Virus record (IMG/VR): IMGVR_UViG_3300045988_072105
Span: 1 to 40,702 of that record
DNA: 40,702 nt
Source of the DNA: a virus
Direction: 5' to 3' (one strand)
The position numbers were made by a program, and so were the translations under genes. Shown here piece by piece: positions 1 to 40,702 of the stretch. The number at the start of each line of letters is the position of its first letter. Positions within the stretch are counted from its first letter, which is position 1. Under the pieces are notes generated by a model. It was not told the DNA's origin. It did not search any database and saw only the letters and a program-made list of their open reading frames with translations.

Positions 1-119
1 AAACGACAATCAACGGTACAACGTGGTTGAAAAATTCGTAAATTTTATGTCGTAGTCAATCTCGTATTCAACCTACTCAAACCCTTGCGGTTGTAAGGTT
101 GACTTGTTTATACCAAAAA
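1..119. repeat. Terminal direct repeat copy A (119 bp). It contains the last 55 nt of the integrase ORF plus 64 nt downstream.
   Basis: Base-by-base comparison with 40584-40702 shows identity. Position 120 is the first base with no counterpart, because the window ends at 40702. Confidence 0.95.
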
Positions 120-265
120 CTATCTATGGTTGCCATCAAATCTTCATACGTTCTCGAACGTTTGAAAAGCGCGTATTTTATCAAAATATCGTTTTCGTCA
201 TTTTTCGATAATTAAAAAAAGACGTATTCATTTTCGTATTCATTGCCCGCACAATTGAGAAAACG

Positions 266-282
266 AGCCCGAGGGCTTTTTT
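266..282 (+). terminator. Weak candidate intrinsic terminator downstream of int
   Basis: AGCC-cgag-GGCT short stem followed by TTTTTT at 277-282. The stem is only 4-5 bp. Confidence 0.4.
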
Positions 283-330
283 ATTTTGTCCGTTATAATA
301 GACAATCCCCAAAATTGCCGTTATAAACGC

Positions 331-357
331 AAAAAAGCCCCTCCAAAAAGGAGGGGT
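331..357 (-). terminator. Intrinsic terminator closing the late (minus-strand) operon
   Basis: On the minus strand: CCCCTCC-ttttt-GGAGGGG (7-bp GC stem) followed by CTTTTTT, immediately after the stop codon at 363. Confidence 0.85.
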
Positions 358-362
358 AACAT

Positions 363-1166
363 TTATTGATTTTTATTTTCCAAGGCTTCAATTCTGGAAA
401 TCAAGCCTGTTAATTCTTCTCTAACTTTACTCAAGGTTAAAAACGGATCACTACCATTTTGAAGTTTAGTATCAATCAGAGCATCAAGGCCTAATTCAAG
501 ATGTTTATCCTTGATATTGTTAGTCATCTGCGCTTGCAATGTGGCATAAGTCGGAAACGTCTGATAGGCCATTTCTGACGTTAGATAAGGGCTCAAGTCA
601 ACCGCTGGTGCTGTCGGAGCTGGTTTATTTTCCAAGGATTGGACCGATAGGGCCAACGATTGTACTCGACTTTCTAACGGGCCAAGATCGACCGCTGTAG
701 CTTGTGGTCGTGCTTCGAGGGCTTCAATCCGTGCGACTAGTGGCCCGTCATTGTATGCTTGTACAGTTTGGCCGGCAAGATAGTTTGCGATCTCATCGCG
801 TAAGCTGACCTTGCCCAGCTCAACCATTTCGGTCGGTTGGTATTCTTCCGCGGATTGAATCACGTCAACTCGGACGCTCTGATCGCTTGGGAATACGTAC
901 CCGTCGCACTCAACCTCGACAAGATAGCTCTCGACCGGTAGTACTTTGGGAATCTTAAACAATACTTTTGAGCCTTGGACAGTCGCGCTAAACGACGCTT
1001 TGCCTTTTTTGCTCACAAAGTGAATTGTAGCTTCCCGGCCATCAAGATCAATCGGTACCCAGTTCTCATCATACATTGCAAACCCAAAAAAGGAAGCCGA
1101 GTCGCCCTGTTTGACAACCCGACCGCCCCCAAACTGCTTTAAATTTGTACAGTTTGATCGATTCAT
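363..1166 (-). CDS. Baseplate/tail-fibre-like protein (BppU-like N-domain plus coiled coil), encoded downstream of the lysis cassette. Function unknown.
   Basis: 267-aa ORF with ATG preceded by AAAGGGGTG. The N-terminal beta-rich segment (..VKQGDSASFFGF..IDLDGREATIHF..VLFKIP..) resembles the BppU-type Ig-like domain. The C-terminal two thirds are heptad-rich, with RIEALE occurring twice. Confidence 0.75.
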   Translation of the reverse strand: MNRSNCTNLKQFGGGRVVKQGDSASFFGFAMYDENWVPIDLDGREATIHFVSKKGKASFSATVQGSKVLFKIPKVLPVESYLVEVECDGYVFPSDQSVRVDVIQSAEEYQPTEMVELGKVSLRDEIANYLAGQTVQAYNDGPLVARIEALEARPQATAVDLGPLESRVQSLALSVQSLENKPAPTAPAVDLSPYLTSEMAYQTFPTYATLQAQMTNNIKDKHLELGLDALIDTKLQNGSDPFLTLSKVREELTGLISRIEALENKNQ

Positions 1167-1178
1167 TCAATCACCCCT

Positions 1179-2024
1179 TTACTCATAATAGTTGACTAGA
1201 TCGTCTTTATCCCAGCAAGATAACCAAACAGGGCCGAATTGCCCAAATTGGAATAAACGGTAGTAGTAGCCGCCGTAATATCCGCCGTCTCCAGTGTCTG
1301 TGATATTGACTTCATCGCCAGCAAATGAGAAATACATTCCAGATTTAAAGTCTTGATCTGCTCCATCTGGCAAGTTGTTGCCGTCTTTATCAACCCAGTT
1401 TACCATTGATACCGGAATACCGTTCTCGGTCCAGTCGAAGCCAACGGGCGCGAGATAGTCGCATTTGATTTGCCACATACCGTTTACATACTTGACCTCA
1501 TTCGCTTCATAATAAGCCTTATCTTGAGGTTGTACAGTTGTATTCGCTCGGTTGTTTGTCTGTGGTGCTGTGTCAGCATATCGCCAGACCTCGATATAAG
1601 CTGGTTTATTCCAACCGTAATATTCGTTCCACGGATAGGTATTGATAGCTTGTCCGGGTGCGCCTTGTGTCGAGTAGTCGCAAGAAATGAAATTGACGCT
1701 ATCAATCATCACTCCGACGTGGCCACCAGCACCGCCAGAAGTAGACATATCAGCGCCCCAGCTCATAAGGACGATATCGGCCGGTTGAGCATCCCACGCT
1801 TGGTTACGGCTCACACGATAGAAGCCGTTACGTGACAATTGTTGCCCGAGAGTTACCGTGGACGGCAAGCCGATGATCTTGATTCCAGCTTCTTTCAAAA
1901 CTTGCGACATGATACCCGAACAGTCACCCGTACCGTCTGAACCGTTACGGCTCCCGAGCATTGAATAGGTAATCAGTCCACGACGACTAATGAAGCCGTT
2001 TACAATAGATTGTTGTACACTCAT
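1179..2024 (-). CDS. Endolysin: N-terminal Amidase_5/CHAP-like cysteine peptidoglycan hydrolase plus a C-terminal aromatic-rich cell-wall-binding domain
   Basis: Contains ..YSMLGSRNGSDGTGDCSGIMSQVL.. and ..GGHVGVM.. (Cys/His hydrolase pattern). Sits directly after the holin. I chose the ATG at 2024 (RBS AGAGGAA, 6-nt spacer) over the ORF-track start at 2048, which has no RBS. Confidence 0.85.
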   Translation of the reverse strand: MSVQQSIVNGFISRRGLITYSMLGSRNGSDGTGDCSGIMSQVLKEAGIKIIGLPSTVTLGQQLSRNGFYRVSRNQAWDAQPADIVLMSWGADMSTSGGAGGHVGVMIDSVNFISCDYSTQGAPGQAINTYPWNEYYGWNKPAYIEVWRYADTAPQTNNRANTTVQPQDKAYYEANEVKYVNGMWQIKCDYLAPVGFDWTENGIPVSMVNWVDKDGNNLPDGADQDFKSGMYFSFAGDEVNITDTGDGGYYGGYYYRLFQFGQFGPVWLSCWDKDDLVNYYE

Positions 2025-2035
2025 GTTCGATTCCT

Positions 2036-2365
2036 CTATTTCTTCCATTCGTCGTTAGCTTTTTTGACTGCTGCTTCAATAAATGTATTAAGCTCTTGGT
2101 TCGTCAAGTGGATATTTTGAGACTCAAGACCCTCAATCAAGCTAGTTTTAGCGTGTTCTAACTTGTCTTTTCCGTGGATATCCAACTTATCAGCAACTTG
2201 CTCTGTAGCGTTGACAGCGTTCTTTGCCAAGATCTCGACGATCTCAATTGCTTTCTTGCCTCCTCGCATGAGTAAGTATTTTTTAATCGCTTGAACCACT
2301 ATACCAGTCAATACAACTAAAATACTCATAGCTGATGAAGTAATAATGCTTGTAATTTGATCCAT
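2036..2365 (-). CDS. Holin, LL-H family-like
   Basis: 109 aa with one N-terminal TM segment (MSILVVLTGIVVQAI), then a charged helical tail ending ..FIEAAVKKANDEWKK, typical of Holin_LLH. Lies immediately upstream of the lysin. RBS GAGGAAA. Confidence 0.8.
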   Translation of the reverse strand: MDQITSIITSSAMSILVVLTGIVVQAIKKYLLMRGGKKAIEIVEILAKNAVNATEQVADKLDIHGKDKLEHAKTSLIEGLESQNIHLTNQELNTFIEAAVKKANDEWKK

Positions 2366-2366
2366 G

Positions 2367-2774
2367 TTATTTTTCCTCTTTAATTTCTAGGTCTAAAAAC
2401 CGTTCAAACAGCACTTTAATAGCACCATTCCCGCCCAGTTCAATATAACTCTCATAAAGCCGGGAAAGCTCTTCTATTTCGTGCTGGTTAGTATGCCCTT
2501 TTTTAAGGGCGTTCTTCAGATTCTCTTGCAATCGAAAACGTTGAAGCCGTTGTAAGCCTTTCCCGATGATCGTTAAATTCTTTTTGTTATCTTTTCCAAT
2601 TTCTTCCACGTTTGATACTGACTTCTCAAGGGTGTCTATCTTACTAGATAGACCCTCAAGACGTTTGTCAGCTTCTTTCGAGGTTTGAGTGCTTCTGTAT
2701 GAAAAATAACTTGGAATTATCACGACCAAAACGGGCGTTAATTTATCAATAATGACAGAAAAATCAATAATCAC
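2367..2774 (-). CDS. Membrane-anchored coiled-coil protein of unknown function (lysis-cassette accessory?)
   Basis: 135 aa, GTG start with AAAGGAGGG RBS, N-terminal TM (LTPVLVVIIPSYFSY). The stop lies 1 nt before the holin start. Confidence 0.7.
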   Translation of the reverse strand: MIIDFSVIIDKLTPVLVVIIPSYFSYRSTQTSKEADKRLEGLSSKIDTLEKSVSNVEEIGKDNKKNLTIIGKGLQRLQRFRLQENLKNALKKGHTNQHEIEELSRLYESYIELGGNGAIKVLFERFLDLEIKEEK

Positions 2775-2791
2775 ATATCTGCCCTCCTTTT

Positions 2792-3004
2792 TTACATAGG
2801 CGTTGGCATCGGCCGATTCATACGTTCTTCCGTTTCGTTAAATAGATCATTTAAATCCTTGTCATGCTCAAGAACCGATTTTAAATGTGTCAATTCTTCG
2901 ATAGCTTCTGCATACAACACTTTAAGACGTGCCTTATCATAGCTTAATTGTGCGATTTGGATTGATAATTCATTCATGATTTTATCCTCTGTTGTTTGAT
3001 CCAT
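2792..3004 (-). CDS. Small hypothetical protein
   Basis: 70-aa ORF, ATG with AAAGGAAA RBS, co-oriented in the tail-lysis junction. Confidence 0.6.
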   Translation of the reverse strand: MDQTTEDKIMNELSIQIAQLSYDKARLKVLYAEAIEELTHLKSVLEHDKDLNDLFNETEERMNRPMPTPM

Positions 3005-3019
3005 TCGTTTTTCCTTTCT

Positions 3020-6000
3020 TTAAATCCGATAGTCTCCGATATTTTTCCAACCGGCCTCTCGCGCTATTGCGACAACAAATTGCGCAAGATTATTAAAATA
3101 GCCAACAAGATCTTTTCGATTGATTACAAGCGATCCCGTACTTAGTGATTGAAAATTTCCGATCGATCCTGTAAATGTTTGAGCGTTTACGCTTGTTCCT
3201 GTAATTGCTCCCGTCGTTAAAGATGATCCACCTCCACCAGAAATAATTATCTTTCCGCTAGAATATAATGTTAGTTTGTCATCTGCTGTGAGGGCTATTT
3301 TATTAGCCGTCGCAATTATTTTGTTTTCAAAAAAATTGCCCGTCGTGTTCCCGATTTCAATATACGTTTTTGAATACGCAACTCCACTCGGTTTGACAGA
3401 AAAATTTATTCCAGTGGGGGCTTTAGCTAAAATTGTACCCGTCTTTTTCTGTTTGTCCGCCCCGAGCATTAACGTAGTTGACGTGTACGAAGAAGCGGTC
3501 CATAGATCGCGACCATTTGATGGTCCGTGCATTTTATACATTTGCGTATCGTCGCAATTGACACCAATCATCAACCCTCCGCCATCATCACTACCTAGAC
3601 GATTGCCAGTCCCCAAAAATGAGTACATATTTTTACTTTTATTATAAAAAGTAAAAAGAGTTTGGTCGTTTAAGTAGAATTCGTTCTTTTTCGTGTCAAT
3701 ATAAAACGAATCATCAAGCGAGGAGAATATTGAACCTTTAACATTGATCCCCTTAAGAACCCCGGTAGTTATATTCCCAGCATCAAAGTTGATAACGGTC
3801 ATCTTATTAAAATCTGCGATACCACCCGAGATTTTACTTGCTGAAACAGTTTTTAGATTTGCGGAATCAATCACGGCTTCGTCGATGATTGTTTGGCCAG
3901 TGATCCGTGTCAACCGTCCATCGATCCGGTTCGTACCGTTAGCGAGTAGGTTGATAGAGTTAAGCACATCACCGCTATTAGTAAGGTTTCGCACTGCCCA
4001 CGAGCCGGCAAGCTGTGTTACTTGCGTTCTTGTGGCTTCCGCTGTAGCTTGGGCCTGTCTGGCTTGCTCGGCGACTTCGATCGCTTTTAGTTGAGCGTCA
4101 ATGGCCACTCTTCTCGCTTCTGCCGTTGCGCCCGACACTTCGCTGATTTTCGAGGTCATTTGCGATCCGAGGGCCTTTGTTTCAGCAAAAGCGTCGTCAA
4201 ACTGACTCGGTTTGTATGGACCAGTACGAGATCCACGGACAAGCATGATTTCTTTTATTTCTATCCAGCCATTTTTTGTGACATAAACATAAAAAGGTAA
4301 ATTTTTATGTTTACCGAACTCAAAATCTGAAGACATGTAAAATGTCCCTTGATATTCTTTCCATTCGTCCGAAACAGGATTGTTTGGTCTTGCGAATGTA
4401 GCTGTAAATGCTGCACGATTCAAGATGTGGTTTTTAATAATGACGTTACAGTCATAGTCGATCGCCCCACGAATACGATATTTAAAACCGACTGAATATG
4501 TTTCGCCTCGATAAATTTTGCGAACGTAAATCGGGAGCGTGAATCCCGACCAGTTATAAGACGTTGTGCCCTGTGCTTTAATTGTAAAAACTCCATTATT
4601 TACAGATACATTGACACCGGGTCGTTTTTCGTTAACTAAAACGTGCTGATCCATCGTCTCTGAATTGACGATTAAATTATTGTCACTTGTAACATACTTC
4701 CCGACTTCTGTTTGGAAAATCTCGCTAGACATGACAAGTCGCGACAACTTATCGGGTGCGCCTTCCTCGGTCGTGCCTAAGATTCGCTCGAAGAGTTTGG
4801 TCGATTCTCTAACCGCATTGAAATTAGTGACTTGCACTTCAATTTGACGCTTGTTAGCCTCTACTTGAGCGTTCGTGGTTGCTAAATCACTGTTGGTCTG
4901 GTCGATTCGTCCGTTCGCTTGTACGACTGATTGATTAACTTCCGAGACTTTTTGTTTCGTAAGTTCGACTTGATTATTTGCGTTATCAGCAGATTGTTGG
5001 GCATTTAAGACGTCAATCGTCGTCTTATTGATTTTATTATTAACTTCTCCAAAACGATCATTTACTTGGATAATTGTCTTGTTTAAGTTTTTATCGACTT
5101 CTCCGACTTTTGTATTGACTTGTGCCGTTATTGTTTCAGTCTTCCCTCTAACGCTCGCAATATCTTCAGATAATACTCGTGTTGTTTGGTCCGTTGAAGC
5201 AATCCGCGATGTTAAATCACGATAACGAGCGTCGTTCGCATCAACTGTTACAAATTTTTTCGATACTTCTCCGGCAATTTTATTGTAAATCGTCGTGCCG
5301 TTGTCGCTCTCGGTAAATGTCCGGTTGATTTTATCGCTTAGATCCTTACTTTTAAGGATCTCTTCTTTGATTTTGACCGATAGACTATCCGTATTTGGCA
5401 ACGTTCCAGCCTTGGTCAAGGCTTCTTCAGCTTTCGAGCGAACTTGCTCAATTGCTTTACTTGTAGTTGCCTGTGCTTCGGAAATCAACGTTTCGATCTT
5501 CTTCGTATCGACTTTGAGAATCTTTGGAAGCCATTCCGACCCGCTCCAATAATAGAGCTCTGTCTCTTCGCCTACCGTTAAGTATAAGAGATCGCCTTCA
5601 TGTAACGTCCCTCGTGGCTCGTCCTTTGGCTTCATAACACCGTAATAGTTAGTATTCTTGCCATTCGCGGAAACAAGCGCTCGTGTGGCCACCTCAAGAG
5701 CTCCTTCAGCATACTCTTTAGACTCTGATACGCTTCGCATGATCGAGCCTTCCGACGTGATCGCTTTCTGGACTGTGCCGACATCGTTACAAGTGACTTT
5801 ATGTTTTATCAACCGGCCCGTCACGTCATAACTGCTCTCGTATGATACAATACGGATCTTTTCGCGGAATCCAATCGTCTCGTTAATAGCCATGATATAG
5901 TCACCCGCTCGAGGCTGTGTGTACTTGTAGCCGGCTCGTGTCAAGTCTTCCATATCTAATTGGACGGAAACAGAATATGAATTATTTACTTCATATTCAA

Positions 6001-6730
6001 GGCGTTCTTGTAACTTCCCGGTATCTTTATATCGTTCGTCTACAATCGGTTCGCCTTCGATAATTCCGTACACTTCCGCTAGTGGGCTTGTGAACGACGC
6101 GGTATATCTGCCTTTGCTATGGTCATTTTCATCTTTCCACATCCCTAAACCGCGTTTATACGTGATGAAGCCATTGATATTCTTTTCGATCATGAGTTCG
6201 TTCATGTTGAAATTCTTCCGGACCACGGTCGAAAGATCAGTCCCGACTTTTTTCAAGATCCGAACGACTTTCCCAGTTACCGAAAACTCGAGTCCGGTTG
6301 CCTTGATAATGTCTTTTAACATTTTAAGCCGGCTAGTATTCCCGAAATTCTCTTTCCGAATCGCTTTCGCTTCGGCTTCTAAATTGTAACGATATCCACT
6401 GTTTTTAAAAATAGCCTCAAGATATTCAACTAATCTATGCGATCCGTTAAACTCTTCATAACAATTTGAATGATCGAAATCGTAAAAAAATTGATGAACC
6501 GCGTCGAACGATACGGATAAATTCCGGCCTTCGTCTTTTGGTTTGGCAAAGATGATTTTATAAATCTCACCATCCCATTCAAACGACCATCCACGATCAA
6601 TTTTTGACAATACTTTGTCGTTTGTAACGATAGTCCCGGTCACGGAACGCTCGCCATTTACCGCGTTTTTAGTGGTAAATTCGACTTGCGCACCGTAACC
6701 GTTACCCTTTTCATCGTAAAAAGTTATCAA
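3020..6730 (-). CDS. Tail-associated lysin-type tip protein (Tal) fused to a receptor-binding/fibre region
   Basis: 1236 aa, TTG start with GGGAGGAGGTG RBS. The N-terminal ~380 aa look like the Prophage_tail / phage minor structural protein N-terminal region. Then come long coiled coils, a beta-sandwich CBM-like insert, a second coiled coil and a C-terminal beta-rich head. Located directly after Dit. Confidence 0.85.
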   Translation of the reverse strand: MITFYDEKGNGYGAQVEFTTKNAVNGERSVTGTIVTNDKVLSKIDRGWSFEWDGEIYKIIFAKPKDEGRNLSVSFDAVHQFFYDFDHSNCYEEFNGSHRLVEYLEAIFKNSGYRYNLEAEAKAIRKENFGNTSRLKMLKDIIKATGLEFSVTGKVVRILKKVGTDLSTVVRKNFNMNELMIEKNINGFITYKRGLGMWKDENDHSKGRYTASFTSPLAEVYGIIEGEPIVDERYKDTGKLQERLEYEVNNSYSVSVQLDMEDLTRAGYKYTQPRAGDYIMAINETIGFREKIRIVSYESSYDVTGRLIKHKVTCNDVGTVQKAITSEGSIMRSVSESKEYAEGALEVATRALVSANGKNTNYYGVMKPKDEPRGTLHEGDLLYLTVGEETELYYWSGSEWLPKILKVDTKKIETLISEAQATTSKAIEQVRSKAEEALTKAGTLPNTDSLSVKIKEEILKSKDLSDKINRTFTESDNGTTIYNKIAGEVSKKFVTVDANDARYRDLTSRIASTDQTTRVLSEDIASVRGKTETITAQVNTKVGEVDKNLNKTIIQVNDRFGEVNNKINKTTIDVLNAQQSADNANNQVELTKQKVSEVNQSVVQANGRIDQTNSDLATTNAQVEANKRQIEVQVTNFNAVRESTKLFERILGTTEEGAPDKLSRLVMSSEIFQTEVGKYVTSDNNLIVNSETMDQHVLVNEKRPGVNVSVNNGVFTIKAQGTTSYNWSGFTLPIYVRKIYRGETYSVGFKYRIRGAIDYDCNVIIKNHILNRAAFTATFARPNNPVSDEWKEYQGTFYMSSDFEFGKHKNLPFYVYVTKNGWIEIKEIMLVRGSRTGPYKPSQFDDAFAETKALGSQMTSKISEVSGATAEARRVAIDAQLKAIEVAEQARQAQATAEATRTQVTQLAGSWAVRNLTNSGDVLNSINLLANGTNRIDGRLTRITGQTIIDEAVIDSANLKTVSASKISGGIADFNKMTVINFDAGNITTGVLKGINVKGSIFSSLDDSFYIDTKKNEFYLNDQTLFTFYNKSKNMYSFLGTGNRLGSDDGGGLMIGVNCDDTQMYKMHGPSNGRDLWTASSYTSTTLMLGADKQKKTGTILAKAPTGINFSVKPSGVAYSKTYIEIGNTTGNFFENKIIATANKIALTADDKLTLYSSGKIIISGGGGSSLTTGAITGTSVNAQTFTGSIGNFQSLSTGSLVINRKDLVGYFNNLAQFVVAIAREAGWKNIGDYRI

Positions 6731-6745
6731 ACGTTCACCTCCTCC

Positions 6746-7600
6746 CTATTTGTATAAATTTTTGAATCCGAGGATTCTGATCGTACCCTTAAAACTAGTA
6801 AACCATGTCACGCGATTATCAAATTTAGGACGGATCACGAAATATTCGAAATTAGTCCTATTGTTGACATTGATTTCTCTGTTTCCATCTACTAACACTG
6901 TTTCAATCCCACGCAAAAGCAACTTCTGCCCAGATCGAATCGGCGTTTCAACGTGTCGATAAGTGAACCGACGCCCGTCAATTTCAAGGAAAAAATCAGT
7001 ATTATCAGCGTTCGCGGTCAATTCCACGACAAAAGGTACTTCAAGCTGGCTCAACGGAGCTGTCCCTACATAACTAAAATTATTTGTCGTAAGATTTAAG
7101 TTTGTTGGTGAGCTTTCGGCAAATGGAAGCCCGGCCGTGACAAATGAAAACGAGAGATTATATTTTAAACCCACGGATGAATTTCCAATAAATTCGTATT
7201 CAATCTCTCCATGACTAATCACATTCCATAAACGGTCAAAACTACCATTACTTCTTGGTGGCTTTAACTCTCCCGTTTTTTGGCCCGGAAGCTCAAAATC
7301 ATATAAAGCCGGTTCGCTATCATAAAGCAATTCGATATAAAAACTATCGTCTCCTAAAACCCAAGCATTTAGTTTGTCTTTAAAAAGTAAAAAATCAGCT
7401 ATGGTGTTAACTTTCAACCTAGCCGTAACTGTGATTGTTTTTTCGGAATACGTTAAACCATCGAAAATATACCCGTTCCGTCCTCTAACTGTTCGACGGG
7501 ATGATTCCACGGTGGGAGAAGAATCTTCGACCGTGATATTATATAGGCCAAGACTAGATAACGTCTTTCTTTGGCCATCTTTTTTTATATATAAGTCCAT
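6746..7600 (-). CDS. Distal tail protein (Dit, Sipho_tail family)
   Basis: 284 aa, lying between the TMP and Tal as in all Firmicute siphophages. The sequence is beta-rich. Confidence 0.8.
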   Translation of the reverse strand: MDLYIKKDGQRKTLSSLGLYNITVEDSSPTVESSRRTVRGRNGYIFDGLTYSEKTITVTARLKVNTIADFLLFKDKLNAWVLGDDSFYIELLYDSEPALYDFELPGQKTGELKPPRSNGSFDRLWNVISHGEIEYEFIGNSSVGLKYNLSFSFVTAGLPFAESSPTNLNLTTNNFSYVGTAPLSQLEVPFVVELTANADNTDFFLEIDGRRFTYRHVETPIRSGQKLLLRGIETVLVDGNREINVNNRTNFEYFVIRPKFDNRVTWFTSFKGTIRILGFKNLYK

Positions 7601-7609
7601 ATCTTCTCC

Positions 7610-10600
7610 TTACGCGAAATATTCATCTAACGCCTTTTTTCGGGCGTCTTTTTCTTTAACTGTGGTATAAATCTTGTCACCGACAATCTCATTATGAACT
7701 TCGAATTTTTGATCTGCGAGTTGCGAATTTTTGACCTCATCGCTCAAGTCCTCAAGGGACGAACGAACGCCAGAGCTTGTCACGCTCGCGCTCGTGGTCA
7801 ATACGCTGTTAGTCTGATAATCTTGGTCCGTGATTGCTTGGGCATATTGTTTCGCTATGTCGTAAATATCTTTTACCCAGCTAGCCATACCATTATAGAA
7901 ACCTTCACCCGTAAATCCACCGATTTTATCCATCACTCGTGATGGTGAGTGGATATCGAGCGCGGAACGCATAATCATTGCGATATTTGAGGCGATGCTT
8001 GCTGCAAGTGCATATAACGCCCCGGCCATTGAAGCAAGTCCGTTATACAAGCCCACGCCCGCATTGATACCGACGCTAGATAATAGCCCCGGTAACGCGC
8101 TGAAAGCGTTGTATAGTTGCATGCTAGTGCTTACAGCAAGACTAACCGCTCGAGTCATACCCGATTGTATAACACTCGTAAATGTATTCATTCCACTCTT
8201 CGCGCTATTTGCTACGCTTTGGAAAGTCTGTTTGAACGTATTCGTCAAACGTTGTCCGCTTTGCGTGCTTATTTGCGAGATTTTATTTAAACCGCTTTCT
8301 ACCGCTTGGGCTGTCGCGTTCATCGCTTGCGTGACAGTTTTCTGCATATTTTGGTAATTGGTAGTGACTGCTTGCGATAATTGCGTGCTTGATTGTTGCG
8401 CACTTTGCGCCACTTTGGCAAAGTCAGCTTGTGCGTTGTTTGCCATCGCATTTGTAGCGCTCGTCGCGCCCGCTTGCATTTGTTGGAAGTTGCTCACAAC
8501 GCCCGAATTCGCCATCTGAGCGTTCGTGTTCGCAGCGGTATTCACACCCGCTGTGCTTGCGTTCGCGTTATTTAGGAGCTGATCCATTTGATAACTTGCG
8601 TTAGCGTTTAACTCACTGATATTCGTCACGACGCCAGTATTCATCTGACTTGTTTGAGCCGTCGCGTTCGCGTTCATTTGCGCAAACGATGTATCGGAAT
8701 TCGTCGCGAGTTGTTGCATTTGGAGCGTTCCGTCAGCGTTTAACATGCTGAAATTATTCGAGCCGTTTATTTGCATCTGGCTAGTTTGCGTCGTGACGTT
8801 GTTTGCGAGGTTCATCATGTTATTTGAAACATTAGTCGTCATTTCTGACGTTGAAGCCGTCGCATTTGTACTCATCGTCTGATAATTTGTACTTACAGTC
8901 TGACTTGCAACTGAAGAATCCGAGCTTACTTTTGCGGTAGTCGATTCGCTTTTGGCTTGAATATCAGCAGCAGCCGTCCCAATTGTCGCGCTGACTTTCG
9001 CTCCGCCTTCTTCAGATTTTCCACTGATCCAGTCCCAGATCCCCCCGAAGAAGTTTCCGACGGCATCCGCAACGCCTTTCAGAGCGTTAGGGATAAAGTC
9101 TAGGGCTGCTTTACCGAATCCGCTTATAATATCCCAAGCGGCGCTTACGATATTAGGCAATCCGGAAATGATAGACGTTGCGAGTTGTACGACTAATTGA
9201 ACCCCGGCCATAGCGAGTTGTGGTAAGGCTTGGACGAATCCTTTTATCAATTCCCCGATAATCTGCATACCAGATTGCGCGATCTGTGGCAATGCTTGGA
9301 TAATGCCCTGTACGAGCATAATGATAAGTTGAATTCCGCCTTGTAAGATAGCCGGTAAATTTTGGGCTATCGTTTGTATAAACGCAACAATAATTTGTGT
9401 AGCAATCTGGATAATTGTCGGCAATGATTGGACAATACCTTGGACAACGTTTGTCAAAATTTGAATACCTTGTTCGAGGATTGTCGGGAATTGCGACTGC
9501 ATACTTGTAATGAAATTAGTTACAAGTTGTTGTGCCGTTGTCAATAATTGAGGCAAGTTTTGCAAAATACCATTTGTGATATTTACAAGTAACTCCATCC
9601 CGAGCGATAATAATTGTGGCAATGCTGACAGAATTCCTTCGACCAGCGTCCCTACGATAGTTATCGCGGACGAAATCAAAGATCCCGCATTTTGGCCCAC
9701 ACCTTGAACAAGGCTTGCAATAAGTTGGATTCCCGCGTCAACGATAACCGGGAACATTGTCGCGAAGGCTTGCGCTAATTTAGCGACTAAATCCGCCCCC
9801 GAAGCAATAAGGCTTGGCAATTGGCTAGTAATGCCACTTACGAGGTTTTGAATGATCTGTGGCCCTTTAGTCGTAACCGTAGTAATCAACTGATCGATCT
9901 GTTGTCCAAATTGTTGGTTAATCAGACCAAGACCAGCAAGAACAAGCCCCAAGATGGCAGCCGGACCAATTGACGCGAGGGCAATTCCCATCACGGACGC
10001 GATCCCACTTGTCATCATGCTTAAAATGGACATGCCTTGCGCCGTCGCTCCACCAAGAACGCCCGGAATACCGGCAATCTTGCCCGTAAAGTTAGAAATA
10101 AAGCCTCCGGCCGTGCTAAACGCACCAGAAGCGACTGATCCGAGGGCCATTGTTTTCATCGCAACGCCACCCATAACGCCCGTCAAGGCCGTTAAACCAC
10201 GGACAGCCGGACCAAACGCAAACGCGCCCACTAGCCCCATAATAGCCGGCTTTAATCTAATAATTGTACTTTCAAATTTATTCGCTTGCTCATCGGTCAT
10301 TTTCGTACCGTTCAAAAGCTGATTGAGGGCCGGATTCAATGAGTTTAAAGCGTCTAGGAATTTTTGAAAACCTTGAGAATTATTGATTCTATCGACTAAT
10401 TTGTCAATCCATTGAACAAAAGTAGTCAAAACTGGCAAGACAGCCGTTCCGAGTGTTGTTTGAAAAGTCTCAAAAGACCCTCGAAGAATCTCAACCGCTC
10501 CTTTTAAGTTATTCATCTTTTCGGCGGCGACCTCTGCGACTGTCACTTTATCGATGGCCTCTTGCATTTTATTCGCGCCATCTGCCCCCTCGTTCATCGC

Positions 10601-12310
10601 GATTGTTGCAGCACGCACCGCGTCCGTACCGAACATTGTCTTGAGGGCCATTTGTTTTTCAGCGTCAGTCAATCCCCCGAGTTTATCTTTCAAAACTTGA
10701 GAAATTTCGGCGAATGACTTGACTTTTCCTTCTGCCGTGAAGAATTGGTTCGCGCCGTCCTCGGTTACAATCCCGAGATCCATCATTAAGTTTCTTTGTG
10801 CTTTTGTTTGCGGTTGCAAATTCATAAGCATAGTTTTTAATGATGTACCGGCGTCTGATCCCTTGAGTCCGTTTTGGGCGAAGACTGCGAGGGCGTTCGT
10901 GGTATCGCGGAACGATAGACCAAGCCCAGACGCGACCGGAGCGACCATAGATAGGCCATATTTTAGTTCGTGGACGTCTGTCGCTGACGCGTTAGCAGCC
11001 CCCGCGAGTTGGTTTGCCGCTTGCGTGGCCGTCATACCGTCCCGACGGAAAGCGTTCAATGCCGTTGATGTAATTTCAGCAGCTTCTTTCAGATCGAGTT
11101 CGCCCGCTGTCGCGAGGTTAAGGGACGCGGTAAGTCCACCGTCTAAAATATCTTTAGTCGATACTCCGGCTTTTGCAAGCTCGCCGATTGCGTCCGCCGC
11201 TTCACTAGCGCTGAAAGCTGTATCAGCTCCGGCCTTTATTGCTGCTTTATTAAATTGAGCCATCGTTTCAGCACTTGCGCCAGTAACGGCCTTGATGTTA
11301 CTCATTTTAGCTTCAAAGTCCGCTGCCGTTGCAATTGTACTCTTGATAAATTGCTTTCCGAGATCAAAGAGTTTATATGCAGCAGCCACTCCGAGGACTT
11401 GTTTCAGCAAGTTAGTTGACGCGCTTGCTGCTTGGTTCGTGTGACTTACGATTCCGGTTAACGCATTGACTGCTTTCTGCCCGGTCGTTTGGAAGGCACT
11501 CCCGAGTCGTCCACTTACATTTGAAGCAAGACTATTGACTGACGATAAAATCCTTCCACCGAAGGAATTTCGCACCCGATCCGCGAAACTGTTCGCCTTA
11601 CTTGTCAAGTTGGTAAACATACTGGACCACGAAGAATTGATCGGGTTCAATACCTTTTGGCCAAGCGCGCTCGTAAGATTCCCAGCCATGGACTGAATAC
11701 GAGCTTCGAGCCGGGCCATAGCGTCACCAATAGCCCCGAAAGCCGTCTTATACGATCCAGACATATTATTTGCCGAATTCGTAAAGACTGAGCCCAGACT
11801 GTGGACTTTTGAGCTTATCCGTTGCGCCATTGAGTCAACACTATTTGCCATTTCAGCAAACGCGCTCTTTGGCGATTTGATCGCTTTTGAAATATCAAAA
11901 TCAAAAGCCTTTTTAATTTTCGAGTTAATACCAGCCCCAAGGGCGGCAACGTCATTTTTCATTGCGCCTAAAACTGATTTAATATCAGCCGAAACGCGAG
12001 TAAATGCTTTTCGTATGGGGTCTGGTAATTTTGCGCCGATGTTAGAAGAGATACGTTGTAACTCCCCAAGGGCGATTTTGAATCCACCGGTCAACCCTTG
12101 GCCGATCTTGGATCCAATATTCTGGTTACTGTTTGCGAGCCGGTTCATAAGCTCACCGACTTCACGAATCATCTGATTCGCGCTCTTTGACGCTTCCTGT
12201 GCCGCGTTTTGAAATGCTTTACGCGTAGAACTCACGACGTCGCTCATTGCCTTCTCATAACCGGTTAAATCCGCGCCGATAATCGCTTCTATTGATCCGT
12301 CAAATGCCAT
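7610..12310 (-). CDS. Tail tape measure protein
   Basis: 1566 aa. Has a TP901-type TMP core (..KAVTGASAETMAQFNKAAIKAGADTAFSASEAADAIGELAKAG..), hydrophobic glycine-rich segments, eleven 22-aa repeats, an N/Q/S/T-rich tract and the conserved ..LDIHSPSRVM.. motif. Confidence 0.95.
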   Translation of the reverse strand: MAFDGSIEAIIGADLTGYEKAMSDVVSSTRKAFQNAAQEASKSANQMIREVGELMNRLANSNQNIGSKIGQGLTGGFKIALGELQRISSNIGAKLPDPIRKAFTRVSADIKSVLGAMKNDVAALGAGINSKIKKAFDFDISKAIKSPKSAFAEMANSVDSMAQRISSKVHSLGSVFTNSANNMSGSYKTAFGAIGDAMARLEARIQSMAGNLTSALGQKVLNPINSSWSSMFTNLTSKANSFADRVRNSFGGRILSSVNSLASNVSGRLGSAFQTTGQKAVNALTGIVSHTNQAASASTNLLKQVLGVAAAYKLFDLGKQFIKSTIATAADFEAKMSNIKAVTGASAETMAQFNKAAIKAGADTAFSASEAADAIGELAKAGVSTKDILDGGLTASLNLATAGELDLKEAAEITSTALNAFRRDGMTATQAANQLAGAANASATDVHELKYGLSMVAPVASGLGLSFRDTTNALAVFAQNGLKGSDAGTSLKTMLMNLQPQTKAQRNLMMDLGIVTEDGANQFFTAEGKVKSFAEISQVLKDKLGGLTDAEKQMALKTMFGTDAVRAATIAMNEGADGANKMQEAIDKVTVAEVAAEKMNNLKGAVEILRGSFETFQTTLGTAVLPVLTTFVQWIDKLVDRINNSQGFQKFLDALNSLNPALNQLLNGTKMTDEQANKFESTIIRLKPAIMGLVGAFAFGPAVRGLTALTGVMGGVAMKTMALGSVASGAFSTAGGFISNFTGKIAGIPGVLGGATAQGMSILSMMTSGIASVMGIALASIGPAAILGLVLAGLGLINQQFGQQIDQLITTVTTKGPQIIQNLVSGITSQLPSLIASGADLVAKLAQAFATMFPVIVDAGIQLIASLVQGVGQNAGSLISSAITIVGTLVEGILSALPQLLSLGMELLVNITNGILQNLPQLLTTAQQLVTNFITSMQSQFPTILEQGIQILTNVVQGIVQSLPTIIQIATQIIVAFIQTIAQNLPAILQGGIQLIIMLVQGIIQALPQIAQSGMQIIGELIKGFVQALPQLAMAGVQLVVQLATSIISGLPNIVSAAWDIISGFGKAALDFIPNALKGVADAVGNFFGGIWDWISGKSEEGGAKVSATIGTAAADIQAKSESTTAKVSSDSSVASQTVSTNYQTMSTNATASTSEMTTNVSNNMMNLANNVTTQTSQMQINGSNNFSMLNADGTLQMQQLATNSDTSFAQMNANATAQTSQMNTGVVTNISELNANASYQMDQLLNNANASTAGVNTAANTNAQMANSGVVSNFQQMQAGATSATNAMANNAQADFAKVAQSAQQSSTQLSQAVTTNYQNMQKTVTQAMNATAQAVESGLNKISQISTQSGQRLTNTFKQTFQSVANSAKSGMNTFTSVIQSGMTRAVSLAVSTSMQLYNAFSALPGLLSSVGINAGVGLYNGLASMAGALYALAASIASNIAMIMRSALDIHSPSRVMDKIGGFTGEGFYNGMASWVKDIYDIAKQYAQAITDQDYQTNSVLTTSASVTSSGVRSSLEDLSDEVKNSQLADQKFEVHNEIVGDKIYTTVKEKDARKKALDEYFA

Positions 12311-12325
12311 CGCCCCACCTCCTAT

Positions 12326-12613
12326 CTATCTATTTCTGAAATGTTCATTGAGACGCTCGATCTTCTCGAGCATAACTTGAGAGCTTTCCCGCTCTTCGCG
12401 CTGCCTAAATAGACGACGCACTTTCTCGCGATCCTTTCTCTTGCTCAACTTGCCAAAGTCCGCTTTTTTAGCGTTTAGTGTATAGCGTAAGTTAAAAGCA
12501 AGCTCGACGAGGTTTTCCCTTTCTTCGATCGCTCGATAGTAAAGGCCCTCGCGAATCGCGTCAAGCTCGTTTTTCGTACATGAAAAAATAATATTCGGGT
12601 CAGTTAGACCCAA
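12326..12613 (-). CDS. Tail assembly chaperone, -1 frame extension (gpT-like part of a G/GT pair)
   Basis: This ORF is in the -1 frame relative to 12628..13104. That frame has no stop from the slippery site at 12781-12787 through to this ORF. It sits between the major tail protein and TMP genes. Confidence 0.65.
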   Translation of the reverse strand: MGLTDPNIIFSCTKNELDAIREGLYYRAIEERENLVELAFNLRYTLNAKKADFGKLSKRKDREKVRRLFRQREERESSQVMLEKIERLNEHFRNR

Positions 12614-12627
12614 ACGCGCACATTCTA

Positions 12628-13104
12628 TTAAGAGATTGCGTTTCTCAAGCGCCCAATTTGCGCCTCCGTCTGCTCGATCTGAAGCTCCGCTTGTGCCTTG
12701 TCTTCCGCTGTTTCTGCTTTGGCTTTGAGATACTTCAATCCCAGCTCGAGATTTTCTAAGTATTTCAAAACTTTCTCTTTGAAAAAACCAGAATCGACCA
12801 TCTCTTCTTCAAGTGCTTCAAATAGTGGTTCTGTGCTTTCTGCTCCGAGATCTTCCACTTTGTCCGCGATTGCCTTGATAGCTTCTTCGTCGCTTACGGC
12901 TTTAGCTTTCTTGCTCGCACATAGCTTGATAAGATCCACTAGAGCCGAATCGTTACGATCAACCACACGGAGGAATAGAGCTCCGACACCGTCTTCGTTG
13001 CGTGTTCCGTCTGGTGCTTGAGATCCAAGATCACGATTGACCTTGTACATGGTCATATAATCAAATTTAATCTCGATTGCGCGGCTTCCGACTGTAAATT
13101 CCAT
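12628..13104 (-). CDS. Tail assembly chaperone (gpG-like)
   Basis: 158 aa from the ATG at 13104 (RBS AAGGAG, 7-nt spacer). The ORF-track TTG at 13125 lies in the terminator T-tract. Acidic C-terminal half. Position between the MTP and TMP. Confidence 0.8.
   Translation of the reverse strand: MEFTVGSRAIEIKFDYMTMYKVNRDLGSQAPDGTRNEDGVGALFLRVVDRNDSALVDLIKLCASKKAKAVSDEEAIKAIADKVEDLGAESTEPLFEALEEEMVDSGFFKEKVLKYLENLELGLKYLKAKAETAEDKAQAELQIEQTEAQIGRLRNAIS
12781..12787 (-). other. Candidate -1 programmed ribosomal frameshift heptamer T_TTT_TTC
   Basis: Minus strand reads ggT TTT TTC aaa in the zero frame of the chaperone ORF (..SGFFKEK..). I read the -1 frame codon by codon and it is open from here to 12326. 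Confidence 0.5.
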
Positions 13105-13121
13105 TGAATAACTCCTTTTTG

Positions 13122-13163
13122 TCAAAAAAATAAAAGCAAAAGGGCTTTCGAGGCCCTCTTGCT
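13122..13163 (-). terminator. Intrinsic terminator/attenuator after the major tail protein gene
   Basis: Minus strand: AGCAAGAGGGC-ctcgaaa-GCCCTTTTGCT (10 of 11 positions paired) followed by TTTATTTTTTT. Confidence 0.7.
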
Positions 13164-13170
13164 TGAAAAA

Positions 13171-13752
13171 TTAGCGTGTGATGTTGTTGTAATCGCCGGT
13201 TGTTTCGCCCGGGTTTTGGTAATCATACACTTCGTTAAGCATTGCGATTTCATCTGCTGAAAGCGGGAATTTGCCGTCACGAAGACGACCAACGATCCCG
13301 ACTGTATAGTTGAGCTCAACGAAGCTATCGATCGCGTCGTCGAATTCGATATCGTCTGTGATCTTACCATATCCAAACTGTGCCGGGTAAGTGTCCTTAC
13401 CGGTTGATGTTTCTTTCACGCTTTCGTCAACGATAACGCGCCAGATCTTGACTGATTCCCCTGTCTTTTGCGCGTCAAGAATGACTTGAACGGACGGATC
13501 TTTTGGTGCGAAATATTGAGTTAACTCAATAGAGTGCTCGTCGGTTGCTTTCTCAAGCAAACGCCCTTGTTGTGTTTGCTCGTCGATGTATTCCCCACCC
13601 ATTGTGGTAGAGCCATCTTTACGATAAGCCGGAAGCATTGCTCCCGTGCCCTTTTCTGCGTGGATTGATTGAATAAAGTAAAATACTTTCTTACCTACGA
13701 CCGGCTTCGCGATCGTAATTTTAATTTTTGCTTTGTCTTCTGCTTCACCCAT
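13171..13752 (-). CDS. Major tail protein (TP901-1/Phage_tail_2-like)
   Basis: 193 aa. Position upstream of the chaperones. Motifs ..LPAYRKDGSTTMGGE.. and ..YPAQFGYGKITD.. are typical of this family. Confidence 0.85.
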   Translation of the reverse strand: MGEAEDKAKIKITIAKPVVGKKVFYFIQSIHAEKGTGAMLPAYRKDGSTTMGGEYIDEQTQQGRLLEKATDEHSIELTQYFAPKDPSVQVILDAQKTGESVKIWRVIVDESVKETSTGKDTYPAQFGYGKITDDIEFDDAIDSFVELNYTVGIVGRLRDGKFPLSADEIAMLNEVYDYQNPGETTGDYNNITR

Positions 13753-13769
13753 TTATAAGTGCTCCTTTG

Positions 13770-14135
13770 TTAAAAAATTATTTCTGTTAAGTTAATAACG
13801 ATATGATAGACCTCCCGGCCTATTGAGTCATCTTTCAAGACGGTTGACGCCATCCGATTATTCCGACCGATTCGTCTGATCGCTTCTGATCGCACTCTCT
13901 CGACTCCTCCGCGGCTTTCGTCGTCCGGTAAGAATATATCTATCTGGACGCTTAAATCCTCGATTATGAGCCCTGTCTGGACCGTTTTCGAGGTGTCCGA
14001 GCTCGTTTGCCCGATCACCAAGAATGGCTCGAGGACGTTTGGATCTGGAAGGTTGAAATAGATCGGAATATTCAACGGCTTCAATTTCTCGCGCAATTCC
14101 GCGAGCGTCTTGATCGAAGGTGCTTCAAATTCCAT
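13770..14135 (-). CDS. Tail terminator/tail completion protein (called by position)
   Basis: 121-aa ORF between the HK97-gp10-like gene and the major tail protein gene. Confidence 0.6.
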   Translation of the reverse strand: MEFEAPSIKTLAELREKLKPLNIPIYFNLPDPNVLEPFLVIGQTSSDTSKTVQTGLIIEDLSVQIDIFLPDDESRGGVERVRSEAIRRIGRNNRMASTVLKDDSIGREVYHIVINLTEIIF

Positions 14136-14138
14136 GGA

Positions 14139-14483
14139 TCACCTCCTAAACATTTTACGAAGATTTTTAAAAAGAACTTCGCTTTCTTCTTTGACGGCCG
14201 GCCCGAGGAAGGGTTGGGCCTTCATCTTACGAGTCCCAAGCTCCACATAGACCGAATAACCAGCCGGGGACGTCACCTTATACCGTAACATACCCACCCG
14301 GGCAACGAAGATTCCGTTTCGCATGAATCCGGTATCGACTGCTGCTTTTATTTTGGCTTTTCGTTCGACTCGCAAGGCCGATCTGTTCAATTCAGCACTC
14401 ACGGCCCGTTGTGCTTGTTTTGGCTTGCTCTGGACACGTCGGATGAACTTGTCGAGCCCCTTGACTTTATAAGAAAAACTCAT
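14139..14483 (-). CDS. HK97 gp10-family head-tail joining protein
   Basis: 114 aa. The N-terminus MSFSYKVKGLDKFIRRV..ALRVERKAKIKAAVDTGFMRNGI matches the gp10-family pattern. Overlaps the upstream gene by 4 nt. Confidence 0.75.
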   Translation of the reverse strand: MSFSYKVKGLDKFIRRVQSKPKQAQRAVSAELNRSALRVERKAKIKAAVDTGFMRNGIFVARVGMLRYKVTSPAGYSVYVELGTRKMKAQPFLGPAVKEESEVLFKNLRKMFRR

Positions 14484-14758
14484 AAGTAAATCACCGTGCT
14501 ATTATGATGATATCTCTTGCCCTTGATTTTCATTTTCTTGCCCTTGTAAATGACTTCGGAAAAGTCCCGATGGACACCTTGCAAGTGTAATTTGAACGCG
14601 TCAAAGTCATACTTTCCAAAGAGCCCCATCATTTCATAGTTGGACATAGCGTTGCGCATACAAGGAACAGGGAAGCTCTTTTTCTTCTCCACCTTGTCCA
14701 ATAGCTCGTCCGTTGGGCGTTTTTCAAAAATCAAGGTTACGCGGTCATTATAGATCAT
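14480..14758 (-). CDS. Head closure protein (SPP1 gp16-like)
   Basis: 92 aa, called from its position between the gp6-like connector and the gp10-like gene. Confidence 0.6.
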   Translation of the reverse strand: MIYNDRVTLIFEKRPTDELLDKVEKKKSFPVPCMRNAMSNYEMMGLFGKYDFDAFKLHLQGVHRDFSEVIYKGKKMKIKGKRYHHNSTVIYL

Positions 14759-14772
14759 ACACGCGCCCTCCC

Positions 14773-15138
14773 TTAAATGAATCTAGCGATCCCACGGGCA
14801 CGATGTTTTACCGCAAGGCCTTCCAAAACGGCCTTATTATCATCTGTTAGATAGCCATCCTCCCAAGTAAAGCTCCGGCCTTCTTCGCTGTCAGCGGTTG
14901 CGCCCTCCGAGTTTAGGCGGTTGAATCGACTGACAGCCACGTCCCGGAGGATATACGCCACCGTTTCGGGCAATTCCTCGAGTTGCGAATCAGAAAAGCG
15001 GTTGACGTAAGCGATCATACGCTCGAAGCTATCCCGTACAATAAGGGTCAATAAATCGTCTTGCTCTTGGTCGCTCTTTGGAATTCCCTTTAATAAGCGG
15101 ATCTCTTCCGTTGCTCTTTCTAGCTCAATAGCTGCCAT
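14773..15138 (-). CDS. Head-tail connector protein (gp6/gp15-like)
   Basis: 121 aa, first gene after the capsid gene. Acidic and helical. Confidence 0.65.
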   Translation of the reverse strand: MAAIELERATEEIRLLKGIPKSDQEQDDLLTLIVRDSFERMIAYVNRFSDSQLEELPETVAYILRDVAVSRFNRLNSEGATADSEEGRSFTWEDGYLTDDNKAVLEGLAVKHRARGIARFI

Positions 15139-15153
15139 CGTTCACCTCCTAAA

Positions 15154-16035
15154 TTAAGCCGCGACTGCTGCTGGTTTTTCGATTGTTGTTTCAACAACAC
15201 CTTCTGGAATTTCAGCAAAGAGAACGTTTGCTCCGAAGAATACAGATTCGAAAGTCAAATTCTTCAATGCACGATCGCGAGCTACTGCAATAAGTCCGGT
15301 CTCGTCTGTAAAGTCTGCAAACAATCCGCCAAGATCACCACTTGCAACGTTCAAGTTTGCAAAAACAAGGTTTTCGATTGCGGTTGTGTAGATCTTCCCT
15401 TCTGGTACACCGTTCATCACGATAACGTTTTGCATACCCAAGAAATTCTTGAGAAGAGTCATACCGAAGACGTTAGAAGCGTTAGCGCCTACGCCAGCGT
15501 CCCCAAGGTATGCAGCAGCGTCAACCGGATTCACGAAAGTAACGATTGGTGAGCCTTCGAATTCATTGAAGGTTGCGATTTTTGCCCACGCTTGCGCAAG
15601 TGCACCTTGCAATCCTTTACCTTTGTTTTTAGTTGGGTTTGCTTTCAAGAATGTAAAGAATTGCTCTTTGATTCCGTTTTGGATCTCGCGCATAAGACGA
15701 GTATCAGCTTCTGTGATTGCTACTGACGCACCATGACGCGCAATTGCTTCCGCTGACACGGAACGACGTTTTTTGAACCAAGCGACCTCGTATGCTTGCG
15801 CTTTTGCGCGAACCATTTGAGAAAGCGGGATATCTTCACCCTCTGCCGGGTTGGTTGCGTTCACGTCTGCGGTCCATTTGTAAGTTTGAATCTTAAGATC
15901 GCTTGTCAATTCTTGACGACGTGTGACACCAAGAAGTGTCAATAGATCATTGATATTTTTTGAGAATTTGTTGACAAAATCAATAGACTTAATTTCGCCC
16001 AGATTTGCCATTGTTGTTAGTTTTGCTTCAGCCAT
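15154..16035 (-). CDS. Major capsid protein
   Basis: 293 aa, directly after the scaffold gene. The N-terminus MAEAKLTTMANLGEIKSIDFVNKF.. is typical of lactic-acid-bacteria phage capsid proteins. Confidence 0.85.
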   Translation of the reverse strand: MAEAKLTTMANLGEIKSIDFVNKFSKNINDLLTLLGVTRRQELTSDLKIQTYKWTADVNATNPAEGEDIPLSQMVRAKAQAYEVAWFKKRRSVSAEAIARHGASVAITEADTRLMREIQNGIKEQFFTFLKANPTKNKGKGLQGALAQAWAKIATFNEFEGSPIVTFVNPVDAAAYLGDAGVGANASNVFGMTLLKNFLGMQNVIVMNGVPEGKIYTTAIENLVFANLNVASGDLGGLFADFTDETGLIAVARDRALKNLTFESVFFGANVLFAEIPEGVVETTIEKPAAVAA

Positions 16036-16038
16036 ATT

Positions 16039-16635
16039 CTAGCCCTTTCTAAATAATTGAATGTTTTCAGCGATTGCTTGTTGACGCTCGTCGTCATTTT
16101 CAATCGCCATGATATCCTCTTTCGTGAGCCCGTTGATAGCCCCACGACGAGGGGTGCTTTGCACTAAGCGTTCATTGACGCGTTTTTCAACTTCTTTGTC
16201 AAAAACATTTCGCAAGTCAGAAATTTTAGCTTTGACTTCTTCGGCGGTCGGAGCGAGGACGTGTCCGAGGAATTCTTGCGGAAGTCCTTCTTCAACTAGC
16301 AAAGACATTGTTGCCATTTTCATTTCTCGTTCTGCGATTGCTCGCTCACGCTCTTCGATTGCTTGGATTCGCTTTGCTTCCTCTTCTTTGGCGCGTTCGT
16401 CCTTGGTTAGCTTCGCGAGGCGTTCCCCTTCGCTCTTTGCAAGCTCAAGGGCTTCGGCTTGTTCCGCTTCCCAACTTGCGCGAGCTTTTGCGATCTCCGC
16501 TGCGACTGCCTTCCCGAATTCGGCGCGTGTGAAGGTACGCTCTGACTTTTCTTGCTTGGTCTCGACTTGTTCTTTTTGAGCGACGTCTTTCTCAATAGCT
16601 TCGGTCTCGACGGTTGCTTGTGTATTTTCTGACAT
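16039..16635 (-). CDS. Scaffolding protein (DUF4355-like)
   Basis: 198 aa, E/K/A-rich coiled coil (..RTFTRAEFGKAVAAEIAKARASWEAEQAE..). RBS GGAGGAAAA. Confidence 0.85.
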   Translation of the reverse strand: MSENTQATVETEAIEKDVAQKEQVETKQEKSERTFTRAEFGKAVAAEIAKARASWEAEQAEALELAKSEGERLAKLTKDERAKEEEAKRIQAIEERERAIAEREMKMATMSLLVEEGLPQEFLGHVLAPTAEEVKAKISDLRNVFDKEVEKRVNERLVQSTPRRGAINGLTKEDIMAIENDDERQQAIAENIQLFRKG

Positions 16636-16732
16636 GATTTTCCTCCGATGGTTACGCCATCAATCGATTATTCTCGCTTTACGTCCGGCGACGAAACAAT
16701 GCAGCTTTTAACGTCCTCCGCAAAGTCTGGAC

Positions 16733-16759
16733 AACAAAAAAAGCGGTCTATTCCCGCTT
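16733..16759 (-). terminator. Candidate intrinsic terminator after the 45-aa ORF
   Basis: Minus strand: AAGCGG-gaataga-CCGCTT followed by TTTTTT. Confidence 0.5.
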
Positions 16760-16784
16760 GTCAAGATACCGGATCACCTCCGAT

Positions 16785-16922
16785 CTATTTCGTGTGTTTC
16801 TTAATCGCTGTGGTGATTCCATTGATCAATCCGGCAATGATGGACCATCCCACCAATACCAAGATCGCAAGGCATATCAACCCGGCGGTAAACGAAACAA
16901 GATTCCAAATATTTATCATCAT
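16785..16922 (-). CDS. 45-aa single-pass membrane micro-protein (below the ORF-track size cut-off)
   Basis: My own translation: MMINIWNLVSFTAGLICLAILVLVGWSIIAGLINGITTAIKKHTK. AAAGGAG lies just upstream. Bracketed by two terminators. Confidence 0.5.
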   Translation of the reverse strand: MMINIWNLVSFTAGLICLAILVLVGWSIIAGLINGITTAIKKHTK

Positions 16923-16945
16923 TCTCCTTTCTTATTTTGAGCATG

Positions 16946-16973
16946 AAAAAAGCACCTAGATTATTCTAAGTGC
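16946..16973 (-). terminator. Strong intrinsic terminator closing the toxin/hydrolase cassette
   Basis: Minus strand: GCACTTAG-aataat-CTAGGTGC (8-bp stem including one G-U pair) followed by TTTTTT. The stem includes the TAG stop of the hydrolase gene. Confidence 0.8.
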
Positions 16974-17379
16974 TTAAGTAATGAATTGCGTTTTTGTATT
17001 TTTTAACACGCTCGTAGTCTGTATCGGTAACAGATTTCAAACGCGATAAATCTGAGTTGTGTTTCAAATCAGCAAGTTTTACAACTCTTGCTAAATTATT
17101 TGATTTCACTTTTTCAAGATATTCTTGATAACTTTGACCTTTTTTCTTTGTCAAAATCTGTACCGCTGTAACAACTTCGTTTGATAAACCCGAAACCAAT
17201 AAATCATCAACAGTTACATCGCTATCCTCAATAACATCATGCAAAAGAGCGACAGCTTTTTCTTGTTCAGTTTTGACTTGGCTGGCCACATAGAGGGGGT
17301 GCTGTATGTAATCAATACCAGCTTTATCAACTTGCCCCGCATGTGCTTTTTTAGCGATAGCTAAGGCAATATCAATCAT
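16966..17379 (-). CDS. Small alarmone hydrolase (SpoT/Mesh1-type HD domain)
   Basis: 137 aa. AHAGQVDKAGIDYIQHPLYVA, ALLHDVIEDS and VKLADLKHNSDL match the three hallmark RSH hydrolase motifs (H.GQ....G.PY..HP..VA; LLHDVIED; VKLADRLHN). Confidence 0.9.
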   Translation of the reverse strand: MIDIALAIAKKAHAGQVDKAGIDYIQHPLYVASQVKTEQEKAVALLHDVIEDSDVTVDDLLVSGLSNEVVTAVQILTKKKGQSYQEYLEKVKSNNLARVVKLADLKHNSDLSRLKSVTDTDYERVKKYKNAIHYLST

Positions 17380-17585
17380 GCTGCTACCACCCTACTAATA
17401 TAAGCAAACGCGTCCTTTTCTGAAATTTCTTCGAAATCCGTGAAGTCGTTGAAAAAGATTTTATTAAACCAGTCAATGCTATCAACCCACTTTTTTTCGA
17501 TGTCAAAAACTTGCATGACGCCATCAATCAGACGAAGCACTTGAGGATTGTTCGTCGTTGTGTGGTAATATCTAATATCTTTCAT
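17376..17585 (-). CDS. 69-aa acidic hypothetical protein (candidate cognate immunity/antitoxin)
   Basis: Its start lies 1 nt after the stop of the MuF-toxin ORF. Its stop overlaps the hydrolase start (ATGA). I recognise no family. Confidence 0.7.
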   Translation of the reverse strand: MKDIRYYHTTTNNPQVLRLIDGVMQVFDIEKKWVDSIDWFNKIFFNDFTDFEEISEKDAFAYISRVVAA

Positions 17586-17586
17586 A

Positions 17587-19131
17587 TCACTTCACCCTCT
17601 CTATATTTTTAGGAATCTCAAGCCCGTTGCTTAAATCAAGCATTTCTTTAAACAATTTCATGCGTTCTCGATTAGATGTATTCGTATCGCGATACTTCTC
17701 ATAGAGCTCGTGTAAGGGGCCGTTTTTTAACTCAAAACTTTGCCGAGTATGATATTGCATTTCAAAGTTGATTCCGTCTTTTTCAATGACTGTATTCACA
17801 CCTTTATACGGCCCGTCTATCAACCAAGTGTTTTTTACTTTTACAACTTTGTAACCCTCTGTAATAAGATCTTGTTTCATCTTCGAGTACTCTTTTTCAA
17901 AAGTATCTGGATTAAAAATAGTCGTATACCGTAAAGCGTCGTTGATTTCGTTTGCAGCTTTTGAGAAACTTATATTTTCAGTTTGGCTATCTGTTATAAT
18001 TTTACGAGTTAATGACTCTGTCGTTTTCTTTCGAAATTCAAGTCCAGCAAGTTTTTCCTTGCCGGCAATGCGTTGCATATCTCTTGTGATTTCCGGCTCT
18101 ACTTTTGAAATTTGATCAAAAAGTTTTTTACTATGGTATTCGGGCGTTCCATCCCTCATACTTAAATTATACACTTCGTTTGAATTATTTTCAACACTTC
18201 CATTCAACTCTTCTTCGTCCGGCATAATTGTTGACCGGCAATTGTAATGGAACGGGGGCATATTTACCCCTACTTGCGCGTCCTCGAGTTTATACAGTTT
18301 GTCTTCTTGCGCGATTCGCCGGCAAATTTGAGTCGTTCGATCGTCTAGCACGACCAAGATCCGATAGTATTTCAAGCCTTCGCGCTTGTATCGTTTGATC
18401 GTCGCACGATTGACGACGGCTGTCGCGTCCGTCCGGATCAATGTTTCAGCTCTGGACCGTGCCACGTTGAATTCTTTTCGAATCTCGCGGGCCATTTCTT
18501 GTGGACTATCCCCACGGATGAAGCCTTGACGGAATACCTTTTTAAGACTATCCGCGAGGCTGTCCGTATTGCCCCAAAGTTGTGCGGAATAATTCCGGCC
18601 GTTGAATGGCGTCTTGATAACTTCTTCAAACGCTGGACGGTTGATTGCGCCCGCACGGCCACTGACTGACTTACGATAGGCGTATTCTGCCACGTCATAG
18701 AGATATTTTTCGAAGCTCTTATGCAAAGCCCCGGCTAGTACACCGGCACGATAGACGGCCTCTGAATTGAGCAATTGGAGACGCACTGCCCGAGCTGACG
18801 CGTATTGTTCGTTTAACCGGCGCAAGAGCTCGGGATCTTTCTCTGCTTGCTCTCGATACCGTCGGGCATTTTCCGCATAATCGCTCAAGTCCTCGCCACG
18901 AAGGCGCTTCATTGCGTCTTGATAGCTGATCTCGTGGTCCTCCGCGAAGTGTGTATAAAAGTCAAATACCGACCTTTGAAGGCTCACGGATTGCTCACGA
19001 TAGATCTTTTCCATTTCAGCGAAGAAGTTGATATCCTTCCGATCAACGTATTCGAAAATCTCACGGGCTCGGTCTGTCCAATATCGATTATGATCCTCGA
19101 GGATTTTCAGATTCTTCAATTTGTTCGTCAT
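17587..19131 (-). CDS. Minor head protein (SPP1 gp7/Mu F family) with a C-terminal RelA/SpoT-like nucleotide pyrophosphokinase (toxSAS-like) domain
   Basis: 514 aa, RBS GGAGAGGTG. MuF core at aa ~175-305 (..LIRTDATAVVNRA.., ..MPPFHYNCRSTIMP..). C-terminal aa ~360-485 carry FRKKTTESLTRKI, INDALRYTTIF, PYKGVNTVI and FEMQYHTRQSFELKNGPLHELYEKYR, which correspond to the RSH synthetase motifs. Confidence 0.85.
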   Translation of the reverse strand: MTNKLKNLKILEDHNRYWTDRAREIFEYVDRKDINFFAEMEKIYREQSVSLQRSVFDFYTHFAEDHEISYQDAMKRLRGEDLSDYAENARRYREQAEKDPELLRRLNEQYASARAVRLQLLNSEAVYRAGVLAGALHKSFEKYLYDVAEYAYRKSVSGRAGAINRPAFEEVIKTPFNGRNYSAQLWGNTDSLADSLKKVFRQGFIRGDSPQEMAREIRKEFNVARSRAETLIRTDATAVVNRATIKRYKREGLKYYRILVVLDDRTTQICRRIAQEDKLYKLEDAQVGVNMPPFHYNCRSTIMPDEEELNGSVENNSNEVYNLSMRDGTPEYHSKKLFDQISKVEPEITRDMQRIAGKEKLAGLEFRKKTTESLTRKIITDSQTENISFSKAANEINDALRYTTIFNPDTFEKEYSKMKQDLITEGYKVVKVKNTWLIDGPYKGVNTVIEKDGINFEMQYHTRQSFELKNGPLHELYEKYRDTNTSNRERMKLFKEMLDLSNGLEIPKNIERVK

Positions 19132-20638
19132 CTGTCACCTCTCCGTTTTCTGCTTGTTTTTCGAACCGTGGCAATGCTTCGAGTTGCTCTTTTGCCTCGT
19201 CCTTCAAACGCTCGAGCTCGACTTCTGCGTCGATTCCCGTCACTTGATTCAAAATTTCAAAGATCGTTTGCTCGCTCACAATTCCGTACAAGGTGCGGAC
19301 CATTTCGACGATCTCTTTCTCGTTTTGCGGAACATTCGGACGGAATACGATCGCGGTCTCATTGATAAGCTCGTAAGCCGTGCTTTCGTTCCCTTGAATT
19401 TTCCAAATATTCACCGCAAGACGTAACCGTCGCATAAGTCCCGCTTCAAAAAGATCTTGTTGTTGCTCGCGATAGTTGTCAGCAGCCATCAACTTATATT
19501 TCATGGACTCGCCCGATTGAACGCCTCCAAAGTTGCTGTCCAACGTGTTAGGCGTGAACGTAAACCGCAAGATATCATTCACTAGACGCTCTTTGTAAGC
19601 TTCCGCTCCCTTGCTATCATATTCTTTAATGAGATAGCCCGCGTCTGGTGCTGATCCGCCCGGGTTCGGATTGTCATCCAAAATAAGTACTTGAGCGCGC
19701 TTGTATGCCATGGATACCCCAAGGCGACCGTTTGGATTGATCTGACCGTCATCGAAGAAGTCCTTCTCGTCTGCTCCCGTGTACGGGTTGCCTTTAATCA
19801 ACAAAATCGCGTCGTTGCTATTTTGTTGAAAGTTTGCAAGCTCTGACTGTGACAAGTCATAAGCGTCTATATTGTCCAATACTGACTCATACGATCCGAG
19901 GCGTTCTTCATTGTTGCTGTACTCATTGACTGGTACACCGTGGAAGAAATGCTCTTGCTCGTCTTTGAGCTTCATCCCGTCGCTCTTCTGTGAGCTCCAC
20001 TCGTAAGTATAGACGCGATCGGCTGTATATACCTTGATGATCGTCTTACGTTTTGCGTCTCCATAATCAACGTCGTAATAGTTGATCGCCATCAACGAAT
20101 TCTGCTCGTAAGTGTCGTCATAGATGACGAACGTTTGCTCGGGGCTCAACTTGTACAACTTGACCCAAGCGACACGATCGCGCTCTGTTACGGTCAAAAG
20201 CTCATAGGCCCGGCCATAGACGCAAAGATCCTTCTTAATCGACGAGTTGTGCTTCTTCTCGTTGTTCTTCGCGGAGAATACCTTGATATTCTCAAGCATC
20301 ATGTCGTCTTCATTTTTGTACTCGACCGGATTCCCGAGCATGTAACCTTGTTCGAACATGGTGATATACTTTGCAAAATCGCTCGAGATACGGTTGTCTG
20401 CTGCTGTCGAGTCTTCCTTGTCTGGTCGATACTTGATATTATTGTCGCCCTTGTAATAGCGCTTGAGCTCTTGCAAGCGTGGCAATTGCTCTTTCTTGTG
20501 CCGGTTGACGTATCGCTTCAATTGATCGATCCATACGCTAGATGCATAATCGATGACAGCGAAGTCCTCGGTCATCATGAAAAAATGGTCGTTCGCATGA
20601 TCGGCGAAGCGTGTCCCTTTTAAAAAATTAGTAACCAA
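19088..20638 (-). CDS. Portal protein (SPP1 gp6-like)
   Basis: 516 aa, TTG start with GGGAGGT RBS, right after TerL. ..LKRYYKGDNNIKYR..DNRISSDFAKYITMFEQGYMLGNPV.. is typical of this portal family. Confidence 0.9.
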   Translation of the reverse strand: MVTNFLKGTRFADHANDHFFMMTEDFAVIDYASSVWIDQLKRYVNRHKKEQLPRLQELKRYYKGDNNIKYRPDKEDSTAADNRISSDFAKYITMFEQGYMLGNPVEYKNEDDMMLENIKVFSAKNNEKKHNSSIKKDLCVYGRAYELLTVTERDRVAWVKLYKLSPEQTFVIYDDTYEQNSLMAINYYDVDYGDAKRKTIIKVYTADRVYTYEWSSQKSDGMKLKDEQEHFFHGVPVNEYSNNEERLGSYESVLDNIDAYDLSQSELANFQQNSNDAILLIKGNPYTGADEKDFFDDGQINPNGRLGVSMAYKRAQVLILDDNPNPGGSAPDAGYLIKEYDSKGAEAYKERLVNDILRFTFTPNTLDSNFGGVQSGESMKYKLMAADNYREQQQDLFEAGLMRRLRLAVNIWKIQGNESTAYELINETAIVFRPNVPQNEKEIVEMVRTLYGIVSEQTIFEILNQVTGIDAEVELERLKDEAKEQLEALPRFEKQAENGEVTDDEQIEESENPRGS

Positions 20639-20640
20639 TT

Positions 20641-21918
20641 TTACCTCCCGAAATAATATGACGCGTTCTTCATTCGTTCTTGTACTGACTTACTTTGCAA
20701 GATACGATCTTGTAACGCGTACCGAATCGCGTCGATACAATGATTGTATGAATCGACGGGCTCGTTTATGTACTCATTTGTTTTCTTGTCTTTCTTCCAT
20801 GTATAATTTTCAAGCTCCTCAATCAACTTCACACAACGCTCGTCAACCACCCAGTCGTATTGAAGAAGGTATTGTATCCCTTGCATAACTGACCCCGGTC
20901 CTTTCTGTACGTCGATAACTCGAGGAATCCCCGAATTCCGGAGCTCTTGATTTGATTTCTTTTCCGCTGAATCAGCTCGGATCTGCTCCTTCGCATAACC
21001 GAGGGACTTGATAGCCTCCGCAATCTTGTCATTCGTAAGACCTTTTCTGACGTATTCCTCAACGACGTATAACTTGCGATTCTGGTCGTCTATTCTGACG
21101 TGTAAGAACGCGCTCGGGTCATTGATGAATCCATAGTCCAAACCAAAATAGGCCGGCAAATGATCCCACTCGGACGGGTTGAGAAGGCGCTTCTCGTACT
21201 TTGGAAAAACGAGCTTGTCGAGCGTCGCGAATTCTCCCAAGGCGTAGATCTTGTAATAAGCCTCGTTTCGGCTCGCTAGCTCCTCGATATTCTCTCTTGT
21301 GATATCATCAAGAAAGCGATTATCCTTATATGTTGTCTGATAGACGACTGTATTTTTTGGAGTTTTAATGAAAAACGCACTATACACCCAATTGACTTTA
21401 GACACCGGGTTAAACATTAAAAAGATCTGTCTCTTCTTGTGTTTCTTATCCCGAAGGCGAAGCGTCAATTGTGTATAGTCGTCAAGTGTGAATTCCGAGG
21501 CCTCTTCCATCACCACGTCTGAAATGCCCTTGATGGACTTGATTTTCTCCGGATTGTCTAACCCTTTAAAAATAAATTGAGCCCCGTTTGAGAGCTCGAT
21601 CCGATATGCTGAATTATTTACCTTGCACTTATCAAGCAACTTCCAAGTCTCGAGGCATTGCTTCACGTCTTCAAAGATCGAGTCGTACACCGTCGCCCCG
21701 ACTTTTCGAAGAAAAAGGACTTTCCGTGGATATTTCCAATCTTGACAAGCCTTGAATACGACCTTCTGGATCACTCCGTGGCTCTTGCCACTAGAAGCTC
21801 CGCCATAATGTACCTCTGTGAAGGTGTCATAGTCTGTCAGCTTGTCGTAGATATGCTTATTAAAGACCCGGCTTGGATAATTGAATTCGATCTTGATCCT
21901 TGGTTTAGTCGTCGTCAT
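20641..21918 (-). CDS. terL: Terminase large subunit (PBSX/Terminase_3 type)
   Basis: Walker A in ..HYGGASSGKSHGVIQK... C-terminal nuclease-type region. The ATG at 21918 is preferred over the TTG at 21930. Overlaps the terS 3' end. Confidence 0.9.
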   Translation of the reverse strand: MTTTKPRIKIEFNYPSRVFNKHIYDKLTDYDTFTEVHYGGASSGKSHGVIQKVVFKACQDWKYPRKVLFLRKVGATVYDSIFEDVKQCLETWKLLDKCKVNNSAYRIELSNGAQFIFKGLDNPEKIKSIKGISDVVMEEASEFTLDDYTQLTLRLRDKKHKKRQIFLMFNPVSKVNWVYSAFFIKTPKNTVVYQTTYKDNRFLDDITRENIEELASRNEAYYKIYALGEFATLDKLVFPKYEKRLLNPSEWDHLPAYFGLDYGFINDPSAFLHVRIDDQNRKLYVVEEYVRKGLTNDKIAEAIKSLGYAKEQIRADSAEKKSNQELRNSGIPRVIDVQKGPGSVMQGIQYLLQYDWVVDERCVKLIEELENYTWKKDKKTNEYINEPVDSYNHCIDAIRYALQDRILQSKSVQERMKNASYYFGR

Positions 21919-22336
21919 CCCACTCACCAACTTTTATTTCGATTGTCCGTTGAGTGATCTCTTGCTTGTCAACAAATAGTCCGAATCGTTTCCCGAGATC
22001 AACCGCGGCACTCCGTCGCGTTGATACGTTCGGGACGGCGTTCACAACTTTTTGATAGCCGTCCCCGTCGAGCACCAAAAGGGGCTCGGTCACTTCGCCA
22101 CGCATAACCGACGTTAAGAATTCAAGGACCTCTTGCTGATCCGCGACACGTTCTGACTTCAATTGCTCGAGTCGCTCGTCTATATAAGCCTTTACGTTAG
22201 GGTTTGTTAGGAGTTGGCTTGCACTCGCTCGAGCTGCTGCGTCCTTCTTAACGCTCGGATAAGCCTTTTTATATGCTTGTGTAGCATTTAACGAAACAAT
22301 ATATTCGTCAGCGAATTTCTGTTGTTTTTCCGTCAT
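21905..22336 (-). CDS. terS: Terminase small subunit (Terminase_2 type)
   Basis: MTEKQQKFADEYIVSLNATQAYKKAY..SASQLLTNPNVKAYI matches the family consensus. The start is uncertain: ATG at 22336 or GTG at 22351. Confidence 0.85.
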   Translation of the reverse strand: MTEKQQKFADEYIVSLNATQAYKKAYPSVKKDAAARASASQLLTNPNVKAYIDERLEQLKSERVADQQEVLEFLTSVMRGEVTEPLLVLDGDGYQKVVNAVPNVSTRRSAAVDLGKRFGLFVDKQEITQRTIEIKVGEWDDDD

Positions 22337-22463
22337 CCCATCACAACGCACCCCCTTTCATCGGTATTTTTTAGCGATAAAAAAACAACCCCGGAGTAAG
22401 AAAGGGCTGCTTTTGAATAATGGAAAGGTTTGACAAGGTAAAATGAAGGTAAAACCTTGTCTA

Positions 22464-22593
22464 AGCGGACGGGCGGAATCGAACCGCCTGAATGTTTTTT
22501 AAATACTATAAGGAGGCCACCACGAAAACTCGTTGTTTGTCGCTGGCAAAAAATTGAAAGGTAAACAATGAAAAAGTTGTCCTGTCGTCCGCT
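22464..22593 (-). ncRNA. tRNA-like element: canonical T-arm plus an 8-bp acceptor-like closing stem, but 130 nt long with no recognisable D or anticodon arms
   Basis: Minus strand: AGCGGACG...(97 nt)...GGCGG-TTCGATT-CCGCC-CGTCCGCT. The TTCGATT T-loop and 5-bp T-stem directly abut the 3' acceptor strand, as in a tRNA. Confidence 0.3.
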
Positions 22594-22668
22594 ATGAAGA
22601 TCGTCGTTTCCTTCGAATCTTCCGATAATACAATTTTATCACCTTTTTTCGTGCATTTTTCCCAACTT

Positions 22669-23094
22669 TTAGCGACTTTTTAGAAAAAAACTTGTATATT
22701 TCTTTTCCAGTCCTTCAAAAAACGGCTTAATGATATGCCGATAGACTGAATTCTTTGACATAAAGAGCTCGAGTGCCACCCCTTCGACATTTTTTGAACG
22801 CGTCACATATAGCGCCTTGATTGCCTCCCAACTCGAGGGAGCGCACTCGCTCGTGTATTCTGTGATGGCTTCTGCGAGCGTATAGAGTCGAATCAATTCC
22901 GGATCATTTTCTTTGAGGATAACGTTCTTGAGCGCTTCTGGCGTGTTAGTCGTTGCCTTGCTCTTAATGAACCAATTCTCGTCGAAATTTTGATACGGGA
23001 AAGTGATCTCTTCGATTCGCTCTTTGATCTCTTTGTCAAACGGATATCGTCGAAGCGCGTCGATTAGATATCCATATCTTGTTTCAATTCTCAA
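22669..23094 (-). CDS. ArpU-family late-gene transcriptional regulator
   Basis: 141 aa, TTG start with AAAGGAGGGG RBS. Last gene before the terS intergenic region. The N-terminus ..YGYLIDALRRYPF.. and C-terminal HTH-like ..MSKNSVYRHI.. fit the ArpU/RinA-like family. Confidence 0.75.
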   Translation of the reverse strand: MRIETRYGYLIDALRRYPFDKEIKERIEEITFPYQNFDENWFIKSKATTNTPEALKNVILKENDPELIRLYTLAEAITEYTSECAPSSWEAIKALYVTRSKNVEGVALELFMSKNSVYRHIIKPFFEGLEKKYTSFFLKSR

Positions 23095-23122
23095 GCTCCC
23101 CTCCTTTCTAGCGTGCAGCTAT

Positions 23123-23284
23123 TTACTTCTCTTTTTCGTAAACGTCAAAGACGCCTCTTTTGTGACTGTTCCAAAATTTCATCGCTTCGGCTTTTGTCGG
23201 GAATTCAAACTTCTCGAATTTTGTCGAATGATTGCAATCCCAACGCGTCAGCTTGTCATACTTTCTCACGATATAGACTTTCAC
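23123..23284 (-). CDS. 53-aa hypothetical protein (below the ORF-track cut-off)
   Basis: My own translation: VKVYIVRKYDKLTRWDCNHSTKFEKFEFPTKAEAMKFWNSHKRGVFDVYEKEK. GTG preceded by GGGGGGA, 1 nt after the upstream stop. Confidence 0.5.
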   Translation of the reverse strand: MKVYIVRKYDKLTRWDCNHSTKFEKFEFPTKAEAMKFWNSHKRGVFDVYEKEK

Positions 23285-23285
23285 A

Positions 23286-23558
23286 TTATCCCCCCACGCC
23301 GTTTCGATCAGCAGCCTCTTGCAATTCTTGGGCTACTCTCGAGTTATATTCAGCGTTTAGCTTGTTTATTATAGTATCTTGCATTTTGTCCCGTTCATTG
23401 ATCTTTTCGATCGAGAGCTCATGCTCTTCGACTTTGAGTTGCAATTCCTTCGTTCGTTCTTCTAGCGTCACGATCCGGGCGTTCATATTGACGCAACAAA
23501 CAACGAGCACGATGACGAGGGCTGCAATATTCAAGATCCCCAGTATATAGTTTTTCAT
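23286..23558 (-). CDS. Membrane-anchored coiled-coil protein, unknown function
   Basis: 90 aa, N-terminal TM (ILGILNIAALVIVLVVCCV). ATGA overlap with the upstream micro-ORF. Confidence 0.65.
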   Translation of the reverse strand: MKNYILGILNIAALVIVLVVCCVNMNARIVTLEERTKELQLKVEEHELSIEKINERDKMQDTIINKLNAEYNSRVAQELQEAADRNGVGG

Positions 23559-23662
23559 TCTTTGTCCTTTCTATTCGCTCTAAAAGCCACGATACAAGCC
23601 CACGCAAAACCAATCAGCCAAGCTCCGCAAAGGATAAAGAAGATAATATCTAGTAAGTTCAC
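23555..23662 (-). CDS. 35-aa membrane micro-protein
   Basis: My own translation: VNLLDIIFFILCGAWLIGFAWACIVAFRANRKDKE. GTG with GAGGAGGT RBS (6-nt spacer). The stop overlaps the next ATG. Confidence 0.5.
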   Translation of the reverse strand: MNLLDIIFFILCGAWLIGFAWACIVAFRANRKDKE

Positions 23663-23680
23663 TCTTCTACCTCCTCGCTC

Positions 23681-23845
23681 TTAATTTATATAGATGGACT
23701 GACCTTTTACAATGATCTTGCCACCACTGAATATGATGCTCGAATTATTTGATTTTATGCTCGAAGCATTGATATAGCCACCCCTGAAAAATTGTCTTTC
23801 AAGGATTCTTCTTTTTCCACTGTAAGGATATCGTTTTGGTTTCAT
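23681..23845 (-). CDS. 54-aa basic hypothetical protein
   Basis: My own translation: MKPKRYPYSGKRRILERQFFRGGYINASSIKSNNSSIIFSGGKIIVKGQSIYIN. ATGA overlap with the YopX gene stop. Confidence 0.45.
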   Translation of the reverse strand: MKPKRYPYSGKRRILERQFFRGGYINASSIKSNNSSIIFSGGKIIVKGQSIYIN

Positions 23846-24231
23846 GGATTCACCTCCAATAACTCTGGATTTTCGTAGATATTGCCGAGGATCTCCTCAG
23901 CCCCAGTCCACGCATATCCTTCTTTAATTCCTTTTAGATATATAGCGGGCATGCCTCCTATGTATGTACCACCATATTCTTTTTCTAGGTATACTTCATG
24001 AGGACATCCTCTGGTACATTTTATAATGTCCCCAACAAAGACCTCTTTTCCATTCTTGTCTTTGAGGCCTGTTGATTGCATGAGAATCAATTCTGACTTT
24101 TCGACAGGCATAGGAAAATTGTAGCCCGATGTTGGTTTTTCCATGTTGCAAATCAAGCCGTTATCTGTGATAAAAAAATGTTCTACGAATTTCTTTTCTA
24201 CGCTATCCCACGCTCTAAATTTTGGTATCAT
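23842..24231 (-). CDS. YopX-family protein
   Basis: MIPKFRAWD...MQSTGLKDKNGKEVFVGDII...GNIYENPELL is the classical YopX pattern. Confidence 0.85.
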   Translation of the reverse strand: MIPKFRAWDSVEKKFVEHFFITDNGLICNMEKPTSGYNFPMPVEKSELILMQSTGLKDKNGKEVFVGDIIKCTRGCPHEVYLEKEYGGTYIGGMPAIYLKGIKEGYAWTGAEEILGNIYENPELLEVNP

Positions 24232-24394
24232 CTTGTACCTCTTTTTCTACTGTAATTTCAAATTTATAATCATTTATGCTTAAAGGTAAAACTGCCCCTG
24301 TATTTGATTCGTCTTTCAATAAATCTAAGATAATCTCTAAAACTTTCTTACCTAAAATCAATTGTGTCTCTACAATATTTTGCTCTTCAGCCAT
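24215..24394 (-). CDS. Small acidic hypothetical protein
   Basis: ~59 aa. The ATG overlaps the upstream TGA. GAGG upstream. Confidence 0.55.
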   Translation of the reverse strand: MAEEQNIVETQLILGKKVLEIILDLLKDESNTGAVLPLSINDYKFEITVEKEVQDDTKI

Positions 24395-25158
24395 CACTCC
24401 ACCTCATCAACTTCAAACAATGGGCTGTCAAACACTCCCCTAAAGCCCGCTTTTTCAAGCTCTTTGCGGGTGTGTGCGTCTTTCGTGTAGCTATATTCAG
24501 CATCTTCCCCAAAATACCAACTGTCCAAAATTTTATCCAGTTTTAAGATTGTAGACGATTTGTTCACCCCTTTCATTTTCACTCGATACCGCTTTTCTTT
24601 CTCGACCTCGTAGCCATTGATCCAAGCAAGAGCGAAGATTTCTTGGTTTTCTTTCTTTTTGATCCATAATATTAATTCAAAACTTTGGTTATTTGCTTTC
24701 AAAAAACTTGGAGTCATAGCAAGATAGAGAGAACTTGTAAGATGTTCTTTACATACTTCAATCCAATCAGCAACAAACTGCGGTACTGTTGGCCTATTCA
24801 ACTCTTGCCGAATTTTATCAGCGTCTTTTAATTGTTGACCAACCCATTCCCCCTCTAATTTTCCTTGCTCGTATCCAGCCTTATATTTCGAAGCTCCGTA
24901 ATTGCTGCCGAATTTATATAAAATATCATCTAGCCATTCCAAACGTGTTAATCCATTCAATCCTTCCATTCGGGCGATAATATCTTTTAATTTAATTTTA
25001 TTTCTTTCAACAAAATCACTTGCATTTTTTACAAAATGTCTTGGGACTTCTACTCTATCGCCATTATCCAAAATCAAATTTATATTATTTTCGCCCTCGG
25101 TACTCCGACTAAAACCGTCATAAGTTCCATATAATAAAAGTCTAGTCCATTCGTTCAT
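24394..25158 (-). CDS. DUF1642-like phage protein
   Basis: 254 aa. The C-terminal half (..VPQFVADWIE..TRKELEKAGFRGVFDSPLFEVDEVE) resembles DUF1642 of lactic-acid-bacteria phages. Confidence 0.7.
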   Translation of the reverse strand: MNEWTRLLLYGTYDGFSRSTEGENNINLILDNGDRVEVPRHFVKNASDFVERNKIKLKDIIARMEGLNGLTRLEWLDDILYKFGSNYGASKYKAGYEQGKLEGEWVGQQLKDADKIRQELNRPTVPQFVADWIEVCKEHLTSSLYLAMTPSFLKANNQSFELILWIKKKENQEIFALAWINGYEVEKEKRYRVKMKGVNKSSTILKLDKILDSWYFGEDAEYSYTKDAHTRKELEKAGFRGVFDSPLFEVDEVE

Positions 25159-25655
25159 TCCCTTACCTCCTCAATTCTTGCGATCGGGTTGTTTCGAAGC
25201 CACCCGAGGCCGTGCCGTTCGATCTCGTCATTCGTGAACGTCTGCGTAAACTCGATAGTGTATCGTGTCTCGTCTTGGATCTCCACGAGGTACGTCTTCC
25301 AACCTTCTTTTGGATTCTTCGACTTGGACAATAGACTCCGCAAGCTATCGATCTTTTGCTTGGTCTGATCCGCTATCTCGTGTAGCGTTCCCGTTGCCGT
25401 GAGCTTGCCTTTGTGATAATAGGCAAACATTCGGAGTTTGACGGGCGATCCCAAGAGCTCGGTCTCTGTGACGTTGAAGACTGCGCATAGATCCTCAATT
25501 GCGTACTGGCACGGCATACGTTCGCCCCGCTCCCAACTTGTGATCGTGTTATACGACCATCCCAGCTTTCGAGCGAGCTTGCTTTTTGTCCATCCCCGCT
25601 CTTTTTCGAAGCCGGACCAAATTTTTCGGGAATCGTTGACGCTGATCGCTGTCAT
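25155..25655 (-). CDS. XRE-type HTH protein with an uncharacterised C-terminal domain
   Basis: ..WTKSKLARKLGWSYNTITSWERGERMP.. is an HTH_3 pattern. ATGA coupling at both ends. Confidence 0.75.
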   Translation of the reverse strand: MTAISVNDSRKIWSGFEKERGWTKSKLARKLGWSYNTITSWERGERMPCQYAIEDLCAVFNVTETELLGSPVKLRMFAYYHKGKLTATGTLHEIADQTKQKIDSLRSLLSKSKNPKEGWKTYLVEIQDETRYTIEFTQTFTNDEIERHGLGWLRNNPIARIEEVRE

Positions 25656-25882
25656 AATTTATCAATTCCATCTTCTGACCCTCTTCCCCACTTAAAGATT
25701 TTCACGTCGTATTTTTTACCATCGACCGTAATCAATTTACTAGCTCCGCGCACATCTTCTCTGCCTTCGATTTGCTTTATAAGTCCGACGCAAGTTTCAC
25801 CAAGAAATAGTTGACTTTCTATTTCGTCGTATCTCTTATCTTCCATTGCGCCGATAACTTCATAGTACGTTTTTTCTTTCAT
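25652..25882 (-). CDS. Hypothetical protein (76 aa)
   Basis: Start moved to the ATG at 25882 (AAGGAG, 7-nt spacer; ATGA overlap with the upstream stop). Confidence 0.6.
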   Translation of the reverse strand: MKEKTYYEVIGAMEDKRYDEIESQLFLGETCVGLIKQIEGREDVRGASKLITVDGKKYDVKIFKWGRGSEDGIDKL

Positions 25883-26100
25883 CCTTTCGCTCCTTCCGCT
25901 TGAGCTTCTAGCCATTCAAACAAGAGCCCGAATTGTTTCACTACCAGATCATTGTCATTGTACTTTTTGCAGATCTCCGCTATCGAGCCCGTTACCCATA
26001 GCCAATACCGATCAGTATTAAAACCGACTGTCTGTGCCACCTGGTTACTTTGGGCCATCCATTCCGGGATCTCCACGCTAAAGAAATGTATATAATTCAT
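25879..26100 (-). CDS. Hypothetical protein (73 aa)
   Basis: Start moved to the ATG at 26100 (GAGGAG, 7-nt spacer). The longer ORF-track version overlaps rusA by 122 nt. Confidence 0.6.
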   Translation of the reverse strand: MNYIHFFSVEIPEWMAQSNQVAQTVGFNTDRYWLWVTGSIAEICKKYNDNDLVVKQFGLLFEWLEAQAEGAKG

Positions 26101-26497
26101 CGTTCCACTCCTCGACTCTGACATAGATTCCCACGACCTCACTCCAAAATTTTTCAGCGATCTCGCTTGCCACTTCTGCGTCATTTTTCCAAAAGCCAAC
26201 CTCTGACATGCAATCCTTGAATAACTTTTGAAGGTTGTCCGTGTCTGGTGCAGTTGTTTTGTACTGTCCAGACCGTACTCCCTTAATCATCGGAAAGCAC
26301 CATTTGACTGTGAGCCGGATCGGCCCTTTCAACTTATCCGGGGGAACGTGACGCGCAAGCAAACTTTCAAATTTCGCTCGAGCGTTTTTTAGCTCCTCTG
26401 GCTCGTAAAAAATCGGTTTGCCATTTCTGACGTTTACTTTCTTTTGTTGGTGCGTTGTTGTCGGAATTTTTTCCATCGACAAAAAGAATTCGATCAT
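26078..26497 (-). CDS. rusA: RusA-family Holliday junction resolvase
   Basis: 139 aa. ..KTTAPDTDNLQKLFKDCMSEVGFWKNDAEV.. matches the RusA catalytic Asp-rich motif. Confidence 0.85.
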   Translation of the reverse strand: MIEFFLSMEKIPTTTHQQKKVNVRNGKPIFYEPEELKNARAKFESLLARHVPPDKLKGPIRLTVKWCFPMIKGVRSGQYKTTAPDTDNLQKLFKDCMSEVGFWKNDAEVASEIAEKFWSEVVGIYVRVEEWNDELYTFL

Positions 26498-26665
26498 TTA
26501 TTCGTCCTCATAAAACAAGAAGATCAGCACGTCCTCTCCAATTGTCTGGACGTCAGTATTGATCCATACCTTCCCGGCTTTTTCCAAATACTCAAGAAAG
26601 AGATTCACCTCTTTTTCTAAGTCCGGAAAAAATCTCACGTTCGATTTGAAAAATTTTACTTTCAT
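26498..26665 (-). CDS. 55-aa Cse60-like small protein (below the ORF-track cut-off)
   Basis: My own translation: MKVKFFKSNVRFFPDLEKEVNLFLEYLEKAGKVWINTDVQTIGEDVLIFLFYEDE. The stop abuts the rusA ATG. The RBS is weak. Confidence 0.45.
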   Translation of the reverse strand: MKVKFFKSNVRFFPDLEKEVNLFLEYLEKAGKVWINTDVQTIGEDVLIFLFYEDE

Positions 26666-26732
26666 ATATTTTTTACCATTTCTTTTTTACTTTTTCTTTT
26701 TAGCTCCACGCTCTCGCGCTTCGTCCATGTTT

Positions 26733-26978
26733 GGGGACAGGGTTACAGGGTTACAGGGGGCGAGAGCAAAGCCCCCCTGTTCCTGTTCCTGTACCCATGG
26801 ACCATCAGGGACATTTTCCTAAATCTCTCTCTCCGGAGGAGGAGAGATTCTGTCCCTCATTTTGTCCCTAGGGACATTTTCGATAGACACATTCGACTTT
26901 GTCCTTCGACTTTGTCCTTGTCCCTCATTTTGTCCCTAGGGACATTTTCGATTGTTTTTTGTCCTTGTCCTTGTCCCT
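26733..26978. repeat. Putative origin of replication: array of TGTCC(C/T)T / AGGGACA iterons with nested direct and inverted repeats
   Basis: At least 12 heptamer copies. One 34-bp perfect direct repeat (26851-26884 = 26919-26952). A tandem 13-mer TTCGACTTTGTCC x2 (26892-26917). A 14-bp palindrome TGTCCCTAGGGACA occurring twice. An imperfect long inverted repeat at 26733-26796. An AT-rich tract lies next to it at 26640-26700. Confidence 0.7.
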
Positions 26979-29262
26979 AGGTGTCTGTTTTTGCTATAAT
27001 TTCTTTGTTTTTCACTTCAAAATTACCATTATTTTTTATCCATCTACGGACTGTTTTTTCGCTGACAGGTTTATCCTCTGTTGAAAAATAATCGATCAGA
27101 TCATCAATTGTAACAGGACTCATTCCATCATCAAGGGCCTCGATAGCCGTTTCGATTCTTTCGGAGCGTTTTTCGGTTCGCTCTTCTTTTGATAATTTCT
27201 TATCAAAATTTTTCTTCCATGGTGAATTATTCCCGTTCGTGTCCTCCCCAAGCTGAATATCAGCAAGGACGCCCGAATCATCCAAGAAATGCACGGGATA
27301 ACTGAACCACATATTGATAGGCTTGAATTTGGCAAACTCTCGGAGCGTTCCTTCCACGCGCCACGCTGTCGAAATTTCGATCGCATGACGGGCTTGTTCG
27401 ATCTTGTCCGTCCATGGCTTCCGATCTAGGATATTCGGAATGGCTCTTTCAAAGTGTGTCCGCATGATTGCAGCACTTTGGAGATCGTCGAGCGTGACTT
27501 CCTCTTGGTAATATCCAAGGTTGCACTTTTGCAAGGCCTCTTTGTAGATATGGCATGCCGTATGATTGATACGTTGCGCGATCAATTCCTCCGTGACTTC
27601 CAATTCCATCAAGTCGATCAACGCGTCCGGATCTCGAGCGAATACGCCTGATCCACTAGCCCGATCCATTGACTTCTTGTTACCTTGTGAGCCCTTCGAG
27701 TGGTGATGGCAATAGATAACCGAGCACCCGAGCTCTGTCGCCACTTTGTCAAACTGATTCGTAAAGTGCGCCATCTGATCTGCGCTGTTTTCGTCACCCG
27801 TCAAGACTTTATAGATCGGGTCAATAATAACCGCGATATAGTTCTTTTTGAGCGATCGGCGGATCAATTTCGGAGCTAACTTGTCCATCGGTACAGTCTT
27901 ACCGCGCAAGTTCCAAATATCGATATTTTGTAAGTTGTTCGGTTGCAATCCCATGGCTTCGTACACGTCGCGGAATCTGTGAAGACATGACGCACGGTCT
28001 AGCTCAAGATTGACATATAGGACCTTGCCTTGCGTACACTTCCATTCGAGCCATTTTTGCCCCTCTGCGATTGCAATTGACATTTCGATCAAGCTGAATG
28101 ACTTCCCGGCCTTGGATGGCCCGGCGATCAGCATTTTGTGTCCTTGTCGAAGGACGCCTTGAATCAGCTCGGGCGCAAGCTCTGGAAGATTGTCCCAACT
28201 ATCCCCGAGGCCTTCGGGATCTGGAAGATCGTCGTTTAAGTCCTCGATATACTGATACCATTCTTCCCAATTTCTTTTTCCTATATTGGTATCAACAAGG
28301 AATTGTTTTTGGCCGTTTCGCTCGAATCCCGGCATACGAGACAAGCGAGACGGATTGCGGTTTTGTGTATCAACCGAGATCCCGTTCTTCTGGCATATCT
28401 TATATAAATAGTCAACGCGCTTGCGGTATTCGTCATAGCTGCCCGCGTCCACCTTCACGATAGCGTGTAAGGATTTGTTTCCACTATATACGAGGGCCAC
28501 GATAGGAAGCTCGAGTTCTTTATAGATCGCGTTTTGTTTCTCCACGCTCATACTATCCGATTCGACGAGCGCATAGCGGAATTCTGTCACGTTCTCGTTC
28601 TTCGCGCCCTTACCGTCTAACGGATTGAAGCGAATCCACGCGCCCGCTTCTTTGTGATAGTCACCGAGGACCGCTCCGATATCTCCGTTGCATTTGGAAA
28701 GTTGCTCGATCAGTTGCCCCGCGGTCCGGTCGTATGCTCCCTTCGTTGGAAGCCATTTCTCAATCTCACCCGTCTCGTCGTTGACTTTCGGATAGCTTTC
28801 CGTGACGTATCCGACGTTTTCGGATGATTCAAACAAGGCTTCGAGGTATCGGATGATCTCTTGCGTCGGATTCCAGATTGACGGCTCATGGATCTCTTTT
28901 CCCTCGATCCAATTCTTATCAATTACGCGATAGTCCCGGTCGATCGTATCATTCCAATCGAGCTCGTGAGCGCCTTCGTTATCACTCGAGTATGGATTCA
29001 CCCACCCGTGATCTTTCGCAAGTTGGACGATCGTCCCACCCGTCACAATCGAGCCCGCTTGTTCGTTGAAAGTGTCCCACTTCTTGAAACACTCAAATTT
29101 ACGGTAACGCGTGTCATTCTGCGACCAATTATCCCAATCCGAAGCAGTGTACCCTTCATGTTTTAAGGCCATCCCGACATTGATCCATTCTTGATAGGAC
29201 AAAACGGCGGGGTTGATATGGTCGAGCAGCGGCAATAGATCAAACTCTCTCTCATTATTCAT
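26977..29262 (-). CDS. Primase/helicase replication protein (PriCT-2-like N-terminus, primase-polymerase-like middle, RecA/DnaB-like AAA_25 ATPase)
   Basis: 761 aa. N-terminal ..LSYQEWINVGMALKHEGYTASDWDNWS..; Walker A ..LIAGPSKAGKSFSLIEM..; Walker B-like ..YIAVIIDPIYK... Confidence 0.85.
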   Translation of the reverse strand: MNNEREFDLLPLLDHINPAVLSYQEWINVGMALKHEGYTASDWDNWSQNDTRYRKFECFKKWDTFNEQAGSIVTGGTIVQLAKDHGWVNPYSSDNEGAHELDWNDTIDRDYRVIDKNWIEGKEIHEPSIWNPTQEIIRYLEALFESSENVGYVTESYPKVNDETGEIEKWLPTKGAYDRTAGQLIEQLSKCNGDIGAVLGDYHKEAGAWIRFNPLDGKGAKNENVTEFRYALVESDSMSVEKQNAIYKELELPIVALVYSGNKSLHAIVKVDAGSYDEYRKRVDYLYKICQKNGISVDTQNRNPSRLSRMPGFERNGQKQFLVDTNIGKRNWEEWYQYIEDLNDDLPDPEGLGDSWDNLPELAPELIQGVLRQGHKMLIAGPSKAGKSFSLIEMSIAIAEGQKWLEWKCTQGKVLYVNLELDRASCLHRFRDVYEAMGLQPNNLQNIDIWNLRGKTVPMDKLAPKLIRRSLKKNYIAVIIDPIYKVLTGDENSADQMAHFTNQFDKVATELGCSVIYCHHHSKGSQGNKKSMDRASGSGVFARDPDALIDLMELEVTEELIAQRINHTACHIYKEALQKCNLGYYQEEVTLDDLQSAAIMRTHFERAIPNILDRKPWTDKIEQARHAIEISTAWRVEGTLREFAKFKPINMWFSYPVHFLDDSGVLADIQLGEDTNGNNSPWKKNFDKKLSKEERTEKRSERIETAIEALDDGMSPVTIDDLIDYFSTEDKPVSEKTVRRWIKNNGNFEVKNKEIIAKTDT

Positions 29263-30833
29263 TCAATCCCTCCGTTCTCTCTTTCTTTCTTTGTTGCTGC
29301 AATTCCGAGGCTCAATCCCAAAAGTCCGAGGACGCTGATCGCGATCCCGAATTCTGTCCCAGTTTTTGGGAGTGTAGCCGGTGTGCTGTACGCTTCGACT
29401 GTTTCTTCGAATTCGTTTTTCGCGTGGTTTTCGCTTGATTTTTCACGCGATTTAACAATCTTCACTTCTTCGACTTTCGGATCTTCTTTTGGTTTTGGCG
29501 TTGGTGTGTTTGGCTTGTCTTCTTTAGGTTCTGGAATCTCGACAATCAGTTCCGGCTTGTAATGCACGGGCGCGTCATTTGGTACGACTCCACCTTGCCA
29601 TTCTGGCTTGTCAATCTGCGGAGCGTCAAACGGTACAGTCCCACCCTTCCACTCTGGAAGATCCACGATCGGAGCTTCATTTGGCAATTCAAAGACTGGC
29701 TTGTTTTCACCTTTAGCGTCACCACGGCCTCCGACAAGTTGAGCGCGACTGGTTGAAATAGCGCCGTCAGTTTCGGCCTTGAGCTCGACCTTATTCGTCG
29801 GATTCGTTGAATCCTTGACCGCGTTCGTGAGCTTGGTTTTGTACCAAACGTAGATCATTCGATCCAAGCGATCCATAGTAATTTCAAACCCGTGCTCGCT
29901 CTTGCTCATGGACTTAATGAGATCTAGTGCTGATCCCTTATCGACCCAAGGCGTCACGCTATCGACATAATTCACCACGAGGTAGTCATCGACGAGCTTT
30001 TGATTGTCTGACATTTCGTCGATAATCTTGACATAATTCAATACTTTTCGAGCGTAATTGATCCGGATCGTCCAGTTGATGACGGTCGGGTCGTCTTTGT
30101 CTTGAGACCCCCACTTCGAGATCAATTCATCTGATCCGATCTCTTGCTCTTTACCGATCTGTGCTGTCACGACTGTACCGTTGAAATTCACGTTGACTGG
30201 CTTTCCGGATTCCACTTTGTCCGTCCATTTGGCGTCGAGCTTGAGGCTCATTTGTTTATTCAACGGGTGATTTTTGAAATAGTCGTTGAATACGGTCGTA
30301 ACTGTCCCGGCCTTGCTGTCCGCGGTTGCTTGACCGACGACGGCATTTTCTGGATTGTGTACGTCGAAAGTGAAGCTCGTTTGAAAAGTGACTTCTTCTG
30401 GAAGCGTGAACGTTACTTTGTCACCTTCGTTGATCTCAAGGTTGTCTGGAAAATGGACGTCCTTGTATTCCACGGTGAAAGACTGGTATTTTCCGTTGCC
30501 GTTCGATTGATCGACCACGACTTCCGGGTTTTCTACTCGAATTTGATCCCCGTCCTTTTCAAAAGTTGTCGGAGCGATTCCTCGTTCGCTAGTTGCGTTT
30601 CTATCCGCTTGATCGCTCTCTCCACCTTGAGAATCTTCGCGTTCAGTTCGTACTTGTCGAGAAATAGCCCCTTCTTCTTCAATTCGAGCGTTTTCAGTTC
30701 CGACTGTAAGCGTTGTGTTATCGTTTGTGACTTCGTTATTGGATTCATCCGCATAAGCCCCCTTAATTCCAAGTGTAGCCGTCGCAATCGTCGCGACTGT
30801 AAAAAGTGTTAATTTGTTAGTTTTCATTATCAT
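29259..30833 (-). CDS. LPXTG cell-wall-anchored surface adhesin (MSCRAMM/collagen-binding-like A region)
   Basis: 524 aa. Signal peptide MIMKTNKLTLFTVATIATATLGIKGAYA. Ig-fold adhesin-like region (..VINWTIRINY..). Two PEW(K/Q)GG(T/V)VP(F/N)DAP repeats. P/K/E-rich wall spacer. LPKTG followed by a TM segment and KKER tail. Confidence 0.9.
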   Translation of the reverse strand: MIMKTNKLTLFTVATIATATLGIKGAYADESNNEVTNDNTTLTVGTENARIEEEGAISRQVRTEREDSQGGESDQADRNATSERGIAPTTFEKDGDQIRVENPEVVVDQSNGNGKYQSFTVEYKDVHFPDNLEINEGDKVTFTLPEEVTFQTSFTFDVHNPENAVVGQATADSKAGTVTTVFNDYFKNHPLNKQMSLKLDAKWTDKVESGKPVNVNFNGTVVTAQIGKEQEIGSDELISKWGSQDKDDPTVINWTIRINYARKVLNYVKIIDEMSDNQKLVDDYLVVNYVDSVTPWVDKGSALDLIKSMSKSEHGFEITMDRLDRMIYVWYKTKLTNAVKDSTNPTNKVELKAETDGAISTSRAQLVGGRGDAKGENKPVFELPNEAPIVDLPEWKGGTVPFDAPQIDKPEWQGGVVPNDAPVHYKPELIVEIPEPKEDKPNTPTPKPKEDPKVEEVKIVKSREKSSENHAKNEFEETVEAYSTPATLPKTGTEFGIAISVLGLLGLSLGIAATKKERENGGIE

Positions 30834-30846
30834 TTACTCCTATTGT

Positions 30847-32430
30847 TTAATTTGGTAAGTATTCGCTCGCTCTGATCCCGTGCGGTATTCTCCACCCGTT
30901 GGCTGCGATTCGATCGATCATATTTCTTGCGTTCTCAAAACTCCACATTCCGACGTTTCGGAAGCCTCGACTCTCAAGGAATCGGATCTGCTTCGGTGTT
31001 GAAAGTCCTTCGTTTCTGCGCTTGTTTAAGCGGTCAAGTAAGAGATTCGCTTTCCCGGCGTTCCCCACTTTGTCGGTAAAAATACCGTACTTCTCGAGGG
31101 CCTTGAGTTGGTTTTCAGAAGGCGGGGCCATCTCCCATCCAAAGTTAGGGACATAATTCGAAAGATCTTCGGCATGGATAGACATTTCGAATTGAAGCGG
31201 ATCGACGAGTTTTCTCTTGCGTTTTCGCATTTCTGCGAGTTGCTTCGCAAGGGCTTCTTCGCGTTCTGCCACAACGTCTTCGGCGCTTTTTTCTTCCATG
31301 GCTTCGAGATCGAGCACGACGCCCGTTTCTTCTTCCATATTTTCGACCATTTTCTTCGCAACTTCCGGGCTCTCACATATCAAGTGAGCCGGGCGACAAA
31401 GTTCGTGCCGTTCGGTGTGCCATAAGAAATCGAGCAGAAGAAGCTCGTCTTTTCCCGGATGGAGACGCGTCCCACGTCCCACCATCTGCGAATAGAGCGC
31501 TCTGACTTTCGTCGGTCTCAATACCACCACGCAATCAACTGACGGGCAATCCCAGCCCTCTGTCAGTAACATTGAGTTGCAAAGAACGTTATAACGTCCC
31601 TTTTCAAAGTCTTCGAGCACTTCGGCCCGATCTTTCGACTCGCCGTTCACTTCAGCTGCCTTGAATCCTCGCTCGTTTAAAATATCACGGAATTTTTGGC
31701 TTGTTTTAACTAGTGGAAGAAAGACGACCGTTTTTCTGTCCTTGCAATATTCAGCCATTTCATCCGCAATCTGTACGAGGTACGGATCGAGTGCCGTTCC
31801 GACGTCGCTCGCTTTAAAATCACCCGCGGACATTGAAACGCTTGAGAGATCGAGATCAATCGGAATCGTTAAGGCTTTAATCTTGGAGAGATAGCCTTCC
31901 TTGATTGCTTGCACGAGTGAATATTCATAGGCCAAGCTGTCAAAGTACGATCCGAGGTTCTTCATATCTCCACGGTCGGGCGTTGCTGTAACCCCCAACA
32001 CTTCGGACTCTCCGAAATAGTTTAAAACTTTCTGATAGCCGTCTGATATGGCGTGGTGAGCTTCATCGACCACAATCACGTCAAACCAATCGGGCGGGAA
32101 TTGACTCAAGCGCTTTTCCCGTTGCATTGTCTGGACAGATCCCACGACCACTCGATACCAAGAGCCTATTGACGTACTTTCGGCCTTTTCTAGTGCCGTA
32201 CCGAGTCCCGTTGCGGTCTTGAGCTTGTCGCTTGCTTGATCCAATAATTCGGATCTGTGAGCGAGTACGAGGACGCGTTTCCCTTCTCGGACTTGATCTT
32301 CAATGATTTTCGAAAAGACGACCGTTTTCCCCGTCCCAGTTGGAAGGACGAGAAGGGTACGTTTTCGCCCTTCTGCCCACTCCTTCTGAACGGCTTCTCG
32401 CGCCTCTTGTTGATAAGGCCGTAATTTCAT
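30847..32430 (-). CDS. Superfamily 2 DEAD/DEAH-box helicase (ResIII + Helicase_C)
   Basis: ..LLVLPTGTGKTVVF.. (motif I), ..VIVVDEAHHA.. (motif II), ..VLGVTATP.. (motif III), ..QMVGRGTR.. (motif VI). Confidence 0.9.
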   Translation of the reverse strand: MKLRPYQQEAREAVQKEWAEGRKRTLLVLPTGTGKTVVFSKIIEDQVREGKRVLVLAHRSELLDQASDKLKTATGLGTALEKAESTSIGSWYRVVVGSVQTMQREKRLSQFPPDWFDVIVVDEAHHAISDGYQKVLNYFGESEVLGVTATPDRGDMKNLGSYFDSLAYEYSLVQAIKEGYLSKIKALTIPIDLDLSSVSMSAGDFKASDVGTALDPYLVQIADEMAEYCKDRKTVVFLPLVKTSQKFRDILNERGFKAAEVNGESKDRAEVLEDFEKGRYNVLCNSMLLTEGWDCPSVDCVVVLRPTKVRALYSQMVGRGTRLHPGKDELLLLDFLWHTERHELCRPAHLICESPEVAKKMVENMEEETGVVLDLEAMEEKSAEDVVAEREEALAKQLAEMRKRKRKLVDPLQFEMSIHAEDLSNYVPNFGWEMAPPSENQLKALEKYGIFTDKVGNAGKANLLLDRLNKRRNEGLSTPKQIRFLESRGFRNVGMWSFENARNMIDRIAANGWRIPHGIRASEYLPN

Positions 32431-32440
32431 TTATTCCCCC

Positions 32441-32962
32441 TTAAAATTGCCCGGGATTGAATCCTTGCGTTGGTTGTTGCTGATAGCCTTGAGATTGCTC
32501 CGGGTACGCGTTCAATACCTTCGTATAATCAACGTCTTCGGCATAGATCATGCTTTTTGCTTCGTTGTACTTGTTGCCGTTGTATTCACGAATTCCGACC
32601 TTACATACTCCGACTTTACCGACGATCGAATTCCAATCCATGCGAAGCGGTTCACCTTTTCGTTTTTGTCCGATTGATCCAAAGAACGCGGAAAGCATGC
32701 CTTCGGTTGAGCTGTGCAAGAATAAGTTATGACGGAGTTCTGTTTCGCCTTCGTTTGCCACGACTTGAAGATAGACTGTCGCTTTCGGACAAGCTGGCAA
32801 CTTGCCGGGATTTTGAGGGTTTGGCGTGTGACGTCCGCGATCATAGTTCTTGACTGTAAAATAGTAGAGACCTTCTGGCAATAGGACGAATTCAGAATCC
32901 TTTTGAATGGTGTCGTCCCAACCAAATTCGCGTTCAAAGTTGTTGTATTGTTGTTGTGTCAT
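32441..32962 (-). CDS. DUF669-family protein (SSB-like accessory of AAA_24 modules)
   Basis: 173 aa. ..FGWDDTIQKDSEFVLLPEGLYYFTV.. and a Q/P-rich tail ending in F. Usual neighbour of AAA_24 and helicase genes. Confidence 0.7.
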   Translation of the reverse strand: MTQQQYNNFEREFGWDDTIQKDSEFVLLPEGLYYFTVKNYDRGRHTPNPQNPGKLPACPKATVYLQVVANEGETELRHNLFLHSSTEGMLSAFFGSIGQKRKGEPLRMDWNSIVGKVGVCKVGIREYNGNKYNEAKSMIYAEDVDYTKVLNAYPEQSQGYQQQPTQGFNPGQF

Positions 32963-32976
32963 GATAATATTCTCCT

Positions 32977-33714
32977 TTAAGCTAAAATAGTAATTTTCTC
33001 GTTGCTAGCAAGTTCATTTTTTAAATAATTCGCGATGCTTTCGACGGCCTCTAATTTCCATTTACCACCATCTGCTTCAAAGAGCGCAAGGTTCGCCGAT
33101 TTGTTGATTCGGAAGACGAACTGACTAGCAGGCTGCTCTACTTCATTGAAAGTACGATATGGCCGCAAGGTTACTGGATTTGGAGTCTTAGCTTGTGCTA
33201 GACTTGCTACACCATCGCGAACTGTCGCCATTTGACTGACGCCATTGTCCTGTACTTCTGCACCTTTTTCGATTTTCAAATGGCTAGCAAAATCCAAGAC
33301 TAAATTTCGGTCTGCATCATCGATAAACATAGACTGCAACATGATATTAAATTCTTCTTGGTCGCGCCAATTGCTGAATGGAATAACTGGGACAGATGCT
33401 CTTACAGACACAAGCTGAGGGCGTTTGCCATTTTCAAAATCAACTTGATCATATACAGATACTTCTCGGAAACTGTCCACGACAACTACAAGTTTACGAC
33501 CACTGATGAAGTCATTATCTGATTTGAGATAATCGACAAGACTCTTGATTGTCTGAAGTTCAAGAATAGGTGCGTACTTACGAGGGTTAAGTTCCTGTAA
33601 GCTATATTCATTGCTGTCGAAATATTCCTTCCCAGTTCCTGAACGAATGATTTTATTTTCTTTACCCGCTAGTTCGACTGTGTAAGACAATGCTTCTTTG
33701 AGATTTTCTGTCAT
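32977..33714 (-). CDS. Hypothetical early protein (245 aa)
   Basis: Long ORF, co-oriented, tight spacing. I am not confident of any family. Confidence 0.7.
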   Translation of the reverse strand: MTENLKEALSYTVELAGKENKIIRSGTGKEYFDSNEYSLQELNPRKYAPILELQTIKSLVDYLKSDNDFISGRKLVVVVDSFREVSVYDQVDFENGKRPQLVSVRASVPVIPFSNWRDQEEFNIMLQSMFIDDADRNLVLDFASHLKIEKGAEVQDNGVSQMATVRDGVASLAQAKTPNPVTLRPYRTFNEVEQPASQFVFRINKSANLALFEADGGKWKLEAVESIANYLKNELASNEKITILA

Positions 33715-33716
33715 AG

Positions 33717-34139
33717 TTAGTTACCTGCTTTCTTTTTGTTGTAATCAATGATATTTGTATTTTGTTTTTCAATCTTTTCGATGAGTTCGCCAGTGTCGGT
33801 TCTCATATCTCCATTATCATCAAAGTAAGTCTGACCCGGAATACCACTTTTTAGCTCGTTAGCGTGAATTTTACCAGTGTCGTCGCGACCGACAATGACA
33901 GTTGTTGCGACACCTTTCTGTGGTGCCAAAGTGGATTTGACTTCCATACCTGTCTTAACAACAGTACGCTCATCGTCCGTTGACATCGTTAGTGTGATCG
34001 TTACCTTACGGGTTGCTTTAGCCTCTGTATTGAGGTCCAGAATATTCTCAAGGACTTTTTCAAGTTCTTTGTCAACCTTTTCTTGTAAGGCTGTATTTGC
34101 GATTTTCGACAAATCGATTTTAATAGTTTTATCTTTCAT
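33717..34139 (-). CDS. Hypothetical early protein (140 aa)
   Basis: ORF whose stop lies 2 nt before the next start. No family recognised. Confidence 0.7.
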   Translation of the reverse strand: MKDKTIKIDLSKIANTALQEKVDKELEKVLENILDLNTEAKATRKVTITLTMSTDDERTVVKTGMEVKSTLAPQKGVATTVIVGRDDTGKIHANELKSGIPGQTYFDDNGDMRTDTGELIEKIEKQNTNIIDYNKKKAGN

Positions 34140-34184
34140 AGATACTCCTTGTTATATTTTGCGATGATTTCTAATTCCTAAAAT

Positions 34185-35288
34185 CTACACCGTGAAGGGT
34201 AATTCTGGATCTTTCCGGACTTGATTTTGAATGACGTCAAGTGTAGCATCCCAATTCGCCACGATCATATCCCAATAATTTGCCGGGAAGTTTTCGATCG
34301 GTGTCCCCATCGGAAAGTGTCCGCGGATATATGCAACGTCTTGCAATTCGCTTTCTGTGACATTGTGCGGTGTCATTAAGTCGATAAGAGCTTGCGGAAG
34401 CGTTCCGCTTGTTTGCGTTTGTGCTTCTGGTTGCGGTGCGCGTCCCATTTCTCGGGCCACCTCTTGACCGATCTCGGTCAATTGTTCCTTGATATCGTTC
34501 TTCGGTTGCTCCTCTTGTTGAGGCTCTGGCGTTGGTTGTGTCGGTTGCGGTTGCGGTGTCACTTGTTGCGTTGCGAAAATATGCGCGATACTGTCATAAG
34601 TAAATGGCAATTGATCGGGCAATCCGTGACGGTTCTTCGCGTCCCACGCTGGGCGATGGTTCGTATACATGACACGCTCGCCCCCTTGGGCTTTCTTCTT
34701 GCCCGTATCCGTCGTCATGACGATTGTCTTATAATTCGCAAAGAGCACCATATCGGCCCACTCCTTCACGAGTGGAGCTGTTTTTGAGCTTGATTTTTGT
34801 CCGAGCTTTAATTCGTATCGATCGTACGATCCCATCTCGTCCGGCTGCTCGAATTTCTTGATTTGTGCGTGAGCTGTCAAAACGACGTTGATCCCGTTGT
34901 CCACTAGCTCACCCAAGCTATTCAATAAGCGACCGATCTCTTCTTGGACGTATGTATAGCCCTTGCCCCAGCCGAAATCTTCGATTCCGTTCTTCTGGTG
35001 CTGTGCGCAAACATAATCGACTGCGAGTTGTTCCGCCCAGTCGATCGTGTCGATGACTAGCGTTTTGCAAGCGTCCGGGTTCGCCTTGATAAACGCGATC
35101 TCATTTTTGAGCATTGCCCAACTTGTAGGCTTGTCCAACCGGGCCACGTCCATATTATCCGTTGATCCCTCGGTGTCGATGAATACCGGATCCGGGAATT
35201 GACTCGCAAAACTAGACTTTCCGATTCCTTCCGGGCCGTAGATGACGACTTTTTGAGCCCGTGCCTTCCTTCCTCTTGTAATTTGCAT
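34185..35288 (-). CDS. AAA_24 (Sak4-like) RecA-fold ATPase with a P/Q-rich linker and C-terminal extension
   Basis: ..KVVIYGPEGIGKSSFASQFPDPVFIDTEGS.. Walker A at the N-terminus. ..TLVIDTIDW.. Walker B. Confidence 0.85.
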   Translation of the reverse strand: MQITRGRKARAQKVVIYGPEGIGKSSFASQFPDPVFIDTEGSTDNMDVARLDKPTSWAMLKNEIAFIKANPDACKTLVIDTIDWAEQLAVDYVCAQHQKNGIEDFGWGKGYTYVQEEIGRLLNSLGELVDNGINVVLTAHAQIKKFEQPDEMGSYDRYELKLGQKSSSKTAPLVKEWADMVLFANYKTIVMTTDTGKKKAQGGERVMYTNHRPAWDAKNRHGLPDQLPFTYDSIAHIFATQQVTPQPQPTQPTPEPQQEEQPKNDIKEQLTEIGQEVAREMGRAPQPEAQTQTSGTLPQALIDLMTPHNVTESELQDVAYIRGHFPMGTPIENFPANYWDMIVANWDATLDVIQNQVRKDPELPFTV

Positions 35289-35291
35289 TTT

Positions 35292-35636
35292 CTATTCCTC
35301 CTCTTCTTCCGCTAAAAGGCCACGAAGAAAGTTTTTGATGTGCTTGCGTTTTGCTTCTTCGATCTCTTCTGTGAGATCTTTCGGTTCTTCTCCGTCGATA
35401 GTCTCGAGCTCATACGTTGCGTTGACGACGAGCAATTCGCCCCCGAACGCTTCGGCAACTTTTTGTATTTTGTTTGTTTGGTCTTGTACTGATTTTAGGA
35501 TATTTGTTGCAGCATCTTGAATATCGTCCGTCCAAGTTGCACTATACGCAAAAGCTCCTTCGTTGCTTTTGTACTTCATTAAATACTGACCTGTTTCTAG
35601 GCTTCGAATAACGACAAATTTTTCTGTTTTTTTCAT
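35292..35636 (-). CDS. Hypothetical acidic protein (114 aa)
   Basis: Start moved to the ATG at 35636 (AAGGAA RBS). The longer ORF-track version overlaps the upstream ATPase gene by 139 nt. Confidence 0.65.
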   Translation of the reverse strand: MKKTEKFVVIRSLETGQYLMKYKSNEGAFAYSATWTDDIQDAATNILKSVQDQTNKIQKVAEAFGGELLVVNATYELETIDGEEPKDLTEEIEEAKRKHIKNFLRGLLAEEEEE

Positions 35637-35659
35637 AGTTGTTTTCCTTCTTTCTGTTT

Positions 35660-36940
35660 TTAGAATCCGCCTTGCCATCCTTGAGGCTGTGCGATTGTTT
35701 CCGGTGTGATACTGTACCCGTCTTCGATAATCACGGAGCACTCTCCACCAGTTGAGACCCGCGTCGCGATCGCTTGCAAGCCTTCTTGTTCTAGCCATAC
35801 TCCAAATTCCATTAGTGTTACTTGGTCCATTTGCTCGAGCTTGTCAATAAGCACGAAGCCGCACTCTGGCTTGAGCTTGCGAACGATAGCCGTCGCGACT
35901 TGTAATTGTTGCGAGCCAGACATATTGTCCCAACGCTGACCGAGGTATAAGAGTTCGCCGTCGTCCACAGACAATCCCGGGAGCGGTAAGTCCGCGTTCG
36001 TGAGTAAGTCGCGTTTTTGCTTGCGAATACCCTCGATCACAAGATCTAACTCGCGGTATTGTTCACGGTAAACCTTCGCGTCTTCTTCGGCCTTGTCTTT
36101 GTCAAGGTTTGCTCGTACTTTGAGGTTGATCTGCTCAATATTCGCGATACTTTCTTCGATCTTTTGTGTCGATTCGTTGATCAAGTCTTGCGCGTCTTTG
36201 CGAGCGATATCCAAGTCTTGCGCGAGTCCTTGCTCTTTTTCTCGGGCTTCCTTGAGCATTTCTTCCAAACGCTCAACGTTTGCAAGTGCCCCTTGATAGT
36301 CGTTTTCGATTCTCGCTAGATTCTGACGCTTGCGAGCATTTTCGCTATTTCGTCCGAGGATCTCTTGTTGTTGTTGGATCAAGTCCGCGATTGAGACGAG
36401 CTCTTTCGGCGCGTCCGGATAATACGGTTGCTCCTTGGCAAACTTTTCTTTTTGATCTGCAATGACTCCGATTGCGTGGCGCTCTTGGTACTTGGTCTTT
36501 TCTTCCATTTCAAGCTTGACGAGCTGATCGCCCACTCCGATGATTTGTAAGAGCGTCGTCGCTTTCTCCTTGCTTGTCATTTCCATAAACTTTGGAAGAT
36601 CAAGAGCGAGCTCTTCGACGAAGCTATCAAGCAATTTCTGGCCGGCCTTGTTACCGCTTGGATCAATGACTTTCAGATCGCTATTTTTTCCCTTGCGCTC
36701 AACAATAAGGCCATTTGATAGTGTGATTTTTAGACTTGGGGGAATCGTTGACCCCTCGCGTTGAGGTTGCGAAGGTTTATACTTGTTGCCACCCAAGGCC
36801 CACGCTATCGCGTCCAATACGCTTGTCTTGCCTTGGTTATTGTTTCCCCCGACAATTGTCAGCCCTTTCGCTGACGGCTCGATCTTGACCGCTTTAACGC
36901 GTTTCACGTTTTCGATCTCGAGCTTATTGATTGTTACCAT
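35660..36940 (-). CDS. SMC/Rad50/SbcC-like ABC-type ATPase
   Basis: N-terminal ..LTIVGGNNNQGKTSVLDAIAWALGG.. (Walker A), central coiled coil, C-terminal ..MSGSQQLQVATAI.. (signature motif) and ..FVLIDKLEQMD.. (Walker B). Confidence 0.85.
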   Translation of the reverse strand: MVTINKLEIENVKRVKAVKIEPSAKGLTIVGGNNNQGKTSVLDAIAWALGGNKYKPSQPQREGSTIPPSLKITLSNGLIVERKGKNSDLKVIDPSGNKAGQKLLDSFVEELALDLPKFMEMTSKEKATTLLQIIGVGDQLVKLEMEEKTKYQERHAIGVIADQKEKFAKEQPYYPDAPKELVSIADLIQQQQEILGRNSENARKRQNLARIENDYQGALANVERLEEMLKEAREKEQGLAQDLDIARKDAQDLINESTQKIEESIANIEQINLKVRANLDKDKAEEDAKVYREQYRELDLVIEGIRKQKRDLLTNADLPLPGLSVDDGELLYLGQRWDNMSGSQQLQVATAIVRKLKPECGFVLIDKLEQMDQVTLMEFGVWLEQEGLQAIATRVSTGGECSVIIEDGYSITPETIAQPQGWQGGF

Positions 36941-37079
36941 CTTTTAGTTTCCTTTCCAATAGTTGATATTCACGATCAAGAGAAGCGGATAAAAGTTGAA
37001 TCTGTTCCCGTTCGATAGCTCGTAAGCGTTCGACTTCATTTTCTAGCTCTATGATCCGTTTTGATTTTCTACCAAACAT
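36924..37079 (-). CDS. Small coiled-coil protein (51 aa)
   Basis: ATG at 37079 with GGAG 8 nt upstream. The ORF-track N-terminal extension overlaps the upstream gene. Confidence 0.5.
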   Translation of the reverse strand: MFGRKSKRIIELENEVERLRAIEREQIQLLSASLDREYQLLERKLKDGNNQ

Positions 37080-37329
37080 GGCTCGTGCTCCAATCGTTGT
37101 CTGAAACAGATTGCTTGCGGGCATTTGCTAGATCTTCCCAGACACTCGCTTTTATTTCGCGATTGTATTCTTCTTGAAGATCGAGGATCTCTTGAATCTT
37201 CGCTTGCTGCCGTTTCTTCTTTTCTTGACGTTTGACATCAATCAAGCAAGTGATGAAGCCGGCCACGAAAGAGAATCCCGAAACAACGGCCACTCCCACT
37301 AACTGACTTGTAAGACTTGGTTCTAACAT
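37069..37329 (-). CDS. Small membrane protein (86 aa)
   Basis: N-terminal TM (LVGVAVVSGFSFVAGFITCLI). AAGGAG RBS. The start overlaps the upstream stop. Confidence 0.65.
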   Translation of the reverse strand: MLEPSLTSQLVGVAVVSGFSFVAGFITCLIDVKRQEKKKRQQAKIQEILDLQEEYNREIKASVWEDLANARKQSVSDNDWSTSHVW

Positions 37330-37592
37330 TTGATATACTCCTTTTCCATTTCTAAAATCTCGTACACGTCCCGGACGTCGTACATTTTCTTCTTTCCTTG
37401 TTTTCGAAATGCAAGTCCTCGACGCTCTAGCTTTTTAATGTAGCTATGATCGAAGCCGAATTTCTTCATTAAGGCTTTTTGATCTAGTGGTAATCTTTCC
37501 GATTCTATTTCTTCCTTGAGCTCTTCCTTCATGATCTCGATCATCTGTTTTAGATAGACTTTCGCGATCTCGTCCGAGATCAAGGGAGGCAT
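37323..37592 (-). CDS. Small DNA-binding-like early protein (possible excisionase/regulator)
   Basis: The C-terminal ..MKKFGFDHSYIKKLERRGLAFRKQGKKKMYDVRDV.. resembles a MerR/Xis-type HTH. The start is ambiguous (37592, 37607, 37616 or GTG 37640). The ATG at 37592 has a GGAGGAA RBS. Confidence 0.6.
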   Translation of the reverse strand: MPPLISDEIAKVYLKQMIEIMKEELKEEIESERLPLDQKALMKKFGFDHSYIKKLERRGLAFRKQGKKKMYDVRDVYEILEMEKEYIKC

Positions 37593-37645
37593 TTTTGCTT
37601 CCTCCATTTCTTTCATTCCTCCAATTGTGCGGGCAAGCACTTTCT

Positions 37646-37674
37646 GATATAATTAAGATAGATATTTTAAGCAA
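37646..37674 (-). promoter_or_regulatory. Candidate sigma-70 promoter downstream of the cro-like gene
   Basis: Minus strand: TTGCTT, 17 nt, TATATC. Confidence 0.3.
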
Positions 37675-37703
37675 GCGTCGGATTTTTCATCCGGCGTTCT
37701 TTT

Positions 37704-37720
37704 GTTCATGATTGATGAAC
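37704..37720. promoter_or_regulatory. Distal operator-like palindrome (OD): GTTCA-N7-TGAAC
   Basis: Perfect half-sites GTTCAtgattgaTGAAC overlapping the stop codon of the cro-like gene. Same architecture as the sites in the switch region. Confidence 0.6.
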
Positions 37721-37930
37721 TTTGTACTTAAAAAAATAAGCCGGGATATTCTTTGGATCAATCTCGAGCACCTCGACCGCTTTCGCAATCTCGCTATCCT
37801 TCCAAGAGACCTTATTATTCAGCTTTAGCGATACGCTTCTTTCTGATATTCCCAAGGCGTTGGCGAATTCTGCTTGCGTTCCGAATTTCTCGGTGATCTT
37901 ACCCAAGAGTTTTGAATAATCATTGCTCAT
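37706..37930 (-). CDS. Cro-like XRE/DUF739-type HTH protein (first gene of the lytic operon)
   Basis: MSNDYSKLLGKITEKFGTQAEFANALGISERSVSLKLNNK... ATG at 37930 with GAAAGGAGGG RBS. Divergent from the repressor gene. Confidence 0.85.
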   Translation of the reverse strand: MSNDYSKLLGKITEKFGTQAEFANALGISERSVSLKLNNKVSWKDSEIAKAVEVLEIDPKNIPAYFFKYKVHQS

Positions 37931-37950
37931 ATTATCCCTCCTTTCTTTTT

Positions 37951-38034
37951 TGTTCACGTTACATGAACTTGATATGGTTTAAGTTTATCATGCTTCATGA
38001 ACTTTGTCAACAACTTTTTTCATTTTTTTTGAAC
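37951..38034. promoter_or_regulatory. Genetic-switch operator cluster: three 17-bp sites of the form (G/T)(T/A)TCA-N7-TGAAC
   Basis: 37951-37967 GTTCAcgttacaTGAAC; 37986-38002 TATCAtgcttcaTGAAC; 38018-38034 TTTCAtttttttTGAAC. Centres are 35 and 32 bp apart. Confidence 0.65.
37982..38010 (-). promoter_or_regulatory. Early lytic promoter (PR-like)
   Basis: Minus strand: TTGACA (38010-38005), 17 nt, TAAACT (37987-37982). The middle operator lies in the spacer. Confidence 0.6.
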
Positions 38035-38061
38035 TTTTTTATTTTTTATTTTCTTTTCCTG

Positions 38062-38070
38062 TGTTATAAT
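38062..38070 (+). promoter_or_regulatory. Repressor promoter, extended -10 (TGtTATAAT)
   Basis: TGTTATAAT lies 27 nt upstream of the repressor ATG. There is no good -35. Confidence 0.55.
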
Positions 38071-38096
38071 ATAGTAGAAAAAAGGAGATGAACATC

Positions 38097-38489
38097 ATGA
38101 GAAAATTTGAAACGGCTGATCGGTTGCAACAGTTAATGGCCGAAAAAGGTTGGAAACAAGTCGATATTATCAACCATTCGAAACAACATCAAGAAAAATT
38201 AGGCGTAAAACTCGGAAAAAGTGCATTATCACAATACGTCAACGGCGTACAAGCACCCGATCAAAAAAGGCTTGCTCTTTTAGCCTTGACTTTTAACGTG
38301 TCCGAGGCTTGGTTGATGGGCTATGACGTGCCTCGAGGCCGTGAATCGAACGCCGAAAACGAATACTCGGAAACGGATCTTCGAAAAATGGCCGAAAACG
38401 CGAAGACGTTTGACGGAAAGCCACTCAATGAAGATGATATCCAAGCAATACAAAATATTATAGAAATATATTTAAAAGGGAGATTATGA
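38097..38489 (+). CDS. CI-like/ImmR-like XRE-family repressor
   Basis: HTH_3 pattern ..DRLQQLMAEKGWKQVDIINHS..LGKSALSQYVNG... ATG at 38097 (GGAG, 9-nt spacer) preferred over 38088. No S24 peptidase domain. Confidence 0.85.
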   Translation: MRKFETADRLQQLMAEKGWKQVDIINHSKQHQEKLGVKLGKSALSQYVNGVQAPDQKRLALLALTFNVSEAWLMGYDVPRGRESNAENEYSETDLRKMAENAKTFDGKPLNEDDIQAIQNIIEIYLKGRL

Positions 38490-38857
38490 AATTAGAAGAC
38501 ATTTGCCACGAAGCCGGCGTCACGCTCGCTTATTTTGATAATGAGCTGTGGCAACGTCCGGGAATGATAATAGATGAATTGAAGATCGTCTTCGTGAATA
38601 AGGCCTTGTCCGAGGAAGCCAAGAAACGCGTTATTTTGCACGAAATAGCTCACTTGAACCATAGCAAGGCCCAATACACTATCAACCCGATAAAATGCGA
38701 GAACGAAGCGAACAGAGCCATGATTCGGGAACTTATTCGCGAGGAGCTAGACGAAGGCCACGAATTCAATTATATTCGCTTTATGGAACGGCACAAATTA
38801 AAAACGACCACGGACGAGATCATGGTCGTAGATGAATATTTTTCGTTAATCGGATAA
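38486..38857 (+). CDS. immA: ImmA/IrrE-family zinc metalloprotease (anti-repressor protease)
   Basis: HEIAHL (HExxH) in ..RVILHEIAHLNHS... ATGA overlap with the repressor gene. Confidence 0.8.
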   Translation: MKLEDICHEAGVTLAYFDNELWQRPGMIIDELKIVFVNKALSEEAKKRVILHEIAHLNHSKAQYTINPIKCENEANRAMIRELIREELDEGHEFNYIRFMERHKLKTTTDEIMVVDEYFSLIG

Positions 38858-38872
38858 AAAAGGAGAAACATT

Positions 38873-39394
38873 ATGGATTTTAACACAATCAAGAATTTCG
38901 CAAAGAAAGCAACGGAAAAAACAGCGGACGGAATTTCATCGATGAATGAAATGCGAAAAAAAGCTGCTCAAGAAACAAAAATTTCGTTCGGGACGACCAC
39001 GATCAGGAAAACAATCGACGGTTTCTATTATATTGGGTTCTATTCAGAAACTCCAGAGCTCTTCGAATTCGAGAATTTTCAATTTGAAGGATCTACTATT
39101 GTTGAGCATACAAAAACGACTGGTACGACCAAACAAAAAGGAAAGAAAGGAAGTGCACTTCTAGGGGCTGCAATTGGTTCAGCAATTAACCCAGTTGGTA
39201 CAATTGTAGGTAGTGTGATCGGCGCTTCCGGGAAACGCAAAGGCAAAATAAATTCAACCTCTGTCACTACCCAAGAAGAAAAGCCCGGACGCGCTATGTT
39301 GTACTTGCGAAATATCGAAACAAACGAAGTCAAGACAATTAAAGCCAAGATCACCAACGCCCAAGCAGAAAATATCAAACTGTTTTTTGAGTAA
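38873..39394 (+). CDS. Glycine-zipper membrane protein of unknown function (candidate superinfection-exclusion/Abi gene, called by position)
   Basis: 173 aa, RBS AAAGGAGAAA. Central GSALLGAAIGSAINPVGTIVGSVIGASG segment flanked by K-rich stretches. Located between immA and int. Confidence 0.75.
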   Translation: MDFNTIKNFAKKATEKTADGISSMNEMRKKAAQETKISFGTTTIRKTIDGFYYIGFYSETPELFEFENFQFEGSTIVEHTKTTGTTKQKGKKGSALLGAAIGSAINPVGTIVGSVIGASGKRKGKINSTSVTTQEEKPGRAMLYLRNIETNEVKTIKAKITNAQAENIKLFFE

Positions 39395-39396
39395 AA

Positions 39397-39423
39397 AAAA
39401 GAACCCTCGGGCAAGCCCGAAGG
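39397..39423. terminator. Hairpin at the end of the repressor operon. The A8/T-tract geometry fits a minus-direction or bidirectional terminator.
   Basis: A8, then CCTCGGG-caag-CCCGAAGG (imperfect stem). The U-tract is present only when read on the minus strand. Confidence 0.4.
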
Positions 39424-39429
39424 AAAAAC

Positions 39430-39462
39430 ATGATTAAAAATTATAAGTTAAGTATATCATAA
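39430..39462 (+). other. Degenerate duplicate of the int translation start (10-codon decoy ORF MIKNYKLSIS)
   Basis: 39408-39445 aligns with 39485-39526: CGGGCAAGCC..GGAAAAA(A)CATGATTAAAAA(A)T(T)ATA. Confidence 0.6.
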
Positions 39463-39463
39463 T
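39434..39463 (+). promoter_or_regulatory. Candidate int promoter
   Basis: TTAAAA, 18 nt, CATAAT. It lies inside the duplicated leader. Confidence 0.3.
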
Positions 39464-39510
39464 CATTTCGTTCTTTCAATTGTGCGGGCAAGCCAAACGG
39501 AGGAAAAAAC

Positions 39511-40638
39511 ATGATTAAAAAATATACGACCAAAAACGGGGAGACTCGTTACTTATTTCAAACTTATCTCGGGATCGATCCCGTGACGGGTAAAGAACGA
39601 CGGACCACGCGCCGGGGCTTCAAAACCATAAAGGAAGCCAAACAAGCGGAAAGAAATCTGCTGCTTGACGTGGAAGAAAACGGGCTTTCTTCTAGCCGAT
39701 CTGAAAAGTCTTTTAAAGAAATTGCTGATCTGTGGTTTGAAAATTATAAAACCACCGTCAAGGCTTCTACTGCTTTTAATACGAAGCAAAAACTTGATTA
39801 TATGATAGCTGAATATTTTGAAGGCATGAACATAGACAAAATAACTGTCATATTTTGTCAATCGTTGTTTATTAAATTAAGCCAAAAGTATTCTATGTAC
39901 GCAAACTATGCTTCGATTATCAATCGCATTTTGAAGTACGCTGTGATGTTAGATATTATAAAAAGCAATCCGATTGACAAAATAATCAAACCAAAAGCTA
40001 AAGAAGTAGAAAAGAAAGATAATTGCTATACCAAAGAAGAGTTAAACACTTTTCTAAAGTTAGCGAAAAAAGAGAGTGCTTTATTCCATACCCTTTTACA
40101 CACCATAGCTTATACTGGTTTACGGCGTGGTGAAGCGCTAGCCCTTAAATGGTCCGATATTGACTTTGAAGAAAAGACTTTATCAGTAAATCGCACCACC
40201 GCATACGTTGACGGAAAACAAGTTTTACAAACCCCAAAAACAAAGGCGAGCAAGCGTGTTATACCTATTGATAATTATACTATCAGCATTTTAAAGAGTT
40301 GGAAGCTAGAACAAAAAAAGCAATACTTTAAAAACGGTGTATCATTTTTACAAGGTGAAAACTTAATTTTCACCAATTCGTGCTGCACTATGTTTGTACC
40401 TAATGAATTTTCGAAAAAACTTAGAAAATTCATTAAGAAATACAATCTAAAACCTATCACCCCTCATGGCCTACGGCACACACACGCTAGCTTATTGTTT
40501 GAATCTGGTATCCAACCCAAAGAGATATCGGACCGATTAGGCCATAACAACATTCAAACAACGCTTGATTTATACACGCACATAAACGACAATCAACGGT
40601 ACAACGTGGTTGAAAAATTCGTAAATTTTATGTCGTAG
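39511..40638 (+). CDS. int: Tyrosine recombinase/integrase
   Basis: 375 aa. N-terminal SAM-like/arm-binding region. Catalytic pattern ..YTGLRRGEALAL.., ..HGLRHTHASLL.., ..LGHNNIQTTLDLYTH... Confidence 0.95.
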   Translation: MIKKYTTKNGETRYLFQTYLGIDPVTGKERRTTRRGFKTIKEAKQAERNLLLDVEENGLSSSRSEKSFKEIADLWFENYKTTVKASTAFNTKQKLDYMIAEYFEGMNIDKITVIFCQSLFIKLSQKYSMYANYASIINRILKYAVMLDIIKSNPIDKIIKPKAKEVEKKDNCYTKEELNTFLKLAKKESALFHTLLHTIAYTGLRRGEALALKWSDIDFEEKTLSVNRTTAYVDGKQVLQTPKTKASKRVIPIDNYTISILKSWKLEQKKQYFKNGVSFLQGENLIFTNSCCTMFVPNEFSKKLRKFIKKYNLKPITPHGLRHTHASLLFESGIQPKEISDRLGHNNIQTTLDLYTHINDNQRYNVVEKFVNFMS

Positions 40639-40702
40639 TCAATCTCGTATTCAACCTACTCAAACCCTTGCGGTTGTAAGGTTGACTTGTTTATACCAAA
40701 AA
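40584..40702. repeat. Terminal direct repeat copy B (identical to 1-119)
   Basis: Base-by-base identity with the window start. Confidence 0.95.

Follow-up and report, generated by a model that had tools for sequence, protein, structure and literature searches.

Systems that combine a toxin, a protein that binds the toxin and an enzyme that erases its product are already known and were characterised experimentally in 2023–2025, including in closely related streptococcal prophages. Experiments on Apk2–IapK–Aph1 modules have been reported for Bacteroides caccae (PMC10083569) and Pasteurellaceae (PMC12226406), and those on the module of Streptococcus pneumoniae SPNA45 were performed by Bartoli (2023, J Mol Biol 435:168282), as cited in PMC12226406. 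In these published homologues, IapK acts as an immunity protein and occludes the toxin's active site (PMC12226406), Aph1 hydrolyses (p)ppApp, and IapK-type and Aph1 proteins each protect partly and both together protect fully (PMC10083569).

We analysed a 40,702-nucleotide stretch of viral DNA (IMG/VR record IMGVR_UViG_3300045988_072105; the whole stretch is called the window below), which very likely belongs to a temperate, mitis-group-like Streptococcus siphophage with an Apk2–IapK–Aph1 polymorphic-toxin module. The S. pneumoniae SPNA45 prophage (SPNA45_00317/318/319; Paulet et al., 2025, PMC12226406, citing Bartoli et al., 2023) has the same genes in the same order, and in both that prophage and the window the carrier is a temperate streptococcal phage, with the triad downstream of its portal gene; the signature residues of SPNA45 Apk2, as read from primer-derived peptides, are identical to those of the window at a constant offset. 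The MuF N-domain of the window differs from that of the pneumococcal phages that carry the cassette (~25% identity), and over the first 311 residues of Apk2 it shares 78% identity with the short MuF proteins of the Javan311/Javan377 type, which lack a toxin domain. The B. caccae prophage module Apk2 (BcTas1)–BcTis1–Aph1 (Ahmad et al., 2023, PMC10083569; 7SMG) shares architecture and logic with the window, in that a MuF-fused (p)ppApp synthetase is joined by structural and enzymatic immunity, but it comes from a distant phylum, and R96 of its Aph1 is a lysine in the window.

The type VI effector–immunity pair Tas1/Apk1–Tis1 of Pseudomonas aeruginosa (6OX6) likewise consists of a (p)ppApp synthetase and a small binding immunity protein. 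Delivery of this toxin relies on a PAAR domain and the T6SS, however, whereas that of the window is carried on a phage MuF protein; the pair has no hydrolase partner, whereas the window module has Aph1; and the similarity between the two toxins is marginal, with a profile match of only E 0.21. FaRel–ATfaRel and other toxSAS share with the window an RSH-fold toxin and a product-degrading SAH-type antitoxin (a type IV-like logic), but they are stand-alone toxin–antitoxin operons, whereas the toxin of the window is joined to a virion protein and its fold matches toxSAS more weakly than it matches 8VX3 (SaEAS).

Because such modules have been dissected experimentally, we regard the three-gene module of the window as an ordinary one. 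An earlier reading of this DNA from its letters and open reading frames (the sequence-only reading) had thought the layout uncharacterised; experiments published from 2023 onward have characterised it, in S. pneumoniae prophages as well, and the pneumococcal cassettes are 87–90% identical in DNA to that of the window. The proposal of the same reading that a toxin/binder/product-eraser module is embedded in a phage head operon is supported and agrees with the experiments on homologues (PMC10083569, PMC12226406). For its further suggestion that the hydrolase might counter host alarmone immunity, the analysis gave evidence neither for nor against. Discovery value is therefore small, since earlier publications describe this arrangement behind a MuF head protein and dissect its biochemistry, and a confident functional annotation of the three genes is now possible for this phage.

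Gene anatomy and genome context

All three genes are encoded on the minus strand. The MuF-toxin gene, apk2 (17587..19131), encodes 514 residues and ends with a TGA at 17589..17587; its product consists of a MuF core (residues 1 to ~311, 18199..19131) and a toxin domain (residues ~325–514, 17590..18159). The acidic open reading frame iapK (17376..17585, 69 aa) extends from an ATG at 17585..17583 to a TGA at 17378..17376, and aph1, the gene for the HD protein (16966..17379, 137 aa), begins with an ATG at 17379..17377. The 1-nt gap that had been claimed between the apk2 stop and the iapK start was confirmed as nucleotide 17586, and the claimed overlap between the iapK stop and the aph1 start was found as a shared ATGA at 17379..17376. 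The iapK product is also acidic, as had been stated, with a pI of 4.68 and 12 aspartate plus glutamate residues compared to 8 lysine plus arginine residues.

The neighbourhood of apk2 is a head module, with the portal gene at 19088..20638, terminase upstream and scaffold/capsid downstream, and the window also contains integrase and HTH regulator genes, indicating a temperate phage. On their database matches, all three open reading frames are real genes and chance reading frames are excluded; for iapK and aph1, this conclusion follows from the phrog, homologue, Pfam and 7SMG matches given below.

The MuF-fused toxin domain

By sequence and modelled fold, the apk2 product is a predicted adenosine 3'-pyrophosphokinase, consisting of an SPP1 gp7-like minor head protein, MuF, with a C-terminal (p)ppApp-synthetase toxin domain. 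Residues 196–304 matched Pfam Phage_Mu_F (PF04233) at E 2e-15 and TIGR01641 at E 4e-27. The C-terminal domain gave a profile match to 8VX3, the exported alarmone synthetase SaEAS (E 5e-29). When the AF2 model of this domain (pLDDT 92.8) was compared with the PDB using Foldseek, the best 50 matches were all RSH synthetases, with TM values of 0.76–0.79 for 8VX3; CapRel and FaRel2 were also among the RSH folds retrieved. Pfam RelA_SpoT did not match the toxin domain, even at E 10, and thus the RSH assignment rests on the profile search and the fold comparison.

The published (p)ppApp-synthetase signature is present in the toxin domain as D398, R401-Y402-T403 (syn2 RYT), G444-V-N446 (syn3 GxN) and Y460-H461 (syn4 YH). 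The counterparts in Apk2snu are D390, R393-T395, G436/N438 and Y452-H453, a constant offset of +8, and the signature positions were invariant or nearly so in an alignment of 23 sequences. Comparison with the SPNA45 proteins used peptides translated from published mutagenesis primers, covering short stretches only; within these stretches, the Apk2snu peptides were near-identical to the window toxin domain. The toxin domain was ~75–79% identical to pneumococcal alleles and 46% identical to a P. multocida protein, and the published identity between snu and pmv is likewise 46% (PMC12226406).

Putative structural and enzymatic immunity proteins

We identify the 69-aa protein as IapK, with a predicted role in binding the toxin domain and blocking it. 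Its family membership rests on sequence and position, whereas membership of the toxin and Aph1 rests on sequence and fold. IapK matched phrog_3514 from end to end (E 5e-35) and was 93% identical to gp19 of S. pneumoniae phage phiARI0462, the gene for which is at the equivalent position. A word-indexed search returned 69 database homologues, all of them close streptococcal relatives, and an exhaustive HMMER profile search gave just 20 representatives at E values up to 1e-3, suggesting that the family is narrow or fast-evolving. When relatives were compared, IapK and the toxin domain showed correlated identities to their counterparts in the window (Spearman 0.84). The Pfam search found no recognisable domain in the protein, a PDB sequence search returned nothing meaningful, and Foldseek comparison of the AF2 model (pLDDT 85) with the PDB and BFVD gave no significant match (best PDB E 0.6). 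BcTis1 is reported to be Tis1-like (PMC10083569), whereas the Tis1 fold (6OX6) was absent among the 50 PDB matches listed by Foldseek for the streptococcal IapK model, a weak negative because IapK has only 69 residues. Because the model lacks a significant PDB fold match, Tis1 included, the proposed occlusion mechanism is based on the homology of this protein to its pneumococcal counterpart.

Judged by its closest matches, the 137-aa HD protein is the adenosine 3'-pyrophosphohydrolase Aph1, a predicted (p)ppApp hydrolase. It matched phrog_990 (E 7e-62), the TIGR00691 hydrolase region (E 4e-13) and Pfam HD_4, the last with 27.3 bits and thus barely over the cut-off of 27.2, and was 97% identical to phiARI0462 gp18. 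The three hydrolase motifs quoted by the sequence-only reading (AHAGQVDKAGIDYIQHPLYVA, ALLHDVIEDS and VKLADLKHNSDL) occur in this protein, and its numbering of the catalytic His-Asp as H47-D48 was correct. The affiliation with Mesh1/SpoT-type hydrolases did not hold, and the protein is instead a member of the Aph1 family: it matched the solved '(p)ppApp hydrolase' 7SMG over residues 2–136 with no gaps at E 1.3e-32, whereas the next-best PDB matches, which were Rel hydrolase domains, reached E 1e-8. Five of the six Aph1 specificity residues (D24, D116, R119, K133 and Y134) are identical in the window protein, as D18, D110, R113, K127 and Y128, and the sixth (R96) is conservatively replaced by K90, the same lysine as in pneumococcal phage Aph1. 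Given that the toxin carries the (p)ppApp signature and that the HD protein falls in the (p)ppApp-specific Aph1 family, the relevant alarmone on this sequence evidence is (p)ppApp rather than (p)ppGpp.

Synteny and cassette exchange

The sequence-only reading had proposed a survey of MuF–RelA_SpoT phages, and among related viruses the synteny proved to be conserved: all three genes were present in 69 of the 75 informative viral loci, the other 6 being without aph1, and in all 80 related IMG/VR loci an iapK homologue came after the toxin domain. The triad was also found in 16 species-representative genome loci (7 from Streptococcus, 8 from Pasteurellaceae and 1 from Sporomusaceae), and the Streptococcus loci include S. 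infantis, S. suis and S. rupicaprae. According to the published rule, a tis1-like gene never fails to occur, whereas the presence of aph varies (PMC10083569); an obligatory IapK and an optional Aph1 are independently reproduced across the loci related to the window.

By DNA similarity, the toxin domain, iapK, aph1 and a 3' hairpin make up a mobile toxin–immunity cassette of ~1.2 kb (16945..18111, minus strand), which was 87–90% identical to 31 S. pneumoniae phage records in which the remainder of the window was unmatched. Backbone comparison placed the stretch inserted relative to Javan377 at ~16919..18208 (minus strand). In Javan311 and Javan377, which are the closest backbone relatives and are both toxin-less, the cassette is replaced by 173 bp and ~21 bp, respectively, and iapK and aph1 are missing. 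The same iapK was found with MuF N-domains whose identity to that of the window was 96%, 79%, 57% and 25%, and the same toxin–immunity block on MuF backbones only ~25% identical to each other provides a natural case of cassette exchange. A terminator-like hairpin with a T-run (16950..16975, minus strand), identified by a consensus scan, overlaps the aph1 stop at the 3' end of the cassette, and 83 related loci conserve this sequence.

A 45-aa membrane open reading frame (16785..16922) was considered as a fourth component and was ruled out as part of the cassette, because Javan377 has this reading frame and no cassette. As regards existing annotation, near-identical cassettes occur in dozens of pneumococcal phage records, where the genes are mostly labelled 'hypothetical protein' and 'metal-dependent phosphohydrolase'.

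Proposed mechanism and alternative explanations

The two small genes behind the MuF toxin very probably neutralise it. In the mechanism that we propose, the RelA/SpoT-homologue domain on MuF would move pyrophosphate from ATP onto the 3'-OH of ATP or ADP to produce (p)ppApp, and this synthesis would drain the adenine-nucleotide pool, leading to toxicity. Translation of IapK would begin 1 nt past the toxin stop, the protein would bind the cognate toxin domain and block its acceptor-nucleotide site, and translation of aph1 would be coupled to that of iapK by the ATGA overlap. Aph1 would strip the 3'-pyrophosphate from (p)ppApp and regenerate ATP and ADP, and by erasing the product it would therefore protect independently of the toxin allele. 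IapK and Aph1 would jointly shield the virion-producing cell and possibly lysogens. Of these elements, the synthesis of (p)ppApp, the toxicity, the binding by IapK and the hydrolysis by Aph1 are taken from published experiments on homologues, and gene anatomy, family membership, signature residues, the cassette-like insertion and synteny come from the present analysis; that the toxin may be carried in the capsid and injected, and the purpose it may have, are inferred.

The HD protein might instead be a general Mesh1/SpoT-like small alarmone hydrolase directed against host (p)ppGpp, suppressing the stringent response or alarmone-based defence. Such a role would fit the HD motifs, which are common to SpoT/Rel hydrolase domains, the cross-protection reported for Aph1 proteins (PMC12226406), which points to an enzyme that is not allele-specific, and the dispensability of aph1 in some loci. 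We nevertheless consider it very unlikely. The protein matched Aph1 at E 1e-32 but (p)ppGpp hydrolases at E 1e-8 or worse; D18 and R113 are kept, and substitutions of the equivalent Aph1 residues (D24R and R119A) confer ppGpp hydrolysis (PMC10083569); and in related streptococcal phages, aph1 was found only downstream of the toxin and iapK and was missing from the toxin-less Javan311 and Javan377.

Slightly less probable still is that the three genes form a toxSAS-type toxin–antitoxin or abortive-infection system (FaRel/ATfaRel or CapRel-like), by which the prophage would defend its host against other phages, with the toxin acting inside the lysogen instead of travelling as virion cargo. FaRel does have a known SAH antitoxin (as cited in PMC10083569), Foldseek retrieved both CapRel and FaRel2, and a promoter-like element with an in-frame ATG at the MuF/toxin junction, described below, could give a free toxin domain. 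This element is inside a coding sequence, however, and comes from a scan in which the site count was not above shuffled expectation; moreover, the toxin is in frame with a structural head protein in a late operon, and it is most closely related to Apk2-type (p)ppApp synthetases and to 8VX3 rather than to tRNA-pyrophosphorylating toxSAS. PADLOC defence models matched none of the three proteins, and we rejected a defence-system reading as the primary explanation. Least probable among these alternatives is a role of the 69-aa protein as a small head-assembly factor or a chaperone for the extended MuF protein, which would be compatible with its lack of a recognisable domain or significant fold match and with the need of full-length toxin effectors elsewhere for chaperones (PMC10083569). 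Against this role, iapK is strictly tied to the toxin domain while the MuF backbones vary from 96% to 25% identity, it is missing where the toxin domain is missing, and its pneumococcal homologue is known to bind and neutralise its cognate toxin domain (PMC12226406).

Candidate expression signals in the cassette

In a scan for promoters and terminators, total site counts were not above shuffled expectation, and individual sites are therefore treated as leads only. One such site is a near-consensus promoter-like element, TTGAAA-17-TATAAT, at the MuF/toxin junction (18194..18166, minus strand), which ends 6 nt ahead of the in-frame ATG that encodes M325. It is conceivable, if rather unlikely, that the cassette, beyond riding passively in the late operon, carries its own expression signals, among them the conserved terminator-like hairpin at the aph1 stop. 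If active in lysogens, these signals would lead to constitutive production of the immunity proteins and perhaps also of the toxin domain in a free, leaderless form. If this were true, lysogens would have immunity against virions of kin phages that are loaded with toxin, providing a mechanism for the role in kin discrimination or competition that has so far only been proposed for MuF toxins. A second promoter-like site lies within iapK, upstream of aph1.

A probable toxin, blocker and hydrolase cassette in a complete temperate phage

The window is a complete temperate phage that encodes a tyrosine integrase (39511..40638), an HTH regulator and a lysin, and it carries a block of three genes flanked by the portal gene (19088..20638) on one side and by the scaffold (16039..16635) and major capsid (15154..16035) genes on the other. 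By ORF listing and direct reading, the MuF-toxin gene (apk2, 514 aa) occupies 17587..19131, the gene for a 69-aa protein (iapK) 17376..17585, and that for a 137-aa HD protein (aph1) 16966..17379, all on the minus strand; the coordinates given in the sequence-only reading were right. Its finer details also held on direct reading: the ATG of the 69-aa ORF follows the toxin TGA after 1 nt, the TGA of this ORF overlaps the ATG of the 137-aa gene as ATGA (17379..17376), the 69-aa protein has an acidic pI of 4.68, and the 137-aa protein contains all three HD-hydrolase motifs quoted there, with H47 and D48 numbered correctly. Between aph1 and the scaffold gene is a 45-aa ORF (16785-16922, minus strand) that encodes a single hydrophobic helix (pI 9.8); it is part of the phage backbone, has a homologue (Javan377_0016) in the cassette-free relative Javan377, and lies directly 3′ of iapK in 5/6 loci without aph1.

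The toxin domain, iapK, aph1 and a 3′ hairpin form a cassette at 16945..18111, as delimited by DNA matches to pneumococcal phages. This segment is 87–90% identical to 31 S. pneumoniae phage records, and one more Streptococcus record matches it in the 95–99% band; the remainder of the window had no match to pneumococcal phages. The backbone is closest to those of Javan311 (S. mitis) and Javan377 (S. parasanguinis), whose MuF proteins, at 311 aa, are short, share 78% identity with window residues 5–311 and stop just past a conserved ...HYNCRSTIMPD motif. Javan377 has ~21 bp in place of window 16919..18208, and Javan311 has 173 bp in place of 16786..18216. This pattern of presence and absence is what modular exchange of a polymorphic toxin would be expected to produce.

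A (p)ppApp signature in the toxin and an Aph1-like HD protein

The N-terminal part of the toxin is a MuF/SPP1 gp7 domain. Pfam RelA_SpoT did not match the C-terminal 190 residues; a 23-sequence profile of the toxin domain matched the exported small alarmone synthetase 8VX3 across the whole domain (E 5e-29) and Tas1 marginally (E 0.21). An AlphaFold model of the domain (pLDDT 92.8) had RSH synthetases only among its best 50 PDB fold matches, with 8VX3 at TM 0.76–0.79 followed by RelP, RelQ/SAS1, CapRel, Rel and SpoT. Mutagenesis of the pneumococcal enzyme targeted a (p)ppApp-synthetase signature made up of catalytic D390, syn2 R393-Y394-T395, syn3 G436/N438 and syn4 Y452-H453 (Paulet et al., PMC12226406); the window toxin has D398, R401-Y402-T403, G444/N446 and Y460-H461, a constant offset of +8. 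Peptides of this enzyme (Apk2snu), translated from the published mutagenesis primers (PMC12226406), are nearly identical to the window toxin: KAVSKINDALRYTTIFDSDTF aligns with ...EINDALRYTTIFNPDTF, DGPYKGVNTVVEKD with DGPYKGVNTVIEKD, DGINFEMQYHTQESFD with DGINFEMQYHTRQSFE, and KNIERVK with KNIERVK. NCBIfam's model of XopAD/skwp type III effectors also aligns, through its C-terminus, with the toxin domain (17587-18130; E 6.5e-26), in keeping with the Rel-like domains reported in XopAD proteins (PMC12691689).

Rel/SpoT/Mesh1 hydrolase domains matched the HD protein at E 1e-8 or worse. Its best solved relative by far was 7SMG, the '(p)ppApp hydrolase' Aph1 of Bacteroides caccae (E 1.3e-32, residues 2–136, gap-free). 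Ahmad et al. (PMC10083569) set Aph1-type (p)ppApp hydrolases apart from those acting on (p)ppGpp by six residues: D24, R96, D116, R119, K133 and Y134. In the gap-free alignment with 7SMG, these correspond to D18, K90, D110, R113, K127 and Y128 of the HD protein, five of six being identical to Aph1 and the sixth (K90) a conservative R-to-K change; pneumococcal-phage Aph1 also carries K at the R96 position.

The 69-aa protein co-varies with the toxin domain

The 69-aa protein matches phrog_3514 end to end. An indexed homologue search returned close relatives only, in streptococci, and exhaustive profile searching across 1.8 billion proteins recovered just 20 representatives with E ≤1e-3. The protein model (pLDDT 85), which consists of two helices and five short strands, had no significant fold match in PDB or BFVD, and Tis1 was not among the 50 PDB matches listed; we therefore assigned the protein as IapK from its position, its strict linkage to the toxin domain and the 93% identity that it shares with its counterpart in pneumococcal phages, a family that includes the experimentally studied SPNA45 locus. 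One protein from the profile search (P0070, 151 aa, 743-bp ENA contig) combines the C-terminal half of the toxin domain with IapK-like sequence in a single ORF, which reflects either a genuine fusion or an artefact of frameshift or assembly.

A synteny survey of the kind proposed in the sequence-only reading supported the arrangement. In IMG/VR, iapK is directly 3′ of the toxin domain in 80/80 loci with domains 68–93% identical to the window's; aph1 follows in 69, is absent despite room in 6, and 5 loci end too early to tell, leaving 75 informative loci of which 69 hold all three genes. The same cassette occurs on MuF N-domains 96%, ~79%, ~57% and ~25% identical to that of the window. Median identities to the window proteins are 75% (toxin), 87% (IapK) and 93% (Aph1), and loci with higher toxin identity tend to have higher IapK identity (Spearman 0.84); a binder specific to its toxin allele, paired with a universal enzyme, fits this pattern. 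Three IMG/VR loci (L081–L083) have toxin domains 68–73% identical to the window's, a downstream IapK just 38–50% identical and, where present, an Aph1 84–90% identical, suggesting an immunity-allele switch or rapid co-evolution at the interface.

A survey of species-representative genomes yielded 80 loci: 16 with the full triad (Streptococcus 7, including S. infantis, S. suis and S. rupicaprae; Pasteurellaceae 8; Sporomusaceae 1), 19, mostly Bacillota, with toxin and IapK alone, and 42, many from Collinsella, with neither IapK nor Aph1 detectable. Loci L104–L150, mostly in Collinsella genomes, have MuF-fused toxin domains 40–43% identical to the window's and no detectable IapK or Aph1 homologue downstream; such loci presumably use other, unrelated immunity proteins. 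In Ruminococcus and Clostridia MAGs (L135 4540-5175; L151 4534-5169), a 211-aa ORF overlapping the toxin stop may be a natural IapK–Aph1 fusion: its ~70 N-terminal residues match the IapK profile weakly (9 bits in L151), and they precede a clear Aph1 domain (E 1e-39).

Relation to published systems and proposed mechanism

MuF polymorphic toxins of temperate phages were defined by Jamet et al. 2017 (PMC5576092), who drew attention to RelA-like C-termini and to small ORFs downstream that could encode immunity proteins. A prophage of B. caccae encodes Apk2, a growth-inhibiting domain that is fused to MuF and makes (p)ppApp, and next to it BcTis1 and then Aph1, a monofunctional (p)ppApp hydrolase of solved structure; BcTis1 or Aph1 singly gives partial protection and both give full protection (Ahmad et al. 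2023, PMC10083569). Further work showed the same for apk2, iapK and aph1 of S. pneumoniae SPNA45 (SPNA45_00317-319) and in prophages of Mannheimia and Pasteurella (Paulet et al. 2025, PMC12226406; Bartoli et al. 2023, J Mol Biol 435:168282, per PMC12226406): IapK binds and neutralizes mainly its cognate toxin, and Aph1 proteins cross-protect (PMC12226406). Judged by these homologues, the earlier idea of a toxin, a binder and a product eraser was right, except that the product would be (p)ppApp and not (p)ppGpp. It is not novel: the system, whose tripartite layout the sequence-only reading did not know to have been characterized, is already described (PMC10083569, PMC12226406). The window contains a further allele of it, on another streptococcal phage backbone.

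The mechanism that we propose builds on anatomy, family membership, signatures, cassette mobility and synteny observed here, and borrows chemistry, toxicity, binding and cross-protection from published experiments on homologues. Most likely, late gene expression would produce the virion protein MuF-Apk2 together with IapK, starting 1 nt past the toxin stop, and Aph1, translationally coupled to IapK via the ATGA overlap. By analogy, IapK would block the acceptor site of the synthetase, and any (p)ppApp made would be removed by Aph1, regenerating ATP/ADP. The toxin may be packaged and injected, and may serve superinfection, kin competition or host take-over.

Specific tests disfavored the rival explanations. 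The HD protein might be a general (p)ppGpp hydrolase or an anti-defense enzyme; the HD motifs speak for this, and the far better match to 7SMG than to any (p)ppGpp hydrolase speaks against it. The three genes might constitute a toxSAS-type TA or defense system; the RSH-synthetase fold of the toxin domain, which also retrieves CapRel, speaks for this, and the fusion to MuF, a structural head protein, against it. The 69-aa protein might be an assembly chaperone; against this, iapK accompanies the toxin domain across divergent MuF N-domains.

Candidate expression signals inside the cassette

Two promoter-like elements and a conserved hairpin at the aph1 stop are the sole lead with some novelty potential, and a weak one. 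A near-consensus sigma-70-like candidate promoter (18157-18194, minus strand; TTGAAA, 17 nt, TATAAT; 11/12) ends 6 nt 5′ of an in-frame ATG, codon M325 of MuF, where the MuF core meets the toxin domain; this spacing would fit a leaderless transcript for the free toxin domain, iapK and aph1. The two hexamers are intact in 28 related loci, and the ATG reads AAG in some loci. A second promoter-like site (17458-17485, minus strand; TTGATA, 16 nt, TAAAAT; 10/12) lies inside iapK, 5′ of aph1. The evidence is weak because these sites fall within coding sequence and the scan counts for the region were not above shuffled expectation. If functional in lysogens, cassette-internal signals would bear on the unsolved purpose of MuF toxins. 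At the 3′ cassette edge, a hairpin of 11 pairs followed by a T-run (16950-16975, minus strand) overlaps the aph1 stop codon; the hairpin sequence is conserved in 83 related loci. Past the 45-aa ORF there is another terminator-like hairpin (16741-16759).

Follow-up and report, generated by a model that had tools for sequence, protein, structure and literature searches.

A predicted MuF-fused Apk2–IapK–Aph1 toxin–immunity module in a streptococcal siphophage head operon

Why would a phage head protein end in a domain that resembles an alarmone synthetase, what would that domain make, and who would profit from it? The question is raised by a viral record (IMG/VR IMGVR_UViG_3300045988_072105), the whole 40,702 nt of which were analysed and are called the window here. 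On the minus strand, 17587..19131 is a complete 514-aa ORF with an ATG start, preceded by a GGAGAGG Shine-Dalgarno sequence; we name it apk2, a putative gene for a MuF-fused adenosine 3′-pyrophosphokinase toxin. Our reading of the locus as a whole, which we regard as very probable, is that of an Apk2–IapK–Aph1 toxin–immunity module in the head operon of a temperate streptococcal siphophage or prophage.

A head protein with a synthetase-fold C-terminus

A preliminary description of this DNA had placed the 514-aa ORF after an SPP1-type portal gene, without stating the strand. The placement is borne out: the portal gene lies directly upstream (19088..20638, minus strand; PF05133 SPP1_portal, E = 1e-102), and its 3′ end shares 44 nt with the 5′ end of apk2. 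The same description had recognised a MuF/gp7 core, and the MuF/SPP1-gp7 core can now be assigned to aa 1–310 (18202..19131, minus strand). PF04233, the Phage_Mu_F check proposed at that time, matches aa 196–303 (nt 18223–18546) with E = 2e-15, TIGR01641 matches with E = 3.6e-27, and the motifs LIRTDATAVVNRA and MPPFHYNCRSTIMP are found at aa 231–243 and aa 291–304, respectively. Homologues without a toxin are 311–317 aa long and stop at the end of the MuF core, a region with a dN/dS of 0.03–0.04. SPP1 gp7 shares both the core and the position after the portal gene, but according to the literature it has no C-terminal toxin. In the apk2 product, the N/S-rich linker that had been reported to follow the core spans aa 305–329; the linker and 5′ cassette junction were delimited to aa 311–330 (18142..18201, minus strand) by blastn boundaries and examined by a promoter scan and a codon-choice test. 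The closest database match to the full 514-aa product was a protein with 95% identity (P0001), and a look-up of the exact sequence gave no record.

The C-terminal domain, here called Apk2tox, covers aa 331–514 (17590..18141, minus strand). The motifs of RSH synthetases quoted in the preliminary description are all present, i.e., FRKKTTESLTRKI (aa 366–378), INDALRYTTIF (aa 396–406), PYKGVNTVI (aa 441–449) and FEMQYHT...YEKYR (aa 456–481), although the first is spaced R-x-K-x3-S-x2-R-K and not R.K..S...K. Its key residues are R367, K369, S373, R376 and K377; the further ones are the catalytic D398, R401-Y402-T403, Y442, G444, N446, E457, Q459, Y460-H461, H474 and Y477. The structure of an exported small alarmone synthetase, PDB 8vx3, was matched by the domain in a phmmer search (E = 4e-8) and by a 23-sequence profile with E = 9e-30. 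Prediction by AlphaFold from the single sequence was unusable (pLDDT 50.6); the 23-sequence alignment was used instead, and the resulting AlphaFold2 model reached a pLDDT of 95.8. Foldseek placed 8vx3 first (E = 2e-11, TM 0.82–0.85), followed by RelP, RelQ, Rel, CapRel and FaRel2. In sequence and in predicted structure, the resemblance to RSH synthetases is far above chance, and the earlier notion of a toxSAS-like C-terminus holds.

The proposed refutation test fared less well. The absence of a Pfam RelA_SpoT hit was to count against the fold, and PF04607 indeed gave no match, either to the whole protein at E ≤ 0.1 or to the isolated domain at E ≤ 1, although the fold is present. We rejected the missing match as a refutation, since the structure and the PDB searches show the fold; judged by the model and the profiles, Apk2tox is an RSH-fold relative beyond the reach of the PF04607 model.

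The closest solved structure, SaEAS of Streptomyces albidoflavus (8VX3; PMC12691689), has the same motifs at an identity of 20–23%, and D398 aligns with its catalytic D121, the residue that 8vx3 carries as an Ala mutation. The SaEAS paper (PMC12691689) notes a MuF cluster in which Streptococcus sequences predominate. Tas1/Apk1 was also considered as the closest relative and rejected, as the sequence similarity is marginal (E = 0.76). This P. aeruginosa type VI effector (Tas1/Apk1–Tis1, 6OX6) would share the chemistry and has an immunity protein that blocks the acceptor site, but it carries a PAAR/T6SS delivery domain rather than MuF and lacks a hydrolase partner.

Conserved residues, two putative antidotes and the probable product

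The published functional residues of Apk2snu (D390, R393-Y394-T395, G436/N438 and Y452-H453) are all present in Apk2tox at a constant offset of +8. A proposed signature of (p)ppApp synthetases, composed of the catalytic Asp together with R-Y-T in syn2, G-x-N in syn3 and Y-H in syn4, is found here as D398, R401-Y402-T403, G444/N446 and Y460-H461; it is not exclusive to such enzymes, because the promiscuous SaEAS carries the same synthetase motifs as Apk2tox. As a proxy for the SPNA45 sequence we used phage K13, to which four Apk2snu peptides deduced from published primers were matched. Every one of these peptides is present in phages K13, IPP32 and 8140 at a constant offset of +21, and these phages can therefore be taken to represent the characterised Apk2snu type. 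Going by these alignments, none of the catalytic and signature residues of characterised Apk2 toxins is missing from Apk2tox.

The preliminary description had the MuF–toxin fusion right and missed the two immunity genes downstream. The first, iapK (17376..17585, minus strand), would encode a 69-aa immunity protein acting as a putative direct inhibitor of the toxin. It matches phrog_3514 (E = 5e-35), and its product is 93% and 87% identical to the pneumococcal prophage proteins at the same position in phiARI0462 and K13, and 40% identical to a protein of Pasteurella phage Pmp13, the N-terminus of which equals the published IapKpmv primer. A search of IapK against PDB sequences returned nothing meaningful; a Tis1-like action is suggested by the literature. 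The start of the second gene, aph1 (16966..17379, minus strand), overlaps the iapK stop (ATGA). Its 137-aa product is predicted to be an HD-domain (p)ppApp hydrolase, i.e., an enzymatic immunity protein: it matches PDB 7smg, annotated as “(p)ppApp hydrolase” (E = 1.3e-32), as well as Pfam HD_4, and is 97% identical to its phiARI0462 counterpart. Residues D18, K90, D110, R113, K127 and Y128 correspond to D24, R96, D116, R119, K133 and Y134 of BcAph1, so that five of the six signature residues are identical and one (K90) is a conservative Arg-to-Lys change; H47-D48 is present too. PADLOC defence models matched none of the three cassette proteins. As a separate observation, iapK and aph1 are located in the late operon, which counts against the model where protection of a newly infected cell or of a lysogen is concerned.

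The pneumococcal (p)ppApp-making example mentioned in the preliminary description proves to be Apk2 of the S. pneumoniae SPNA45 prophage, part of the characterised Apk2–IapK–Aph1 module (Bartoli et al. 2023, cited in PMC12226406; Paulet et al. 2025). That module shows the same order as here, i.e., portal, muF-toxin, a 69-aa iapK and a 137-aa aph1, and the same catalytic and signature residues; its K13-type proxy is 77% identical to the window in the toxin (over 194 aa), 87% in IapK and 93% in Aph1. The head proteins differ. The N-terminal two-thirds of the pneumococcal MuF is unrelated to that of the window at the DNA level, and phiARI0462 gp20 is 44% identical to the apk2 product over the full length, mostly through the C-terminal domain (85% over aa 340–514). 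Bacteroides caccae, too, has an Apk2/Aph1 system in which the (p)ppApp synthetase is fused to MuF and two genes confer immunity (Ahmad et al. 2023, PMC10083569; 7SMG), but the phylum is a different one, about half of the Aph1 residues are identical as judged by eye from the alignment, and BcAph1 R96 corresponds to the Lys mentioned above. It is almost certain, in our judgement, that apk2, iapK and aph1 are a further copy of the published polymorphic-toxin module. The Apk2 family has been described and biochemically tested since 2023 (Ahmad 2023; Bartoli 2023; Paulet 2025), and the locus is a known system, not a new one; as another streptococcal example of a module from 2023–2025, it adds little on its own.

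According to the Apk2 literature, (p)ppApp is the sole product of the toxin, which is neutralised by IapK and Aph1. In the preliminary description the sequence was held not to reveal the product, a view that we find too pessimistic. Because Apk2tox shares 77% identity with the characterised type, has all signature residues and is accompanied by IapK-type immunity and a hydrolase with a (p)ppApp signature, we infer with good confidence that (p)ppApp would be its main product. It seems very improbable to us that the domain is a toxSAS of another activity, whether it pyrophosphorylates the 3′-CCA of tRNA like CapRel, FaRel2 and PhRel2 or makes (p)ppGpp like VpEAS and AaEAS. CapRel and FaRel2 do have the same fold, and the EAS/Apk clade varies in product specificity, with a nearest structure that is promiscuous; however, the TM score is only about 0.4 to CapRel/FaRel2 versus 0.82–0.85 to SaEAS, and the type that is 77% identical was shown to make (p)ppApp exclusively. 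The partners point the same way: the linked hydrolase has a (p)ppApp-specific signature, and the immunity protein groups with IapK, a family that acts at the acceptor site according to the literature, and not with the pZFD type paired with tRNA-targeting toxSAS. This combination sets the locus apart from tRNA-pyrophosphorylating toxSAS. In the literature, (pp)pApp-type toxSAS are those neutralised by Tis1-like acceptor-site blockers (PMC11782079).

Still less credible is the idea that the C-terminal domain has lost its activity and persists as a mere structural extension of the head protein. Full-length B. caccae Apk2 is reported to be less toxic than its isolated domain, and sister phages function with toxin-less MuF proteins, but here the catalytic residues are all intact and all three cassette genes are under purifying selection (dN/dS 0.04–0.16), with values of 0.10–0.16 for the toxin domain, 0.08–0.12 for iapK and 0.04–0.13 for the two immunity genes together. 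Moreover, two intact antidotes would make little sense beside a dead toxin.

If Apk2tox is an active (p)ppApp synthetase, as we prefer to read it, its homologues suggest the following course. The toxin would move the β-γ pyrophosphate of ATP to the 3′-OH of ATP or ADP, yielding pppApp or ppApp plus AMP, and would thereby drain the ATP/ADP pool and halt growth; IapK would bind the toxin and block its acceptor-nucleotide site, and Aph1 would turn (p)ppApp back into ATP or ADP by hydrolysis. Since it is fused to MuF, the toxin would be packaged in the capsid and leave with the DNA: a few copies may be built in beside the portal, exit with the genome and act in the newly entered cell. Going by the fusion to a MuF/gp7 protein, we consider the case for such virion delivery to be about evenly balanced.

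An exchangeable cassette on a Javan-like backbone

Together with iapK, aph1 and the terminator, the toxin domain makes up an exchangeable cassette of 1.2 kb with sharp boundaries which, as alignments of related phages indicate, has moved between unrelated MuF backbones. In blastn comparisons, homology to sister backbones ends at 18200 on the 5′ side; on the 3′ side it resumes at 16961–16976, and pneumococcal homology stops at 16945 or 16910. The DNA of the cassette is 87–90% identical to 31 pneumococcal prophages, and its divergence is uncoupled from that of the backbone, which is Javan311/Javan377-like (S. mitis, S. parasanguinis) and not pneumococcal. We are highly confident that the host element is a complete temperate siphophage or prophage from streptococci of the mitis/parasanguinis group and that the module sits in its head-morphogenesis operon. 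Scans for tRNA genes and Rfam families across the window found none.

The same MuF backbone exists in four states, i.e., with Apk2tox, with a PBECR2 nuclease domain, with a Tox-MPTase4-like domain or with no extension, and the downstream genes change with the cassette. Apk2tox is followed by genes of 69 and 137 aa, PBECR2 in some cases by one of 94 aa, and the Tox-MPTase4-like (metallopeptidase-like) domain by a 69-aa gene that is unrelated to iapK. A terminator-like hairpin with an 11 bp stem and a T-run (16950..16975, minus strand), recognised by a scan, by alignment of the 3′ junction and by a pattern search, marks the 3′ junction in every cassette type; 3′ of aph1, it is also found in Javan119 and Pmp13. 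One N-terminus with alternative C-terminal toxins and downstream genes is the arrangement of MuF polymorphic toxins, in which a conserved N-terminus is joined to a C-terminal toxin that varies, an immunity gene follows, and the locus adjoins the portal gene in temperate phages (Jamet et al. 2017, PMC5576092). The toxin types listed there include RelA-like domains (PMC5576092). We see no essential difference from that description, to which the window adds exact cassette boundaries and the common 3′ hairpin. The value of the locus is comparative: the four states at one backbone site amount to near-isogenic natural variants, which could address a question posed in the literature, namely how MuF toxins serve the phage or the lysogen.

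Possible signals at the cassette ends and a possible role in lysogens

One thing here is apparently new: the junction between MuF and the toxin has a promoter-like element, which is paired with the hairpin after aph1. The promoter scan detected TTGAAA-17-TATAAT at 18194..18166 (minus strand), which matches the consensus at 11 of 12 positions, and TTGnnn-17-TATAAT is present at the junction in all nine streptococcal-type cassette loci scanned, with spacers and encoded residues that vary among them. The probability of finding the element through synonymous-codon choice is about 6e-6 if five lineages are taken as independent; the lineages are related, and the figure is overstated. In another phage the same element also precedes a non-MuF-fused toxin gene, and a chromosomal copy of the cassette has a similar one upstream. 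It was not found in the Pasteurella Pmp13, PBECR2 or MPTase4 cassettes, and a literature search for internal promoters in MuF toxins gave nothing relevant.

We tentatively suggest, with more reserve than conviction, that the cassette may be a self-contained transcription unit nested in a late structural gene, with a sigma-A-type promoter in the linker codons and a terminator after aph1, from which lysogens could make the antidotes without late-gene expression. A functional junction promoter and terminator would explain the immunity of lysogens and would tie virion-fused polymorphic toxins to free-standing toxSAS modules. A nested unit would also make the prophage module a toxSAS-type TA or kin-immunity system with a possible virion cargo on top, and would explain how intact cassettes are transferred among MuF genes, other head modules and chromosomes. 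Three-gene units without the MuF fusion do exist: one (L018) lies in a phage head module with a Phage_min_cap2 protein, and others (L020, L021) are chromosomal, beside ABC-transporter/folD genes or a PBP1 gene. The window differs from stand-alone toxSAS (Jimmy 2020) in that its toxin is continuous with MuF in a single reading frame.

A further alternative concerns the biological role and not the molecular identity of the module, and is compatible with virion delivery: the cassette would work chiefly within the lysogen, where it would form an independent TA unit of the toxSAS type (addiction, abortive infection or kin immunity) expressed from its own junction promoter, the MuF fusion being secondary. 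We consider this unlikely, even though the junction element in the nine loci, the hairpin 3′ of aph1 here and in Javan119 and Pmp13, and the unfused copies all speak for it, as does the precedent of FaRel, a toxSAS with an SAH and a Tis1-like antitoxin (PMC11782079). Like the cassette as we read it, the FaRel module of C. marina (Jimmy 2020; Dominguez-Molina 2024, PMC11782079) pairs a toxin that makes (pp)pApp with two antidotes, a hydrolase and a binding protein, and the unfused relatives resemble it (SAH antitoxin, toxSAS, Tis1-like antitoxin); it differs in having no fusion to a virion protein and another gene order, and the Foldseek resemblance to FaRel/FaRel2 structures is weak (TM 0.34–0.42). 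Against a chiefly lysogenic role, the promoter evidence consists of consensus matches, and TATAAT doubles as codons of a conserved Tyr-Asn, so that the constraint may act on the peptide. A second promoter-like site, within iapK (17485..17458), falls on an invariant peptide motif, is kept even where aph1 is absent downstream, and is clearly conserved for coding reasons. The relatedness of the lineages, which inflates the probability given above, the PADLOC result and the Pmp13 cassette, which lacks the junction promoter, count in the same direction.

The last of these points is the start codon. In the window, the ATG of M324 begins 6 nt after the −10 element, and an ATG at this distance is seen in several lineages, which speaks for the lysogenic role; its absence from the pneumococcal and P0014 forms speaks against it. 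As an aside, a nested unit in those lineages that have this ATG could yield a leaderless, MuF-free toxin.

A head protein fused to a predicted alarmone synthetase

The apk2 gene (17587..19131, minus strand) encodes 514 aa from an ATG start preceded by a GGAGAGG ribosome-binding site, and its 5′ end shares 44 nt with the 3′ end of the portal gene (19088..20638, minus; Pfam SPP1_portal, E=1e-102), upstream of which lie the genes for the large terminase (20641..21930) and the small terminase. The preliminary description, which took this ORF after an SPP1-type portal gene for a MuF/gp7 head protein joined to a RelA/SpoT-type domain, is supported overall: the observation is confirmed, the motifs it quoted are all present where it placed them, and the head-protein core is recognised by PF04233 (aa 196-303, E=2e-15) and TIGR01641, "phageSPP1_gp7" (E=3.6e-27).

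The Pfam RelA_SpoT profile, which had been named for the C-terminal part, gave no match with the whole protein or with the isolated domain at E≤1. The RSH resemblance is nonetheless real. PDB 8vx3, an exported small alarmone synthetase, is matched by apk2 in phmmer (E=4e-8) and by a profile of 23 homologues (E=9e-30). An AlphaFold2 model of aa 331-514 on the 23-homologue alignment reached a mean pLDDT of 95.8 (a single-sequence model, at 50.6, was discarded), and with it Foldseek returned 8vx3 first (E=2e-11, TM 0.82-0.85), followed by RSH synthetases only: RelP, RelQ/SAS1, Rel, CapRel and FaRel2. The synthetase fold read earlier from motifs is borne out by structure comparison.

The toxin-domain family is large, with 3262 clusters at 50% identity (E≤1e-3). 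Many of the 150 best matches listed are proteins of ~450-600 aa that carry the domain C-terminally, and similarity extends to the C-terminus of XopAD/skwp type III effectors (NCBIfam, E=6.5e-26). In all, 128 phage records contain a homologue. A distant relative (31.6% identity over 71% of the domain) was seen near a genome end in 84 unannotated Ralstonia solanacearum phage records.

Antidote genes and the predicted product

Two small genes, absent from the preliminary description, lie directly 3′ of apk2 on the same strand. The second, aph1 (16966..17379, minus), encodes a 137-aa HD-domain protein matching PDB 7smg, the "(p)ppApp hydrolase" Aph1 of Bacteroides caccae, at E=1.3e-32. Residues D24, R96, D116, R119, K133 and Y134 form the published (p)ppApp-specificity signature of Aph1 (Ahmad et al. 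2023, PMC10083569); in an ungapped alignment with 7smg their counterparts are D18, K90, D110, R113, K127 and Y128, five of the six identical and one a conservative Arg to Lys change, and the catalytic H47-D48 is present. The first gene, iapK (17376..17585, minus), encodes a 69-aa member of phrog_3514 with no relative in Pfam or PDB. Its product is 87-93% identical to pneumococcal-prophage proteins at the equivalent position and 40% identical to a protein of Pasteurella phage Pmp13, whose N-terminus, MEYYLVFP, is the peptide coded by the published IapKpmv cloning primer. At another compared locus (L016, 2501-4432), the gene of a 509-aa Apk2 homologue (P0014) precedes an IapK-like gene of 68 aa, with no aph1 after it, consistent with the published observation that the presence of aph genes varies.

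This three-gene arrangement is the published Apk2-IapK-Aph1 module. Apk2 C-terminal domains from B. caccae, S. pneumoniae SPNA45 and Mannheimia haemolytica convert ATP to (p)ppApp and poison E. coli; the acceptor site is blocked by IapK, and the Apk2 product is a substrate that Aph1 hydrolyses (PMC10083569; PMC12226406). In a 2025 survey, such synthetases include a MuF cluster located "primarily in Streptococcus" (PMC12691689). In the 506-aa S. pneumoniae protein, Apk2snu, the key residues are catalytic D390, syn2 R393-Y394-T395, syn3 G436/N438 and syn4 Y452-H453 (Paulet et al. 2025 supplement, PMC12226406); the equivalents in apk2 are D398, R401-Y402-T403, G444/N446 and Y460-H461, a constant +8 offset to the C-terminus. 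As a proxy for Apk2snu we used four peptides translated from the published primers. Each of the four is found, shifted throughout by +21, in the MuF protein of pneumococcal phages K13, IPP32 and 8140, which we therefore take as the characterised type. Against K13, this Apk2snu-type proxy, the toxin domain is 77%, IapK 87% and Aph1 93% identical. The apk2 system has been described before, and close relatives of it have been characterised biochemically.

The earlier statement that the product cannot be read from the sequence is overly pessimistic, since (p)ppApp is indicated by four findings: close identity to an enzyme whose only product was shown to be (p)ppApp, the complete residue signature in apk2, the (p)ppApp-specific signature of the linked hydrolase, and an immunity protein of the IapK family of acceptor-site blockers. 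Acceptor-site inhibitors pair with (pp)pApp-making toxSAS and pZFD antitoxins with tRNA-targeting enzymes (Dominguez-Molina et al., PMC11782079). A different substrate is unlikely. The motif signature of apk2 is by itself not exclusive to (p)ppApp synthetases, as the promiscuous SaEAS (8vx3) carries these motifs too, and the domain may have minor guanosine activity; the S. pneumoniae and Mannheimia domains gave no detectable pppGpp when GTP was supplied (PMC12226406).

The domain architecture, fold, residue set and linked antidote genes are directly established; by analogy with characterised homologues, the toxin domain would convert ATP to (p)ppApp and deplete ATP, IapK would inhibit it at the acceptor site, and Aph1 would detoxify (p)ppApp. 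Judging solely from the gp7-type fusion, a few copies of apk2 might be built in beside the portal and leave along with the DNA; published work describes virion packaging, injection and the biological role of Apk2 as unknown (PMC10083569).

The host phage and cassette boundaries

What the window contributes is precisely mapped cassette edges, a set of natural variants at a single site and a nested-promoter hypothesis that can be tested. It is a complete temperate phage or prophage, with an integrase (39511..40638, plus), a CI-like repressor (38088..38489, plus), an endolysin (1179..2048, minus) and recognisable primase, helicase, terminase, portal, scaffold, capsid and tail genes. Its closest relatives, Javan311 (S. 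mitis) and Javan377 (S. parasanguinis), are 80-86% identical and lack similarity from about 16785 to 22577, and the match to pneumococcal prophages (31 records, 87-90% identity) is confined to 16945-18114.

Two other genes of this phage deserve mention. A 524-aa protein (29259-30833, minus), encoded midway through the replication module, with the primase and helicase genes on either side, has Big_8 and Collagen_bind domains, a weak LPXTG-anchor match and no PHROG match, and resembles an MSCRAMM-type surface adhesin; it is possibly a lysogenic-conversion gene in an unusual position. Past the endolysin, at the prophage end, a 267-aa ORF (363-1166, minus) matches phrog_6487 and nothing in Pfam, and is possibly a moron or cargo gene.

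The cassette edges, set by blastn against metagenomic sister phages and pneumococcal phages, are sharp. Sister phages L005-L007 match at 89-94% identity from the portal down to 18200 (codon ~311, just past ...PDEEELNG) and again from 16961-16976, and the toxin-less L008 matches to 18209 and resumes at 16918. Pneumococcal phiARI0462 matches 18111-16945 only, and K13 matches 18113-16910, with a further weak stretch (72%) at 16745-16510. One backbone occurs in four states: Apk2tox with the 69-aa and 137-aa genes (window, L002-L004); a PBECR2 nuclease domain (L005 and L006), scoring 27.6 bits where the cut-off is 27.1; a weak Tox-MPTase4-like domain plus an unrelated 69-aa gene (L007); and no extension, the MuF protein ending at 311-317 aa. 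L005 and L006 share an identical 471-aa MuF-PBECR2 protein (P0030), followed in L006 (6416-6863) by a 94-aa gene and in L005 (6416-6521) by just 105 bp before the shared hairpin described next, so the putative immunity gene seems dispensable, or located elsewhere.

A terminator-like hairpin (...ATCTAGGTGCTTTTTT, 16975..16950, minus) forms the 3′ end of all three cassette types. It recurs in L005 (6521-6544), L007 (6592-6619) and compared locus L001 (3502-3531), in two unrelated phage backbones, and was not found in the toxin-less relative; it may be a 3′ recombination anchor for cassette exchange. Cassette and backbone divergence are uncoupled: between the window and L002 the Apk2 cassette is 96-98.5% identical in nucleotides and the MuF core just 87%, whereas L005, with another toxin, has a 91% identical core. 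An inactive relic is very unlikely, because all three genes of the cassette evolve under purifying selection (dN/dS 0.04-0.16) and the antidote genes are intact. Against phiARI0462 (16966-18141), dS declines from 0.71 in the toxin to 0.37 in iapK and 0.31 in aph1, which suggests additional recombination inside the cassette.

Between aph1 and the scaffold gene lies a 45-aa hydrophobic ORF (MMINIWNLVSFTAGLICLAILVLVGWSIIAGLINGITTAIKKHTK; 16785-16922, minus) with a strong AAAGGAG ribosome-binding site and no Pfam match; it belongs to the phage backbone outside the cassette, and toxin-less relatives have it too. Another terminator-like hairpin (AAGCGGGAATAGACCGCTT with a T-run; 16741-16759, minus) stands 5′ of the scaffold gene, and GGAGGTGATCC..ATCTTGAC comes before it (surrounding 16745-16783). 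It is also present in L005 and L007, with similar sequence 5′ of the scaffold gene in phiARI0462 and K13.

A promoter-like site at the junction

The apk2 linker carries TTGAAA-17-TATAAT on the coding strand (18194..18166, minus), which agrees with the consensus at 11 of 12 positions and is the top promoter-like match across the 6.7-kb head region. The same geometry stands at the MuF/toxin junction in all nine streptococcal-type cassette loci scanned, the unfused L018 included, each with at least 10/12 positions, 17 nt of spacer and a Tyr-Asn codon pair as its -10 element. The -35 element is TTGAAA in the window, L002, L016 and S. rupicaprae L017, TTGCGA in phiARI0462 and K13, TTGATA in Javan119 and Javan180, and TTGCAA in L018; junction spacers and the residues coded across the -35 region vary between lineages. 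Conditioned on encoded residues and window codon usage, the chance that synonymous choice gives TT|G plus TATAAT in all five lineages is ~6e-6 if these are independent, and independence is only partial. In several lineages an ATG (M324 in the window) follows exactly 6 nt past the -10 element.

Unfused three-gene cassettes encode a 190-198-aa toxin, a 68-72-aa protein and an HD_4 hydrolase. L018 (3001-4217) is in a phage head module with a Phage_min_cap2-type minor capsid protein. L020 (2460-3490) and L021 (3001-4225) are chromosomal, flanked by ABC-transporter and folD genes in one case and next to a PBP1 gene in the other; L020 has an intergenic TTAAAA-17-TATAAT-N6-ATG and a hydrolase shortened to 83 aa. 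The sequences suggest that the cassette is an autonomous unit (promoter, toxin, iapK, aph1, terminator) that phages fused in frame to MuF. We keep this as a hypothesis because the promoter matches are at the level of consensus, because a peptide-level constraint on Tyr-Asn is possible, and because another promoter-like site, within iapK, clearly owes its conservation to coding. Against the peptide-level constraint, the published active Apk2 construct begins downstream of the Tyr-Asn motif (PMC12226406). Our literature search, which did not reach Bartoli 2023, found no mention of an internal junction promoter in MuF toxins. The promoter hypothesis is also compatible with a rival reading of the biological role, namely a mainly intracellular, TA-like one, which could hold alongside delivery with the DNA; the gp7-type fusion is what speaks for delivery.

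At L019 (2124-3834), the MuF core (304 aa) and the Apk2tox-bearing ORF (277 aa) are called separately with a 38-nt overlap, which may reflect a frameshift, a gene split in two or faulty assembly.

Follow-up and report, generated by a model that had tools for sequence, protein, structure and literature searches.

The stretch analyzed here, referred to as the window, is the whole 40,702-nucleotide viral DNA, and it carries on its minus strand a gene for an LPXTG surface protein flanked by genes for an SF2 DNA helicase and a primase-helicase (Table 1). An integrase, an HTH_3 repressor, and a Peptidase_M78 protein are also annotated in the window, which identifies the source as a temperate phage. 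The initial annotation had described a 524-amino-acid ORF without stating its strand, and this reading frame is borne out by the ORF listing. However, the true start is probably the second ATG at position 30827, which would yield a 522-amino-acid protein and a 19-nt gap to the helicase gene. This start is favored because an AGGAG sequence lies 9 nt from it, compared with just 3 nt from the first ATG (30833), and because nearly all homologues begin with MKTNKL. The same ribosome-binding block drives the primase gene in phage Javan377, whose equivalent site is empty.

The codon usage, GC content, and GC3 of the LPXTG gene (47.3% GC, 49.5% GC3) are like those of the helicase (49.4% GC) and primase (47.5% GC) genes. 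The backbone-like composition previously attributed to the gene therefore stands, although the value of about 45% given for it was slightly low.

Table 1. Features of the LPXTG gene, its product, and its surroundings in the window
Feature	Position	Strand	Basis and remarks
Candidate early promoter, TTGACA-17 nt-TAAACT	37982..38010	minus	best candidate in scan; extended -10 TG
SF2 DNA helicase gene (upstream neighbor)	30847..32430	minus	Pfam ResIII + Helicase_C; phrog_16, E 1.5e-108
AGGAG ribosome-binding site	30837..30841	minus	5′ of ATG 30827, directly after helicase stop
LPXTG surface-protein gene	29259..30833	minus	ORF from first ATG
Predicted Sec signal peptide, MKTNKLTLFTVATIATATLGIKGAYA	30750..30827	minus	read from sequence; predicted cleavage before DE
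Hypervariable N-terminal spacer, residues 27-84	30576..30749	minus	alignment; omega ~1.26
Two-domain MSCRAMM ligand-binding core, residues 80-385	29673..30590	minus	Pfam, AlphaFold, Foldseek
Big_8, residues 116-207	30213-30488	minus	Pfam; E 2.8e-12, 47.1 bits, cut-off 22.9
Collagen_bind, residues 236-350	29784-30128	minus	Pfam; E 4.9e-11, 43.4 bits, cut-off 27.5
Two SIALI-17 repeats, 17 aa each, PEWKGGTVPFDAPQIDK + PEWQGGVVPNDAPVHYK	29556..29657	minus	NCBIfam NF043031
Pro/Lys/Glu-rich stalk, presumed wall-spanning	29382..29555	minus	read from sequence; omega 0.26
Sorting signal: LPKTG, hydrophobic segment TEFGIAISVLGLLGLSLGIAAT, KKERENGGIE tail, stop	29259..29372	minus	TIGR01167
GGAGGG ribosome-binding site for primase	29268..29273	minus	encoded within LPXTG gene tail
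Primase-helicase gene (downstream neighbor)	26977..29262	minus	Pfam PriCT_2 + AAA_25; phrog_2597, 1256 bits

Architecture of the LPXTG protein

The predicted signal peptide has typical n-, h-, and c-regions and, as judged by eye, a cleavage site between AYA and DE, and it is conserved in 28 homologues. It is followed by a spacer that was disordered in the first structure model. The core was modeled by AlphaFold with a pLDDT of 86.7, and when this model was submitted to Foldseek, the adhesins Cnm, Cna, RspB, Ace, and SdrG were retrieved with E values of 1e-14 to 6e-18 (probability 1.00 for the first four). The best figures were obtained with Cnm (8jl8, E 6e-18) and Cna (2f68, TM 0.68). ClfA was also matched, and the two fibrinogen-binding proteins, SdrG and ClfA, score nearly as high as the collagen binders. 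Sequence identity of the core to characterized adhesins is 13-17%, and a sequence search against PDB chains returned no match for the LPXTG protein.

Beyond the core, two stretches together score 41.8 bits with the 17-residue SIALI-17 model (PEWxGGxxPxDAP), whose curated cut-off is 30. The number of these repeats differs between homologues, and the length of the stalk that follows them is not constant. The LPKTG motif itself (29358-29372) precedes 22 hydrophobic residues and the terminal KKERENGGIE, and this combination of motif, hydrophobic segment, and positive tail scores 18.4 with the NCBIfam model LPXTG_anchor, above its cut-off of 15.9. A sorting motif of the search form LPx[TSA][GAN] was found in 101 of 102 homologues. 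In the window, the positive and negative charges of the extended tail roughly cancel, a property that might weaken the sorting signal.

The initial annotation had read from this ORF an MSCRAMM/collagen-binding-like region that includes the sequence VINWTIRINY, two PEW(K/Q)GG(T/V)VP(F/N)DAP repeats, and a sorting signal composed of LPKTG, a transmembrane segment, and KKER. All three readings agree with the results described above: VINWTIRINY falls within the Collagen_bind match, the repeats correspond to SIALI-17, and the sorting signal is recognized by its dedicated model. Among the domain models suggested in that annotation, Collagen_bind matched, but Pfam Gram_pos_anchor reached 16.7 bits against a cut-off of 20, and the Pfam search found no Cna_B repeats in the LPXTG protein. 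Both the sequence and the modeled fold support the assignment of the product as a predicted Sec-exported, sortase-type (LPXTG) MSCRAMM-like adhesin. Attachment to the cell wall would require the SrtA enzyme of the host, because no sortase gene is encoded in the window.

Junctions and transcription signals

The helicase stop codon (30847-30849) is separated by 13 nt from the first ATG of the LPXTG gene, and the upstream gap, which amounts to 13-19 nt depending on the start codon, contains the ribosome-binding site alone. At the opposite end, the ATG of the primase gene (29260-29262) and the stop codon of the LPXTG gene share nucleotides in an ATGA overlap (29259-29262). In the closest relative (L008), the corresponding region comprises a stop codon plus 21 nt of spacer, and 7 nt (GATTAAA) of this region are missing from the window. 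Judged from this alignment, the ATGA overlap is a derived state made by a 7-nt deletion relative to L008. The overlap is specific to the window, as the usual spacer to the primase gene is 19-22 nt, and these spacers in same-slot relatives contain no hairpin.

A promoter and terminator scan revealed neither promoter-like nor terminator-like sites flanking the LPXTG gene on the coding strand, and thus the gene in the window has neither the promoter nor the terminator of its own that a moron would carry. The best candidate for an early promoter points away from the HTH repressor gene (38088-38489, plus strand) and lies about 7 kb upstream of the LPXTG gene, with no convincing terminator between them. 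A second site at 33895..33868 (TTGTCG-16 nt-TAAAAT, with TG just upstream of the -10 element) is conserved in 11 relatives, but its conservation is no higher than that of the surrounding coding sequence. Only 8 of 100 loci have a sigma-70-like site in the 320 nt before the gene, compared with about 20 expected from a background of 0.2 per 320 nt, and no such promoter is conserved within any neighbor context among these loci. A promoter that departs from the sigma-70 consensus, or one located within an upstream gene, may still exist.

These observations accord with what the initial annotation had claimed for the locus, namely a 13-nt gap after the helicase gene (true for the first ATG), a genuine ATGA overlap with the primase gene, and no promoter or terminator pair belonging to the LPXTG gene. 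The sequence of the window therefore gives good support to the view that the gene is wired into the early/replication operon and lacks separate transcription signals. Comparison with relatives also supports the earlier proposal that the adhesin would be expressed with the early lytic genes, although the wiring is not uniform across the family. A terminator-like hairpin is present in contexts upstream of DUF1642 genes, and in S. salivarius phages the gene is preceded by a structured leader, about 215 nt long and conserved, which shows that the family can be regulated separately in other lineages.

Recurrence, mobility, and selection

Approximately 190 related loci were examined; all are phage-like, and in every one the gene lies in the early/replication region in the orientation of its neighbors. 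Among the 102 loci retrieved via the protein, all of them phage-like, there are at least eight neighbor combinations, whose members include helicase, primase, SSB, RusA, DUF1642, an HTH regulator, a MazG-like protein, and a RepA_N/DnaB_2 replisome organizer. Upstream junctions in about 100 loci consist of gaps of 0-30 nt or overlaps of 4-14 nt, and in many loci the gene overlaps replication genes on either side. The core is strongly conserved across carriers from the S. mitis, S. parasanguinis, S. salivarius, and S. sanguinis groups. Phages of 62-64 kb with a DNA polymerase A of their own also carry a homologue within their replication cluster; in the 21 kb examined from one of them, every gene lies on the same strand and no gene for lysogeny was seen.

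The allele in the window is 90-92% identical to metagenomic sequences only, and homologues in deposited phages share 47-64% amino-acid identity with its product. The latter include Javan311_0032, Javan371_0023 (annotated as 'WapA'), Javan535_0035 (annotated as 'sialidase'), SA-TP2 gp23, and YMC-2011 Ssal_phage00024, which belong to the same family and without exception lie among the early genes, co-directional with those for replication. In Javan311 the slot is identical, with the LPXTG gene between the helicase and primase genes, whereas the S. salivarius members have a signal peptide that is different and longer, in addition to their structured leader. The arrangement is widespread rather than rare, recurring in many phages of oral streptococci, and homologues have already been annotated in deposited phage genomes. 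The searchable literature yielded no expression, localization, or binding data, and no functional study, for any member of the family.

The helicase-primase junction is a cargo hotspot. In a helicase-anchored sample, it is filled by an LPXTG gene in 26 cases (34%), empty in 36 (47%), and occupied by other cargo in 14 (18%), mostly C5 or N6/N4 DNA methyltransferases. The products of such methyltransferase genes are needed during lytic replication. The site is empty in Javan377, Javan380, and Javan381, so that the gene is dispensable in the manner of a moron, and relative to the empty site of Javan377 the cassette is exactly the size of the ORF.

With an omega of about 0.06 across 33 phages, compared with 0.03 for the helicase and 0.06 for the primase, the core bears the signature of purifying selection. 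Sequence divergence likewise indicates that the cassette is exchanged between phage lineages, because dS relative to L008 is 0.08 in the core, far below the 0.43-0.59 of the flanks, and because the match between L107 and CJLB-5 (87.8% nucleotide identity across 950 bp) lies within the LPXTG gene. Elsewhere, L107 has no match in the phage collection except for a methylase-gene segment common to other streptococcal phages.

Proposed role and comparison with known systems

The explanation that best fits these findings, to which as a whole we assign a probability of about 0.5, is that an accessory adhesin cassette on the early transcript promotes sticking of the productive cell. The cassette would fill a cargo slot at the helicase-primase junction in a temperate siphovirus of streptococci and, as it carries neither promoter nor terminator, would be transcribed within a long early (replication) transcript from a repressor-controlled early promoter. 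In the window, the ATGA overlap might also couple translation of the LPXTG and primase genes. Early transcription implies that the protein would reach the surface after induction or infection, and not in a quiescent lysogen. There, host sortase A would anchor the exported adhesin to the cell wall, with the SIALI-17 repeats and the stalk holding a Cna/Cnm-type two-domain (DEv-IgG) head off the wall. The productive cell could then adhere to a conserved ligand on neighboring bacteria or on host or pellicle matrix, such that the burst would take place within a dense, susceptible community. The initial annotation had suggested aggregation, biofilm formation, or receptor masking in preference to classical lysogenic conversion; we favor a role of the protein in the adhesion or aggregation of cells after induction or infection.

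Lysogenic conversion, wherein the adhesin is made in the lysogen, aids oral colonization, and benefits the phage indirectly, appears unlikely. The phage is temperate, and conversion is the usual interpretation of prophage-borne LPXTG genes such as those of phiD12-like GBS prophages (PMC6546898). Expression in the lysogen could arise from a non-canonical or internal promoter, from leaky read-through, or in a spontaneously induced subpopulation. Indeed, a moron-like terminator hairpin ends the gene in several sister contexts, the S. salivarius leader could conceal a promoter or regulatory RNA, and the variable N-terminal spacer (omega ~1.3) is as expected from prolonged exposure to host immunity. 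However, the space in front of the gene in the window is too short for a promoter, no promoter is conserved in any of the eight or more neighbor contexts surveyed, the gene overlaps replication genes in many loci, the alternative cargo of the slot is methyltransferases, and the gene is also carried by the 62-64 kb phages described above.

We consider it doubtful that the protein serves superinfection exclusion, receptor masking, or progeny protection, in which an early wall-anchored protein would cover or bind the phage receptor, thereby blocking secondary infection and sparing progeny from being wasted on debris, in a manner functionally comparable to T5 Llp or T4 Imm/Sp. Early timing is predicted here just as in the adhesion proposal, covalent wall attachment would outlast lysis on debris, and changes in stalk length by repeat gain and loss would make sense if how far the protein extends relative to wall polymers is important. 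Nevertheless, searches of PADLOC and PHROGs matched no known exclusion or defense family (0 families in each). Moreover, the receptors of streptococcal siphoviruses are usually abundant wall glycopolymers, whereas adhesins with this fold recognize proteins or peptides, which makes stoichiometric masking seem unlikely. Conservation of the core across four Streptococcus groups also argues for a common ligand and not for strain-specific receptors.

That the gene is a passenger without phage function, either a host adhesin gene caught by illegitimate recombination and still awaiting loss or a pseudogene, is disfavored and very improbable: the slot is often empty and the copy in the window lacks its normal stop codon, but the selection on the core, the intact ORF with its sorting motif in nearly all loci, a composition fully matched to the flanking genes, repeated transfer between unrelated phages, and an exclusively phage-like distribution all stand against it.

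Adhesion of the productive cell, the reading we prefer, can be set beside several known systems. The closest in architecture are the Cna-type MSCRAMMs (S. aureus Cna, S. mutans Cnm/WapA, E. faecalis Ace, and E. rhusiopathiae RspB), which share with the phage protein two tandem DEv-IgG domains and a C-terminal LPXTG sorting signal, and which have a signal peptide like the one predicted for the phage protein. Cna-type proteins bind collagen by the 'collagen hug'; at this low sequence identity the phage protein resembles them in fold only, and it may bind collagen or another ligand. The phage protein also carries SIALI-17 repeats and a Pro/Lys/Glu stalk in place of Cna_B repeats, and its gene lies in a replication operon, whereas Cna-type genes are chromosomal and under their own regulation.

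Lambda lom and bor, as well as SasX on a staphylococcal prophage, are phage morons or lysogenic-conversion adhesins. Like these, the LPXTG gene is dispensable temperate-phage cargo that encodes a surface protein, but it has neither of the signals, promoter and terminator, by which an autonomous moron is defined, and it resides inside the early operon and not at a module boundary or beside the attachment site. T5 Llp and T4 Imm and Sp are phage-encoded envelope proteins, made early in lytic growth, that change the infected cell to the benefit of the phage. The Ltp protein of S. thermophilus TP-J34 (PMC3952083) is another envelope protein whose benefit goes to the phage. Ltp, however, is expressed from the lysogeny module. 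None of Llp, Imm/Sp, and Ltp is a sortase substrate; they are lipoproteins or membrane proteins and have no homology to the phage LPXTG protein.

The PrgB, PrgA, and PrgC proteins of pCF10 are LPXTG adhesion and aggregation proteins of a conjugative plasmid. Similarly, ICEs carry LPXTG adhesins, such as the antigen I/II-type Bsp proteins of TnGBS elements (PMC10117131). The Pfam matches of the phage protein are confined to Big_8 and Collagen_bind, and no sequence relation to these plasmid and ICE adhesins was detected. The phage is capable of lysis, so the producing cell dies, unlike in the plasmid and ICE cases. The plasmid and ICE proteins are sortase-anchored adhesins encoded within an inducible transfer or replication block and serve contact with the next host, as the phage adhesin would, and aggregation and adhesion proteins made from the inducible transfer operons of conjugative plasmids and ICEs thus offer a parallel for the proposed role of the phage adhesin.

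Architecture and predicted fold of the LPXTG protein

The window comprises a complete prophage, temperate and siphovirus-like, in which all genes other than those for the integrase, the M78 protease, and the HTH repressor are on the minus strand. The LPXTG gene lies between the genes for an SF2 helicase and a primase-helicase, and the statements made about its sequence in the initial annotation all hold with small corrections, as judged from the ORF itself, Pfam and NCBIfam searches, and a reading of the junctions. Its coordinates stand as first proposed; its strand is minus, and translation more likely begins at the second ATG (30827), because this codon is located 9 nt after an AGGAG sequence and is where homologues begin. 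The GC content, originally put at about 45%, is 47.3%, and the accompanying claim that its composition resembles that of the phage backbone is borne out by GC, GC3, and codon usage values that match those of the helicase and primase genes.

Positions of features in the window and in related loci
Feature	Position	Strand	Details
Integrase gene	39511-40638	+	right end of window
HTH repressor gene	38088-38489	+	right end of window
M78 protease gene		+	right end of window, with integrase and HTH repressor
Best early promoter candidate	38010-37982		TTGACA-17 nt-TAAACT, TG directly 5′ of -10 hexamer; opposite repressor gene
Upstream promoter-like sites	33895, 33370, 32881, 35179		in operon
Lower-GC ORFs	32977-34139	-	
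SF2 helicase gene	30847-32430	-	phrog_16, E 1.5e-108
Helicase-primase junction	30834-30846 / 29259-29262		
LPXTG ORF	29259-30833	-	524 aa
Primase-helicase gene	26977-29262	-	PriCT_2 + AAA_25; phrog_2597
Iteron-like array	26800-26985		in 310-nt gap after primase gene
DUF1642 gene	24394-25158	-	
Leader, S. salivarius phages (Javan535, SA-TP2, YMC-2011)	L004:4529-4746, L005:4492-4709, L006:4477-4694; 18 IMG/VR loci		~215 nt, directly upstream of LPXTG gene
Javan535_0035	L004:4744-6465		same gene in Javan534 and Javan539
DNA polymerase A gene	L107:8767-11934		split around LAGLIDADG-like ORF
DNA polymerase A gene	L186:11870-15224		called as two adjacent ORFs

GC content across positions 24000 to 38000 forms a mosaic, wherein the helicase, LPXTG, primase, and AAA_23/AAA_24 genes are at 47 to 50%; lower values (36-40%) are observed in the window for the integrase gene, the ORFs at 32977-34139, and the DUF1642 gene. 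This mosaic suggests modules of different origin. The iteron-like array, which may be the phage replication origin, includes a 34-nt unit (TGTCCCTCATTTTGTCCCTAGGGACATTTTCGAT) present twice with 68-nt spacing and containing the palindrome TGTCCCTAGGGACA, as well as copies of TGTCC(C/T)T and AGGGACATTTTC.

The protein has MKTNKLTLFTVATIATATLGIKGAYA at its N-terminus, with a predicted cleavage site before DE, carries two 17-residue repeats and a Pro/Lys/Glu stalk, and ends with LPKTG, 22 hydrophobic residues, and KKERENGGIE. Pfam domains Big_8 (residues 116-207, E 2.8e-12) and Collagen_bind (residues 236-350, E 4.9e-11) are both matched above their gathering scores, and the Gram_pos_anchor match is subthreshold. 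NCBIfam models identify two SIALI-17 repeats (41.8 bits versus a cut-off of 30) and an LPXTG anchor (18.4 bits versus 15.9). By family, the protein belongs with both the LPXTG and the SIALI-17 proteins, and its A region is Cna-type; unlike Cna-type adhesins, it has no Cna_B repeats, and any collagen binding would be putative. The protein has no match in PHROGs or PADLOC, and no sortase gene is encoded in the window. An RGD within GGRGDAKGENK was considered as an integrin-binding motif and rejected, because the position is occupied by R, K, or H and is not conserved.

PDB sequence searches with the protein and with its family profile gave no match, and an AlphaFold model built from 28 close homologues was discarded (pLDDT 35). 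A model of the core (residues 80-385) based on a more diverse alignment reached a pLDDT of 86.7 and a pTM of 0.71. When this model was searched with Foldseek, it matched the collagen-binding region of Streptococcus mutans Cnm (8jl8, E 6e-18), Staphylococcus aureus Cna (2f68, TM 0.68, rmsd 4.4 Å), RspB, and Ace, and likewise the fibrinogen-binding proteins SdrG, ClfA, and Bbp, all at 13 to 17% identity. The protein is therefore an MSCRAMM A region of two domains carried by a stalk that is not Cna_B, a fold that does not by itself point to a ligand. The single real structural relative in a viral structure library is a “clumping factor” from a metagenomic siphovirus.

Homologues have already been deposited as “putative peptidoglycan bound protein”, “WapA”, “LPXTG cell wall anchor domain-containing protein”, and “sialidase”. 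The last label, attached to Javan535_0035, a homologue of the LPXTG/SIALI-17 adhesin, is probably wrong and derived from confusing “SIALI” with sialidase. A full-text literature search returned nothing that analyses the position, regulation, function, or expression of these homologues. Thus, both the type of adhesin and the idea of phage cargo are familiar, and what is unusual is the conserved wiring into the early operon.

Wiring of the LPXTG gene into early operons

In the window, the helicase stop codon is followed by ACAATAGGAGTAAATGATAATG, and the LPXTG ORF ends in GGAGGGATTGAATGA, such that the primase ribosome-binding site lies inside the last LPXTG codons and the stop codon overlaps the primase ATG. 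The prophage Javan377 (S. parasanguinis) instead reads helicase-TAA-AAAAGGAGAAAACA-GTG-primase with no gene between, and Javan311 (S. mitis) carries an LPXTG homologue in exactly the same slot. Because the one site is empty and the other holds a homologue, the cassette corresponds to precisely one ORF. Comparison with L008, the closest relative of the window, shows that the overlap with the primase gene is a derived state. In L008, a stop codon and then a spacer of 21 nt precede the primase gene; the window is 7 nt shorter there, which lengthened the LPXTG tail from KKED to KKERENGGIE.

To sample this slot independently of the adhesin, IMG/VR was surveyed via the helicase, yielding 76 informative contigs. 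The helicase gene is followed by an LPXTG gene in 26, directly by the primase gene in 36, and by other cargo in 14. This other cargo consists of C5 DNA methyltransferases (PF00145, E 8e-89), N6/N4 methyltransferases (PF01555), a short methylase-like protein, and a Cys-rich protein of 168 to 206 aa without a Pfam match. The junction is thus a cargo hotspot, with accessory genes that would be carried on the early transcript. The need for methyltransferases coincides with phage DNA replication, in keeping with early expression of the slot cargo. The slot could be mined for further early-acting accessory genes.

Homologues of the LPXTG protein number more than 7,900 at E ≤ 1e-5, many of them on contigs of 38 to 48 kb. 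We fetched 13 loci from genomes of isolates or MAGs (S. parasanguinis, S. salivarius, and Streptococcus sp.) and 80 loci from IMG/VR, with others from phage records and assemblies, and in every case the surroundings are phage-like and the LPXTG gene is on the early-gene strand. In the Type A architecture, found in S. mitis/S. parasanguinis-like phages including the window, the upstream junction is a gap of 0 to 30 nt or an overlap of 4 to 14 nt. At least eight neighbor combinations occur, including (upstream gene named first) helicase and primase, helicase and methylase-like, SSB and DUF1642, MazG-like and DUF1642, HTH and DUF1642, Cys-rich protein and primase, and RusA and a small ORF. In the Type B architecture of S. 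salivarius phages, including YMC-2011 and SA-TP2, a conserved leader of ~215 nt precedes the LPXTG gene, and downstream of it lies the next gene after 2 nt or a replisome organiser gene after ~47 nt.

The usual interpretation of an adhesin encoded by a phage is lysogenic conversion to the benefit of the bacterial host. Under the strongest rival to early expression, the LPXTG gene would serve in this manner via an unrecognised promoter or in a spontaneously induced subpopulation. It is dispensable cargo, one defining feature of a moron; two others, a consensus promoter and terminator of its own, are absent, and a scan of the window found no promoter-like or terminator-like site on the coding strand beside it. 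Promoter-like sites farther upstream in the operon are only as conserved as the surrounding coding sequence, a level that speaks neither for nor against promoter activity. Of 100 loci, only eight have a sigma-70-like site in the 320 nt preceding the gene, and it is never conserved; this frequency is lower than the background of 0.2 sites per 320 nt. The anatomy of the window and of ~100 related phages thus points to production in the replicative phase rather than lysogenic conversion.

The wiring differs between lineages, since loci with DUF1642 downstream (e.g., L026, L044, L059, and L074) carry a conserved GC-rich hairpin directly after the LPXTG stop codon, whereas no hairpin is present downstream of the gene in the helicase-primase slot. 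This hairpin (GAGGGGGATTATTCCCCCTTGATTTT, with a T-rich tail, -14 to -20 kcal/mol) is a possible attenuator, or a 3′ end that would stabilise the mRNA. Of the types of wiring, the window has the most tightly integrated one.

More distant subfamilies reside in replication clusters of 55 to 64 kb phages, which have no characterised relative in INPHARED. The 62 to 64 kb streptococcal carriers encode a family-A DNA polymerase, and in one such lineage all genes are on one strand and no lysogeny gene was found in the 21 kb examined. In the 64-kb phage L107, a YopX gene and the LPXTG gene overlap by 8 nt. A 279-aa S. sanguinis protein (P0220), named as a SIALI-17 repeat protein, combines YopX (PF09643) with an LPXTG anchor in precomputed Pfam data and has the appearance of a fusion in which the phage YopX gene that lies upstream is joined to the end of the adhesin gene.

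A candidate leader RNA in S. salivarius phages

The Type B leader includes a long-range stem in which three successive pairs are compensatory, UCC/GGA in 11 sequences and CGU/ACG in 9, and a second small hairpin with two covarying pairs located just 5′ of the ribosome-binding site. Pairing is maintained in 98.8% of cells, versus 26 to 42% in controls with slid partners. Likewise, 46 compensatory double changes were observed versus 0 to 2 in the controls, counts that reflect few independent events because the variation comprises approximately two haplotypes. The many G-U pairs point to an RNA on the sense strand. The leader corresponds to no Rfam family, and Rfam searches likewise found no family in the window, from which the element is absent, or in six related loci. 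We consider this leader a candidate RNA with a cis-regulatory or processing role, of a kind not yet described.

Selection, mobility, and proposed role of the adhesin

We compared the window with 33 phages sharing the slot. Median ω values are 0.03 for the helicase, 0.06 for the primase, 0.06 for the LPXTG core (residues 85-380, where dS is saturated), 0.26 for the stalk, and 1.26 for the N-terminal spacer. Although overall LPXTG protein identity is only 63 to 73%, versus 94 to 98% for the helicase, alignments reveal that this mostly reflects the spacer and repeat gain and loss. Rapid evolution of the whole protein was therefore rejected in favor of a core under strong purifying selection with a variable spacer and stalk. 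The binding head is thus conserved for function, and the surface-exposed spacer is either free to vary or diversifying.

The cassette also moves between phages, unrelated lineages included. The window and L008 differ by a dS of 0.08 in the core versus 0.43 to 0.59 in the flanks. Moreover, 950 bp of the LPXTG gene are 87.8% identical in nucleotide sequence between L107 and CJLB-5, a 38-kb phage, and L107 has no further match in the phage collection except a methylase-gene segment common to other streptococcal phages.

CJLB-5 (MW057932.1) is deposited as a Campylobacter phage and was considered as evidence of spread beyond Gram-positive hosts, an idea dropped because only streptococci are named for its relatives (S. 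sanguinis, S. panodentis, or Streptococcus sp.). Its LPXTG homologue and gene layout are streptococcal, as is the type of contig with which it shares the 87.8% identity, and its host label is probably wrong.

We propose that the LPXTG gene would be transcribed from the repressor-controlled early promoter, such that the protein would appear after induction or infection. It would then be exported by Sec, anchored by host SrtA, and bind a conserved ligand. The benefit would most likely be adhesion or aggregation of productive cells, leading to a burst among susceptible neighbors. The same surface protein could instead mask receptors or exclude superinfecting phages in the manner of T5 Llp, which we regard as a less likely benefit. 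Neutral hitch-hiking of the gene is disfavored by the core ω of 0.06.

Taken as a whole, the adhesion reading holds that phages of oral streptococci carry a mobile cassette for a sortase-anchored adhesin, expressed early, that glues the productively infected or induced cell to matrix or susceptible neighbors before lysis, operating in S. salivarius phages under an undescribed structured leader RNA. We give this reading a little more than one chance in four. If production in the replicative phase is confirmed, these phages, abundant among oral and gut streptococci, would alter the surface of cells about to lyse, which would bear on phage spread in biofilms, on coaggregation in dental plaque, and possibly on tissue adhesion of endocarditis-causing viridans streptococci. 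Inducible lysogens (YMC-2011, SA-TP2, and Javan-type prophages) and natural controls with an empty site make the question directly testable.

On the adhesion reading, the adhesin would be a phage counterpart of conjugative aggregation substance, a transmission-enhancing accessory function not known to have been described for phages. The nearest functional parallel is provided by two groups of LPXTG adhesins. Those of conjugative plasmids such as pCF10 are expressed with the transfer genes. Those of integrative and conjugative elements (ICEs) are likewise expressed with transfer genes (PMC10117131).
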